NCBI RefSeq assembly: GCF_036588685.1
Contig: NC_086374.1
Coordinates: forward strand, 30,752,001 to 30,816,000
Source: Mytilus trossulus
Lineage: Eukaryota
DNA: 64,000 bases
Reading direction: 5' to 3'
Positions 1 to 64,000 of this stretch are shown in pieces. A program made the translations under genes and the position numbers. Within the stretch, counting starts at the first letter, position 1. Each line of letters begins with the position of its first letter. The notes below the pieces were generated by a model. That model made no database searches, was not told the origin of the DNA, and saw only the letters and a list, made by a program, of their open reading frames with translations.

Positions 1-479
1 AGTAAATCAAAACCATACTAAATGTTAAGAGTATTCCACGCGACTAAATACGCTCATATAAGAAAGAAGATGTGGTATGATTGCCAATGAGACAACTCTC
101 AACAAGAGACCAGTAGGTCACCGTACGTCCTTCGTATTCATTTCTAATATAAAACGGCATGAAAGTCAATTGGGTTTAACTATACAGTGTTCCCACTTCG
201 GTGTTGACATGAATATAAATTTTATGGGCATTTAAAATATTTACTGTATGAATTATTCGAAATACTGAGTTTTTCTTATCCTAGAAATAGATAACGTTAG
301 CCTTATTTGGCACACCTTGTTGAAAGATGTTGTATCTCTTTTGAATAAAACTATTTTGTATAATATTTACCAGTATTAAACCTGTATTATTTTGGCGCAA
401 ATGAAATGTCAATTGGCGCAAAAGTAACGCACTGTTAATTTAGATACAACTATTTATCACGTTGAACCCGTATTCTATT

Positions 480-716
480 AGAGCATTTGCATTATTCACG
501 TATCAGGATACGTGCACGGATCGACGTATACGAATCGACCAGATTTGTTTACAAAAATGAGTTTACCCCGATCTCAATTAAAATAAAATGCATTTATAAT
601 TTATATAATATTTTCATCGGGACCAACTTGACTTAATTTACCCTTTCCTCATATACGTGTTACACGATACGTCGATACGGATACGCCAGCAAATACTTGA
701 TTAATGCAAATGCTCT
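480..716. mobile_element. MITE with ~24-bp TIRs and a 3-bp ATT target duplication
   Basis: AGAGCATTTGCATTATTCACGTAT / ATACTTGATTAATGCAAATGCTCT. Confidence 0.7.
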
Positions 717-2194
717 ATTTACCGTAGGTACCAATTCACCTATGTATCCTTAGCTTCAAATAATTAGATTTCTTTAATTTCTCCGTAGCTTCCGTTTCAG
801 TCTTACAAAAGAATAAAGGTACGTCCTGATACCTACTTAATAATCGTAATATTCATTTTTGCAACTATACACAAATGTTTAAACTTACCATATAAAAAGC
901 CAAGTCTTGATTTGAAATATATACGCCATTTAATGTAACTCGATGTCAAGGACCTTTAAAATTTGAAAAACTGATGAATATGCAAAAGTTTATACGCGTT
1001 ACTTGGGACTTAAATGGGTATGGATTTAAAAACATTAGTTCTTGAATTGGAAAAACCCACGTAGTTGACACGAATATGGAGTATTTGATTTTTAAAAAAC
1101 TTATCTTTCCTTCGGACTTACCTGTTTACGCCGAATATTTTAGTAATAAAGCTTCCATACAGATATATATCTCAGTCAATATAACAACCTTTTCACATTG
1201 AATAGAAACTTTCCGAATGACATGCAATTAAAATAAAATAGTAGAATCTTGAGGTAGATTTACCAGAAGACAAGGTAAATATTTATTTGAATTGTGTTTC
1301 TTCTTTCTATGCACAGACGACATGATCTTTATGTCTAAACTAAAAAAAAGATGTACAAAGCATTATGAGCTAATTTTGTAAGTACTATAATATATGGAGG
1401 CTGATAGTGAATGTGGTCAATATAACACCTTAAAGATCAAATTCATAGTATTTTAAGGAATTTATAATACTTTTTTTTTAAAGTTTCTATAAATTAAACA
1501 TATTGATAGACAGTTCGTGACTGTAATAATCTTTGTATACAATTTAGCAGAACTGTGAATTTTGATAAAGAGATAATTTAAATTCAATTTCAGAAGAGGC
1601 TTCAAGCAGAATATAAGATTTTAAAAGATATCGTTTGCATTATTATCCAAAATTATACAGACGTTATTCTTTTTTATGGATCCAATTTAATTTAGGGTAG
1701 CCAAAATTCCTAGTGTATCATAAAGGATTAGTTTTGAATATATAATTTGTTATATTAAATATAAAGATAAACGCCATAACGTTTCCCTGATCAAAAATAT
1801 GTCAAACTAAAAAGGTATGTGACGTTAGCTGCTGCATGTTTCGTTATTCGTTATTTGATACCCAATATCCAACCGGCTGCTTGCAGTCTATTCGATATTG
1901 TTTGTTTTAGTTAAAATAAATACAATCAAAGTATATATTCGATAACATTTAAAATATTATATTTAGAAACAAAAGGAGCAAAAAGATATGTAGGTAATCA
2001 TTGTTTGACGCAAATTAATAATCGAAATATAAAGCCTTTCGTAAATCGAACATTTGTCTTTATGAAATAAAGAATTTTATCAATGAAATGCAAACAATGA
2101 TGTACATTTATACATGATATTTATAGAAGCGAAAACAACCGATCACTTTAGTAACGTTAAAAAATATGAATAGAAATAATCAGGGGAAGCCAAA

Positions 2195-3350
2195 ATGAAA
2201 TTGTCACTTTTCAGCTAAAGAATCGTCGAAATTCAGCTAAATGTGCCTGTCGATAGCTAAACCCCATAATCTCTCAGTCTTTATACAATAATGCAGATAG
2301 TTAGTTAATTTAAAGATATAAATGACACCAAAAGAAATGTTGGTAAAATTTTGTCCTTAATGGGCTCAAAGTGCCAGTTTGATATTAAAAACATATAGTG
2401 GAAACCTACTAGAGACCGCTCAAATGACGATGAGACCTCCTGGTTTTAAAATGTCCATACAATTTTATAATATTTTAGACTATGTATAAATTTAGATTGA
2501 ATCAAAAGTATTCACCCAATAATGTCTTCTTCGATATCTTCGGTCGACTTCAAATGTCACTTTTTAGCTAAAAATATTCTAATTTTAATTAGACAAAAGA
2601 GGGCACAGGGCGATTACTAAACCCTGATCTCTCAATCTTGATATAAAATGCAGAAAGTTAGTTAATATAAAGATACAAATGACTACAAAAGGGAACTGGG
2701 TACAATTTTTGTAAGAGACCTCCTAAATGACTTGTGTTTTAGTTTCCATAAAATGAATGATATTTGAGGCTATGTATGCATACATATCGTATCAAAAAAA
2801 TCAACATATATATACGGAGGTATTTAATTGTCACTTTTCTTTTAAAACTCGTCGAAAATTTAGGTTAAAAGGGCAATCCCTCCTGATCTTTCAATCTTGA
2901 TAAAACCATGGAGATAGTAAATCAAAATAAGGAATTTGAATACACATGTGGTCTTCCATGTTAACGGAGGGCTCCTTTGTCCTGGGTTATTTTTTTATAC
3001 GATCTATATATACAAAAAGTCTAAAACACCGTTTAATTTTATTGACATTGAAAGACCATGTTGGTTTCGCTGACATTAAAACAGTCACCATTATATATCG
3101 ATAATCAAACTGGTACTTAGAGTCCTCAGTTAAGACATAGAATAAGAATTTTGGCGAAATTCCTTTTTATCTCATTAATCTACATACTATTATGAGAGAC
3201 CAAGAAGTTTTAGCCAACACCCTGAGCCCTTTTAGGTAAATATCCGACGATTTTTTTTTATTGAAAAGTGACACTTTGAGCCCTCCGTTTATATCGAAGA
3301 TGACATTTTTTCCTGGAAAATGTTTTGATGCGACCTATATATTAACATAG
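2195..3350. repeat. Diverged ~280-350-bp tandem units (x3) plus one inverted copy
   Basis: tgtcacttttt..ctaaa..atctctca units at ~2200, ~2553, ~2828; reverse complement at ~3160-3350. Confidence 0.6.
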
Positions 3351-3365
3351 CTGAAGGGGGCGATA

Positions 3366-4030
3366 AAAAAAAGAAGATGTGGTATGAGACAACTGTCCAC
3401 AAGAGACCAAAATGATACAGACATTAACAACTATAGGTCACCAACAACGAACTAAGCCCATACCGCACAGTCAGCTATGAAAGGCCCCGATAAAACAATG
3501 CAAAACAATTCAAACGAGAAAACAAACGGCCTTATTTATATAAAAAATGAACGAAAAACAAATATGTGACACATAAACAAACAACAACCACAGAATTACA
3601 GGCTCCTTACATGGGACAGGCACACAAATAAATAATGTGGCGGGGTTAAACATGTTAGCGGGATTCCAACCGTCTTCCTAAACTAGGACAGTGGTATAAC
3701 AGTACAACATAAGAACGAACTATACAATCAGTTGAAACACATCAGATGGACAAAATACAATTGGATGTGACCGGGTACTTCTACATTCCGACACAAAAGG
3801 ACACAAACACAGATATGAGAGAACTCGCAGTTATCTGACAGCTAGTTCAAAGTCAATAACAACTAATAAAAAATCATGCATCTAAGAAGAAACTATCAAT
3901 CCGTACACATCACACATTCAATGTATTTAGTGTAAAGACGTCATAAACAGCCAGAGAAAGACATGACCTTGTGCAATGCCAAGTTATAGATATCGACTTT
4001 CGAACAGATGTATACTACTGTTGCCTTTGT
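3366..4030 (+). repeat. Abundant interspersed repeat family A (copies also at 58-135, 4510-4790, 5210-5325, 6735-6815, 26910-27390, 49680-49735)
   Basis: aagaagatgtggtatg(attgccaatg)agacaact..caagagacc..ctataggtcacc motif recurs on both strands. Confidence 0.8.
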
Positions 4031-4968
4031 TTGATAATTATGTTTATTGATGAAAAAAAATATTGGATTTAATCGATAATTATTTTTTTAGAATTATGCT
4101 TATCGCAAAAAAATAAAAATTGTATGTAAAGTTAGCGGCCGGTTCGTTATTCGATAGGCGAATGTCCTACCGGTTCTATCAGTCGGTTCGTTAACCAATT
4201 ATTTTCCTGGTCGAAAGTAATAAAAATATATGAATATTCGGTAACATTTATAGAAGCAACATTCAAAGATATAAAGAGTTAAAAACACGATCATTGCTTG
4301 GGCAAAATATAATATCAATCAACAAGTTTAAACATAAAAAGTTTGTATTGAAACTAAAAGTAATAACATTCAAAACAACAAAAACATATAAACTAGAGGA
4401 GTTTTAACTACAAAACCATAATACTCTGAACTTGCGTTCTTAATTAACTTATTTCAAAACAAAGCAAAATAATATTTCAGACTCCATAGATTTTTCAATA
4501 TTATAACAACGATTGTGGTATGATTGCAAATGAGGCAACTCCATATCCACCACATATCAAAGACTGAGAACGAGCCGGGTTACATTCAACTGCAGTCCCG
4601 TACGGTCTGTCTTCCACAATGAGCGAAACCGATTCTGCGTAAAAAGACGCAAAGATCACCAGCATGACGATATATGAAACAAACCAAATGGAAAACAACT
4701 TTTTCACTTATGCTTACACTAATAAATGAAAAAAACAAGTTTTGACTTGGGATAGGCACATTAACAATGTGGAGCGGTTAAACATGTTCTAGTGTTTTAG
4801 TCAATACATGATCGAGGGATAATAAATGAGTTTTGAGTTGTATATACAGCTACTTCTTATCTATCACATTTTCTAGATGCCACGTTTTAACTAAGATTTT
4901 AAGATTAATGCTTTTAAAAACACGTTTTTCTGTTTTCAGCTTTTAAAATTGTATGAAGTAAACATTCA

Positions 4969-5064
4969 ATGGAAGGTTTATTGAAGAGAAAGATATCCTT
5001 CTTTACAGGATACCAAGACAAATGGTTTGTTCTAGCAGACGATGGAAACATAAAACAATTTGAA
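4969..5064 (+). CDS. PH-HSPA12 coding exon 1 (PH beta1-beta3): MEGLLKRKISFFTGYQDKWFVLADDGNIKQFE
   Basis: Acceptor ttttcag at 4939 (implying a further 5' UTR exon), ATG 4969, donor gtaggt 5065; EGxLxK/R...WFVL PH signature. Confidence 0.8.
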
Positions 5065-8000
5065 GTAGGTAGAAGCAATGTCAACATGCTATATTTTTAT
5101 TATTTTATAAATACTTAATTTGGTCCTGGTGCATGTATTTATGATGAGTTTATTTCTAACTTAAGAGTGAACAAGTTCACATAACAATATATTGTTCCTT
5201 TTTATATATAAAAAAAGACGATGTGATATGATTGCCAATGCAACAACTAATCACAAGAGACTAAATGACACAGAAATTTATAACTTTACGTCACCATACG
5301 GCCTTTAACAATGAGCCAAGCTCATTCAAAGCATAAATTCATTTATTTGTTTTAAATAAATCTGCACATGACTGTGTTTTTGTGGGGTTTTATGTCTTTG
5401 TATCAATATATTTTTTATTCTGTTAGATGCAGTAACATTGTCTGGAATTACTGACACATAAAGCTATCTTACATAATAGCGCCTCTCTTCTATATACAAG
5501 AGTTTTCTTAGTACACCCATTGACTTATTTTTTTTTACATAATGCTTCCTTGATGGGACTACCAATGAACGAAACGGTAACAATCAAACTAACACAGAGA
5601 GAGTTGCATGTTATGTAAGCAATATATACACCTAGAAAGATATTGTTTCGTTCTTTGAAAACAAAACGTAAACGATATGTAAAATCAGATCACTTTTATT
5701 TTACTTACACATTAATAACTTTTGATTGTGTCGGTGTTGACATAAATATCAATTATATGGTAATTTTTATAAATTTCCTGTTACAAAACTTTGATTTTCT
5801 CGAAAAAGCAATGATTTTCTTATCCCAGGAATAGATTACCGTAGCCGTATTTGGCACAACTTTTTGGAATTTTGGGTCCTCAATGCTCTTCAACTTTGTA
5901 CTTGTTTGATTTTATACTAGTAACTATTTTAATCTGCGCCTCACTGATAAGCCTTATGTAGATGAAACGCGCGTCTGGCGTATTACCTTTTAATCCTGGT
6001 ACTTTTGATAACAATAGCACTCGACAGGTGTTAATTATTTGCTTAACGATAGTGGAACATATTTCTTGCATTTAATATATATGTCATAACTAATGATAAT
6101 TTGTATATTTCTATACGTTGATATATATGTAGTAAAATTTAACCATAAGCCGACGATGAATTTGTGTATGTCGCATAAAAAGAACTCTTCGTGTCATGAC
6201 AAAGCGTTGTTTATCCTCAGACATAGGCATTTGTCGTCGACATTTGGAACATGGGCGAAGCGCTTCGGAAAATTTGTTTGAGGACCATGGCCGATGGTCT
6301 CTGAACTTGAATGTTGACGTTCAATGCCTAATAATTGATATTTGATGATATGTCCATCATTAAACCATATATATTCTTCCTTGCCAATGCAACGTAGCCT
6401 TAGGGTTAACCTCGAAATCTCTCTACAATAGTTCAGATCATCAACTGTAAAAAAAATAATGTCTTTTTAAATTGCTTTGATAAAATACGATTCTAGGTCA
6501 TCGTTTATCACCCCATCATATCATTAATCGTTACTAATCATCAACACTTCATATCCCAACCCATAAAAGGTATCTATACTCTTAATTGTATCTAAAATGT
6601 CCTTACATACTCCATATGTTTAAACTTTGGGTAAAACCGATCCCCTTTATCGTAAATTGTTAAATGTATTAAAAGAAACTTTATTTTTTATTGATCGTTA
6701 CTTTGATATGAAGTTACACCCCGTACGAACTATAACTGTAAGTGTCTGTGTCATATGGTCTTTTGTGGAGAGTTGCCTCATTGGCAATCAAAGATCATCA
6801 TACCACATTTTCTTTGCTATATTTACAACTTTACCTTAATGAATAAGCATAATAAGCTCTAATATGCTAGAAGACAACCGTACCTGTTTTGTTCATTTCT
6901 TAGGTTCGTCCGTTTGTCCATACCCAAACATCAGTATTTGGTGTTATATATGATTTCAGGTTATCATGTTTGACTTTTAATGGAATATATATTTAATTTA
7001 CATTTCAGCGACAACCAACCGAACCAAATCAAAAACCAAAATGGACGATGAATATTATTGTAAGTTTACATCATACTTATTTCTTAAATTACTTTTTTTC
7101 AAAGATCTTCAAAGGTTGGCAAAAGTTTAAAGATACGGAAAGGCATTATGTAGAAAAAGAAAGGCATTATGAAGATAAAGAAAGACGGACAATTATATAT
7201 GTGGAAATAAATGAATGACAAATAACCACCTGTATGATCAACTAAAAAGGACAAAAATACACCATGTGAAAAAAATAAAAAAAAATAACTAACAAACGAT
7301 GACGCTTCATGTAATGTAAGAAAACTCAAAGTGACACCCCTTCCCATTTTTTTATACTGTATTCCAACCACAATTAATTATGGAACAGGCAGAGGTAAAG
7401 ATTCTGTATTGTAGTATTAATGTATGGACTGTTTCATAATGGCTCTGTAACATGCCCGAGGTATTAATAATGGCCAGGGGTGGTTGTAATGGCAATGAGG
7501 CAACGCCGAGGGCCATTACAACTGTCCGAGGCCATTATTAATATCAAGGGCATATTACATGGCCAATATGAAAAAGTCCATATATTGATACTTTTATTAA
7601 CCAACTAAGGCAACTTCATTCAAGAACAGTCTTGGAGTCTCGGATCCAAAACTATACAGCTAACCACACATCTACAAGAGGACAATACAGAAAAAGCTAG
7701 TTTTATAACATTCTTATAAATTGATTTTAGTTATTCGATTAAACGAAGAGTAAGAAACTAAGAATATACAGGAATTTCATAGCTGAACTTGTCTTTTCGC
7801 ATTCACGATGAAATTTTGGTCAACATTGTGACTGTCAGATGTACTTTCTGAATTCTCATCCAAGTACTTAATTTTATGCTATTAAAATTCATTTCATCTG
7901 GCAAATATAGAGTAGCTGGGAAGTATAAATTCGACAGTTTAACTATTCTTAATCTTTGTCTTGTGTAGTCTGCATTCTGAGGATTGAACAACGGAAATGA

Positions 8001-11000
8001 AACAGTGATAATAATCAAAAGTACTCGAAAAAGGCTGTGAAATATTTCCATTTCATTTGAACTTGTATTTATGACAGTAAGTTAAAAAAAATATGGTACA
8101 CTTATTTGAAGAAATAAACGACATTTTGATTTAATCGATGTCCCGTTTCATCTGTTCATAATGCATGACTGTGATAACGTAATGCACGGGTGTGATTTCG
8201 TAATGCATGACTGAGATTTCGTAAAGACTGGCTGTAGCAATTTCTCCGTTCATAATGCACAGTTGTCGAAATTTTCCTTTTATAAAGCATGGGCATTTCT
8301 ATACATATTGTAGTAAGTTGTTTAATAATAAGTAGTACATAAATAAATTGCATACATAAAACAAAACAATAAAAACCAAAAATAACTGATGCTTTGTTTT
8401 ATTGATTTTTTCACATTTTGAGAACAATTTAGAATTAATTAAGGAAAATTATACATTTTTTTTTAGAAACGGATACCTTTGACATATTCTATTTTTTGTG
8501 GAAGTTGTCTGCTGACGTTTTCGTAAACTTTTTTGTATGTAATGACTAAAAGGGACAAAAAATGAAAAATGAAGAAAAAAAGGATTGTCTAGAAAACTTT
8601 TATGATGTTCGCTGCCTGTTTTTCTTTTTTTTTTATATAAGAAAAATGGGTACTCACTAGGAACTTAATTAGGGGAATTTGTAATGTTACAACATAAAAT
8701 TAAGAATGGGTATGGGGAATGTGTCAAAGAGACAACAACCCAACAATAGAGCAGACGAGGCAACCAATGGGTCTTCAAGGCAGCGACAAACTCCCGCACC
8801 CGGGGGCGTCTTTCAGCTGGCCCCTAAACAAATATGTATACTAGTTCAGTGATAATGGACGTCATACTAAACTCCGAGTTATACTCAAGAAACTAGAATT
8901 CAAAAATCAGATGCCAGAGGCTCCTGACTTGGGACAAGCGCAAATGCGGCGGGGTTAAATATGTTTTTGAAATCTCAACTCTCCCCTTACACCCCTAGCT
9001 ATATATAGCCAATGTAGAAAAAAGAAACGCACAACAATACGCACTGTAAAACTCAGTTTAAGAGAAGTCCGATTCCGATATCAAAAGTGGTAACAAAAGA
9101 AAATAAGCAAAATGACAATAATACATAAATAACTTAGACAAAAGACTACTAGCAGTTAATGATATGCCAGCTTCAGACCTCAATTAAACTGATTAAAAGA
9201 TTATGTCTTCATCATATAAATATCAGGCACAATCCCTCCCATTTGGGGTTAAGTTTTATACCATCATAAGACATATGAAAAGAATTCAACCCGTGGCATG
9301 CAAACACTGGTTTTTAAAATAAATGTGTTTAATTCCGATTCAAAGACCCTACAATTGAATCAATAGTAAAGCCAACATATGCAATCTTTAATCACTGACA
9401 ACTATATCCCTTCTTAATAAGTCTGCTTAAGATTTTGTAAGCTTTTGAGGTGAATACAGATATGTGTGTGCTTTGTAAAGAATATTACCATAAATGATTA
9501 GATGTGAAATACCTGAACGTATAAGATGTCTGCATGTGCAGTTATATTTACGAATGATGTCCTTGTACCGATGATAAAATGTGTAAATGTTTTGACTACT
9601 TTGTGATATCGAAAACCCTGGTGTAATAAATTTTCAGTAACACAAACATTTATCTCGCTAACATCTAAAACGTTGTAAATAAACTCATCATAGATATCAG
9701 GACAAAATTTTGCATATACGACAGACGCGCGTTTCGTCTTCAAAAGACTCATCAGTGACGCTTGAATCACAAAAAGTTAAAAAGGCCAAAATAAGTACTA
9801 GATTGAAGAGCATTGAGGACTAAAGTTCCTAAAAGTTTTGCCAAATTCAGCTAAGGTAATCTATGTCTGAGGTAGAAAAGCTTTAGTATTTCAGAAATTC
9901 TTTTTGTAATCAGTTAATTTATAAATATACTGAACGACTTTATAAACGCAACACTCCTTTTGTTGATTTTTTTTAACAAATCTTTTTTTATTCTCTTACA
10001 ACTACTTTTTATGCTTATCATGCTTCTTTCTCTTTACACAAAATCAAAATCTGACTTACCTGTGGTTATTGAACATACCAAATTTTTGAAGTCGCACGAA
10101 TTTCTTAAAGCGAAATTGTGGTCCCATGAACGATTATTTCAGTTATTTTGCTTTGTGAAACAGTTCTTTCAATCCTTTGCCTTACTTACTTTTTTTTAAA
10201 TGTTGCATCTCCATTTTGCCAACTCAGAGAAATAAAAAAAAACCAAAGAACTGAATTAGCCCTTAAGAATACTGCAAATATGAATACATAAATGTGCTGC
10301 AAACCGTATGACTTCAGAAACTCGTTCTAATGTCCTTCCGACAATGATACAAGTAGACAAAATTTGTTGCTGGCCATCAATGAACAGATCAACCTGTAGT
10401 GACAATGAAACATCAACAGAATTTGATTATGCAACGTCATTTGCTAATCATGTTTACGGCCGCAACGTCAACTGCTAACCAAATTGCCGAGTGCCATTGA
10501 GTACAGATTCATGCCATAAATGTTTCCCATGAACTGCATTGCCAAAGAATTGACTGAAGGAAAACTTGTAAAGCCCTCAAGTTCCAACCGCATAATTGCC
10601 AAAACCAACTAATGGGTTGAACAAATGCAAAATCAGAAGGTGTAAAACAGAACCCAAAAAATGTCAGACAGAATTTGTTGACCTTTCTGACAATCATTTT
10701 GGCGTAAGTAACAGGCAGTCATCGCTTTTGACGTTGACACATTCATTAAAAAAATAACACAAACATAAGCTAGTGTTGCGTTTCTAAAGTCGTTCAGTAT
10801 ATAAGCATATCAATTATTCATGTCAGCACAAAAAGTGCTGACTACTGGGCTTGTGATACCCTCCGGAAAATAAATCTCCACCAGCAGTGAATCGTAGTAA
10901 TTGAGATGTATAAACATATACGATGTTGACAAGGGAACGCCACCATCTAAAAATTGATAATTAACGATAGGAATGGAAAATCATCTCTTTTATCTTAAAT

Positions 11001-14000
11001 TTGTGTATTTTAAAAGCTTTCCGTTAATGATATTAATATCAAGATCGAGCAAAGGGCAATGGTAATTTTTAGTATTAGCTTTAACTAAAGTTAGTTCAGC
11101 AAGATAAATTTCTTTAGTATACATACTGAAGTCGTCATTATTGAGAGCCAATATATCATCCAAATATCTAAAAGTATTATTAAATTTTTGTATCAGATAT
11201 TGTTTCGATGGATCGTTGCTAATTTAAGTTCATAAATTGTACCTCATAGTAATACACAAAAAAGTCCGCAAAAAGTTTTAACAATAAATGGACGGAAACG
11301 AAGACTACACTATAATTTGCAAAAGATGTTTTGTAAGCGAAACCGGGAATTAGAAAAGAAATCAATTGAAAAAATAACGAAAACAATTTACTTGAGAGTG
11401 CAATCGAGTTCCGAAGATAATCATGTAGTTGCAGTATCGTATCGCTCATGTAAAAACAAACCAGATAAAAAGTCGAATTCGGTAGGTCCAATTCGGGGAA
11501 AAGGGACGGAGAACATACATAATAAATCAATTGGGTTCTTCAAAACTGACTGACTAGAAGGACTTGCATACAACTTAAACTGCCACTAAAAAGGATTATG
11601 TCGGATATAGAAGCGGGATTTTTTCCACGCAATACTTCCACTTAACCGTAAAGAAACACAAGTTTGTTAAGGAGGAACAAACTGTTATACTATTACAATA
11701 CGATGCAATGGATTGTACGCCTTCGATCTGACAACCCATGGGTGTGTATGTATAGACCCGCACAGATTTATGTACCATGACAAACATTAGAAAAATACCA
11801 ATCATGCTGTTCGGTGTAAGCCAGGTCTCCGTTTTGAAGGCTGTACCTTGACCTATAATAGTTTACTTCAATAAATTGTTATTTGGATGGAGAGTGTCTC
11901 ATTAGCACTCATTCCACAACTTCCTATACCTATATCAAACTGATGGTTTTAAAGCCAGCAGAAACGATTTTTTTACGGACGCCAACACGAGTTGTTGACC
12001 GCCATGAATTATAGTTTCACAGATGTTAGCGAATATGTTCCTAATGTCGTAACTACAATCCCTTCCCCTTTCTCCAAATTAGACTTATTACCGGCTTTGT
12101 ACTAACATGAGCAACACAATGGTTGTCACGTAAGGAGCAAGATCTGCTGAGGTTAACCCATGTTTTCGGTGGGTTTCTTGTCAATTTGTCTTTAGTATCT
12201 ATATTGTCTTTTGTGTACCATTGTCTGTCTGATTTCTTTTTTTCAGACATGGCGTTGACAGTTTATTAATCTTTTTATTAGTTTTTATGTCCCTCTTGTA
12301 TCTGTCGGTTCTCTTTTGATGTACATATTTAAAAAACAAAGAAGATAAGTAATTAAGAGTATCGAATATTCTCCTCTATTTGCAGCTTGCAGATGTAACC
12401 ACGAAGGATGATGGTCTCCGATTTGTTGTTACTGCAAGTAATGGTCGAACCCTCAAATTGAAAGGTACACATAATGATTTAAAAATCAAATAATAATACG
12501 TTGATGTATTGCACAATAATAATTATGCAAACACGTTTAAAAAGTAGAATCACAAAAAAACTGAACTCCGAAGAAATGTCAAAACGGAAAGTCCCTAGTC
12601 ATATGGCAAAATCCAAAGTCAAACACATCAAACGAATGGATAACAACTGTCATATTTCTGATTTAATACAGGCATTTTGTGGAACTAAAAAGGTAAGTTT
12701 TTATGCTGTTTTCTTTCTTTTTAAGCACCAAACAAAGAGGAAAGAGAAAAATGGACAAAGCTGTTTAAGATCATAAACGAAAAACATTTCTCCGTAAGTT
12801 TTCCGGTTAATATTTATATTTAACGTATGATATGGTATTATAAAGTAAGATGATATTACTAGTTTCATAGTGTGCTAGTGAGCTAATTCGATATATATAT
12901 GGGGTCAGCGAATTCCATATGGAGTGAGAGCGAAGCTCAAATCCTCATATGGAATTTACTGATCCATGCATATATGTATATAGATTCTACCACTGAATCG
13001 AGTGTAATACGATATTTATCCACTTTCAAATTTAAAACGCGAGAGTGGATAAATATCGTATTACACGAGATTCGATGGTGAAATCTGTTTCTCTAATGAC
13101 TTTCTGACATTATACAGGCAAACTTTATCTTCTTTTCGAATGATCTGCAAAAAGATGTGTTCTTTCTATGTGACGTCATCAGGCATGGTGGTCTTTGTTC
13201 ATGCCGTCACAATACATATCAGAGGAAAGCAAGCACATTCGACGTCATAATCGGATTTTAACCAATGAAGTGCTGAGATTAAACGAACCACACGTTGATT
13301 AAATTTTGTTTATACTATGGGTGCAGAAAGGGAAAAATTGACGAAGAATATATGTATCGTATTAGGTCACTAGCATTCTTTGTACGTATCTAAGCTCTTA
13401 CCCGATATTGAATTTACTGACCTCATATATATCTTGTTTGAACACTATCACACTTTGTAACGAATTATTCGTACGTACTATCTTAACATTTGGTATTGGC
13501 ATATCAAAGGGATTAAGTCTTCAATACTTGGTAATAAAGAACCTACTCCGAGTTATCTACACAAAAACAAATGTCAACAATAACAACTTTTAAGCTTTAA
13601 TGTGTTTTAATGAATCTATTATAATCTTTCACTTTGAATTTCTTCGTGCGTTAAACCTTGCTGTTTACAAAACACACATATGATAATAAAAAAACGCAGA
13701 TTTTTCAGTAATATATGCAGACAGTTGATATTGCCAAAAAATTCTGTTCACTTTAAATTTTATAAAAAGGTTTCTACGATTTGTGTGAAATATAAGATGT
13801 TAAACCTGTTTCTTCCAATATTCTCAGAGTTTCAATTAGGCAATGCCTAAATACCACCGTCATCTATTTATAATTTATAATATGTTTTTCTCAGACAGGC
13901 ATAAATAAACATTAAAAGTTAAAACTGTTAGTTGATTTTGATTTTAGTTAATTTACTCAAAAAATGAAGACAAAGGAGATTTCAGACCTACAGCTCAAGG

Positions 14001-17000
14001 TTTGTGATGACTGTTATCTTCAATATAAGACAAGTTATTGATTCTCGATAAATTCGTTATTACTCCAAAAAGCATACATTGATTTTTTTTAATTTCCTTG
14101 CTAGATTTGTATTCAAATAAAAAAAAATACATCTTTTATTAAAGTGACACTATAAATTTCGTGCGTCTGGAGCGATTTTCTGGGTTTATCTCGACCAGCA
14201 GGGACGCTCAAACTTTAGAACGCCTGGGAAGTAATTAAACTTAGCCACGGCAAAAACAGACCTAAAATATATAATATATATATATAAAAATAATAATAAT
14301 GGAATATATAATATCGCTTTTACTGTCTCCTATCAAATGTTAAATTGAATCATCATTGCTTTAAAACAATCGGTTTTGCTTCACGTTTATGTTTAAGTCA
14401 GAGTAAGTTGACGGAGAGTAATCCCATTGGCAATCATACCACATGTTATCGCCATATGTTAGTTCACACAACAAAGTAATAAGCAGTATAGAAATATACA
14501 ATCAATTCGCAGTATACATTTTCCAAAACAAATTATGCAGAAAAACTGAAAAAAAATGTTTTAGTATTGCTTCTAACTACGAATAAGCATTTTGATATTT
14601 TCCCAAAAATGTGCATTGATTGGAAAAGAGCATTATAAATAAGAAGCCATATTAAGTGGAATTTCTCAATAAATTTCTATATTTGAAAAGCGGTAATATT
14701 TTAATTCATTCTACTTTATATTTTGAATATTTTCATTTTTGACAGATCAAGGAAATGTTGTACAGTCAGAAGTTTCTTCTGATGAAATGAGAAGCCAGGA
14801 ACTGTTTAAGAATATGTCATTGAAGCCAAAAGGGTTAGAAAATTATGTGCTGTATTTAGATAAAAACTATGATTATGTTTCTATGGATAGCGATACTGAC
14901 GCTTTCTTCAGAAAATTAATGAAATCAAATAAGTTTTGAAATTGAAATCTGAATAAATCTTAAAAAATTATAATAATTCACCTAACATTTCTAAATAAAC
15001 TAAAAACTTCCTTCATAATAGAAATTCATCAGGCCGTTCGTGGACTCTGAAGATAATATCTTATTAAACTATTTTCCCGTCTGTTAAAATAAGACAATGA
15101 ATTACATATTTTTTTAAAGAAAGGCGAAATATACCATTGGGACATTCAAACTCAAAGATCGAAAATAAATTAGCCATGCCATGACAAAAACCATAAAGAC
15201 ACACAACAGTTCATAATACACAACATAGAAAATAAAAAATTGAGTAACACGAACTCCAATATAAAAAGGTGAGCTCAGGTGCTCCGAAAGGATAAACAGA
15301 AACTGATCTACATTTGGAACCCGTGGTGTTGTTGATGAAAACCATATGTTGACATCTGCTGGAATTTTTGTCTAATGTGATTTTGTCTCTCTAGTGTTTT
15401 ACCTAGTAGAATAGTCATTATTGAAAACGGCACTAGCATTATTCTTCCCAGAGGATGCATCTCAACCCGGACGAATTTTCAGTGTCATGACCTTGTTTTG
15501 TCAGTATACTATTATGAATAGATGCACGTGTACCAACACTGGCTATTTGCAAATATTTAACTCGCTATCTTCAATATTGTTGTCTAACATCGATGACGTC
15601 TAGGAGGCCACACTTCTATTGCCCCATACATCCTCGAAGTAATTCCTTGAATAAGTACATGTATTCTTTAAATATGTTTTGCATCGCAATTAAGAGGAAT
15701 GAAAATATAAAAAGATCGCGACATTCAGGCGTACAAGAACATGGTAAATTCATTAATCAAACTTTAAACATTTTTTATATAGAAATTTCACCATGGTTGC
15801 TGCTATTGACTTTGGATCAACATATTCTGGTACTGCATTTTCCTCTAAGTCTGATTTTACTAGAAACCCTCTACATATGTATGTAATGGCAGGGGTTGGA
15901 AAAATCAATAATATGTCAACAAAAATTCCAACTGTTCTGCTTTTGAACCCGGATAAAAAGTTTGAGGCTTTTGGTAATGAAGCCGAAGAAAAGTATGCAA
16001 ATTTGGCGATATATGACCCACAGTATGCAAATCAGTGTTATTACTTTACTCGATTCAAGATGCAAATTTACAATAACAGGGTAAGTTTGTAATATCAATA
16101 ATAACAACTTGAAAACGAATACCTATAGAAATATCTATTTGAATATATATTTTTTTTTATATAAAAAGTATTTTCTTTAGTTTACAAATTATAACTTAAT
16201 CTTATTACACTATCAAAGTGAGAATGAAAATGGAGAAACTGTCAGAGACAACAACCCGACCACAAAACAGATAACAGCCGAAGTCTTCAACGCAGCGAGA
16301 AAAATCCCGCACCCGGAGGTGGTCCTGAGCTGGTTCTTAAATAAAAATGTGTACTTATTCAGTGAAAATGGACGTCATACTAAACTCCAAAACATATAAT
16401 ACTGAACTAAAATTAAAAATCACACAAGACTAACAAAACCCAGATGCTTCTGGCATCCTTGTTTTCATTTTGTTACCACAATACGTTGTATAACTTGCAT
16501 TTAAACGACAATGATAAACATACAGAAATTAAACAGTACAAGACCAATTGCAATTAAAACCCGTTAAACGATACGATCTCAGAATTTACGGAAGGTCTTA
16601 TACCGCACTCACATTGCCAATGTGAAACTGATAACACAAAATAAAAAAAAAAAATTAAAAATTAAAAAAAAAATCAAAAGACAAAATGACAAAGGAGTAG
16701 ATTCAGTAAGACCCCGTTTTGGCCCCAAAATCTGGCAGTTTTACAAAATTATGAAACTGTAATCTTCTAGCTATTTACAGGAAAGTAGAATGCTGCTGCT
16801 ACATAAATATGGGCTGTTATTGGCAATACAATACATAACATATATAAAAGTTGAGGATGAACACGGATGTGGCCACTTGTTTTTGACAAAAACCATCTGA
16901 AAAGTGACGTTTTTTTTGCATATTTAATAGATTGTTAACATTTAAGCTTGAATCGGAGCATTTCTAATGACTAAATCAGTTAATATCTTTCACAAAAACT

Positions 17001-20000
17001 GATTGAATCAATAGAAGCAGACACTTAAGTGTTTAAAAAGTGTCTAAAATCTTTGGTTAGATGAAGCTGAAATTTGAGGCCGAAATCGGCCCTTACTGGA
17101 TCTACTCCTTTACATTGAAAACTAAAGACAAAAAATCGAATGCTCTGAAAGTGTGAGCTGACTGGAATATTGTGTTAACAGTTTTATAAAATATTTACTT
17201 CATATGCAGGCAGTAAAAGAGGAGCGAAAGATACCAGAGGGATAGTCAAACTCATAGATCGAAAATAAACTGAGAACGCCATGAAAAATGAAAAAGAAAT
17301 ACAGACAAATAATAGTACACATGACACAATATACTTGAACATAGTAAAGAGAATAAGCAGAACGAAGTTTAATTCCATGGAAATTGACAGTTCCTTACTG
17401 AAAAGCCGATATCATCTATATTATCGTAAAAAATTGTTCTCAACCGTTTCTTGTTGTCAACTTAAAAGTAAAATCACAAATATACTGAACTCAGAAGAAA
17501 ATCAATTCGGAAAGTTCATAATCACATGCCAAAATCAAATAACAAAACGCATCAAAAACGAATGGACAAGAACTGTCATATTCCTGACTTGGTACAGGCA
17601 TTTTCAAATGTAGAAAAAGGGGGATTAAACCTGGTTCTATAGCGATAGATAACCCTCTCACTTTAATAACAGTCTCATCAAATTCCGTTATATTTACATG
17701 ATGCGTTAAATAAACAGTCACCACAATTAATAAAAGTCAAAATATGGGTATATGTGCATCAGTCATCAACGTATAACAATTTTAAAAGGGACAATTTAAC
17801 AGAACACAAAAACATCTTCTATCTACGAACACATTGATTGATTTGAGTGTCTGACGTCAGATTTTTTTTATGCGTCACATAAATTTGTCGTTCAATGTGC
17901 ATACAAACAGTTTTAAAATTTACATAGGCATTGTAAGCATACAGGGTTAAAACATCAAAAGTATGTAAGAATAAATTACAGAAATAGACCGAGATTCAAA
18001 CTAGTCCAAAAGTTATAGGTAGAATTTATGAGAATCCAAAATTCCACTACGCGGTTGAATGATTTGGACTAAATGAAGGTCAAGAAACTAGAAGATATAA
18101 CAAATTAATTGCAAGCAATAACAACTTATAAAAGCAGATGATAACAGAAGTTGATCAATATTTTAGTACTTTAAAGTACCAATAAAAAAGTGGATATGAA
18201 ATCGACAGTGAATTCTGGTCGGGTTCTCAATTTGAAAAGTGAGAGTCTATCACAAAAACTCATCTTATCCAAATAGTAGGGTAAAGTATGTCGGTAATGC
18301 AATAAAGGATTTATAATGGCTGCAACACATAAAAAAGTGTTATTATCATTTGATATCAAATATAGATACTTAGCTTAATAACATTAATAATTTCAGGATT
18401 TGAAGAAATCGTTGACCATTAAAGATATCAGTGGAAAAAAAGAAATGAAAGCAGTCGATGTGTTTGCTGCTTGCATTGAATACTTGAAAAACGCTACCTT
18501 CACAAGAGCAAAGGAGCAAATTCCAAAACTCGAAGAAGAGGACATTCACTGGGTACTTACGGTACCAGCAATATGGACAGAAGCTGCACGACAGTTTATG
18601 ATAGATGCTGCTGAAAAGGTACATGTGCCTGGTACTAAAAAATAAACTACACACTAAAACCAGAAGGCACTCTTAATAAATTTGAACAAGTGGGTTACTA
18701 CCATAAAAGTCAAGTTGATAGATTTTTTTGTTATTAATGTCATTTGGTTGCTACTATTGTCAGAACTTGTCATAGTACATCAGAACTGTTCGAGAATACT
18801 TATTCCCTATAACTGTTCTAAACACAAATTTAGGGTAAAAATGTCCAAAACTGTTCTATGGTAGAAATTTAAGGATCTGTTCAAGAATAGAATTGTTTAA
18901 AACTGATCTTTGAACTGTCAAAAATAATTGTCTGTCGTGCGTTACGTCTGTTTGCAGACAACTCCTTAGCGCTTAAATTAAAATAAATGGAAGGCGAAAT
19001 CAAATACGAAGGTGAAAAGAAATGAAAACCAAAATCACAGTAAGATTGTGCAAATTTCGACCAAACCTCTCACTAAATAGGAGGAGAAAGCCCTAAGTGT
19101 TGCGAATAGTTAAAAACAATAACAAACAGTAAATTTACAATCAACACAATAGAGCTGACTACTAAACCTAGTGATATCACGTTGTCAAATGTTCATCAAC
19201 AGTGGCATTGATCCATTGGTTTAAAAAAAAACAACCATATACCAAGCATTTTTATTGTTAGATAGAAGAGTTTATGTGTGAAACTTTTAAAAAGTTGCCT
19301 ACTCTAGAAAAGTTTTCTTAACGGGTTCATAACAATATGGTTCAGGTGACCAAAAATTCTGGTTGAAGTTTGCAACGTGGATTGGCCAATATTACAGAGA
19401 TATAAAGGAAGATGCCATATACTTAAGTGTTCTAGATCTTTCAAGTATCATTTCTTTTTTTTTTTTTTTTCATTATGCCCATCAGGTGCTCAAGTATGGG
19501 GCGGTGGAATAATTTGCACTTACATAGCTGTGTATGTTATGTGTTGCTATTTATAGGCACTTAAAAGAGGGACAAAAGATACCTGAGTGGCAGTCAAACT
19601 CATGGATCAAAAATAAACTGAAAAAGACATGGCTAAAAAAAAAGACAAAAAAGAGACAAATAATAGTATACTAGTGCAAAATAATAAAAAAAACCTAAAG
19701 ACTAAGCAACACGAACCCCACCAACATCTGGGGTGATCTCAGGTGCTCGGTAAGGGTAAGCAGATCTTGCTGCACATATGGCACCCGTTATGTTGCTCAT
19801 GTTATTACAAACCAGGTAAATAGTCTGATTCGGTAGGTCACATTTGTGAAAAGGGAAGGGGATTATAAGTACGACACAAGGAACATATGCGATATCATCT
19901 GTGAAACGGTTGATCCATAACGATCAACCAACTCGTGTTTGCGTCCGTAAAATTTACGATGGTATGATTTCAACTCTACCATTTTGAACTCTTAGTTTGA

Positions 20001-23000
20001 AGGTTTTCCTGTGAGCAGTAGCTCTCTATCAAGGAAATACAAGCCCGGGAATATCGTTCCAATTGGGAGATACAGACGCTGCTGGAATTTTGCTGCATAG
20101 AAACGGAAAGTTCTTAATTGGGAATCCTCTCTGTTGTCGTAAAGTTTTGTTTTCAACCGACCCTCATTGTCAATTTTTAGATTTAAGCCAAGAAATGAGG
20201 CATACTCAGCTGTGTCTGTTGCATCTTTTATCTCTAGTTCGACGGGATAGACGTGTTCAACACAATCACCAAATTTTGAATTATTTTGTGAGAGCACATC
20301 ATCTAGCGAAAAGTAAATGTAAAGGATATTGCTAACTTCTTATAAGAAGTTCCTGTATGTAGTCAGCCTCATAATAATACAGGAACAAGTCGGCAAGAAA
20401 AGGGGCACACTTGGTTTCCTTTGGAATTCTGAAAGTCTGCTGAAACTATTACTATAGAAAATCATATATATATATTTTTATCCAAATAGAGTGGAATTTA
20501 CGAAGACAATCTAACACTCGCATTAGAGCCAGAAGCTGCTGCTTTATGCTGTAGAAGCTTGGAGATAGAAAAGAAAGATAAAGGCCAAAGCCCACAACTT
20601 GGTTCTTTTAGTCCTGGGTCACGTTTTCTGGTCGTAGATCTTGGAGGTATATTAATACGTAATCATACATAAGATATAATGTAAAAAGGTGTAATGGTTT
20701 TTGTTAACCTAATATATTTAAGTAGAGCTTTCAAAATCAAAAACATTGCACAATAGGCTATTTGCCAATTCCCGTAATTGACCCTTTAATTAGAGATTCC
20801 TTTTTAGTTGTCTCCCTTATGAGGGACAATAATTTATATTTACAATGGAGAGCTAGCAGTAAGAGCAAATTAACCTGTGCGTAATGCGAGCAATTTTTAA
20901 GGCTCTCAAATCTTTTAATTGCATTAATTTTTATGCCCCACCTACGATAGTAGAGGGGCATTATGTTTTCTGGTATGTGCGTCCGTTCGTCCGTATGTCT
21001 GTTCGTTCGTCCGTCTGTCTGTCTGTCCGTTCGTTCGTCCGTCTGTTCCGCTTCAGGTTAAAGTTTTTGGTCAAGGTAGTTTTTGATGAAGTTGAAGTCC
21101 AATCAACTTGAAACTTAGTACCCATGTTCCTTGTGATATTATCTTTCTAATTTTAATGCCTAATTATATTGTTTATCCAATTTCATGGTCCATTGAACAT
21201 GGAAAATTATAGTGCGAGTGGGGCATTCGTGTACTTTGGACACATTCTTGTTTCTTAATGTAAATACATCACTTTCAATTCATCATGCTTTCATTGGCAA
21301 AGACCAATTTTGTCCGGTATGGAACCATTCTACGATTGACAAAGGGAAGTTATTCGTTAAAAAAGTATGTAATAACAGAATGAAATCGGTCATTGGCAAA
21401 TGGACTATTGAACGTAAACGTTAAGTATAGTGAGAAACAGTAGACAGAAACGTTTGAAAAATCGATTTTATAAGAGATTTTGCGTTGTATTTTAAATCGC
21501 GAAATCGAGATAACAGGTAAGTGGAACGGAAAAAACACAAAAATCGAATTAATTCAACCATTTTGCTTCATTTGTTTTCGCCTTTTCAAGATTTCGTGTT
21601 TGCGTTATTTTCTCTATATATTAACAAACGTATTTTACACAGTAATTAGAAAGTTCCAACAAACATGGACGAATGAAACTTTAACTGATAATTTTAGTCT
21701 TATTCAACTTGATTAAAGTATTTTTGAATTAACACTGTACAGAATCGGGTGTGTCTATTCTGTGTTGGTCTTAGCATTATGTATTCGGGTTTCGTTTTCT
21801 GTAACTAGTTAATACTTCAGTTTCATTATGTATATCTCTTTTATATTCATTTGATAAAATTTACTGTTCGCGATAGCATTAATTGTTCTAAATAATAAGG
21901 ATATTCTCTAATCCCAAGCTTAAAAACATAGCCGTATTTGACACAACCTTTTTCAACTTTTGATCTTCAGTTCTGTACAACTTTTTACTGTTTTAGTCTT
22001 GTGTGGACGAGGCGCGTTTTTGGGGTATTGAATTTTAAACCTGATGCTTTTTGTTATCTATTAATCATGTGTTTCTTTTTCTAACATGTTCTCCTATTTA
22101 TTTGTATTGTAGTCCTGTTGTCATTTCAATGTTATATTTAACATGGCCATTAAGGTGCGAGGTTTGGCTTGCCAAAAAAACAGGTTCAACCCACCATTCT
22201 TTTCCCCCATTTTTTTCCCTTTAAAATGTCCTGTACCAAGTTAGGAAGATGGCCATTGTTATATTATTGTTCGTTTCTGTATGTGTTACATTTTGACGTT
22301 GCGTCGTTTGTTTTCTCTTATTTTTTAGGGTAAATTCACATTGCGATAAGACGTGTCCCGGTACTTGTCTATCCCAAATTCATGTATTTTGTTTTGATGT
22401 TATATTTGTTATTCTCGTGGGATTTTGTCTGATGATTGGTCCGTTTCTGTGTGTGTTATATTTCAGTGTTGTGTCGTTGTTCTCCTCTTATATTTAATGC
22501 GTTTCCCTCGGTTTTAGTTTGTTACCCCGATTTTGTTTTTTTGTCCATTGATTTATGAGTTTTGAATAGCGGTATACTACTGTTGCCTTTTTTTTGCATA
22601 TTATTAGCATCTGTTTTGTTATTCATTATGGTTTGACGAGTATAAGTATTAACGATGTACAAATGTAATAGGATAGTCAAGAATTTAAACCATTCATGGT
22701 CATTATTTTCTCTGCAAAATGTACTGAAGATATACTATATCAAAAGTGAAATTTGATTTAGTAAATCTTAATCGTATAACTCATTTTGTGTTGGAATTGC
22801 TGTAATGAAATAACAATGTTAATTATCAAAACATTTACTAAATTGCATCATTGGTACAACATTCGTAAATAAAGCTCAACATGCAGACTTCTTATACGTT
22901 CAAGTATTTCACAGCCAATTTTTTATGGAAATATTCTTTATAGAGCACAAAAATGTCAGTATTCACATCAGAAGCTAACAAAACCTTAAAATAGACTTAT

Positions 23001-25211
23001 TTAGAAGGGATTTAGTTACGATACTGTTGTCACGTCATTAAAGATAGCATATTTGGGCTTTAATATTGATTCACCTATAGGTTCTTTGCATCGGAACTAA
23101 ACACATTTATTTAAAAACCAGTTATTGGTATGACACGGGTTATGTTCTTCTCATATATGCTATGATGGTATGATACTAAACCCCTAACGGGAGGAAGTAT
23201 GCCTGATATTCTAATAATGAAGACATAATCTTTCAATCAGTTTAATTGAAGTCTGGAACTGGTATGTCAGTGAACTGCTAGTAGTCTGTTGTTATTGATG
23301 AATAATTGTCATTTTGTTTATTTTCTTTTGTTACATCTTCTGACATCAGACTCGGACTTTTCTTGAACTGAATTTTAATGTGTGTATTGTTATGCGTTTA
23401 CTTTTCTACATTGGCTAGAGGTTTAGGGGTGGTTTAGATCTTATTTTATATGTTTAACCCCGCCGCATCTTTGCGCCTGTCCCAAGTCAGGAGCATCCGA
23501 CCTTTGTTAGTCTTGTTGTATTTTTAATTTTAATTTCTTGTGTATAATTTTGAGTTTAGTATGGCGTTAATTATCACAGAACTAGTATATATATTTGTTG
23601 AGGGGCCAGCTGAAAAACGCCACCGTGTGCTGGAATTTCTCGATGCATTGAAGACCTATTGGTTACCTTCTGCTGTTGTCTGTTCTATGGTCGGGTTGTT
23701 GTCTTTTTGACAAATTCCCCATTTCCATTCTCAATTTTATCTATGTCAGTCAATACTCGCAGTCGCAATTGGTCATAGTTTTGAAAATTATATTATCCAG
23801 TGAGGTTTTATGTTAGTTGGTTATCATTATCCAACCTTTTTGACATTTTCAAACGCGGAGAAGCGAAATTGTCTCGGCGGATCGGGATTTTGTCTTTTGA
23901 AAATATAGAGGCTATAACATAAAAACGCAAAAACTTCAGCTTATTTTTACACATTCTTTTGCGGCGAAGAAATGCACACCATAGTTAAGGGTTGAATTGT
24001 TTCAAATATGAACCATAACACGTATTTAACAATTATCTAGATTCTACCAAGCTTCAAAAAATTTCTATATTTATAAAGATATAATAGTTATTACATCTAT
24101 AATTATATCGAATTACTTTATAATATGATGAAGCAATGTACAATGTATCAAAAAGTGTTTCTATATATTTTTCATTTTTTTCACAACAGGTGGCACTGTT
24201 GATATAACAGCAAATGAAGTGATGACAACAGGTCAGATAAAGGAAATACACAGTGCTTCTGGGGGTCCTTGGGGAGGAAATATGATAAATACTAAAATGT
24301 GGAAACTTCTCAGAGAAATTTTTGGCACCAAAGTACTTAGTACCTTTTCTTTAAATAATAGAGAGGATTATCTAGATTTGGTAAGAGATATCGAACGTCA
24401 AAAGAGGTCATTTAATAGCGATCGAAAATGCACGATTGAACTACCAAGCTCACTGATAATTGAAGTTAAAAAGTCAAATCCTGATATGGTTGCAGAGAAA
24501 TATAAAGGCAAAGCCGAAATAAAAAAAAACAAACTTCAGATTATTCCAGAGGTATTAAAATCAATTTTCAAAGAAGGTATCGACAAAATTATTGGCTATG
24601 TACAAAAGTTACTGAATGAACCCGAAACATCCAAAGTGAAGAGCATTCTTTTAGTTGGTGGATATGCATCATGTGACCTTCTCGTGCATGCAATAAAAGA
24701 ACACTTCAACCATTTAGCAGTAATATGTCCATTGCAACCTGATGTTATTGTCTTGAAGGGAGCGGTAATCATGGGTCATATGGAAACTCCTATTGTCGGT
24801 AGAATGGCAAAATATCATTATGGCATAGCACTTACTGGTGAAGAACGGAAGTCGAACTTCGATGGTTCACATACGTCATTTCCGACTTCACCACAAGAAT
24901 TTTATACCATTATTCAAAAAGGCTCCCCAATACAAGTAAATGAGGTTGTAACCGAATATGATTTCCCGATTGATGTTAACCAAGACGAAGCTAACATTCA
25001 AATTTATGCATCAGAAGAAAAACAGGCACCTAAGCTTATCTCAGAAGAATCTTGCAGAAAAATTGGTCATATTCGCATCAAACTTCCTCGATTTCGGCGA
25101 ACTACCAAACTGAGAATAGTAATATCAAATGACGAGACGGAATTCAAAGTAGTAGCTAGAGAAGAACACACCGGAAAGTGTTTTGTAGGAGTATGTAGGT
25201 TTCTTGATTAA
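4969..25211 (+). CDS. HSPA12A: PH-domain / HSPA12 (heat shock 70 kDa protein 12-like) fusion gene, 10 coding exons, 710 aa: join(4969..5064,7009..7059,12386..12464,12726..12793,13948..13999,14746..14833,15783..16080,18397..18618,20490..20646,24190..25211)
   Basis: All introns are GT..AG with matching phases (0,0,1,0,1,2,0,0,1); total 2133 nt = 711 codons. In-frame TGA at 4954 precedes ATG 4969. HSPA12 motifs: VAAIDFGSTYSG, WVLTVPAIW, LALEPEAAA, VVDLGGGTVDIT, ILLVGGY, VLKGAVIMG; no EEVD. The symbol denotes the family (12A vs 12B cannot be resolved). Confidence 0.85.
5725..6012 (+). mobile_element. Retrozyme-like unit, hammerhead core mutated (CTGATAA)
   Basis: cactgataagccttatgtagatgaaacgcgcgtctggcgt within family flanks. 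Confidence 0.7.
7009..7059 (+). CDS. PH-HSPA12 exon 2: RQPTEPNQKPKWTMNII
   Basis: atttcag|...|gtaagt, phase 0/0; matches the PH 'PKGxIxL' beta4 region. Confidence 0.75.
7413..7592. repeat. ~180-bp imperfect palindrome (probable end of a non-autonomous element running to ~8330)
   Basis: AGTATTAATGTATGGACT...GTTGTAATGGC / GCCATTACAAC...AGTCCATATATTGATACT. Confidence 0.8.
8694..9690 (+). repeat. Interspersed repeat family B (copies at 16215-16450, 23060-23740 minus, 42195-42475)
   Basis: ggggaatgtgtcaaagagacaacaaccc..cagctggcccctaaacaaat..actagttcagtgataatg. Confidence 0.8.
9718..9761 (-). ncRNA. Minimal type-I hammerhead ribozyme, intact core
   Basis: GCGTCA-CTGATGA-GTCTT(TTG)AAGAC-GAAA-CGCGCG-TC-TGTCGT; one stem I mismatch. 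Confidence 0.8.
9930..10797. mobile_element. Non-autonomous DNA transposon with 26-bp TIRs and TA(TA) target site, inserted in a retrozyme/PLE unit
   Basis: CTGAACGACTTTATAAACGCAACACT vs reverse complement of the right end CTGAACGACTTTAGAAACGCAACACT (25/26). Confidence 0.82.
10900..11275 (-). mobile_element. Penelope-like retroelement RT remnant (YLDD)
   Basis: Minus strand, with frameshifts, reads FNNTFRYLDDILALNNDDFSMYTKEIY..ELTL..CPLLDLDI..DKRDDF..PIVNY.FLDG. Confidence 0.75.
12386..12464 (+). CDS. PH-HSPA12 exon 3: LADVTTKDDGLRFVVTASNGRTLKLK
   Basis: tttgcag|...G|gtacac; PH beta5-beta7 pattern. Confidence 0.75.
12726..12793 (+). CDS. PH-HSPA12 exon 4: APNKEEREKWTKLFKIINEKHFS (PH C-terminal helix)
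   Basis: ttctttctttttaag|...|gtaagt; the A-x3-EE-x3-W helix carries the near-invariant PH Trp. Confidence 0.8.
13948..13999 (+). CDS. PH-HSPA12 exon 5 (linker): LIYSKNEDKGDFRPTAQ
   Basis: attttag|...G|gtttgt; phase 0 to 1 bridges exons 4 and 6. Confidence 0.6.
14746..14833 (+). CDS. PH-HSPA12 exon 6 (linker): DQGNVVQSEVSSDEMRSQELFKNMSLKPK
   Basis: tttttgacag|...GG|gttaga; phase 1 to 2 matches the exon 7 acceptor; overlaps ORF 14739..14939. Confidence 0.65.
15783..16080 (+). CDS. HSPA12A: HSPA12 exon 7: Hsp70 NBD start (VAAIDFGSTYSG)
   Basis: ORF 15793..; acceptor tatag at 15782, donor gtaagt 16081. Confidence 0.93.
16693..17109. mobile_element. MITE with ~40-bp imperfect TIRs (possibly Kolobok-like)
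   Basis: AGGAGTAGATTCAGTAAG... / ...CTTACTGGATCTACTCCT. Confidence 0.7.
17460..18060 (-). repeat. Interspersed repeat family D (copies at 12540-12680, 28250-28500, 39160-39320, 62720-63620)
   Basis: aaaccaggtt(c/t)aatcc..ttttctacatttgaaaatgcctgtaccaagtcaggaatatgacagtt..tgagttcagtattt. Confidence 0.75.
18397..18618 (+). CDS. HSPA12A: HSPA12 exon 8 (IHWVLTVPAIWTEAARQFMIDAAEK)
   Basis: tttcag|GAT...AAG|gtacat; HSPA12 signature. Confidence 0.93.
19563..20445 (-). mobile_element. Penelope-like retroelement 3' part (RT/thumb remnant plus 3' tail)
   Basis: ORF 19992..20297 VYPVELEIKDATDT..SFLGLNLKIDNEGRLKTKLYD; upstream GIPKETKCAPFLADLFLYYYEADYIQELL; tail shared with 43710-44150. Confidence 0.8.
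20490..20646 (+). CDS. HSPA12A: HSPA12 exon 9 (SGIYEDNLTLALEPEAAALCC...RFLVVDLG)
   Basis: aatag|AGT...G|gtatat; not in the ORF track; conserved EPEAAA and DLG. Confidence 0.92.
20928..21251 (+). mobile_element. HINE/DINE-1-like non-autonomous Helentron element
   Basis: Sub-terminal IR atgcccca/tggggcat, (CCGT/CTGT/TCGT)n microsatellite, 3' hairpin gtgtactttggacac, T-rich flanks. Confidence 0.75.
21730..22592 (+). repeat. Composite repeat: degenerate hammerhead-unit relative followed by a family-D-like tail
   Basis: tagccgtatttgacacaacc..gtcttgtgtggacgaggcgcgtt then caggttcaacccaccatt..cctgtaccaagttagga. Confidence 0.55.
24190..25211 (+). CDS. HSPA12A: HSPA12 terminal exon 10 (GGTVDIT...SGGPWGG...VGGY...VLKGAV...RFLD*)
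   Basis: caacag|GT; 330-aa ORF 24219..25211; AATAAA at 25272. Confidence 0.95.
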
Positions 25212-28200
25212 AAACTCAGAAATACCTAGACATGCGGCAGTTTATTTAATTTGACAAAAAGTATTTCTTTAAATAAAAGGACTGAGATAAATTGCTACCA
25301 AAAATATGTGTCTTCTAGGTTCAGAATTTTGTCATATTTGACACCAAAATAAGCGGTAATGTCGAATTTACGTTTGTTAAAGTTCTAACTGAAGTTTTTG
25401 AAGTTTTGATATACATAACACATTATCTTCCTTGCTCAGTATACAGATTTGGTATATTTGTTTTAATCACTGATTTTTTCTGTTTGCCTTCAATTTTTCT
25501 TTTTCAACAAAAAGATATTTTCTATAGTGTCAAAACTATGAAAAGGTATGACGATTCAACTTATAATGATTTTAAGGATTCCTTTATTGTACAGACAATA
25601 AATTATAGTTTTAAACTTCTCTCGACTGAAGTATTAAAAGTAATACTTATACAACTAGTGTCCAATACATTTTTGGCATTTTCGAATTTAAAATTAAACA
25701 GTTAGTTTAATCGATAATAATCTTTTGAGGTCCAAAGTGTTAGATTCGCTTTTCATATCCTTAAACTTTTTTTTATGTTATAAAATATAAATATATACTT
25801 ATCACTATTTTTGTAAAATAATGTTAGTGTATAAGTACAAAAAAGACTTGCAATATTCTTTTTCATGACAATAGTTTTAACCTCATGGGGAGGAATATAC
25901 TCATGATGAGATACTATATTCTAGTTAATTCCTGCGTTACCCTCATAAAGTCTAATTCCTGCATCACCCGCTCAGTAAGTGCAGTCTGAAATATTTAGAC
26001 GAAACGTACGTTGAATTGTACAGCAAATGTCATCAAATTCGTTTTGAAATTCGTTAATTTTCAGTGAGTTTTACCTTCAGTCATGTAGAATTGAAATTTT
26101 TATAAAATAAAATGTAAAAAAGAATATTTAATCGTTCAATTCTTTTATTGTAAAAGTGATCAATAAAGTATTCAAGAAGATACAGACTTTTAATTTTATC
26201 TTATATATTTAAACAGTATGTAATTAAGAAACTGGATACAAAGTTTTAAAGCAGTAGAATATAAAAAAAAATGTTATTTGAATTTATAAAAACGGGATAC
26301 CAATACTAAATTTATGAAACAAAAGTTTTAACATTTTTTTTCAATACCTGTTAGTTTTAATATTTAGTAGTTGGCGAGTCCTTTAAAAATTTAATCGTTT
26401 CATCAATGACGATAGATCTGTCTTTAGCTCTCGATTTTTGTTCATAAATAATGCTTGTGAGTCCATGTATGGTGACTATGCATATACAATATAAGGTCAA
26501 TTTCCGTAAAATATAAACTTTTTTGTATGAGGCTGAAAAACTAGGGAAGGACGAGGTTCTACTGAGCCCCTCCCCAGTTTTGTGCCGAGAACAAAAAAGT
26601 TCATATTTTTCTGACATTGACCTAATATTGTTTTTATACTGCAACCTAAAGTAATAAATTGATAGCTTTTTAAATCATTACACACATGTCAAACTTATTA
26701 TTATCCCTTAATGGACCCCTGATTATGGAGAAAGTGTTCCATGATGAAATTGACAGTATACAAAATATAGCTTTGTTACTATATTTATGAAATATAAAAA
26801 CTAGTTGAAGTATAAAAGCATTTATAACCATAAAAACTTGAAAAGCCTGTAAACAAAAGGTTTCATTTTAGAATGCATTTTCATGTCATTTAATATCATA
26901 ATACACATGTATAAAAAAAAGATATGCTATGATAGGCAATAAGACAACTCACCCCAAGAAACAAAATGACACAGAATTTAAAAACTATACGTCACCGTAC
27001 AGACTTCAACAGTGAGCAAAGCCCATGCCGAATAGTCAGCTATAAGAGACCCTGAAATGTTTTAATTAAATTTAATTAATTCAAACGAGAAAACTAATGG
27101 CCTAATTTAGGTACAACCGTCAACCACTGAATAACAGGCTCCTGACTTGGGACAGGCACATACATACTTAATGTGGCGGGAGTAAACATGTAAACTGGAA
27201 CACAATCCTCTACATAATCTGGTACAACATAAGAAAAAAGAATGAAAATCAGTTGAAAAGACTATGCAGTATGGGCTTTGCTCGATGTTGAAGGCCGTAC
27301 GATGACCTATAGTTGTTAATGTCTGTGTCATTTTGGTCTCTTGTGGATAGTTGTCTCATTGACAATCATACCACATCTCCTTTTTTATATCAATTCATCA
27401 GATAGATACAAATCGACATTACTTCTAAAAAAGACACAGAGTGGACGTGTCTGGGTACTTGTATATATAAACAACACAAATATAAGTTTCCTATTAAAAA
27501 AATGAATAACAAGGAGTCCAAGACTCTATCTGTCATTGGCGCATACACTAATTATAACGAGTTTGCTGAAACCTGTTGGTGAAACGACAATTACATTAGT
27601 CTTCCTTTTACTCGCTTCAATAATTGTTTTAAGAGAACACGTTGTATTCATAACAGAGTTCATTCTCTGTTGACTTTCTAAAACGTCGTCTACAGACGCA
27701 CACGCCATATTCAACAGGTACCGTTCATTGATGTTGACAAATCTGGAACCGAAACGTTCATAGTCTAGGTCATCATGAGCTAATACCGACTGTTAGCATT
27801 TGTCTATTCCGAAAGCAAACTGAATATTGTATAGGGGAGACCAACCTTGAAGTTGATGAACCAATGGTATGTCAAAATTCGTCATTTTTCTACAAAAAAT
27901 CCTTGGAAGATACCAGGACCCTAAATATTTCATATCACCTTCGCGAATATTATACACGATAGTTCTGTAACTTGTAAAGAGTCCATGCACGTTGTTTATC
28001 ATTTTAACTACGTGTTATTGTGTACTTTTATTACAAATCATTAAAAACTTCACTATTTTTTGCAAAATTTTGGTAATATCCTTTTGGCGTTGCTCGGTAT
28101 TTATATATCCGGCCGTTGTGTTATTGTGCTTTGATCATGTTTTGCATGTTTGATTTCTATTTGTGTTGATGTGCCCTGTCTTCAGAGTGCCTGCATGTCA

Positions 28201-28829
28201 TTCTGTTTCTTTTCTTTTCTGACACACTGATTAGTTTTTATAAGGATTTAGATGATAAAACAATGCTGACTGCTGTATCCAAATCTTTGGCATTTTACCT
28301 ATCATGTCTGTTTGTTTGTTATGCTCACACATTGTCGTCGATATAATTGAATTCTATGAAACTGTAATACAAGTGAGAGGTTTGCTAGCTTTAAAACAAA
28401 GATTAATACACCATGTTCTATATAAGTAAACGCGTATTCAGAGTCAGGAAAATGACAATTGCTTACTATTAATTTGATGTGTTTGAGCTTTTAATTTTTC
28501 AGTTTGATAAAAGAATTTAAGCTTTGTAGTTTCACAAATTGTTGTAAATTCGACAAACATGTGTCCTACATACCACAAGGGTTGACTAATGTATAGAAAT
28601 ATGGTAATCCATTGACTCTCCTGTCCGGCATTAAACATTTACTAAATAGGAACGTATGCTGATCGGCCAAAATATCACTATCATGTATATATTTTTGAAA
28701 TCTAAAATAAACTCATCATAGATACTAGGAATACAATTTCATATTAACGCCAGACGCGCGTTTCGTCTTCAAAAATAAGGACTATTTCGTATATCTAACT
28801 AAATACTTGTTTACTGATATCGGTCTATA

Positions 28830-29800
28830 ATATATGACATTATCTTGTTCACCTTTACCCCAGATAAAGTCCAGTCAATCTAGCAGAAATTTGACCCTAA
28901 CATTAAAGTATTTGCAACAGAATATTTTAAAGTTTTATAATCTTTAGCATTATACTCCAAATATGCACTGAAAAAAGCCCAATAAAATATTACTTGAGAA
29001 AAACTAGAAAAAAAAACGCGATTTAAAATTCCTATGGAGATTTGCAATGAGAAAGGGAGATAACTCTGCAAAAAAGGCTGAAATATCAATAAAAATTGAT
29101 GCACAATTTTAACTTTACCGCTTCTATTCAACAGAATGTATTGATTCTTGATAACTTACAACGCTAAAGTTGTTTTCATATCTTCTATCAAGCTACAACC
29201 TAGATTTCGTAAGTCATTAGTTGAATATTTATTGATTTTTTTCAACATGTGAAGGTAAAGAATCTCCAATTTAATAAAATATAATTAAGCATATACTCTT
29301 CTCTTTGTTGTTTAAAAAACAATGTAGATGCTGAACAAACAAAATATACAGATATAAGTTATACCATACCAAATTGTCACATTATTTTTTCAAAATATTC
29401 TCAAAGCCACAAATTTGCAAATTCTTAAACAAAAAATGCACATTCTTTTTTTAAATATATATACACATCACATTTGGGTGTTGTACATTTCATGAGCAGA
29501 AAACTATATAATATAGTCAAATACGAACTTATAACCCTATCAATACATCATACTTTACATACATTTTTAAGAAAATCAACCAAACTCTGACAAAAAAAGA
29601 CTCATTTTTGCGGAGTTATGTTAATTTCAATAGGAAAATTAAGAATGCTGATTTCGCGTTATTCTCAACTTATATTTTAAGGGACTTTTTTCTGTGTACA
29701 TTAAGGGTTTAATGCTGTAGATTAGAACTGAAACATTTTCTGATGCAATTAGTTTAAGGTTAAAACTTTGTTTGAATGTACTAATAAAAGATATGTCAGC
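28830..29800. mobile_element. Foldback-type element with ~250-bp imperfect inverted arms
   Basis: 28880-29075 matches the reverse complement of 29600-29775 (ataactctgcaaaaa / tttttgcggagttat, etc.). Confidence 0.6.
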
Positions 29801-30417
29801 TTATTTCCAATCACTGGGTACTATTTATGACTGTAAATAACGAATAAAACCCTCCAAAAACCTTATAAATTCTATTTTCTATCTCCATGAGGAGCACTCA
29901 AAGCCGATTATGTTAAAGGCAAATATGTATAAGAATCAAAACACATGAGAGAGCTTTACGACCAACAAGGACATTTTTTATTTTTACTTTTAAAGAAGTT
30001 TAAGCGAACGTGCAATGTTGTCTTATTGACACTCATACCACATCTACTTAGTTTGTTATTTCTAAAGAAAAAAAATTTGAACATTAGATTACATCCTCTA
30101 TACTGAACCCACAACTTCTTTTAGTCACTCGAATAATAAAAAAATCAACACTCGCTTAAAATAAAATACCTAACTTGAATATTTTGTTTTCTGAAAAACA
30201 GATTAAACATGCTATGCATGTCCAGAGATACCAGTTGTCAAGAATATAACATTGACCTATGAAATAACTGTCAAAAAAATTGGTATTACCTGGTTAGATA
30301 AATCATATCATCATAATTACTAATTGATTGTAGGAAATATCGAATGCTACGATCATATTTTATACGTGCATGCTGTCAAAAACTATCATGATTCCTATTT
30401 ATTGTTAAATATAATAA

Positions 30418-30653
30418 GGGACGACATCAAAAAATCAATGAAGGATACAAAACTTAATTCAAATAGATTTTTTTTTTGGGGGGGGGGGGGTCAAATTGCT
30501 GCAAGTTTTGTATAAATTGACATCGAATTTACATATATCATTATTGGTCAATCATTTTTTCTCAAATTGAGTTAAGAGGGGGGTAGGGTGAGTGAAACAA
30601 CTATATAAATTAAGTTTTTTTTTTATCCTTCATTGAACTTCTGATGTTGTCCC
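30418..30653. mobile_element. PIF/Harbinger-like MITE (TAA/TTA flanks); partial second copy at 32640-32805
   Basis: taa|GGGACGACATCAAAAAATCAATGAAGGATA ... TATCCTTCATTGAACTTCTGATGTTGTCCC|tta; internal poly-G. Confidence 0.68.
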
Positions 30654-33314
30654 TTAGTAATCTTCATTCAGTGTTGATTTTCATATAACAAACGTCTTAT
30701 GCTGATTAGCATTCCACACAAAAAGCTAGAATAATTTATTTCATAAAAAGACCGATAAAACTGACAGCATTATATAGCATATTTTGCATATATGATAAAA
30801 TAAAAACCCTACTTTGATGAATTATTTATGACATTTAAAATAGTCGTAGGTTAAAAACATACTGAAGGTCGTTGATTCATGTAATACTATTTCATATTTT
30901 TTTTAATTTTATATTGAATTATTTCATATTTTTCGTGCCAAGGTCTCTTATTGTCTATCATACGGTTTGATATTTTCTCATGGCCGAAGGCCGTATGGTT
31001 GCCTATAATTGCTTACATCGACACCATACCACATCGTCTTATTCTTATATTGCTTACAGTTCATTTTTTATGTTGAAAAAAGCGGTGTTCACACCTTTAT
31101 CAGATTTCTGTATTATTGATATTAGTACCAATTGAATAAGATATTTTTATATACATGTAAATTACAAGTAAGGTGAAATATTTTATGGTTCAGACAATGT
31201 TACCTCAATAAATTTCTTGCATCGACCCAGGTCAAAACACGGTTCAAAACGGTACTGAATAACAGTACAACGAAACAGCCTATGATGTTAATCTTGATAA
31301 GGATTCCATGATTTTGTATCGATTGTATTATAGGTAAAGACTGGTAAACATTAGAACTAAAACACAAAAGTTTTGATTTGCAGGTAAAATTTTGATCAAC
31401 AATGACAGGATGAAATATTTTGTTGTCGATTATACTGTATGGATTTGAATTAAAAAAAAAGACGGCGCAAAAATAAAATGGCCGTGCAATATCCTCATGG
31501 ATATTCAAGGTCGTCGTGTGAGCAAAGGAATTTAGTCTTAGTTTAGTATATATGCATGTATTGGTTCAATAATTTTCCCAGAAACTCTTATCATGTGACT
31601 TTCAACTATCATTATTGCGAAGCCGATAACCTAAAGGCTATGAGCGTCATTTGGTAGGTTTTTTTTTTTATCAATTTGAATGCTGATAAAAGAAATGCGT
31701 CACCTATCCAAAATTACAATTGAATTGCAAACAGTTGCATATATCAATAAATGGGTAGTATATATAAACATTCATCTTTTAATTCTATTGTAAATAAGTC
31801 AGCATTTTCAAAATAAATGATTTTCAACCTAGTTTTCGAAAGAACCAAAGGAAACAGTTAACACCGGTCATTTTTGTTTTCAAACGATGAAATTTGTTTT
31901 TCAAACCTGATTTTTTTTTCTTCAAACGATGAAAATACAATTATCTTTACTTTGACAAACCAAAAATCCAAAAATCGCCACTTTTAGCTAGTTTTTCAAC
32001 ATGCAACTTCATTAATGATCCAGAATTGTCAAATTGATTCTGAAAAATCAAATACGTTATAAGCTTGGTATTGAAGGCCGTAATCTGACCTTAAATTGTC
32101 ATTTCTTTTACATTCTCTTGCGAATTGAGAGTTATCTCCTTGGCACTCATACCATATCTTGGTACTTATCTAGCCATGTAATAAATCAAAAATGATTTTA
32201 AAAGGCTTTACGCACCCTAATTTACCAAAATGTCGAAAGTAAGTTTATCGAAGCTTATGACTTACTCTCTGATCGTAGGAATATACTCATCATTGATACC
32301 AAAAGATTGAAATTTTGTACGCCAGATGGGCACTTGGTCTACAAAAGCAACATATGTCTTCCCCAGGGCATATATATTAGACATTTTTGAAAAAAAGTTT
32401 AGTTTTCAATGCTCTTTAACTTTGTAATTGATTTTGTTTTCCAACTGTTTTGATTTTTGAATACTGAAGTATTTATGCAGATGAATTAGACGTCTGACGT
32501 ATTAAAGCGCAAGTCAATCATGGTTAATACAGTTTCTCAGCAATCTGAAAACAGAAAGTATCACTACAATATTCTGGTGATACTAGTATGAACTTTTCCA
32601 AAGTTTTACAGAGGTAACATTTAAAACCCGATTTTGAATAAGATACGTACTGCTATAGTAAAATAGATTTTACATATATCCAAAGTGGTCTGAAATCATT
32701 TTTTTCTCAGTTCAAGTTAAGAGGTGGAATGGGGGGGGGGGGGGGGGGGGGGGGGTGACAAAAACTATGTGAATTTTCTACATTGAACTTTTGATGTGGT
32801 CCCTGAATCAAAAATTATTTAATCACATTTCAAGATGACGTTGTCAGTTTATTTTCGATTTATGAGTTCGACTGTTCATCTGGTATATATCGCCCCTCCT
32901 TTAAAACATTTTTTCTATTTGACGTGGTCAAATGTGGTTTTTGACAATGTTTTCATAACCAATACATCGCAATAAAATACAAAACAAATCATACTTGGTC
33001 TGTTCTAGTTTTACGTAAGCGTCTGCAATATGACAGTCGTCTTCTTTATAATTTATAAACTCAGTAAAGACATACATTTTTTTCGGGTAGATATCGCTAA
33101 TGAAAATTTGCATATGACGTTGGAACCCGATAACAATGAAATGCAATTCGCTGTTTTATTATCGTGTAGTGATATATCTTACAAAATGAGGAACCAATGC
33201 AGATTAATTCTGTGTATATTCATGGTAGATAGTAGAACGAAACTTTTTACATCCTTTATAAGAATGCATCGACGGTTTCTTTCTTTTCATTATACAACTA
33301 TTCTGTAAAACGAC

Positions 33315-36300
33315 ATGGAACATAAAAGTATAGTCGTGACTGCTTCTGTAAGTATGTATATAGAAAATAAATAACAGAGAGGCGAAAGATATCTAGAGAA
33401 CATTGACTTTCACGATTAATGGATAAACTGACGACTCAATGAAAACAATAGAAAAGGATAAAAGACACAAATAATAATGTCTTAATGACAATAAATCGTT
33501 TACTTGATTTATTATTTTATATTCTGTAATTTTTTGTTTATTATAGAATAAGCTTATAAAATAAAGATTTATTTAAATAGAGGATTAAAATTGAAATCTA
33601 GGTATTTGTTAGCCTGTATACATATACATTAATGCGTGCATGTACTTGTATAGCCTTTAGAAAGACCAGAATGCATGATTATATTTTAGTCAAACGATAT
33701 CATATCATGATTTGATTTATAAATATCTCTTGTTATTATTATATCAAAGTCGAAATAACACATATTTTTTTCTCTGAAATGGTAACGTGGTTTTACCTCA
33801 TCCCGTAATGTGACGACCGCATCAAATAATGATAAACACATCCTGAAGTATAAAATTGTCAAAGTTTGAAACATCATTCCGTAATGTCAAAGACGTGTAA
33901 AGATTTTGCCATTTGATTAGGGGCCTTCCATTTTGAAATTTCCTCGGAGTTGAGTACTTTTGTGACTTAACATTTTACAAAGATATCTGCATTCTTCATC
34001 TTTTCCTTTGTTTGTAATAATATACTTAAAAAAAACATGACATTAAAATATATTTCATTTTGTTTTTCAGGTGCCAGTTATTTATGATATGCTGTTGGTT
34101 ATCATCTATCTCTTTATCGGTAAGACACCATTTTAAATCATTCCTTTTTGGTTCAAAATATTTTATTATAATAATGTTTTATATTTGACATCTAACTGAT
34201 AACAGAAATTTACCTTAAGCTAGATCTGAAATGTCAAGTGAAATAACTCCATATTATCAGATCCAGTATGATAACGTTGAATTGAAATCGATCGTTTGCA
34301 CTTTCGTCGTCCTTCGTTTTGTATATAAATACCACATGTTAAGATAGTCGGTAGACTAAAATCGTTGCATAATGTGATAGTAACCTTATATGATATAAAT
34401 AGGGTCAGTTAATTCCATAAAGGGAATTTACTGATCCCATATTCATTTTATAGGTCACTAGATCATCTTACCTCTTATAGATTAATGGGGATATAATTGG
34501 TTGACGGACAACACGTGTTGATTATATATTTATTCGGTATAGGGTGCTCTAAAAAAACATTTTAACTTACAATATAGAGTTAGCAAACATATGGGGTTAG
34601 TAAGGAGTTACTTCCTTTTCCAAACATAAAAGAAAGCTGAAAGTTATTAACAGACGAAGAAACTAATAATAAACGATTGAAATACATATATAAACAAATT
34701 TAAAGCTAACACGTCAACGTTGTTCTGGTTGACATTTGTCTTTTGTAAAGACAAATGGAAGTAGATTCGTTAACATGTTAAAACTAAGTACTGTGGATTC
34801 ATTAATATTCGTTGGGTACTAATTTTCGTGGATTTCGTGGTTACAGGCGAACCATGAATTTAAATGTTCAAAGAAATGTATGTTAACTTTGCCAAAATCA
34901 CCGGAGCACCTGAGTTCACCCCTAGGTTTTGGTGGGTTCGTGTTGCTTATTCTTCAGTTTTCTATGTTGTGTCATGTGTACTATTGTTTGTCTATTTGTC
35001 TTTTTCATTTTTAGCCATGGCGTTTTCAGTTTATTTTCCATTTATGAGTTTGACTGTCCCTCTGGTATATTTCGTCCCTCTCTAATATCCTTGAATTTGC
35101 AAGATTTTTTCTCAATCGATGAAAATTAGTACCCACGAAAAGAAATCAATCCATGGTATTGAAGACTTTGATAGGCCAATAGTATAAAATGATACATGTG
35201 AAGACAGTCGGCAAGATAAATTCGTTACACGGTGTGCTAGTGGCCTGATACGATATGTATGGGTCAGTTAGTGTTATTGGGGATTCGAGCTTTGCTTTCA
35301 CCTCATATGGAATTAACTGTGTAACTAAAAATATATATGAGAATATGGGTCTTTGTGGTTAAGATATAACTTATTGGCAAGAAAATACGGATATTTTTTA
35401 ATCGAAACTTTTTGTTATAAAATTGTAGAAGTCATTTTACATTAAGGAATCGTTCTCCCTTAGGTATTTGTCCGATTACTTTTCCGGGTTAAATTACCCT
35501 TTTAGTCCTTATAATATTTAACAAAATACATTTTAATGTTCGAACATGTTTGTCCCAAAGGCAAATGAATTATCATAATCTCATCTGTTGCAGTAAATAT
35601 TTTTTCATAAAGTGCGGTAATTTTATTACAAATAGACTGTCAGGCACTTATGGGACTTTAATTCTTTTAATATAAAGTACAAATAAATAAAACATTGGAC
35701 GTAAAGTGGACAACACATATTCTAAAGAGTCTTCCAATTTAATGGTTCAGTTCTTATATGTAGTGTTTGATAATCATTTGTTTTATTTTTACCTTGTTCT
35801 TCGGTATTTTCGCAATGACGTTGCAGTGTAAGTTTTTGACTTATGAGTTTCGAATCGGCCATTTTCCGTTCTTGTTAAATCAATAGTTTTCGTTTTATGC
35901 CTTGCATGAATCGTCAATAGATGTACGAGATAGCATCAGTAAACTACTGTCACCTGTCACCTATTTTTCCCCCGAACAGTTGGTATTACAATATAAACTT
36001 TATTCCCACGTCAACTGAAAGACTAAAACTAAAACAAAACCTTCTTAAAAAATGAAAGTGATAAGTTAAGCTGTATAATTCAAGCTCCAAATCGATTTTG
36101 TTTACAAGTGCTTACACCTCATATATATAATATATATATATATCAACGGGAATTTGAAATTGAGTATACTACAGAAACTTGAAGATACCAAACATCAACT
36201 TGAAATAGTCGACTTTATAGTAGATATGATGACAAACGCGGATATCCTAGTTTGTTCATTGTCATGCATCTTCCCATTTGGAAGTAGTAGCATATTAAAA

Positions 36301-39300
36301 AGTGCCTGTCCAAGTCAAACGAAATTCATTGACAACGATGTATTTCAGACTAAAAGAACTCCTCAATCATAATATCTAGAAAGAAAGACTAAACTTGATA
36401 AATTTTGCGTCATCATCAAGATTTGATAGACCAATATATCTGATTCCTACTCTCGAGAGGTATATATCTATAGTCAAAGATCTTGAGATACTTGAATGTT
36501 TGCATAAGCCTTTAATTTACAGATTGTGCACTTTTCTTTTTCGCTACGTTTTTATTTGAGAAACGATTAGCATAGCGGATGATAGATATAGGAAGATGAT
36601 GTAAAAGTGCCAATGATACAACGCTTCAAAATCCAAGTGATGCATGTATTACTGTCGATGCCTCACCAGCAGACATATCCGGTCTCTTCTCAGTATAAAA
36701 GGTCGAGAGTTTCAACCATTTCTTTTATCTGGATTTGTATACTCCAAATCAAGAATTTAAGGCACCATTAGTAAACTTCTATTGTCTCCTCTTTACATGT
36801 ACTTTAATTTTGATCGATTATCAAGATGCAGTTAATGAAACGATGATGGTATATCTTGACAGATCACTTGCGTTAATCCATTAGTGTGGGTAACAAGAGC
36901 TGAAAAGGTACTTGCCCGATCAATTTTTGTTAGATAACTTGTTCCTGTCGTCTGTTGTTATACGCCGAATTATTTACGATTATTGATTGTAATTTTCTTT
37001 ATACATTCGTTTAAGGTGTAAACGGAAAGGTTAAATGTTGGCCAGCAGCTATATCAACCGGTGAAAAGACAAGTCAGTTTTGCGATGATTTAGATGGTAC
37101 TCTATTGTACATGACAACTGGTTTACAGGAATCCCTTATGTATACGTTTAGAGCAAGTCTACTTACAGCGAACAGGGAGTAATTATTATGTTGTACTGTT
37201 TCTGTTGCAAAGTCATCATATCTGCAAAAAATCAACTCAAGTTTTGGAAAGTAAATGCTATCTAAAGTCATCGAATATGACCCTTTTAAAGGTATTAGTA
37301 TGGGTTATTGGCTTCCAATTCCCAATTGTGAATTACAGATAAACTTTGCTTGAGGTATTAGAAACATAATTTACGAATGAACAACAAATTGGAATGTTAT
37401 TTTTTTCTGATAACAAATACATTTATTTTGATTATTTATTTTTTCTAATTAAAGGCCAGATCATGTATGCACCATATAAGTCTAAATTGATGTCCTTATG
37501 AAAACATTTTTTTTTATGCATCTGCATTGCAATAGATAAACGAAGTGTGCGTATATCTGGATCTACGTACGAAGTTGGTGTTAATTTTTTAAGTATGAAT
37601 ACACTTCAAATTAAACGTTGATGGCTTACGGCGGTTTAATAATTTTTATATTTATAAAACCTTTGAAAGTTAGCACAAAAACACAAATATTTTCCGTTGT
37701 ATAACTTTTAAAATAAACATATTGATTTTCATTTTGCTCGTTTGCGGGAGAAATAATATTGGTATCTAGTTGTGAAATTCGTATTCCAGGACGGTTATTA
37801 TCTTAAAAAGGACTTTAAGACAATCGTCAAAATATAACATCAAATGGATAAATGTCTAGCTATATCCTTTCTTAGTTCAGTGGTTTAGTAGGGCAATAAC
37901 AATATGAATTAAGGTTGACACTATTTGAACACATACAGCTGATATTTGATTTTGAAAACATTACATAAAAGAAAGCAGATTACGAACTGTAAATAAGGTG
38001 CTTGATGATATGCAGTAAACATTTTTGATTTAAGTCAAATTAAGTTAATTTATCAATGTTGTTATTTTTTGTACTGAATTTCCTATATAATTATGGTATT
38101 TGAAATAATCATTAATGTTATTATCTAAAATTATGAAGTTTTTTTAGGCTTTAGCATAGCAAATAGCAAGTTTTACACTTTAAAATGTTCTATTTTTAGT
38201 GAAGTATTAACATGGACTAAGCACCGTGTCAATAAAGATCTTTATGACGAAGGAAGAACATACTACAGCGAATTTCCAAATAGTAATAATGTTCCATCTG
38301 TTGACGAATCTACCCTCTGTATTTATGCTATATTTTATCTAACCAATGAAACAATTGGATGGGTTCCGCTTAATTGTAATGACAACTTGAAAACCATGGC
38401 TTGTTGTCATTTTGGTATAATATGTCCGGGTAATTATTTGTTTAGTTTATCATATGTTTTCTTATATTGTTTTTTTTCTTCTATTATTGTTTTGCTGTTG
38501 TTATGTTTATGCAGTGTATTTAAAATGCGAATCCAGTTAGTTTAGTTTTAACTGTCGTATGCGAGTATGTCAATTGTAGAATAAAGGATAATGGGGAAAA
38601 CTTGTATGTTTTTTTGTGTATATTTTAACACAATTTCATATAACTTTAAAATGTATAACAACAGTATTAAAGTTTTAAAAAGTGTAATTAAAGCAGGTGA
38701 ATCAATAATATTGATGATTGAATGTTGTTCTTTGTAACTTCAAATTTGATGCATTATCACTGTAAATAGTTATCAAAGGTACCAGGATTATAATGTAATA
38801 CACCAGACGCGCGTTTCGCCTTCACAAGACTCACAAGAGACGCTCAGAAAAACATAGTTATAAAGAAAAACTAGCGCAAAGTTGAAGAGCATTGAGGACC
38901 CCCAAAAAGGGGGATATATTCCTTGGATAAGAAAATAATTCGTTTTTAGAAAGATTCAAAGCGTAAGGAAATGATTAAAATAACAATATATTTGATATTC
39001 ATGTCAACACCGAGGTGTTGACTACTACGAAACGTCCACCAGCAGTGGCATCGATCTAGTGGTAATTTATTTACGATGTTTTTCGGTAGAATAGTGTATT
39101 CCTATATTGTCAGAAATAATTAAAAAAAAGTGTGACGAAAATTGATCATAAAACAAGATTGTCTGCCTTATTTAGAAAATGTATGTACCACGTCAGGAAT
39201 GTGACAGTTGTTATCTATTCGTCTGATGTGTTTGAGTTTCTGATTTTGCATTTTGATAAATAACGGACTTTCCGTTTTGGACTTTCCTCTTAGTTCGGTA

Positions 39301-42300
39301 TTTTTGTTATTTTACTTTTTCCTACTATTGTACAAACTAGATAATTTCTGTGTTTCTCAAGTGCTATATTTTCAACATTCAACGCTACTTCCCGTAAAGT
39401 TCGAATAATTTAATTTTGGATATAACGCGTCTTCTGATTGGCTGACGTTATTTTGTTATCGGCCCATATAGATAATTCATAAATGTTTTTTCATGGTTTT
39501 CTACGGTTTAAAATGAAATTTAGAATTAAATTATAAGAAATGGCTGTAATATTTTTTTCGGCCTATTCGAAATAACATAAAAAATGTGGTGCACACAGTT
39601 AAATAACCAGCTACGCGCGTTATTCAGTGTGCACCAAATTTCTTATGTTATTTATTCATAGACAGAAAAAATATTACAGTCATTCCTCAAATGAAAGAGT
39701 GGTGAAAAAATAAAAATAAAAATAATTTTTTTTTAAACAAAGTCCAGAATGCTAAAAAGAAGTCTGATAAAGACAAAGGCAAATGAACTTCCACGAAATT
39801 GATTACTTGAACAGGTAAAATCCCCAATATTCAGAAGCAGAATTGAAAACAATATTATATTTCAAAACTCGAACACAATGTAATAATTTTGATGAACGTA
39901 CAAGATGATATACACGCCGATAACAGAAATTCAATAGTGGCAATTACGTTTTTAAAAATCAAACTTCATATTCAAAATCACATTCAAAGGTAAGAACATA
40001 AAGCATTTATTAAATATTTTGTTTCAGAGATAAAAAAAATCTCCTCAACTGACATTATTAAGATGTTCAATTTCTTGATTGACATGTATATGTTACTTTT
40101 ATAGTACATGTTGTTCCAATGAGACAGACTAATTACATGAGCTCCTTATGGAGAATGAAAAGAAGCTATACGAATTTGTTGGTCTGTGTATGTTTCTCTT
40201 CTTTTAATTTTTAAAAATTCACCATTTGAACTGAAAAATATGGTAAACATTTTTCTGTATGATCAATAAACATTATTGTCTTCTTAGAATAGAAATATAT
40301 AATAGTTTTTTTATCAATCTAAATAAAATGCTTCTGACATTGAACTTTTTAAAATTTTATAATCTCAGACTGTGTGAATGCTACCTTGTATGAAGAAGCG
40401 GTTACATGGTACACAGCAGAAAACTATTGTGCAAAAGAAGGAGGGAGTTTAGTAAACCTTACTCATTCGAATGGCATCTATAAAAGCTTTGAGAAAACAG
40501 AATGGATTTCATCAGGGTACTGACACATTTCTTTGTTTTACTATTTTTACAATAAGAAAGTAAAAAAAGTATGATTTTTTTTTTACCTTTAATGTATAAA
40601 CCCGTGAACAGAATGACACGATGCTCAAATGTTATCGTCAAATTAAGAACTGTAAAAATAAATATTTCATATCAAAATCGATGACTCAATTTCAAGATTG
40701 CTAGTAAATATAATTTGAACGTTAAAATATAATCATATTTTAAAAGGAAGTAAAAATAATCTAGTTATTTGCTTACTTTTACTGAAAAGTACTACTTGCA
40801 AGACTGGTAATTTCTTCAAAAAATTTCGACTTTTGTAAAGTTATTCCAGTATAAAAAAGATAATCATGGTGTTTACTGTTCTAGGCTAACTAAGTTTTGG
40901 ACTGGTCATTATGCATCAGGGAATATTGTCGAAAATTTTGAGATTTCAAAGATGGATTATTTTGATGAAGTAGTAAATAATCAAACGGGTTGTGTTTACC
41001 TTATTGTAAAACGACAAAATAAAGGCTTTCCTAAATACCAATTGGTAACAGATTCGTGCAATGAAGCAACGTATGGATTTATATGCATGAAACCCACACG
41101 TAAGTCAACTGTTTTACTTATAACTAAAGCTATATCATTTAAACTTCTTTGTTATAAATGATTGAAAATAAAAACATATCTAAGAAATCGGAAAAGAATA
41201 AAAAAAAATGATACAGAGACTGACTTGGTTGACTGCACATTTCTTTACATCGAGTTAAGTTATAGATTTAAAAAAACAATAAATTGATATTTTCCACATG
41301 TTTCTAGAACGAGATTTCAACGAGACTAAAACGTCAGAAGTAAAACATTTTTAAGGTATCAGATAAAACCGAGAGAATTGCGCGAACTTCAAAAGAGGAG
41401 GGCCCGTATGTGTCTAGAGGGAAATCGTTTTTTTTTTCTCTTTTTTTATTCAGTGTTATATTTTTAATTTTGCATTTGTTACATAAAGTACCGGTAAAAT
41501 ATCCCGGTCTCTATAACGTAAGTATAACATATATCAGGGGTAAGGTTAGTATTTGTTAGTGCACACAATATATCTAATAGTTTAGCTAATGACATATATG
41601 CAGCTAAATAAAATAAAAATAATATATTATAATTTTTAGTTCAAGAAGATAATTTAATTTTAGCTGCAACCAGATTATGGAAGTATTCATATTTGTCTTC
41701 TTTATTTATTAATATTTCATGTGTGTTGATGAAATTCTCTAATTTCAAACACATTAGTTTGTTTTGTTTTTTGCTCGGATATATAATATCCTTTGTATAC
41801 AGTAAAAACAGATTGTAAATAAATCATTTATACTGTAATTACTTGTATCGTTTATTTTGTATCTATGGTTTACGTGATATCATATGAATTCATATTTTAA
41901 GTTTATCAAATAAAAGTTTTATTTGATCCAAAAAAGATATTAGAAATTTGCATGTCAAAAAGAGATGTCCATAATCTTCGATGACATAACAAATATTGCA
42001 TAGTGGAGTTTAAGTTATTTTCCAACAAAAAAGTAATTATTTGGCTGTTAGTATGTAATGCAGGTATTTTCATCTCAATATTTGGATTTGTTGTCTTGTA
42101 TATAGTAAAAGATATAGTAAAGCATTTGTTGTCTTTTGCTTAATTTGTTTTCTAAAATTCGGTCCAATTTTTTAATTACTATTTGTGTTTCATAATAAAA
42201 TTGAGAATAGAAATGAGGAAAAGGTAAAAGAGACAACAACCCGACCTTAGAGCGGACAACAACCAAATCCAGCAATGGGTCTTCAATGCAGCGAGAAACT

Positions 42301-45300
42301 CCTGCACGCGAAGTCGTCCTTCAGCTGTCCTCTTAACATAGTTGAATACTAGTTCAGTGATAATGGACGTCATACTATACTCCGAATTATACACAAAAAA
42401 TAACATAAATGATACATGACTAACAAAGACCAGAAGCTCCTGACTTGGGACAGACGCAAAAATGCGACGGGGTTATTCAAGAGGGAAATGTTTTTAATTG
42501 ATACCATTTTCCTTTTCTATCTGGACGAATGCCAATTCCTTTCAAGTGTCACAATCGAGAATACAACAAAATAGGTAAAACGACAGATGAGACAATTATA
42601 CTGGTATAAGACCGCCAACACACTGAAAGGAGAACCTTCAAATATATCAATTGACACCCTTGTTAAAAAATATCTGTGTCAGAATGAACCATCTATCAAG
42701 GAAATCATGATAGGAAATGTAAGCACTGAAATCTCGTATCAATATATTTATATAAATTCTGTATTCAGGCGCTGCTGATTTGTTGCTGAATGGAGCTAAA
42801 TTTTGATTCGTATTGAATAGTAATGGTACGAGTTGACAATCTTGATTGAACAATATAACTGAAATAGATAGACTAAGCTGTTTTCAAAGATTTCAAAATA
42901 TGCAAAGAATTTTTTTTTTCGATTCAATTTTATCATTTGGTGTCTATTTTTTGCAGATGAGTATTATTTTGATAGAACAGAAAAAATGATTGTAGTAGGC
43001 AGCAATGTTCTCAAATACGATGGTCAGCCCTATACTATAACGGAGTGTCAGGATGAGTGCTTTGTAATGATAAAAAATGGATTTGCATGTACTGGCTTTG
43101 ATTATAATAGAGCAAATTCGAGCTGCCGGTTTAATGAATTAATCTTCCCTAGCGAAATTCCGAAAAATGTCTGGCAATTTAGCTCCGATTGGGACACTGT
43201 TGATCGTACCGTAGTACATGGTATGCATAAACGTAAGGTTAAGTAAAATTGAAGAGTAAATATGATATGTAACTTTTTGGCTTCAGGCTGTTACTAGAAA
43301 TAAAAAAAACGGTAACTCATTTAACTATTAGCATGGACAATTATCGAATGAACAATGTATAAATCGTAAGTACAGATTGATTGTATAATATGTAAAAACT
43401 GTGTCAAATTTGTTTAAAATACTGACATGCCTAGATGTTTTTGTACAATAGATTATGTCTGTCAGAATGGATCTTATTTGGTCATGTTTTTCTTAAATCC
43501 TACCCCATAAATGTCAACCTATCAATGTCATCATATTGTTAATTATAAAGCAAACAAAACTCATACATTGATGTCTTATATTTTTCTATCCAATATCAGG
43601 GTAAATAACTCGAAACAAGAACCGTTTTACAATTGTTAGAAAACATAATCGAGTACACAGTATACTGCTAGAAGTTTGAGCAAACGTATCGAAGTGAAAT
43701 TTATAACACAAGGAAGCTATTAAACCAAGAGTTCCAAATGGTGAAGTTGAAATCAACCCTTCGTAAATTTTACGGACGCCATCACGAGTTGGTTGACCGT
43801 TACGGAATAACCGTTTCACAAATAATATCGGATAAGTTCCTTACGTCGTAACTACAATCCCCTTCCCTTTCATGAATTTGACCTACCGAATTAGACTATT
43901 TACCGGATTTGTAATCACATAAGCAACACGACGGGTGCCGCATGTGGAGCAGGATCTGCTTATCTTTTCCGGAGCACCTGATATCACCCCTAGTTTTTGG
44001 TGGGGTTCGTGTTGTTTATTCTTTAGTTTTCTATGTTGTGTCATGTGTACTTTTGTTTTTCTGTTTGTCTTTTTCAGTTTTAGCCATGGCGTTGTCAGTT
44101 TGTTTTAGATTTATGAGTTTGACTGTCCCTTTGGTATCTTTCGTTCCCCTTTTATACATAATTGTAGCTTAAAATGCTCCAAATACCTTAGATTTTAATA
44201 ATAATAATAAAAAAAAAACAACATACGTTGGTCTTTCTTGTATTTATGATTTTTTTCAAAAGTTCAATGACGGTTTCCAGTTCGTCTTACGGTTGGTACA
44301 GGAGCAAATACGGAAACCACCAGTACACGAAAAGGGACAGTTTTTCAAACTGAAAGAATTTAACATTTAAATTTGTCCTTTATTTTGGTCATGATTGTAA
44401 TATGTTATTTTTTGTCTGGATTATCTGATTTTCCCAAAGGCATCTAAAATATATTACTTACACTAAAGTAATTTTTATAGTACATATCCAAAGAGTAGCT
44501 TTGAACTAATTGTGCAATAATGTATCCGAAGCTGTTTATATATTGTATTATATTTGTTGTTTAGTTATTTTAGTTCGCCTATTTAATTTAATTTTAGCAA
44601 TAGTTGGTAATTATATGCAAAAAGAAGAAGCTGTACATAGTATGTATGATATATAGCGTAATGTGTCGTATTTACTTCATTGTCGCAAGTCATTAAATAT
44701 AAAAACTATTCTTTAAAACACTAAGATCACAGCCCTTCCATATAAACTTCAATAGGTCTAAGTGAAATAATATATAAATGTCAATAAGTTGTATGCATTT
44801 CATTTCATCAATGTTTATGATGTTTATGTTGTAAATATAGAGAAAACTTTTTTTTTTAGCAACAGATAATGAAGATAGAGCAACATTCCATGGAGATAAT
44901 GCTGATGATCATATTGCTGCAACTGTAACTGGTAAGCAAAGTCTTATTAAAACTGTAACATGCTATATTAATTTAACTTCAAACAGACAATTCAGTCATA
45001 AATTATAGTTATCATTGAGATACTACACTATTACATTAAATAAAAAATAAAAAAGAAATATTCGATGGAAATTATCAGACCAATAAACGCCTTAATGGTC
45101 ATGTAAGGTATTCCCGAATACGTTAATGGTATATAAGCATAGAGTTGTTAAATACTATACCGTAAAGATCGAGGAAAGGAGGAAAACAGTTACACTATTC
45201 TGGCAGTAGTCATTTAAAGCTTCGCCTGTTTGTACTTCATTATTTTGCAGCCGCTGTCCATCACCCAAGAGGACATTCAAAACTCATTGGTTGAGATAGA

Positions 45301-47759
45301 ATTACAACATCATTGCAAAAAACAAGGGATGACGAGAATTAGAACCGAACAATTTCACAATACCTTTTTTAACATAAAGGCTAAGCAATAAGAATCCCGG
45401 CGGAAAAACATGGGTTCATCTGCTTGTATTATAGGTTAAAAATGACAATTCGTGTATAACATTCGAAACCTCAAGGAAAAGTGAATGTTACGCGTATTAT
45501 TTTTATCTCATGTGCGACAGAGAGGTCTTTATCAGTGAAAAACACAGTTTATGTTCTACTCGGTGAGCAATTCCATTTGATCAAAAAGTGTTAACGTTTG
45601 TTGATGATTTTTTTTTATTAAGCATAAATTTTTTGACCCTAAAGCCAAGGATTATTAGTTAATACTTTGCGCATATGTTTATTTTTTTTCTAGGAAAAAC
45701 ATTTGCTGTTTTAGCATGCATAGTTGTAACTGTGGCCGGTGTAGCGGTTATAGGATCAATTATCATTAAAATCATGAAGATAACACAAAATGGTGTAAGT
45801 ATAATTAAAATTTCAAATTGCTTTAACTGAATTCAAATTACAATTTTCATTTACAAATTTGTCAGGTAACTTAGTTTTAATACACTCCCTTTTATTTTCA
45901 TTTTTTTTAGTGGATATATATACGGAAATAGCTTTTGTTGACATTGAATTGAATTGGCAAAGACCAATGGTTTGCGTTATATTCTATCAAAATTGTGCTA
46001 ATTAATCAATAAAACGGCGGAGGAGCTAATAGTTATTTTAAACGCTGAGAGTGTCTTTTGATAAGCGTAATTAAAAAGAGCAAACTTAGTTGCTTTTTAT
46101 AACTTCCGTTCTAATAGCACAGCTTATTATAACGGGAAGAGTAAAGGGGAATTAAAATAAAATAAAAATTGAGTTCTTTAAAAAAAAATCATGGACTACA
46201 ATTGTTCATTTGAGGCAAATCTTAACGTACGCCGAAGTCAGTCGTCTGTCATACGGCGTTGTCGTCCGTTAACTTTTATAAAAAAAAAAAGCCCTATATC
46301 TTCTGAAACCACTAGGCCAAACACTTTGCTACATTGATTATCAGAATATCTAGTGTAAGAAATGTTATCGATGACCCGCCTGCATGATTACCAACTGAAA
46401 TTAGCAGACATGGATCAATATAGAACATAGGCGTACTATGCAAGCTATGTCTTAAAAACAAGTTAAAGTTTTAAAAGGTGCAGAAATATTAAAAATGATT
46501 AGATGCTCATTTCATCAACATTCTTATTCGACTTCTCTTTGAAGGTATTGCCATTTAAAGACGATTTTGACTGTTTTTTGTTTTGTTTTTTTGTGTACTG
46601 TTTTAAAACTATTATATAAAGATATAAACTTAAAACAGCAAAAATTATCAGGAAGACAAGCTTAACAAATATATGTAAGTATATCGACTTAAATCATCAG
46701 TCGATTCCTTTATTGACTTATTGCTCTTCAATGACGATTTTTAACCATTTCAGTGTTGTTGCCTATAACCACGAATGCTACAATATTCAGACAAAAACTG
46801 AAATCAACAAAAATGATGAGCAAGGCATGGTTTATAGATTAAAGCTTATGACTGAAATTATTAGCCGATTCGCATTTCATGTTTCGCTCTTGCATTTAAA
46901 TGACGATATTTACCATTTTTAGTGTTGTTACCTAATATTTTGGAATCTATGATATCTAAACTTATTTTATATAAAAAAAAATATCACCAAAATAAGAGCA
47001 ATTCAAATAAATCAGCATACTTGAAGTCGTCAGTGGATTCTTGTTAGAGATTTACCGATTTGATACCTTGAAAACAAGAAAACGAATTTAGAGCCGACCA
47101 TATTTGCTATTTATAGTGTCTATCTATCATATAATAATGTCCAAGATAAAGGAGGGATTACCTTTAAGAAGATTGTTTGACCTATTTTGGGGGTTTTTAT
47201 TTAAGGAAAAAAACACCAAATAAAACAGAACGACTCTGTAAGCAGTAAAAGTGTACAATGATGTAAGATCAACATGAAAGGTGTTTGTCATTAGTTTATT
47301 CTAATTAACAATGTTGGAGAGTGTCCATTGTTGAAGAAACACATATTATTTGTTAAACAACACAGACTCTTTATAGCTTCTAGCTCAATAACAATACATT
47401 TCGCAATATGTAATTTCCTAAGAAAAGTAACATTGTCCTTTTAAAAAGATAGATCCAACTGTCAACTATATCACTTTATAAGTCATATTTAATTCAATAG
47501 AAAAGTTATGTCTTTCATTTCTTTTTTTCAGGACACTTCTTGTGCGATAAATAACTCACATTATGGGGAAGATGTTTGCTTTTCAAAATTCAAACCTGTA
47601 GTTTGCGGAATTATAAATAAAAACAATTTTATCAATAGGCCTCCGGAAAACTTTCAGCTAAGAAGAATTGCTGTCTCTGAAAGACATTGTAGCTATGTAC
47701 CCCATATGTATCACCTAGAATACATTGAAAATCAATCATATACCAGCTTTGATTTTTGA
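33315..47759 (+). CDS. Type-I membrane protein with C-type lectin-like and PAN/apple domains, ~463 aa: join(33315..33347,34071..34119,38148..38429,40369..40516,40885..41099,42957..43220,44860..44931,45694..45794,47532..47759)
   Basis: Phase-consistent GT/AG exons (1392 nt). Signal MLLVIIYLFIGFSIANS; CTLD (VTWYTAENYCAKEGGSLV..FWTG..GCVYL..DSCNEATYGFICMK); PAN (ECQDEC..ACTGFDYNRANSSCRF); TM FAVLACIVVTVAGVAVIGSIII; ~85-aa tail. The start may instead be ATG 34089. Confidence 0.75.
34071..34119 (+). CDS. Lectin/PAN receptor signal-peptide exon (VPVIYDMLLVIIYLFI)
   Basis: tttttcag|...G|gtaaga; hydrophobic; phase 1. Confidence 0.7.
34791..35156. mobile_element. TA-flanked MITE interrupted by a Penelope-like 3' fragment (34900-35082)
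   Basis: ta|CTGTGGATTCATT..GGGTACTAATTTTC / GAAAATTAGTACCC..AATCCATGG|ta. Confidence 0.65.
38148..38429 (+). CDS. Lectin/PAN receptor exon: degenerate CTL-like module (LTW...LCIYA...GWVPLNCND...ACC)
   Basis: ttttttag|GC...G|gtaatt; 93 open codons; absent from the ORF track because it lacks an early start codon. Confidence 0.72.
38762..39065 (-). mobile_element. Degenerate retrozyme-like unit
   Basis: ccagacgcgcgtttcgccttcacaagactcacaag; family flanks; core decayed. Confidence 0.65.
40369..41099 (+). CDS. Lectin/PAN receptor exons 40369..40516 and 40885..41099: C-type lectin domain
   Basis: TW..AENYC...GGSLV / FWTG / C...C.....FIC pattern; canonical splice sites, phase 2 join. Confidence 0.82.
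42600..42830 (-). mobile_element. Penelope-like RT thumb remnant
   Basis: SNKSAAPEYRIYINILIRDFSAYISYHDFLDR (ORF 42647..42853). Confidence 0.6.
42957..43220 (+). CDS. Lectin/PAN receptor exon: PAN/apple domain
   Basis: ttgcag|...G|gtatgc; CxxxC..CxGFxY....C..WDxxxR pattern; ORF 42986.. Confidence 0.8.
43710..44150 (+). mobile_element. 3' end of the same Penelope-like family (other fragments at 11985-12320, 15118-15330, 17217-17335, 34900-35082, 57960-58135)
   Basis: RKLLNQEFQMVKLKSTLRKFYGRHHELVDRYG followed by the ccggagcacctg..ggggttcgtgttg tail. Confidence 0.78.
45694..45794 (+). CDS. Lectin/PAN receptor transmembrane exon
   Basis: ttctag|GA...GGT|gtaagt; 22 hydrophobic residues followed by KIMK. 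Confidence 0.78.
46210..47110 (+). repeat. Degenerate HINE-like element with internal diverged tandem repeats
   Basis: gtcgtc..gtcgtccgttaac head; repeated aaaaatga..agcaag and ccattt..agtgttgtt blocks. Confidence 0.5.
47532..47759 (+). CDS. Lectin/PAN receptor cytoplasmic terminal exon (...YHLEYIENQSYTSFDF*)
   Basis: tttttttcag|GAC; in frame with ORF 47508..47759. Confidence 0.7.
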   Translation, partial: DTSCAINNSHYGEDVCFSKFKPVVCGIINKNNFINRPPENFQLRRIAVSERHCSYVPHMYHLEYIENQSYTSFDF

Positions 47760-49164
47760 AGAGGACTTCTTTGTATTTACTGGTACATGTTGTCTAGTAT
47801 GCAATGGTCTTTGATGAACACTTTTAGTTATAGTGTTTGTACATATAAGAACATGGTTATTGTTATCTGTAAACGTTTATATTCATAAGATGTAGGCTCA
47901 GTGATTTTGTTCACCACAGAAACACCGAACTGAGATAAAAAAAATAATTATATTTTGTATTGCAGATTAGATTTTTTATAGTACTATCTTCTTCTATCAA
48001 ATTTCATGCATATAGGTTGCTTGAAATCTAAAAATGCTAAAAATCATTGCATTTTACATGTCCAGTCCAAATATATACAAAAATTTGCTTTTTTAAACAA
48101 GATATTTGTCCAACTTTGAATTAAATTTCTGCTAATTGGATAAATTATCACATGTCTGATTTATCTTTTACCATATATATTGTCCTTCAGCTATACTCAG
48201 TTGGTAATTGCATTAAAAACAAACCTTAATTGGTTTCCTACAGGTCTATTCAAAGTTGGCAAAAATCACAACATTAACAAAAGATTATAATTAAGGTTTA
48301 AAAAAGTATAACTTGAATATAACACTAACAGTTATTATCAAATATAAATATGTACATCTTTAAATTGTGAATATATGTACAATATTTTTTACTAAGGCCA
48401 GAAACATATTATTGTATTATATGACTCTTCTAAGGCTATTGATGACTTTTCAATACTGCAACAGTTTATTTTTTTTACTGAAGTATACAAACCAATAGTC
48501 ATGCTTTATAAAAATCAAAGCACTGTAGGCAGTTAACCAAAAAACATGGCAAACATAATTATGAAAACTGTCTGACTGTGGCAATGTTGCTTCAACTTTT
48601 TTTTTAAAGATTTAAAAGAACAAACATTAAACATTCATATATAATTGTACATTTATGTTCATTTAATGAATTAAACATTAAGGCAAATAATTCATATTTT
48701 ATCAAGGTTTTCAATAGCAACGCACATGACCACGAATAGTCACGAGTCTTTAATGAGTCAGCAGTGGTACAACTTTGCAATGATTGCAGTTCTTCTACTT
48801 GATCGTAATTGTTCGTATTAGTTGACTGTTAGTAGTTCAAGTTGACTTTAGTACAAGCTTGTAAAAGTATGAATGGACTTGCTTCCCTGGAAACAAAAAC
48901 TGAGTTTGTGTTGTACAGTACAAAAGTTATGAGACACAAATCAGACAAATGTTTACTACTACAGGGGTCAATGGTGAGGTCTGACTTATAAATGTAAACG
49001 ACTCCCACCTTCACCCCAAGTCCATGATGTCTAAGTTTGTAATAAAATGACTGGTGTTAGGGTCTAGCAAAGTGATATGCATATGTGTCGCCTATGAGAT
49101 TGACCTTGTATGTCATTCAATCTTTTTTGAAATGACAAACAGGAATGAATATGGTTTAGGCGTT

Positions 49165-49680
49165 GGTATCTCAATCTTTTACAAGTTCTCAAAACACACA
49201 CAAGAGGGTGTGGGGTGACCCTAGGGACTACCCCTAATTTTCATTTGATTTTTATATTGTCCCATACATGAATATGTATGGTTTATTGGTGGGGATCTCG
49301 ACCGTTATCAAGTTTTCAAACAGGAGGGGGTGGGGGACCCCAGTGACTTCCCCTTTATTTAATTTGATTTGTTATATTGTCCAATACATGAATATATATG
49401 GTTGAGGAGTGGGGATCTCATCTGTTTTTAAGTTATCAAACAGGAGTGGGTAGGGTGACCCTAAGGACTCTCCCTATATTTCATTTGATTAGTTCTCATA
49501 CATGAATATATATGGTTTAATCTAAAGGTGGGGATCTCGACTGTTTCCAATTTCTCAATCAGGTGACTGCAGGGACTCCCCTATATTTCATTTAATTTAG
49601 AGTTGTGGATCCCAACTGTTTCAAAGTTCTTAAACATGAGGGGTAGGGTGACCACAGGGACTTCCCCTATATTTCATTTT
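49165..49680. repeat. ~120-bp tandem repeat, ~4.5 diverged copies
   Basis: Repeated gggtgaccc..gggact..ccctatatttcatttg..catacatgaatat..gtggggatctc. Confidence 0.85.
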
Positions 49681-49892
49681 GGTCTGTTGTGGATAGTTGT
49701 CTCATTGGCAATCATACCACATCTTTTTTTTTATATCAGAAACTTCCAGCTATTTTAACTGACCTATTAAAACTGAGAAGAAAAATAATACCCCTTGAAA
49801 TTGCAGTAATATGTTCAACTTGAAAAACATTTAACATGCATTACCAACATTTATCACTGATAAAAAAAAAATTGTTAGATAAACTGTTACCA

Positions 49893-50256
49893 CTGTTACA
49901 AAAATTCCAAAAAGTTGTGCCAAATACGGCTAAGATAATCTACTCCTGGGGTAAGAAAATCCTTAGTTTTTCGAAAAGTTCAAAGTTTTGTAAACAGAAA
50001 ATTTATAAAAATGACCATATAATTGATATTCATGTCAACACCGAAGTGCTGACTACTGGGCTGGTGATACCCTTGGGGACGAAACGTCCACCAGCAGTGG
50101 CATCGACCCAGTGGTGTAAATAGTTATCAAAAGTACCAGGATTATAATTTCATACGCCAGACGCGCGTTTCGTCTACATAAGACTCATCAGTGACGCTCA
50201 GATCAAAATAGTGAAAAAGCCAAAACATATACAAAGTTGAAGAGCATTGAGGACCA
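49893..50256 (-). mobile_element. Retrozyme-like monomer (~365 nt) with intact hammerhead
   Basis: One circularly permuted unit of the same family as 5725-6012, 38762-39065 and 52422-52557. Confidence 0.78.
50154..50197 (-). ncRNA. Minimal type-I hammerhead ribozyme, intact core
   Basis: Minus strand GCGTCA-CTGATGA-GTCT(TATGT)AGAC-GAAA-C(GCGC)G-TC^-TGGCGT: stems I and II pair, and loop III is palindromic. Confidence 0.88.
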
Positions 50257-51806
50257 AACACGGGCATGGATCTTCTCTTTTATTTGACATGTACAAGACT
50301 AGTATTACAAATCGAAGGTAATGTATTTTCCTGTAGGGAATAAGATTAGTAAAGTGCAATGATGAAACCTACGAAGTCATCACTCTTGTTTTACATAATG
50401 AAAGCTCAATGACTATATGATAAATTTGAATAAAGATGAGAAATATTTCAAAGAAACACCAACCCACCAAGGCAGAAAACAGTCGCAGGTCACCAGTGGA
50501 TCTTCAACAAGAATATGTCTTCTGCTGTTTATGATAAGTACATACTATAAAACCAATTTAACAATTAAAACACAACGAAACAGACTCAAAAGGCATGCTC
50601 CTTAATTTTAAATATCTATAATCATTCTTCACCAAACTGTATATATATCTAAGAAAAAAAACATTGTCCTTTTAAAGAAATTCTGCCCCTATGACAGGAG
50701 GTCAGTTGGGTTTATACGTTTACTCTCAGGGAATTTAAATTTTTCTACATTTACAAATCAATTAAATTTTAACCCCTCGTCAAACCAAAACGCTATTGAA
50801 ATGGCCAATAATAGTCTCAAGTTTTTTCATGCGCATTTATTGTCTATCATATATCTAAGACGTTCCGTTTTTTGTGATAACTACTTCGGGTCAGGGATTA
50901 CATGTGACAGATTCATTCGAGTTTTTTTTTAAAACTTTAGCATGCTTCACCAGCCATACGAATCGATGACAAGTAGTTTAAAGGTCTCAATCGGGGATAT
51001 TAAAAAAATGAAAACTATGTTACTATTCTGGTGTCTGAAGATCTACGACTTTGACAACATTTTGCTTTGAGTTGAAACACAAATATATCGTATCGGACAT
51101 CCAATTCGTGATTGTGGCCGTAAAACGTATGTAGTGCCCATTTCAGTATTCTTCTTTTTGATTGTATTTGAGAATTGTTTGAAGTAGGGACACGAACCTG
51201 ATTTTAAACCTATAAACACTAATCATACTGATTCAATCCTCTATCTATACATTATCATCATTTTTCTTTGCAACGTAGGGATCTATAATGTATGATGCAT
51301 GAATATACTAGATATCAAATAATAAAAAGATAATAATCCACAGCATTCCTTCTTCGATTCTTTCCTTAAAGTTCAATATCAGGGAAGTCAATAAAGACAT
51401 TAGCTGAATTGACTTTTCGCCCGCTGGTGACAGCACCGGGAATGATTTTCTTAAATCATGCATGACCTTTTTCTACTATAATAAACAAAACATCATCACC
51501 ATGCATGTTGTTTCCCATTAATGATAGATTAGTTTAATGCTAGCAAGTCAATATTCTCTGTTATAATACAACACGAACTGCGATCAATGATACCTGCTTT
51601 ATAATTATTTTTTTCCAAATCAATATCTATACTAAACTAAAATGTTTTAATTTTGAAGTGTAAATCATTGACTGTCTTTTTAAAAGCATATCTTATCATT
51701 TTAATAAACTTGAAAAGCTTGACCGATTATAAATAACCAAACACACTAAAGGATTATCATACAGTGCAGGTGTCAAAATCCTCTTTGTTTGTATTCGTAC
51801 AGCGGG

Positions 51807-54800
51807 ATGGAAAATACTAATTATATACAATTCTTAGCAATGCGTCTGCCACAAGATGTCAATAATATGGATGATACTATAGAAGTAATATCAACTCATT
51901 ATGAAATCATAGAAATTAAAAAGTTTCCTCCGCGGCAGCCAAGAAAATCTATCCTGGATGGCTTAAAAATAATTCAAGACGAAGCTACAAGAAAGAAACT
52001 TGTACGTGGTGTATTACTGATAGGGGGAATATTTATTTTTCTTAGTGGAGTTTTATTGATTGTATCATTTAGTATGTCAAAGAATATTGATGATATTGGT
52101 AAGCTTCATTTTCCGTTTCTGTATTTTTTCTTAATTATAACACATGCACCTTTATTTATTTAGTTAGTCTTCAAAAAGTTATATAACTGTCACATATCGT
52201 TAAGACATATAGACGAAACGTGCGTCTGGAGTACATTATTATACGCCTTTAATCTTTAATTAGTTTTTTGTAACACAATATTAAAAAAAATACTTTTTTT
52301 TCCAATTTTGTCTATTTGATACTCATTTTGATGATGCTCACTACATTTGTTAGAGTAAAAGATGTGTTACACTTAGTTGTGGGGGAAATGGAAATCGTAA
52401 CGAGGACATCAAAGGATTTACAATAGTTATCAAATGTACCAGGATTATAATTTAGTACGTGAGACGCGCGTTTCATCTAACTAAGACTCATCAGTGACGC
52501 GCTTATTAAAATATTTGTCAAGCCAAACAAGTACAAAGATGAAGAGCATTGAGGATCTTTGATTTACAAATCCCATGATAATAGAATTTTGTGTACCATC
52601 GATCATTCATTTAGAAATTTTGACTTATTAATCGGGAACGCACCAACATCTGAAAACTCTTTTTATATGAATCATTATCGTTATATATTTATTTTGCGTA
52701 AAAAAACATAATCCTCCCTATCATTTTTTTTAAAGAAGCATTTCAGCTTAGAATTGTATATACTGTACGTTTGATGTTTTTTTACCGAAAGCCTATGATT
52801 TATATCATATGTAACTTGGTATCGAGAGACAAAGGCTTACACAATCACAATACTTCAAAGGCATTTTAATGTAAAAGAATATTATCACGTTATACACAGA
52901 GAACACTATGTTTGCATTTAGGTTTTTTAAAATGTTTTTTTATAGAATAACACCAATAAGTTTTGTTCAAAGGCAAAATAAATGTTGGGTTGCAATACCG
53001 TAAAATTATTGAAAGGTTAAAGCTATCGTGGATCACTTAAAAAAAAATGTCGTTAACAGTCAAAAACCTTGTAAAATATTTAACTCATGGACACATCATG
53101 CTATTATCTACCAATTAAGGATGTATTCTTCTGACTTTTCAGTCTCGTTGAAATCTCGTTCTTGAACTATTTCCAAAACATGTGATACAAGTGGAAAATA
53201 TGAATTTCAAAAATATTATAATCAAACATAAATCTGTGAAAAAAATGTGTATTTACAATGAATGGTTTTTGAGTAATCCAGTTTTCAAATTTTACGACCA
53301 ATCAAGTCAGTATGTTTAGCCAAAATTTTGAGAAAATGGGTTAGGGTTACAAAAAATGATTTTACAAGAATCATGTACATCCCATATCATTTTGGTCTTT
53401 TCAAATTTCTTAGATATGTATTATTTCAATCATTTATAACAAAAAAAAATAAATAATATACATTTTGTTCTTAAAACTGAGAAAATTACAATACAAAGTT
53501 GGCAGCATGGTAAATTTATCACATAAAAGCGTCAAAATATGATAAAACTTTCTTATATTAACACCTACGTATTGGTTTTTTAAGTCAAATGTATTCATCT
53601 TTATAGAAAGTATGAAAACAAGTTTAATTGTGGAAATGTAATTTTTGTTCAAGATGATAGCCCCAAAAAGGTAAAAAAACGATGAAAATGTGAAAATCAT
53701 CAAAATTGGGCATTTTCAAAGAGCTATAATAGTAAAAAAAGGTGCACACCATATGATTTAGTCTTCATCAATTATTGTGTAACAGTCTTATAAACCCAAA
53801 AATTAACTGGTAACAAAACTTTGAATTTTTGAAAAAAAGACTTTTCTACCTCAGGAATAGATTACCTTAGCTGTATGTATCGAAATTTTTTAGGAACTTT
53901 TGATCCTCAATGCTCTTCAACTTCGTACTTAATTTGGCAATTTACACATTTTTTGATTCGAGCGTCACTGAAGAGTCGTTTGTAGACGAAACGCGCGTCT
54001 GGCGTAAAATAAAATTTTAATCTTGGTATTTATGATGCGTTGATTGCAACCACTAGGTCGTTGCCACTGCTGGTGGAGTTTTATTTCCCAGAGGGTATCA
54101 CCAGCCCAGTAGTCAGCACTTCTATGTTGGGGTGACTTGAGTTATCATTGATGCGTTCATAATTAAAAATTAACTGGTATTATTAAAAAAACTTTACATT
54201 TTTGAAAAACAACGGCTTTTCTACCTCAGGAATAGATAACCTTAGCTGTATTTGGCAACACTTTTAAGAAATTTTGGTCCTCAATGCTCTTCCACTTCGG
54301 ACTTTATTTGGCCTTTGAAACATTTTTTGATTCGAGCGTCACTTATGAGTCTTTTGTAGACGAAACGCGAGTCTGGCGTAATATAAAATTTTAATCTTGG
54401 TATCTATGATGAGTTTATTTACCTATGTGTGAAAAATAATAAAGGGTTCTTATCTATCCACCTCTCTTTTTGTTCTTACGTAACAAAGGGGCGGATAACA
54501 TTTTTTTTTTTTTTTAACAAGAACGGGAATAATCTATACTACCAATGGTTTATTTACACTTCAAACAGCAGTTGGGATGTTGGACGGGGAGTTATTTTTA
54601 AACAAAGCTCCAGTGTAAATTTTTGCACTGAAAGATTAATATTTACTCAGACAATGCAGCATCAACATTTTTACTAAAAAATATTGTCTACCATTATTCA
54701 TTTTCAAGCTAGTTGGCAATTTATTTATGTCAGGGCATTTTTCTACATTCTTTAATATAAGCTTGTTTTCACCTTCACATATAATCTTAACACGGTTTGG

Positions 54801-55543
54801 GATCTCTATTTCTGTGTCTTTGTTGCATTGTACTGATATGCATACACTGTTTACCTCTAACATGTGGTAATTTGTTTATGAGAAAATCAGTATAAATTTG
54901 TCATCAGGTAAGACTTGAATTTACGTGTGAATTGATCATGTTAACAACAACCTAACCTGAATTATAATTGAACAACCCTTATTTATACTTGGAAGAATAC
55001 TAAATAGAATATTCTCCCTTTGTTTCACCTATTGCTCCTTTTCCTACATCACTTCAAAAGGCGTAAACAATCGAATGGAAAATTAGTTTAGATAAATTAA
55101 CTTATGAATTGCGCCAACAGAGCCGTTTTATTATTGATAAACATATGCATCAATACGCAATGATCGTTTGAAGGGTATATTTTGATTTATCTTCATTCTA
55201 ATCGTGGATCTCATTGAGTGGCAAATGATTTTTAATGTCGATGGAAGTACAATTCAATCAATATTCATAACGTTTAAATGTTTACTTTATTTGAACTAGT
55301 CAATGAATAGAATTTCAAACTCTGAATTTTGAAATTCATAATATCTGAAAACGAAAATTTAAAAAGCACGCTTTTATTTTTTTTTTCATTTTCAAAGATA
55401 TTGATTTTGACATGCCAATGTTATTACGTGTGTTTTTGTTTTCTATTTCAGTTCGAAATTCAAACGAATTACTACGACATCAGAAGCAAATTCAAGAAAT
55501 ATCAGAACGAACAGAGATAATTTTAAATGCTACAATCGCTTGA
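51807..55543 (+). CDS. Uncharacterised 127-aa single-pass (probably type II) membrane protein: join(51807..52098,55452..55543)
   Basis: Acceptor tacag at 51802 then ATG; basic RKK precedes TM GVLLIGGIFIFLSGVLLIVSFSM; G|gtaagc joins tttcag|TT to give NIDDIVRNSNELLRHQKQIQE...NATIA*; AATAAA at 55628. Confidence 0.75.
52422..52557 (-). mobile_element. Retrozyme-like fragment with hammerhead (stem I disrupted)
   Basis: gagacgcgcgtttcatctaactaagactcatcagtgacgc. Confidence 0.65.
53813..54420 (+). mobile_element. Retrozyme-like tandem (~1.6 units, 374-nt period) with two hammerhead motifs
   Basis: Cleavage-site Cs at 53999 and 54373; the flanking ttttctacctcaggaataga..ttagctgta block is repeated; the second core is mutated (CTTATGA). 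Confidence 0.8.
53962..54005 (+). ncRNA. Minimal type-I hammerhead ribozyme, intact core (CUGAAGA variant)
   Basis: GCGTCA-CTGAAGA-GTC(GTTTGTA)GAC-GAAA-CGCGCG-TC-TGGCGT. Confidence 0.8.
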
Positions 55544-55862
55544 CAGAAACATAGTTCATATATTTATTCAGTCACGTTACAGCATAAACTTCATTCAACA
55601 CTTATCTTATTGCATTCCTTTCATAGAAATAAATGGTCCATTTATATCTGTTAATACAAAAAAAAAATGATTTCAAAACTAGTTATGTCAGAAACATGTT
55701 TGGGTTGCCGAAACATGAGTTTGGTACGTTTGGTCTTCAACAATTACTTTTTATAAACATTGTTGTCCCTGAAATATTTTAACTTTAAATGTTTCCTTTT
55801 ATATGTATATCTGAAAAATGATTTAATTTCAATGTTTTAGATCAATTTAATCTTTGTACATA

Positions 55863-57697
55863 CACACCTTGCCAAAAGTTAAGAAAAACCTGATGTTTTT
55901 TTTCAGAATTTTTGTTTACTGATAACATGATTTGAATATATATTATATGTGCTTTTATTAGATAACATACACAATTTTAATTGCCAAGGGAAAGTTTGGA
56001 CAGTTTTCATGCTTGATTTTTTTGTCAAATGGTTGAAAATTGCAACCAAAAAGTTTCAACTGATACTGAAGTTTTAGATAATTTTGTACTGCACTATACG
56101 CAATATTCTTTCCAAAATTCGAGAGTCACAATTTGTGAATAAATTCAAGTACACTAAAGGTCAGTAGCGAAAAGTTTTTCCACATTTCTTCTCATATTTT
56201 GAACTAAGCATTGTAATGTTCTAATAGGAGTTCTTTGCCTTTCTTCAAACAAGGCTGCTCGTAATTCATGAAATTTCGGACAAGATGGAACCGCGTTTTT
56301 GATTTTTAGACCATTATCATCCGAGTCATGCTCAATGTCATTCATATCCGGTGACATAGCTGGCCAAGGTGTAGGGTAAATTGCCTTCTGACGTAAATAA
56401 TCTGAAACAATGCCTACTATGTGTGACCAAACGCTGACGTCCATGAAAAGGGTCTAGTTACAAAATTTGTGATTGTCGAAATGTGGCACAACAATATCTG
56501 GCATGATGTAATCGTGATAATTGGCCCCTCAAAGTTCTTTCCAGAACATAAAGGACCTATTTGCAGTAGAATGAGAAGCATCCCAAAAAGAATCTATCCC
56601 ACCCCCTACCCCTCACCAAACGCTGTAGTTCCAAGGATGTGCTGGTCATTGTATGTTGTTCTCCGAGGACGTCATACATGTTTGCACCCATCAATATGAT
56701 GTAGAAGAAATCTGCTATCGTTAGACCAATGAACTCGATGCTGTCGTCTCAAAGTCCAAATGCGTTTATGACGTGACTACTGATGCCGAGCTTGACGATG
56801 CCTACGAGTCAGCAATGGTCTTTCAACCGGCCTCAGGCACTAAATGTGCACAATATTGGCTGCGATTTACAGTTCCAGTTTTCATGTAAGCGACAATCAG
56901 TCGTAAATGGATGTCGACGAGCTGACAATGAAAGAGCCAAGACATCTCTGTTTTACGTGGCCTACAAGAGCGTTCGCGCTGATCAACGGACTAAATACGT
57001 CTATGGCCTTCAGTGTATTTGATTCATTTCTGTGTTGGAATAACCTCAAAATAACACTATATAGTACTAAAATTGAACAGTATGTGCATATCAATGACTT
57101 ACCATGTCTGTGCAATGGACAACTTACGTTGCTTACTTTACTTTTAACTATTTACGTCTTGGTATCTTCCAACACAGAAATGAATCAAATACACTGACAA
57201 AACAGCCCAGGAAACACGAAACTTGAAAGAAAACAACCTTGTATTTTGCCATTTGATTAGGGACTTTCATTTCTGAATTTTTCTCGGAGTTCAGTATTTT
57301 TGTGATTTTGATTTTTTGTAAATATCTTAAGAAAACCCTGTTTTCTAAGATACATAGGAATGAAAGCTATACCTGAATGCTTATCTGTCGATTACATTAG
57401 ATTAACAAAATATCTTGAATCAAAGCAGTATCAAATTTGATAAAAAGCAAAAAAATAAAAGCGAAAACATTTTGCGAGGTTTATATTTCAAGGTTGCAAT
57501 TTGTATATACAGCTGTTTTCAGAATATTACTGCAGAAAAAAAAGTTTTTCTTACAAGTGTTGATTTCAACTGTTGCTGCCAAACGTGCGCGTTTATCTAA
57601 AAAAAATAATGTCAAACAATGGTTTGGCAACATGGTTGTCTAATAAACGATTGATTTTTTTGTTGTGATTTTACACCATTGTTAAATGCAAGGGGTG
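55863..57697 (-). mobile_element. Decayed Tc1/mariner transposon (transposase pseudogene ~57070..56154)
   Basis: HWSNDSRFLL (FSDESRF-like) and WPAMSPDMNDIEH motifs; ends TA|CACACCTTGC...GCAAGGGGTG|TA. Confidence 0.75.
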
Positions 57698-60510
57698 TAT
57701 GTTCCTGTCCCTAGATATGAGCATGTAATCCACGTAATCCAATGGTGTTCTTTGATTGCAGGGCTCCAATATTTCCATTGGTTGTTTTTTGTATCATTAA
57801 TGAGGCCATATATATCCTTTATGAAATCTTACAAACGCTAGTTTTGTTTGTTAAATGGATCCACATTTGTTCTCCGAATGTATCTAATAACTATATACAG
57901 TATGGCTTTAGCGCATAAAACTTTATATCGTTTTCCGTTTATCTTTGATGGATAGTTGTGCCACATGTGGAGCAGGATCTATTTACCCTTCCGGAGCACT
58001 TGATAACCCCCTAGTTTACAGAGTTCGTGTTGCTAGGTGTTGAGTTTTCTATGTTGTGTTTTTTGTGTACTATTGTTTGTCAGGTGTATTTTTTCTCGAT
58101 GTTTGAATATCCCTCTTGTATCTTTCGCCCAATCTTTAGTCTTATGGGCAATCCCTTTAACTCTCGTTATTTCCATGTTAAATATAAATAGAAGATATAT
58201 GAGACGAGCAAATTGAAATGAATAATAATTTCAATTTCACGATGTCTTAATTGTAATAAAGAATAATTTTAAATGCAAGAGTTTATCGTTCATTTTTATG
58301 CATGTATGTTGTTAAAAGAAGTTTGAAAATTCCTCAATGCTCAGAACAGATTTTGGAAATATAGCAGAGAATTGAGTTCAACTGATGATATGAGCCTTTT
58401 AACTTGCAGTTATGTGTTAGGTATGTTCCGTGTTTTGATGAGGAATACCAATTAAATCGTCTAACATTTACATTGGGTTTACCTAGTGCATATGATGGTG
58501 TTGTGTCACGCATCTATACATAATATACATCTAGTTTTTCCATCTTATATCCAATATTTTTTCCTCAACATGTTAACTTTAAATGTAATTATGAAAGATG
58601 CAACTCTACACATTTTATAAAGTAAAAATAATTGTGGATACATCCATCCTGTTTCGCAGCATTTATAAAGGAAATGTAACTCTAGATCAAACATATGTGT
58701 TTGTCTTATTCATACGAGGTTAAAAAGATAGATAATTATTTAATTCGTTCTTTAAAATTTCGTGTATTTGGTTTTTCCATCTGGTTATGTTAATGATGCC
58801 AAATCGGTTATTGTTGGTGAAGAATAATAAAATCCTTATAAACAAGAACCTGGCCACACATGATACAACAACAAATATACATGCAAACAATCAAATTAAG
58901 CATGACGTGAAAAAAAGTTGAAAACACATTTTAACAAAGGGGAAACAAAATACTTCACATATAGCACCCTTCATAGCCAAAAAAGAAACAAATCCAATGA
59001 AAGAACAGAAGAGCATATTAAAACTTTTTAAAGACACTCCAAATATTTACAGACTACCCTACAGTTCATTATTAGTTATCATGAAATTTGTATTTTTTTT
59101 AAGTTATGACACGTGACATTATCCAACTAATTAAACTGACTCTGACATACTTAACTACGACAGGAGGTCTCTGTGTTGTCTGAACCATTCACATGATTAA
59201 CGCGCGATGGGATAGAGGCAAAGTTGGATATCAATGTATCCTGCATACGTGTTTACGGATACAAACACAATGACGTCGAAGGGTATTGTTTGTTTAAAAA
59301 TAGATCCCTCATTTCATGGCAAAACATAGTGTTCTTTGTAAAACAATTATATTTGAGTTATGGGGATAAAGTTGTTTTTATGCTAATTGATTTTATTGAC
59401 AATTAATGACTGAATGGTTTAACTTCTTTTGCCTCAAATTGTAAATATGGAGTCATTCCTGTTTACTGCCGGGTAGGTTGCATTTTAATATATGCAATTT
59501 TTACAGGCGTAGCAGACGGGTTTGATTGTATGTATGAATAGAGAATGAATTCACTTGAAATAAAGGTTAATTGGTAATTTTTTCTTTTGAAAATGCCATA
59601 TTCAGTTTTATAGTTTGTATGACAAATTGTTTAACTGCTAAAAGTGGGATAATATCTTTGTTAGTTTACAAACAATTAATGTAGTTTTAATGAAACTATC
59701 TTGAAATTTTCTGAATTTGGCTTGCTATTTATCTTTGCACCATTTAAAAATAAAACAGTTTGGAAAACTTTGAATTGTTCACAAAATACAAAGATTTTCT
59801 ACCCTCGGAATAAATTATCTTCTCTGTATTTGACAAAGCATTGAAATATTTTGTAATGCTCTTCAGCTAAGTACGCCTTTTTGCCATTTAGCTTTTTTTT
59901 TTATATTCGAGCGTTACTAATTCACTATGAGTCTTTTGTAGACGAGTGCAAAGTCTGGTTCACAAAATAATTCATGATCCTGGTATCTGAGGTGGATTAT
60001 TATTCACAAACTTTCGCGGAAATGATATCGAAATATAAAACTTCATTAAATCAATTTCAAACTCATATTTCGTCTTAAATTATATTTTTCCTATCATAGA
60101 TTTATTGATTTTTCAATAAAGATGAATTTCCAACCCCTCAATTGGCTCTTTATCAATTATTACCTATAACTGATCCTAGGTGAGAATTTTTTAAAGGGAA
60201 TATTGATATGACATACCATTATCTTTGATTTTTTTGTTTACATTAAATCATGATTATGATTGTAAACTGAAATTAATATGTTGTACTTCAATGTATAGGA
60301 AAACAAACATGGAAATGAGAACAAATACAAATAGTTTCAAACGCTGTGAGAGTGTATGCATCGAGAAAGTAAGTCTTGTATAGTTTATACGCACCACTAG
60401 CATTACAGCTACCAAACAGTATTTGACAATTTATTCCAAAAGCCAGCAATATTTCAAAACCAGTTATTATAAAAGATACAGAATAGTGATCACACATGCA
60501 GACACTTATC

Positions 60511-62280
60511 ATATTTTTGTGCAAACTAAAGTACAAATTCGTTCTTATTGTTATTTGTAATTATATTCATTAATGTAATGTTTGAATAATAATGAAACGA
60601 AGAATCGTTATAAATTGTTTAATTAACTAATTAAATGTAAAATAGATTGTTCAAAAACATGTTTATATTTGAGGTAAATGCACAATTATTGATATTTTTA
60701 TTCAGAATATGACATATCCCAATACCAAAAAATCGTTAATAAATAACAAGTCAGCAATTACTTAATTTTGTAGAAATAATGTACCGTCAGTTAAAAGTTG
60801 AACAGACGGAGTGAGTAATAAACCATTATATGAATACAATGAAATTCTGGTAAACGTCATTTAGACATCATTTTAGTTCTAACGATATTAATGGCCGAAA
60901 AAAACATACATAAACGTAATCGATTCTTTAGTAGTGACAGCTGTCCTTTTCAACTTTTCAAATCTGGGTTTCTTCCTCGATATTGACACTAATGGACGAC
61001 CTCAAACTTGAATCTATGACAGACGTGATGATTTCAACTTTTCAAGTGTCAACTTCTAATGTCTAAGTAGTAACATCGCTCCATCGAATGGCATTTACAT
61101 AAATCAGTTTATACGTTATGATTTTTTTAAATTTTACGGACGCCATCACGAGTTGGTTGACCGTTATGGAATAACCGTTTCATAAACCGATACGTTGTGT
61201 CTGCGTCTTAACTAAAAAGCAAAATGTTTTCGCCATATTTGTTGCCAATAATATTGTCAAAAGAACGTATTCAATTGTGTTAATTTGAAAAAGTCCAACA
61301 GTTACATGCTTTTCTTATCAAATAAGGACGGTTATACAGATGGAACAATACATTATCACTGCATCACATTTTAAAACCATACGTTCAGTTGTTTCAAGAA
61401 TTGGGATTGGAAAGTATTATCACAACAATTTTTTTTTGAAACGCCTCTCCAACAATTTGAATCGACAACAAGCTATGATTAATGACATAATTTATGATAT
61501 ATATTTTTGTGCGAACTAAAGTCCAAATTTATTCTCAACGTTTCTTTTTTGTAATTCTTTTCATTAATATAAATGTTTGAATTATAATGAAACGATGAAT
61601 CGTTATACTTTGTTTAATCAACTAATTAAATGTTAAGCAGAGTGTTTAAAACATGTTTATATTTGAGGTAAATGCACAATTATTGATATTTTTATACAGA
61701 ATATAAAATATCTCAATACCAACGAATCGTTACTGAATAACACGTCAGCAATTACTCATTTTTATAGAAATGATGTACCGTCAGTTATGATATTAACAAA
61801 CGGAGTGATTATCAATTCATTAAATGAATAAAAGAAAATTCTGGTAAACGTCATTTAGACAGCATGATAACGATATGAATAGTCAAAAAAACATAAAAGT
61901 ATACGGGCTTTAATTATGACATGTGATTTTTATTTAGCTAATGTGGCTGAATATGGAAGACTTTAAAATCTTAATTTCTTCCTTGATATTGTCACTCATG
62001 GACGACTTCAAACGTGAATCTACAACAGACGTGATGATTTCTACTTTTCAGTGTCAGTTTCTAATTTCACAGTAGTACCATCGCTCCTTTAATTTGCGTT
62101 TTTATACATCAGTTTATACGTTATGCTCGTACATGTTCAGGCTATTCGGATTTTATTATCAGGGGTGTGATTCTAACACAAGAACTGTTCCGACAGTGTA
62201 TTGAGTATGATGACAGAAATCAACACGCGGTTAGTATTGATTTCACCATAACGAATTGGTTGACGATACGATACAATGTA
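60511..62280 (+). mobile_element. Tandemly duplicated (~990-bp period) decayed Penelope-like sequence
   Basis: 60511-61120 aligns with 61501-62125; both contain LDIxTxGRxQTxIYxRRDDF..QFIRY remnants. Confidence 0.7.
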
Positions 62281-63065
62281 ACGTCTAGTGAAAGGTTCTG
62301 CCGTTTTCTCCGTTCTTTTCCAGTAAATCTGCAAATGGTATGCCAAAATGTACTAGATTTTATAATTTATTTTGAGTATACCTTGTTATAATCTTACGAT
62401 TATTCTTAAGCTCACAACAACAACAAAACAGCTGCAACAGGGTTATGAAGAAAACTGCAGAAATCGCGTTACACTACATAATGTATGTTTTCAGCTTCAT
62501 TCCTTGAAATACAGTGGATCTTGGTTTCTAATCCTCACTTACACTTTGTGGCGTTCGAATAATTGTCCGTCTTGCAAGGATCACGCAATAATAATATAAA
62601 AGAATAAAAGATCTGATCCATACACAATGTACCGATATCGTTGTATCTTTGCCAATATTTTCCATGTGAAATTATAAAATTGTTTTGTGTAAACATTGAA
62701 CGACAAAACTTCTTCCTATGTGACGTATACATTTTCTGACGTCAGACACGCGAAGCAATGCATGTGTTTTTAGTTTGACAGATGCTTGTGGTTTTTTTTG
62801 TAAAATTGTTTGATTTAAGATTGAAAAACACAGTAAAGACTGCTGTATTCATATTGACTATTTTATGTTATTATGTCTGTTTTGTTCACTCATTGTTGTA
62901 AATATAACGGAATTTGATGAGACTGTTGTAAAAGTGAGATGTTTAACGCTATAAAACCAGGTTCAATCCACCATTTTCTGCATTTAAAAATGCCTGTACC
63001 AAGTCATAAATATGACAGTTGTTGTCCATTCGTTTGACGTGCGTTGTCATTTGATTTGGCCATGT

Positions 63066-63555
63066 ATGTATACTGTATGTACTTCGAGATTCCGCCAGTA
63101 TTAACGCACCCCTTGATTGACTGCAATGGTACAGCGGATCTATGTACACTCCCTAATGATTAATGGAGATGTGTCCTTTAAATTATTAATCCACCACCAG
63201 AACAATCCCCATCCCAACACTGCCCAAGGGAGCATGTAGGACACCGGGGAGTCTGTTATTATGGTCGAGGAAGCCGAAGAACTCGGAGAGAACCACCGGG
63301 CTTCTCGGCGGGAACAGACAACTCGAAGAGATTTCAGAAGATTGATCTGCAGGTCAAGCTGGGAACAACTTTGACCTACCGAGGCCACCGAAGTATCAAA
63401 GCTAGTTTAAACTCCGGTCTGGAAACCAGAGATGTGTGTGAGAAAGTGAAAATAACCCTTCTGGTGTACTGACATTTTTCGCATCCCGAGTGAGGATCGA
63501 ACTCGGGAGCTTTAGCACTGTAGCCAACGGTCTTAACAACTAGATCACGAACTCA
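63066..63555 (-). mobile_element. tRNA-derived SINE (V-domain-like body), with CATGT target-site duplication
   Basis: Minus strand A-box TGATCTAGTTGTT, B-box GAGTTCGATCC; body ggtggttctctccgagttcttcggcttcctcgacc; (ACAT)-like tail; catgt at 63061 and 63556 interrupts an older repeat. Confidence 0.75.
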
Positions 63556-63785
63556 CATGTGATTAGGGACTTTCCAATTGAATTTTCCTCGGAGTTCAGT
63601 ATTTTTGTAATTTTTTTCCCCATTAGAACGTTTATCAAAACTAATTCATTGTGGCATAATTTTAGCAAGGGAAAACAGACTACAAGACAAAAGACACAAA
63701 TGTTAACCTTGATATTTCCTTATATTTTTGTCATTGATATGTTAACCAAATCTTCTTATCTTATTAATATATATAGAATTAACAG

Positions 63786-63892
63786 TAGGTTCGTTTTTGA
63801 TACTGACTATATCATGTGGAATATCTAGACGAGCCCGTCAGGGCGAGTTAAGATATTCGACATGATATAGTCAGTATCAAAAACGAAACTAC
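63786..63892. repeat. ~105-bp near-perfect palindrome
   Basis: TTCGTTTTTGATACTGACTATATCATGT..GCCC(GTCA)GGGC..ACATGATATAGTCAGTATCAAAAACGAA. Confidence 0.85.
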
Positions 63893-64000
63893 CTATTATT
63901 CTGTTTATCGGTAATTATGACGTCACACAACGTATTGCCTAACATGTTCAGTGATACAGCCAGTACGTTGATACTCGAAAATATTAGGCAGTAAGATCTA

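Follow-up and report, generated by a model that had tools for sequence, protein, structure and literature searches.

A transcribed ten-exon gene of Mytilus trossulus joins a predicted FAPP/CERT-type PH domain to an HSPA12-type Hsp70-like ATPase

The PH-HSPA12 locus of the mussel Mytilus trossulus is one intact, transcribed gene of ten exons, located on the plus strand at positions 4969-25211 of the window, by which is meant the whole stretch of 64,000 nucleotides that was analysed. Its coding sequence of 2133 nt specifies a protein of 710 amino acids, in which residues 1-98 are assigned by sequence comparison to the FAPP/CERT/OSBP-ORP (COF) class of PH domains, and residues 148-710, on evidence of the same kind, to the HSPA12-type Hsp70-like ATPases with intact nucleotide-binding motifs. 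As a whole, the data are probably best explained by an intact PH-HSPA12 gene in which the PH domain would anchor the ATPase at membranes containing PI4P. The gene model and its domains were already known from RefSeq, UniProt, and Pfam; new here are the assignment of the PH domain to a class, the conservation of residues that would contact lipid, the extent of the family and its origin in one event, and the direct splice evidence at the locus.

Splicing of the ten exons listed in Table 1 yielded a product identical in every residue to the 710-residue M. trossulus RefSeq protein XP_063422464.1 (P0174), which carries the name “heat shock 70 kDa protein 12A-like.” Identity with XP_063422464.1 was tested by concatenating exon coordinates, and homology searches were performed with single exons or public proteins. 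An earlier sequence-only reading of this DNA had proposed the 710-residue model, with six small 5′ exons spliced in phase onto the ATPase exon and a start codon preceded by an in-frame stop. The model proved exact, and the stop codon is present. The six exons lie where they had been placed, with AG/GT borders throughout, and the phase is preserved up to the junction with the ATPase exon (15783). No stop codon interrupts the frame through the ten exons, every splice site is canonical, and chance is excluded as the source of the exon and PH pattern.

Table 1. Exons of the PH-HSPA12 gene and the upstream stop codon (positions within the window)
Feature	Position	Strand	Content
In-frame TGA	4954..4956	+	12 nt 5′ of the start codon, read directly
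Exon 1	4969..5064	+	96 nt; ATG; residues 1-32; PH strands beta1-beta3 with R7, F11 F12, and K18
Exon 2	7009..7059	+	51 nt; residues 33-49; loop and PH strand beta4
Exon 3	12386..12464	+	79 nt; residues 50-76; PH strands beta5-beta7; RNA joint to exon 4
Exon 4	12726..12793	+	68 nt; residues 76-98; C-terminal PH helix with invariant Trp85; RNA joint 12793/13948
Exon 5	13948..13999	+	52 nt; residues 99-116; disordered linker, pLDDT <50; RNA joints on both sides
Exon 6	14746..14833	+	88 nt; residues 116-145; linker with short conserved helix (ELFKNM, Phe136 invariant)
Exon 7	15783..16080	+	Start of Hsp70-like ATPase (AIDFGSTYSG phosphate-1 motif); internal ATG at 15793
Exon 8	18397..18618	+	ATPase; HSP70 E 0.005 from exon 8 alone
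Exon 9	20490..20646	+	ATPase; LEPEAAA motif and start of DLGGGT
Exon 10	24190..25211	+	Remainder of ATPase (GGTVD, LVGGYA), beta-rich C-terminal domain, stop codon

The sequence-only reading had called the PH domain hidden, but the architecture is not, and nor is the fusion unrecorded. RefSeq models are present in five Mytilus species, being 710 residues long in four of them; PF00169 occurs together with PF00012 in precomputed Pfam annotation; and several proteins of the family are titled “PH domain-containing protein” in UniProt. Full-text literature searches, together with papers on the HSP70 family, revealed no paper on PH-HSPA12.

That the first four exons encode a PH domain, as had been claimed, was supported by profile matching and structure prediction. 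The PF00169 profile matched residues 1-89 of the 710-residue protein in a narrow pass (26.2 bits against a cut-off of 25.1, E 1.2e-5) and scored 31-78 bits in the paralogues, and exon 1 by itself matched PH models (PH_20, E 0.005). The AlphaFold model of this region is a beta-sandwich closed by a C-terminal helix, with six strands, not seven (residues 2-10, 14-22, 27-31, 44-52, 61-66, and 71-75; helix 79-96; pLDDT 72-86). The helix residue Trp85 was invariant among 14 aligned sequences, and the ESM Atlas clusters nearest to residues 1-100 were all PH. A Foldseek search with the whole 710-residue model returned Hsp70 chains only and no PH chain.

Comparison with solved structures pointed to a particular class of PH domain, known for PI4P binding and for directing proteins to the Golgi. 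The only PH chains among the best 60 PDB matches of the family profile were those of ORP11 (2d9x, E 2.7e-12) and FAPP1 (3rcp, E 7.5e-9), and all six PDB matches obtained with exon 1 alone were FAPP1 or CERT PH domains (FAPP1, E 0.011). In the HMMER alignment of exon 1 with FAPP1, R7 of the mussel protein corresponds to K7, K18 to R18, and F11-F12 to Y11-L12. In FAPP1, the 4-phosphate is positioned by Lys7, and Tyr11/Leu12 enter the membrane (PMC2854595), and the K7A/R18L form of FAPP1 serves as a PI4P-binding-defective mutant (PMC13472501). Position 7 was basic in 14 of 14 aligned proteins, and position 18 was basic except in the 715/717-residue paralogue pair, the 717-residue group having Gln at position 18 and Arg at position 16. 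Conservation also extended to the hydrophobic residues at the beta1-beta2 loop tip. Trp8 of FAPP1 is replaced by Lys in the mussel domain and Trp15 by Tyr, and residue 17 is acidic. Given the basic residues at two PI4P-binding positions of FAPP1 and a PH class that binds PI4P, phosphoinositide (PI4P) targeting of the mussel domain appears plausible from its sequence.

The PH domain is followed by a linker of ∼50 residues (99-147), which is disordered in the AlphaFold model (pLDDT <50 in the part encoded by exon 5). This linker bears on a rather unlikely alternative in which the fusion is real and the protein cytosolic, with the PH domain acting as a protein-binding or regulatory module, whose partner might be a client or a small GTPase, or which might dock on the ATPase as an autoinhibitor. 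Most PH domains have no useful affinity for phosphoinositides; a minority of the superfamily bind them specifically, and many bind proteins. The loss of both FAPP1 tryptophans, the acidic residue 17, and the paralogue group without a basic residue 18 would also be consistent with such a module. However, the closest solved relatives of the mussel domain are all PI4P binders, the basic residue at position 7 is kept in all 14 aligned proteins and that at position 18 in all but one paralogue pair, the hydrophobic loop tip is retained, and a disordered linker of this length would be more expected of a tether than of a regulator docked on the ATPase.

The remainder of the protein matched PF00012 with 60 bits against a cut-off of 20.6, over profile positions ∼95-429 of 599 only. 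The motifs AIDFG.TYSG, LEPEAAA, DLGGGT.D, and LVGGYA were invariant in the aligned family, so that the phosphate-1, phosphate-2, and adenosine motifs are intact, and Foldseek superposed the 710-residue model on DnaK/BiP with E 1e-20. All named top matches were HSPA12A/B-like, the names being those of the source annotation. With canonical Hsp70 proteins (DnaK, BiP, and Hsc70), the mussel protein shares the nucleotide-binding fold and motifs and aligns over ∼600 columns, including the beta-rich C-terminal part, but identity is only 16-18%, and its C terminus reads ...CRFLD, without the EEVD end.

The M. trossulus genome contains 12 copies of exon 1 with the same intron position, distributed over four chromosomes. 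In a quick IQ-TREE analysis, from which rows P0011, P0207, P0210, and P0186 were omitted as being without the AIDFG start, the PH-bearing Mytilus proteins formed one clade with 100% SH-aLRT; the PH-less models P0199, P0008, and P0213 also fell inside this clade. Between orthologues, identity was 93% in the PH domain as against 67-86% in the linker, and between paralogues the corresponding values were 51-58% and 12-22%, with the PH domain tracking the ATPase. The PH domain is conserved to the same degree as the ATPase and is under purifying selection. The mussel PH-HSPA12 subfamily comprises ∼12 genes, which go back to a single fusion and have multiplied by tandem duplication. Given a family of 12 first exons, PH-bearing Mytilus proteins that form one clade, and a PH domain conserved like the ATPase, recruitment to PI4P membranes is a reasonable hypothesis. 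Exon 1 of L012, a family member at another genomic location, is interrupted by a stop codon.

Outside Mytilus, a profile search and a further search with the protein that it returned yielded a single model, from Pinctada (P0220), whose PH domain is truncated N-terminally and gives no Pfam PH match. Exon shuffling had been put forward as the origin of the fusion and is plausible, but a PF15409 search of the M. trossulus genome revealed no donor of the PH domain. The CERT-like gene, the one COF-type gene inspected, was rejected as donor because its first intron lies later than that of PH-HSPA12. A single-exon PH gene from the PF15409 search, which looks like sesquipedalian/PHETA, was rejected as well.

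Transcript data showed directly how the small exons are joined. The joints 12464/12726, 12793/13948, 13999/14746, and that of exon 6 with 15783 were present in spliced contigs from four public runs belonging to four studies, such that exon 3 through the ATPase exon is connected, a check of the kind that had been suggested together with the original proposal. The joint of exons 3 and 4 was observed in runs X1, X8, and X6, and that of exon 6 with 15783 in all four runs. A contig of 848 nt covered ATPase-exon sequence, exon 6, and sequence still farther upstream. Logan contigs of 2.4-2.5 kb encoded a 710-residue orthologue and paralogues of 715 to 756 residues; their length, too short otherwise, marks them as spliced mRNA. 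The PH domain and the HSPA12-type ATPase are therefore fused, sharing a single transcript and frame, as had been claimed. No perfect trimeric heat-shock element was found upstream of the gene, and the sole heat-shock-element site within the window (56265) is no more than chance would give.

These contigs make it improbable that a separate promoter just 5′ of the ATG at 15793 gives rise to a PH-less HSPA12 as the main product, with the PH transcript as a minor or read-through form. That ATG does open the ATPase exactly at its conserved start, and PH-less open reading frames beginning at that Met are present in databases (P0185, 562 residues, from a 2.7-kb Logan contig, and P0002, 549 residues, a partial model). 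In view of P0185, a PH-less isoform may exist. Contigs show neither transcript starts nor abundances, but those that reached the 5′ edge of exon 7 were spliced to exon 6 in four of four runs, and none ran into the intron 5′ of 15783. Moreover, 12 paralogues and at least five species keep the PH domain and share the intron positions, and the full 710-residue form is the RefSeq model in four species. The locus is neither an artefact of annotation or assembly nor a pseudogene in decay: both readings are already refuted by the open frame, canonical splice sites, RefSeq identity, RNA, and conservation, and nothing in favour of either was found there, the exon 1 stop codon mentioned above belonging to L012.

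Several known systems resemble parts of the mussel protein. The PH domain of FAPP1 (PLEKHA3; PDB 3rcp/2kcj) has a colinear N terminus (MEG.L ... TG[WY]Q.[RK]WFVL) and shares both basic residues (positions 7 and 18) along with the hydrophobic residues 11-12. FAPP1 is a small adaptor, however, and FAPP2 carries a glycolipid-transfer domain, whereas the partner of the mussel PH domain is an Hsp70-like ATPase. Among solved PH domains, that of ORP11 (OSBPL11) matched the family profile best, over profile positions 3-101, and ORPs likewise consist of an N-terminal PH domain, a long linker, and then a working domain, which in ORPs is a lipid-transfer (ORD) domain and in the mussel protein an ATPase. 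Vertebrate HSPA12A and HSPA12B have the atypical Hsp70-like ATPase in common with the mussel protein, and chordate HSPA12A clusters were among the nearest in the ESM Atlas (score 0.90), but these contain PF00012 only, without PH, and vertebrate HSPA12 genes are single or few where the mussel PH-HSPA12 genes form a tandem family. Ordinary bivalve HSPA12 proteins (∼570-600 residues) share the ATPase core at 35-40% identity but contain neither PH domain nor linker and fall outside the PH-bearing clade. HSPA12 is present in hundreds of copies in bivalves (PMC11268181 and PMC10939072).

In the favoured interpretation, that of a PH domain serving as a lipid anchor, the ATPase would be held on PI4P-rich membranes of the Golgi/TGN, and possibly of the plasma membrane or endolysosomes. 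R7 and K18 would make the lipid contact while the F11-F12 loop inserts into the membrane. Targeting of the FAPP1 type requires Arf1 too, and an Arf-type GTPase may perhaps assist recruitment of the mussel PH domain. The flexible, fast-evolving linker would leave the ATPase free to act on clients or partners close to the membrane.

HSPA12 proteins make up the bulk of the large bivalve Hsp70 expansions and are used as stress markers, and an address label of the PI4P type is a concrete, testable hint as to where some of them work. If the interpretation is correct, the mussel protein would stand among the few Hsp70-fold ATPases that owe their recruitment to a lipid-binding domain and not to J-proteins. 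More tentatively, and as a possibility only, ∼12 mussel Hsp70-like ATPases tethered by FAPP/ORP-type PH domains to PI4P membranes of the Golgi/TGN or the plasma membrane may constitute a lipid-addressed ATPase or chaperone system that has no counterpart in model organisms and that might guard the very active secretory pathway of the mussel, which serves byssus, shell, and mucus, during intertidal stress.

The gene under study was shown to encode, on one mRNA and in one reading frame, a PH domain, a flexible linker and an intact Hsp70-like ATPase, in that order. Inspection of the window, which is AT-rich animal DNA (∼32% G+C), reveals just one long ORF, at 24219-25211. Several short segments, in frame and bordered by AG/GT, could be read directly, as could the exon opening the Hsp70-type ATPase (see table). 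Two neighbouring short segments were out of frame, and one exon was therefore missing from this first reading; it was located by searching the window with public homologues (tblastn). The ten exons (2133 nt) translate to a protein identical at every residue, in a local equality test, to P0174 (RefSeq XP_063422464.1, M. trossulus), which was used as the public protein query after that test; exon searches were run singly. The sequence-only reading had proposed six small exons, a 710-residue model and an upstream in-frame stop. All three were borne out, the model being the same as that of RefSeq and a TGA at 4954-4956 lying in frame 12 nt 5′ of the ATG.

Exons of the PH-HSPA12 gene (window positions) and related loci (contigs of the window's own genome, G000)
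Feature	Position	Strand	Remarks
Exon 1	4969-5064	+	96 nt, starts with ATG; read directly
Exon 2	7009-7059	+	51 nt; read directly
Exon 3	12386-12464	+	79 nt; read directly
Exon 4	12726-12793	+	68 nt; read directly
Exon 5	13948-13999	+	52 nt; placed by tblastn
Exon 6	14746-14833	+	88 nt; read directly
Exon 7	15783-16080	+	ATPase start, read directly; internal ATG at 15793
Exon 8	18397-18618	+	
Exon 9	20490-20646	+	
Exon 10	24190-25211	+	
L006	G000:C2:30720363-30720458	-	exon 1 of head-to-head paralogue
L012	G000:C14:8837582-8837674	-	exon-1 copy of C14 cluster, in-frame TGA
L015	G000:C4:20175463-20175597		CERT-like first PH exon
L013	G000:C8:3523034-3523291		single-exon PH gene

When the last exon was used as a phmmer query against 1.84 billion representatives, the closest matches included 754- and 715-residue proteins, both with Pfam PH plus HSP70. 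Follow-up searches found 710-residue proteins in Mytilus edulis, M. galloprovincialis, M. californianus and M. trossulus, named “heat shock 70 kDa protein 12A-like” in RefSeq and “PH domain-containing protein” in UniProt. The gene model and both domains are already public via this automated annotation; the PH domain is not hidden, and the suggestion that the fusion might be unrecorded is not supported. A description of a PH-HSPA12 was not found in full-text literature searches or in two HSP70-family papers.

Contigs from four public runs, each from a different study and with two organism labels between them, were aligned to window positions 10200-16199. GT..AG joints were present from 12464 to 12726, 12793 to 13948, 13999 to 14746 and exon 6 to 15783, the last in all four runs, which bears out by RNA the proposed junctions of exon 3 through exon 7. 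One 848-nt contig (run X1) contained exon 7, exon 6 and then ∼550 nt further 5′, beyond the aligned region. The runs are labelled as probable RNA, but spliced contigs are obtainable only from cDNA. The joints of exons 1-3 are supported indirectly, via Logan contigs that encode the 710-residue orthologue P0182 and the paralogues P0001, P0006 and P0151; at 2.4-2.5 kb, these can be spliced mRNA only.

The exon 6 joint was reported as 14831 to 15781, where the RNAs carry AG and the window GG at 14832-14833. A non-canonical splice at this donor was rejected, the apparent shift being due to a polymorphism at 14832, the second-to-last base of exon 6 (assembly G, RNA contigs A). Residue 145 is Arg in the RNAs of all four runs and in the 710-residue orthologues, and Gly in the assembly and P0174. 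A second GT lies 18 nt 3′ of the donor (14834-14851) and would keep the frame while adding six residues; its equivalent is used by one M. edulis model (P0152), and no joint at this GT was found among contigs of the four runs. Contigs cannot reveal transcript starts, and a PH-less isoform made from the internal ATG at 15793 may therefore exist; P0185, a 562-residue Logan ORF beginning at that Met, hints at one. Very high summed contig depth with many loose ends was observed in all four runs at intronic positions 10800-11200, 11800-12000, 12400-12800, 13000-13400 and 14400-14600, probably reflecting dispersed repeats transcribed elsewhere. The window also contains a type I hammerhead ribozyme (RF00163) at 53962-54005 (+), which scores 35.7 bits where the gathering threshold is 34.

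P0174 exceeded the Pfam PF00169 threshold over residues 1-89 (26.2 bits against a cut-off of 25.1), paralogues scored 31-78 bits, exon 1 by itself matched PH_20 (E 0.005), and the ESM Atlas clusters nearest to residues 1-100 were all PH. AlphaFold2, given a 14-sequence alignment in which Trp85 of the PH helix is invariant, predicted six strands plus a helix spanning 79-96 (pLDDT 72-86), a disordered stretch (98-142) and then the ATPase. The suggestion that the first four exons encode a complete PH fold thus holds as regards the PH match, the modelled fold consisting of six strands plus the helix.

The Hsp70 model proposed as a companion check likewise matched, PF00012 scoring 60 bits over profile positions 95-429. 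In Foldseek, the predicted structure matched DnaK, BiP and Hsc70 (E about 1e-20) with 16-18% identity over ∼600 aligned columns. Within the PH-HSPA12 family there is no variation in the phosphate-1, catalytic Glu, phosphate-2 and adenosine motifs. Of the named clusters, those closest to the protein are HSPA12A/B of molluscs and chordates, without a PH domain. For HSPA12 modules, “chaperone” is a label from homology. No heat-shock element was found upstream of the gene within the window. Many bivalve HSPA12-like proteins of 900-1240 residues (P0010, P0046, P0188-P0193 and others, from Solemya, Mya and Mercenaria) seem to be ATPase tandem duplications, not fusions with other domains; P0034, of the same set, has a weak HEPN_DZIP3 match at its N terminus.

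A search of the window's own genome with exon 1 gave 12 copies, counting the gene under study, all with the same intron position at the exon 1 end. Two lie on the window's contig C2 (window at 30752001-30816000), two on C13, two on C7 and six within about 260 kb on C14, where L012, the family member with a stop codon, has probably become a pseudogene. In the neighbour on C2 (L006), exon 1 lies 36.5 kb upstream of the studied ATG and 31.5 kb before the window start; its translation is identical to residues 1-32 of M. edulis P0205 (839 residues). P0205 carries a second, strongly canonical PH (PF00169, 77.7 bits, residues 54-141) inside the family's own, a split-PH arrangement.

In a quick maximum-likelihood tree of ATPase cores, 17 Mytilus or Logan-derived PH-bearing proteins fell in one clade (100% SH-aLRT). 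The clade includes three models without a PH domain, one retaining the linker end, which may be losses or truncated models. A Pinctada imbricata model, its PH cut off at the N terminus, joined beside this clade; no other non-Mytilus PH-HSPA12 was found in profile and Pinctada-query searches. These findings are most simply explained by one fusion and subsequent tandem duplication. Two loci surfaced in a search for the donor of the PH exons: L015, with its intron after strand beta4 whereas that of the PH-HSPA12 family follows beta3, and L013, which looks like sesquipedalian/PHETA.

Identity between orthologues is 93% in the PH domain, 67-86% in the linker and 88-97% in the ATPase; between paralogues the values are 51-58, 12-22 and 60-65%, respectively. 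PH identity parallels ATPase identity, and the PH domain has therefore been maintained like the enzyme; the linker is free to vary except in a short helix, where Phe136 is invariant.

Besides Hsp70s, a 14-protein profile searched against all PDB sequences matched the PH domains of ORP11 (2d9x, E 2.7e-12) and FAPP1/PLEKHA3 (E about 1e-8 for 3rcp, 2kcj and 2mdx), the only PH chains among the best 60 matches. When exon 1 was the query, FAPP1 and CERT PH domains were the sole matches. In the exon 1 alignment, mussel R7 and K18 fall on FAPP1 K7 and R18, F11-F12 pairs with Y11-L12, and TG.Q corresponds to TGWQ. In FAPP1, Lys7 sets the position of the 4-phosphate, Arg18 contributes positive charge and Tyr11/Leu12 go into the bilayer (PMC2854595), and K7A/R18L serves as a PI4P-binding-dead control (PMC13472501). 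PI4P and Arf1 are both bound by this PH domain (PMC3987136). By contrast, FAPP1 Trp8 is Lys and Trp15 is Tyr in the mussel protein, where residue 17 is Asp; the 715/717-residue paralogue group has Gln18, with Arg16.

This assignment of the PH domain to the FAPP/ORP class, with conserved contact residues, is new, as are the family count and clustering, the single clade and the splice evidence. In the main rival reading of function, the PH domain would instead have a protein as its binding partner or act as a regulator of the ATPase. Tentatively, and at a little short of even chances when taken by itself, the conserved contacts point to a PH domain that would bind PI4P-rich membranes in the FAPP/ORP manner and, by doing so, would concentrate the ATPase at those membranes.
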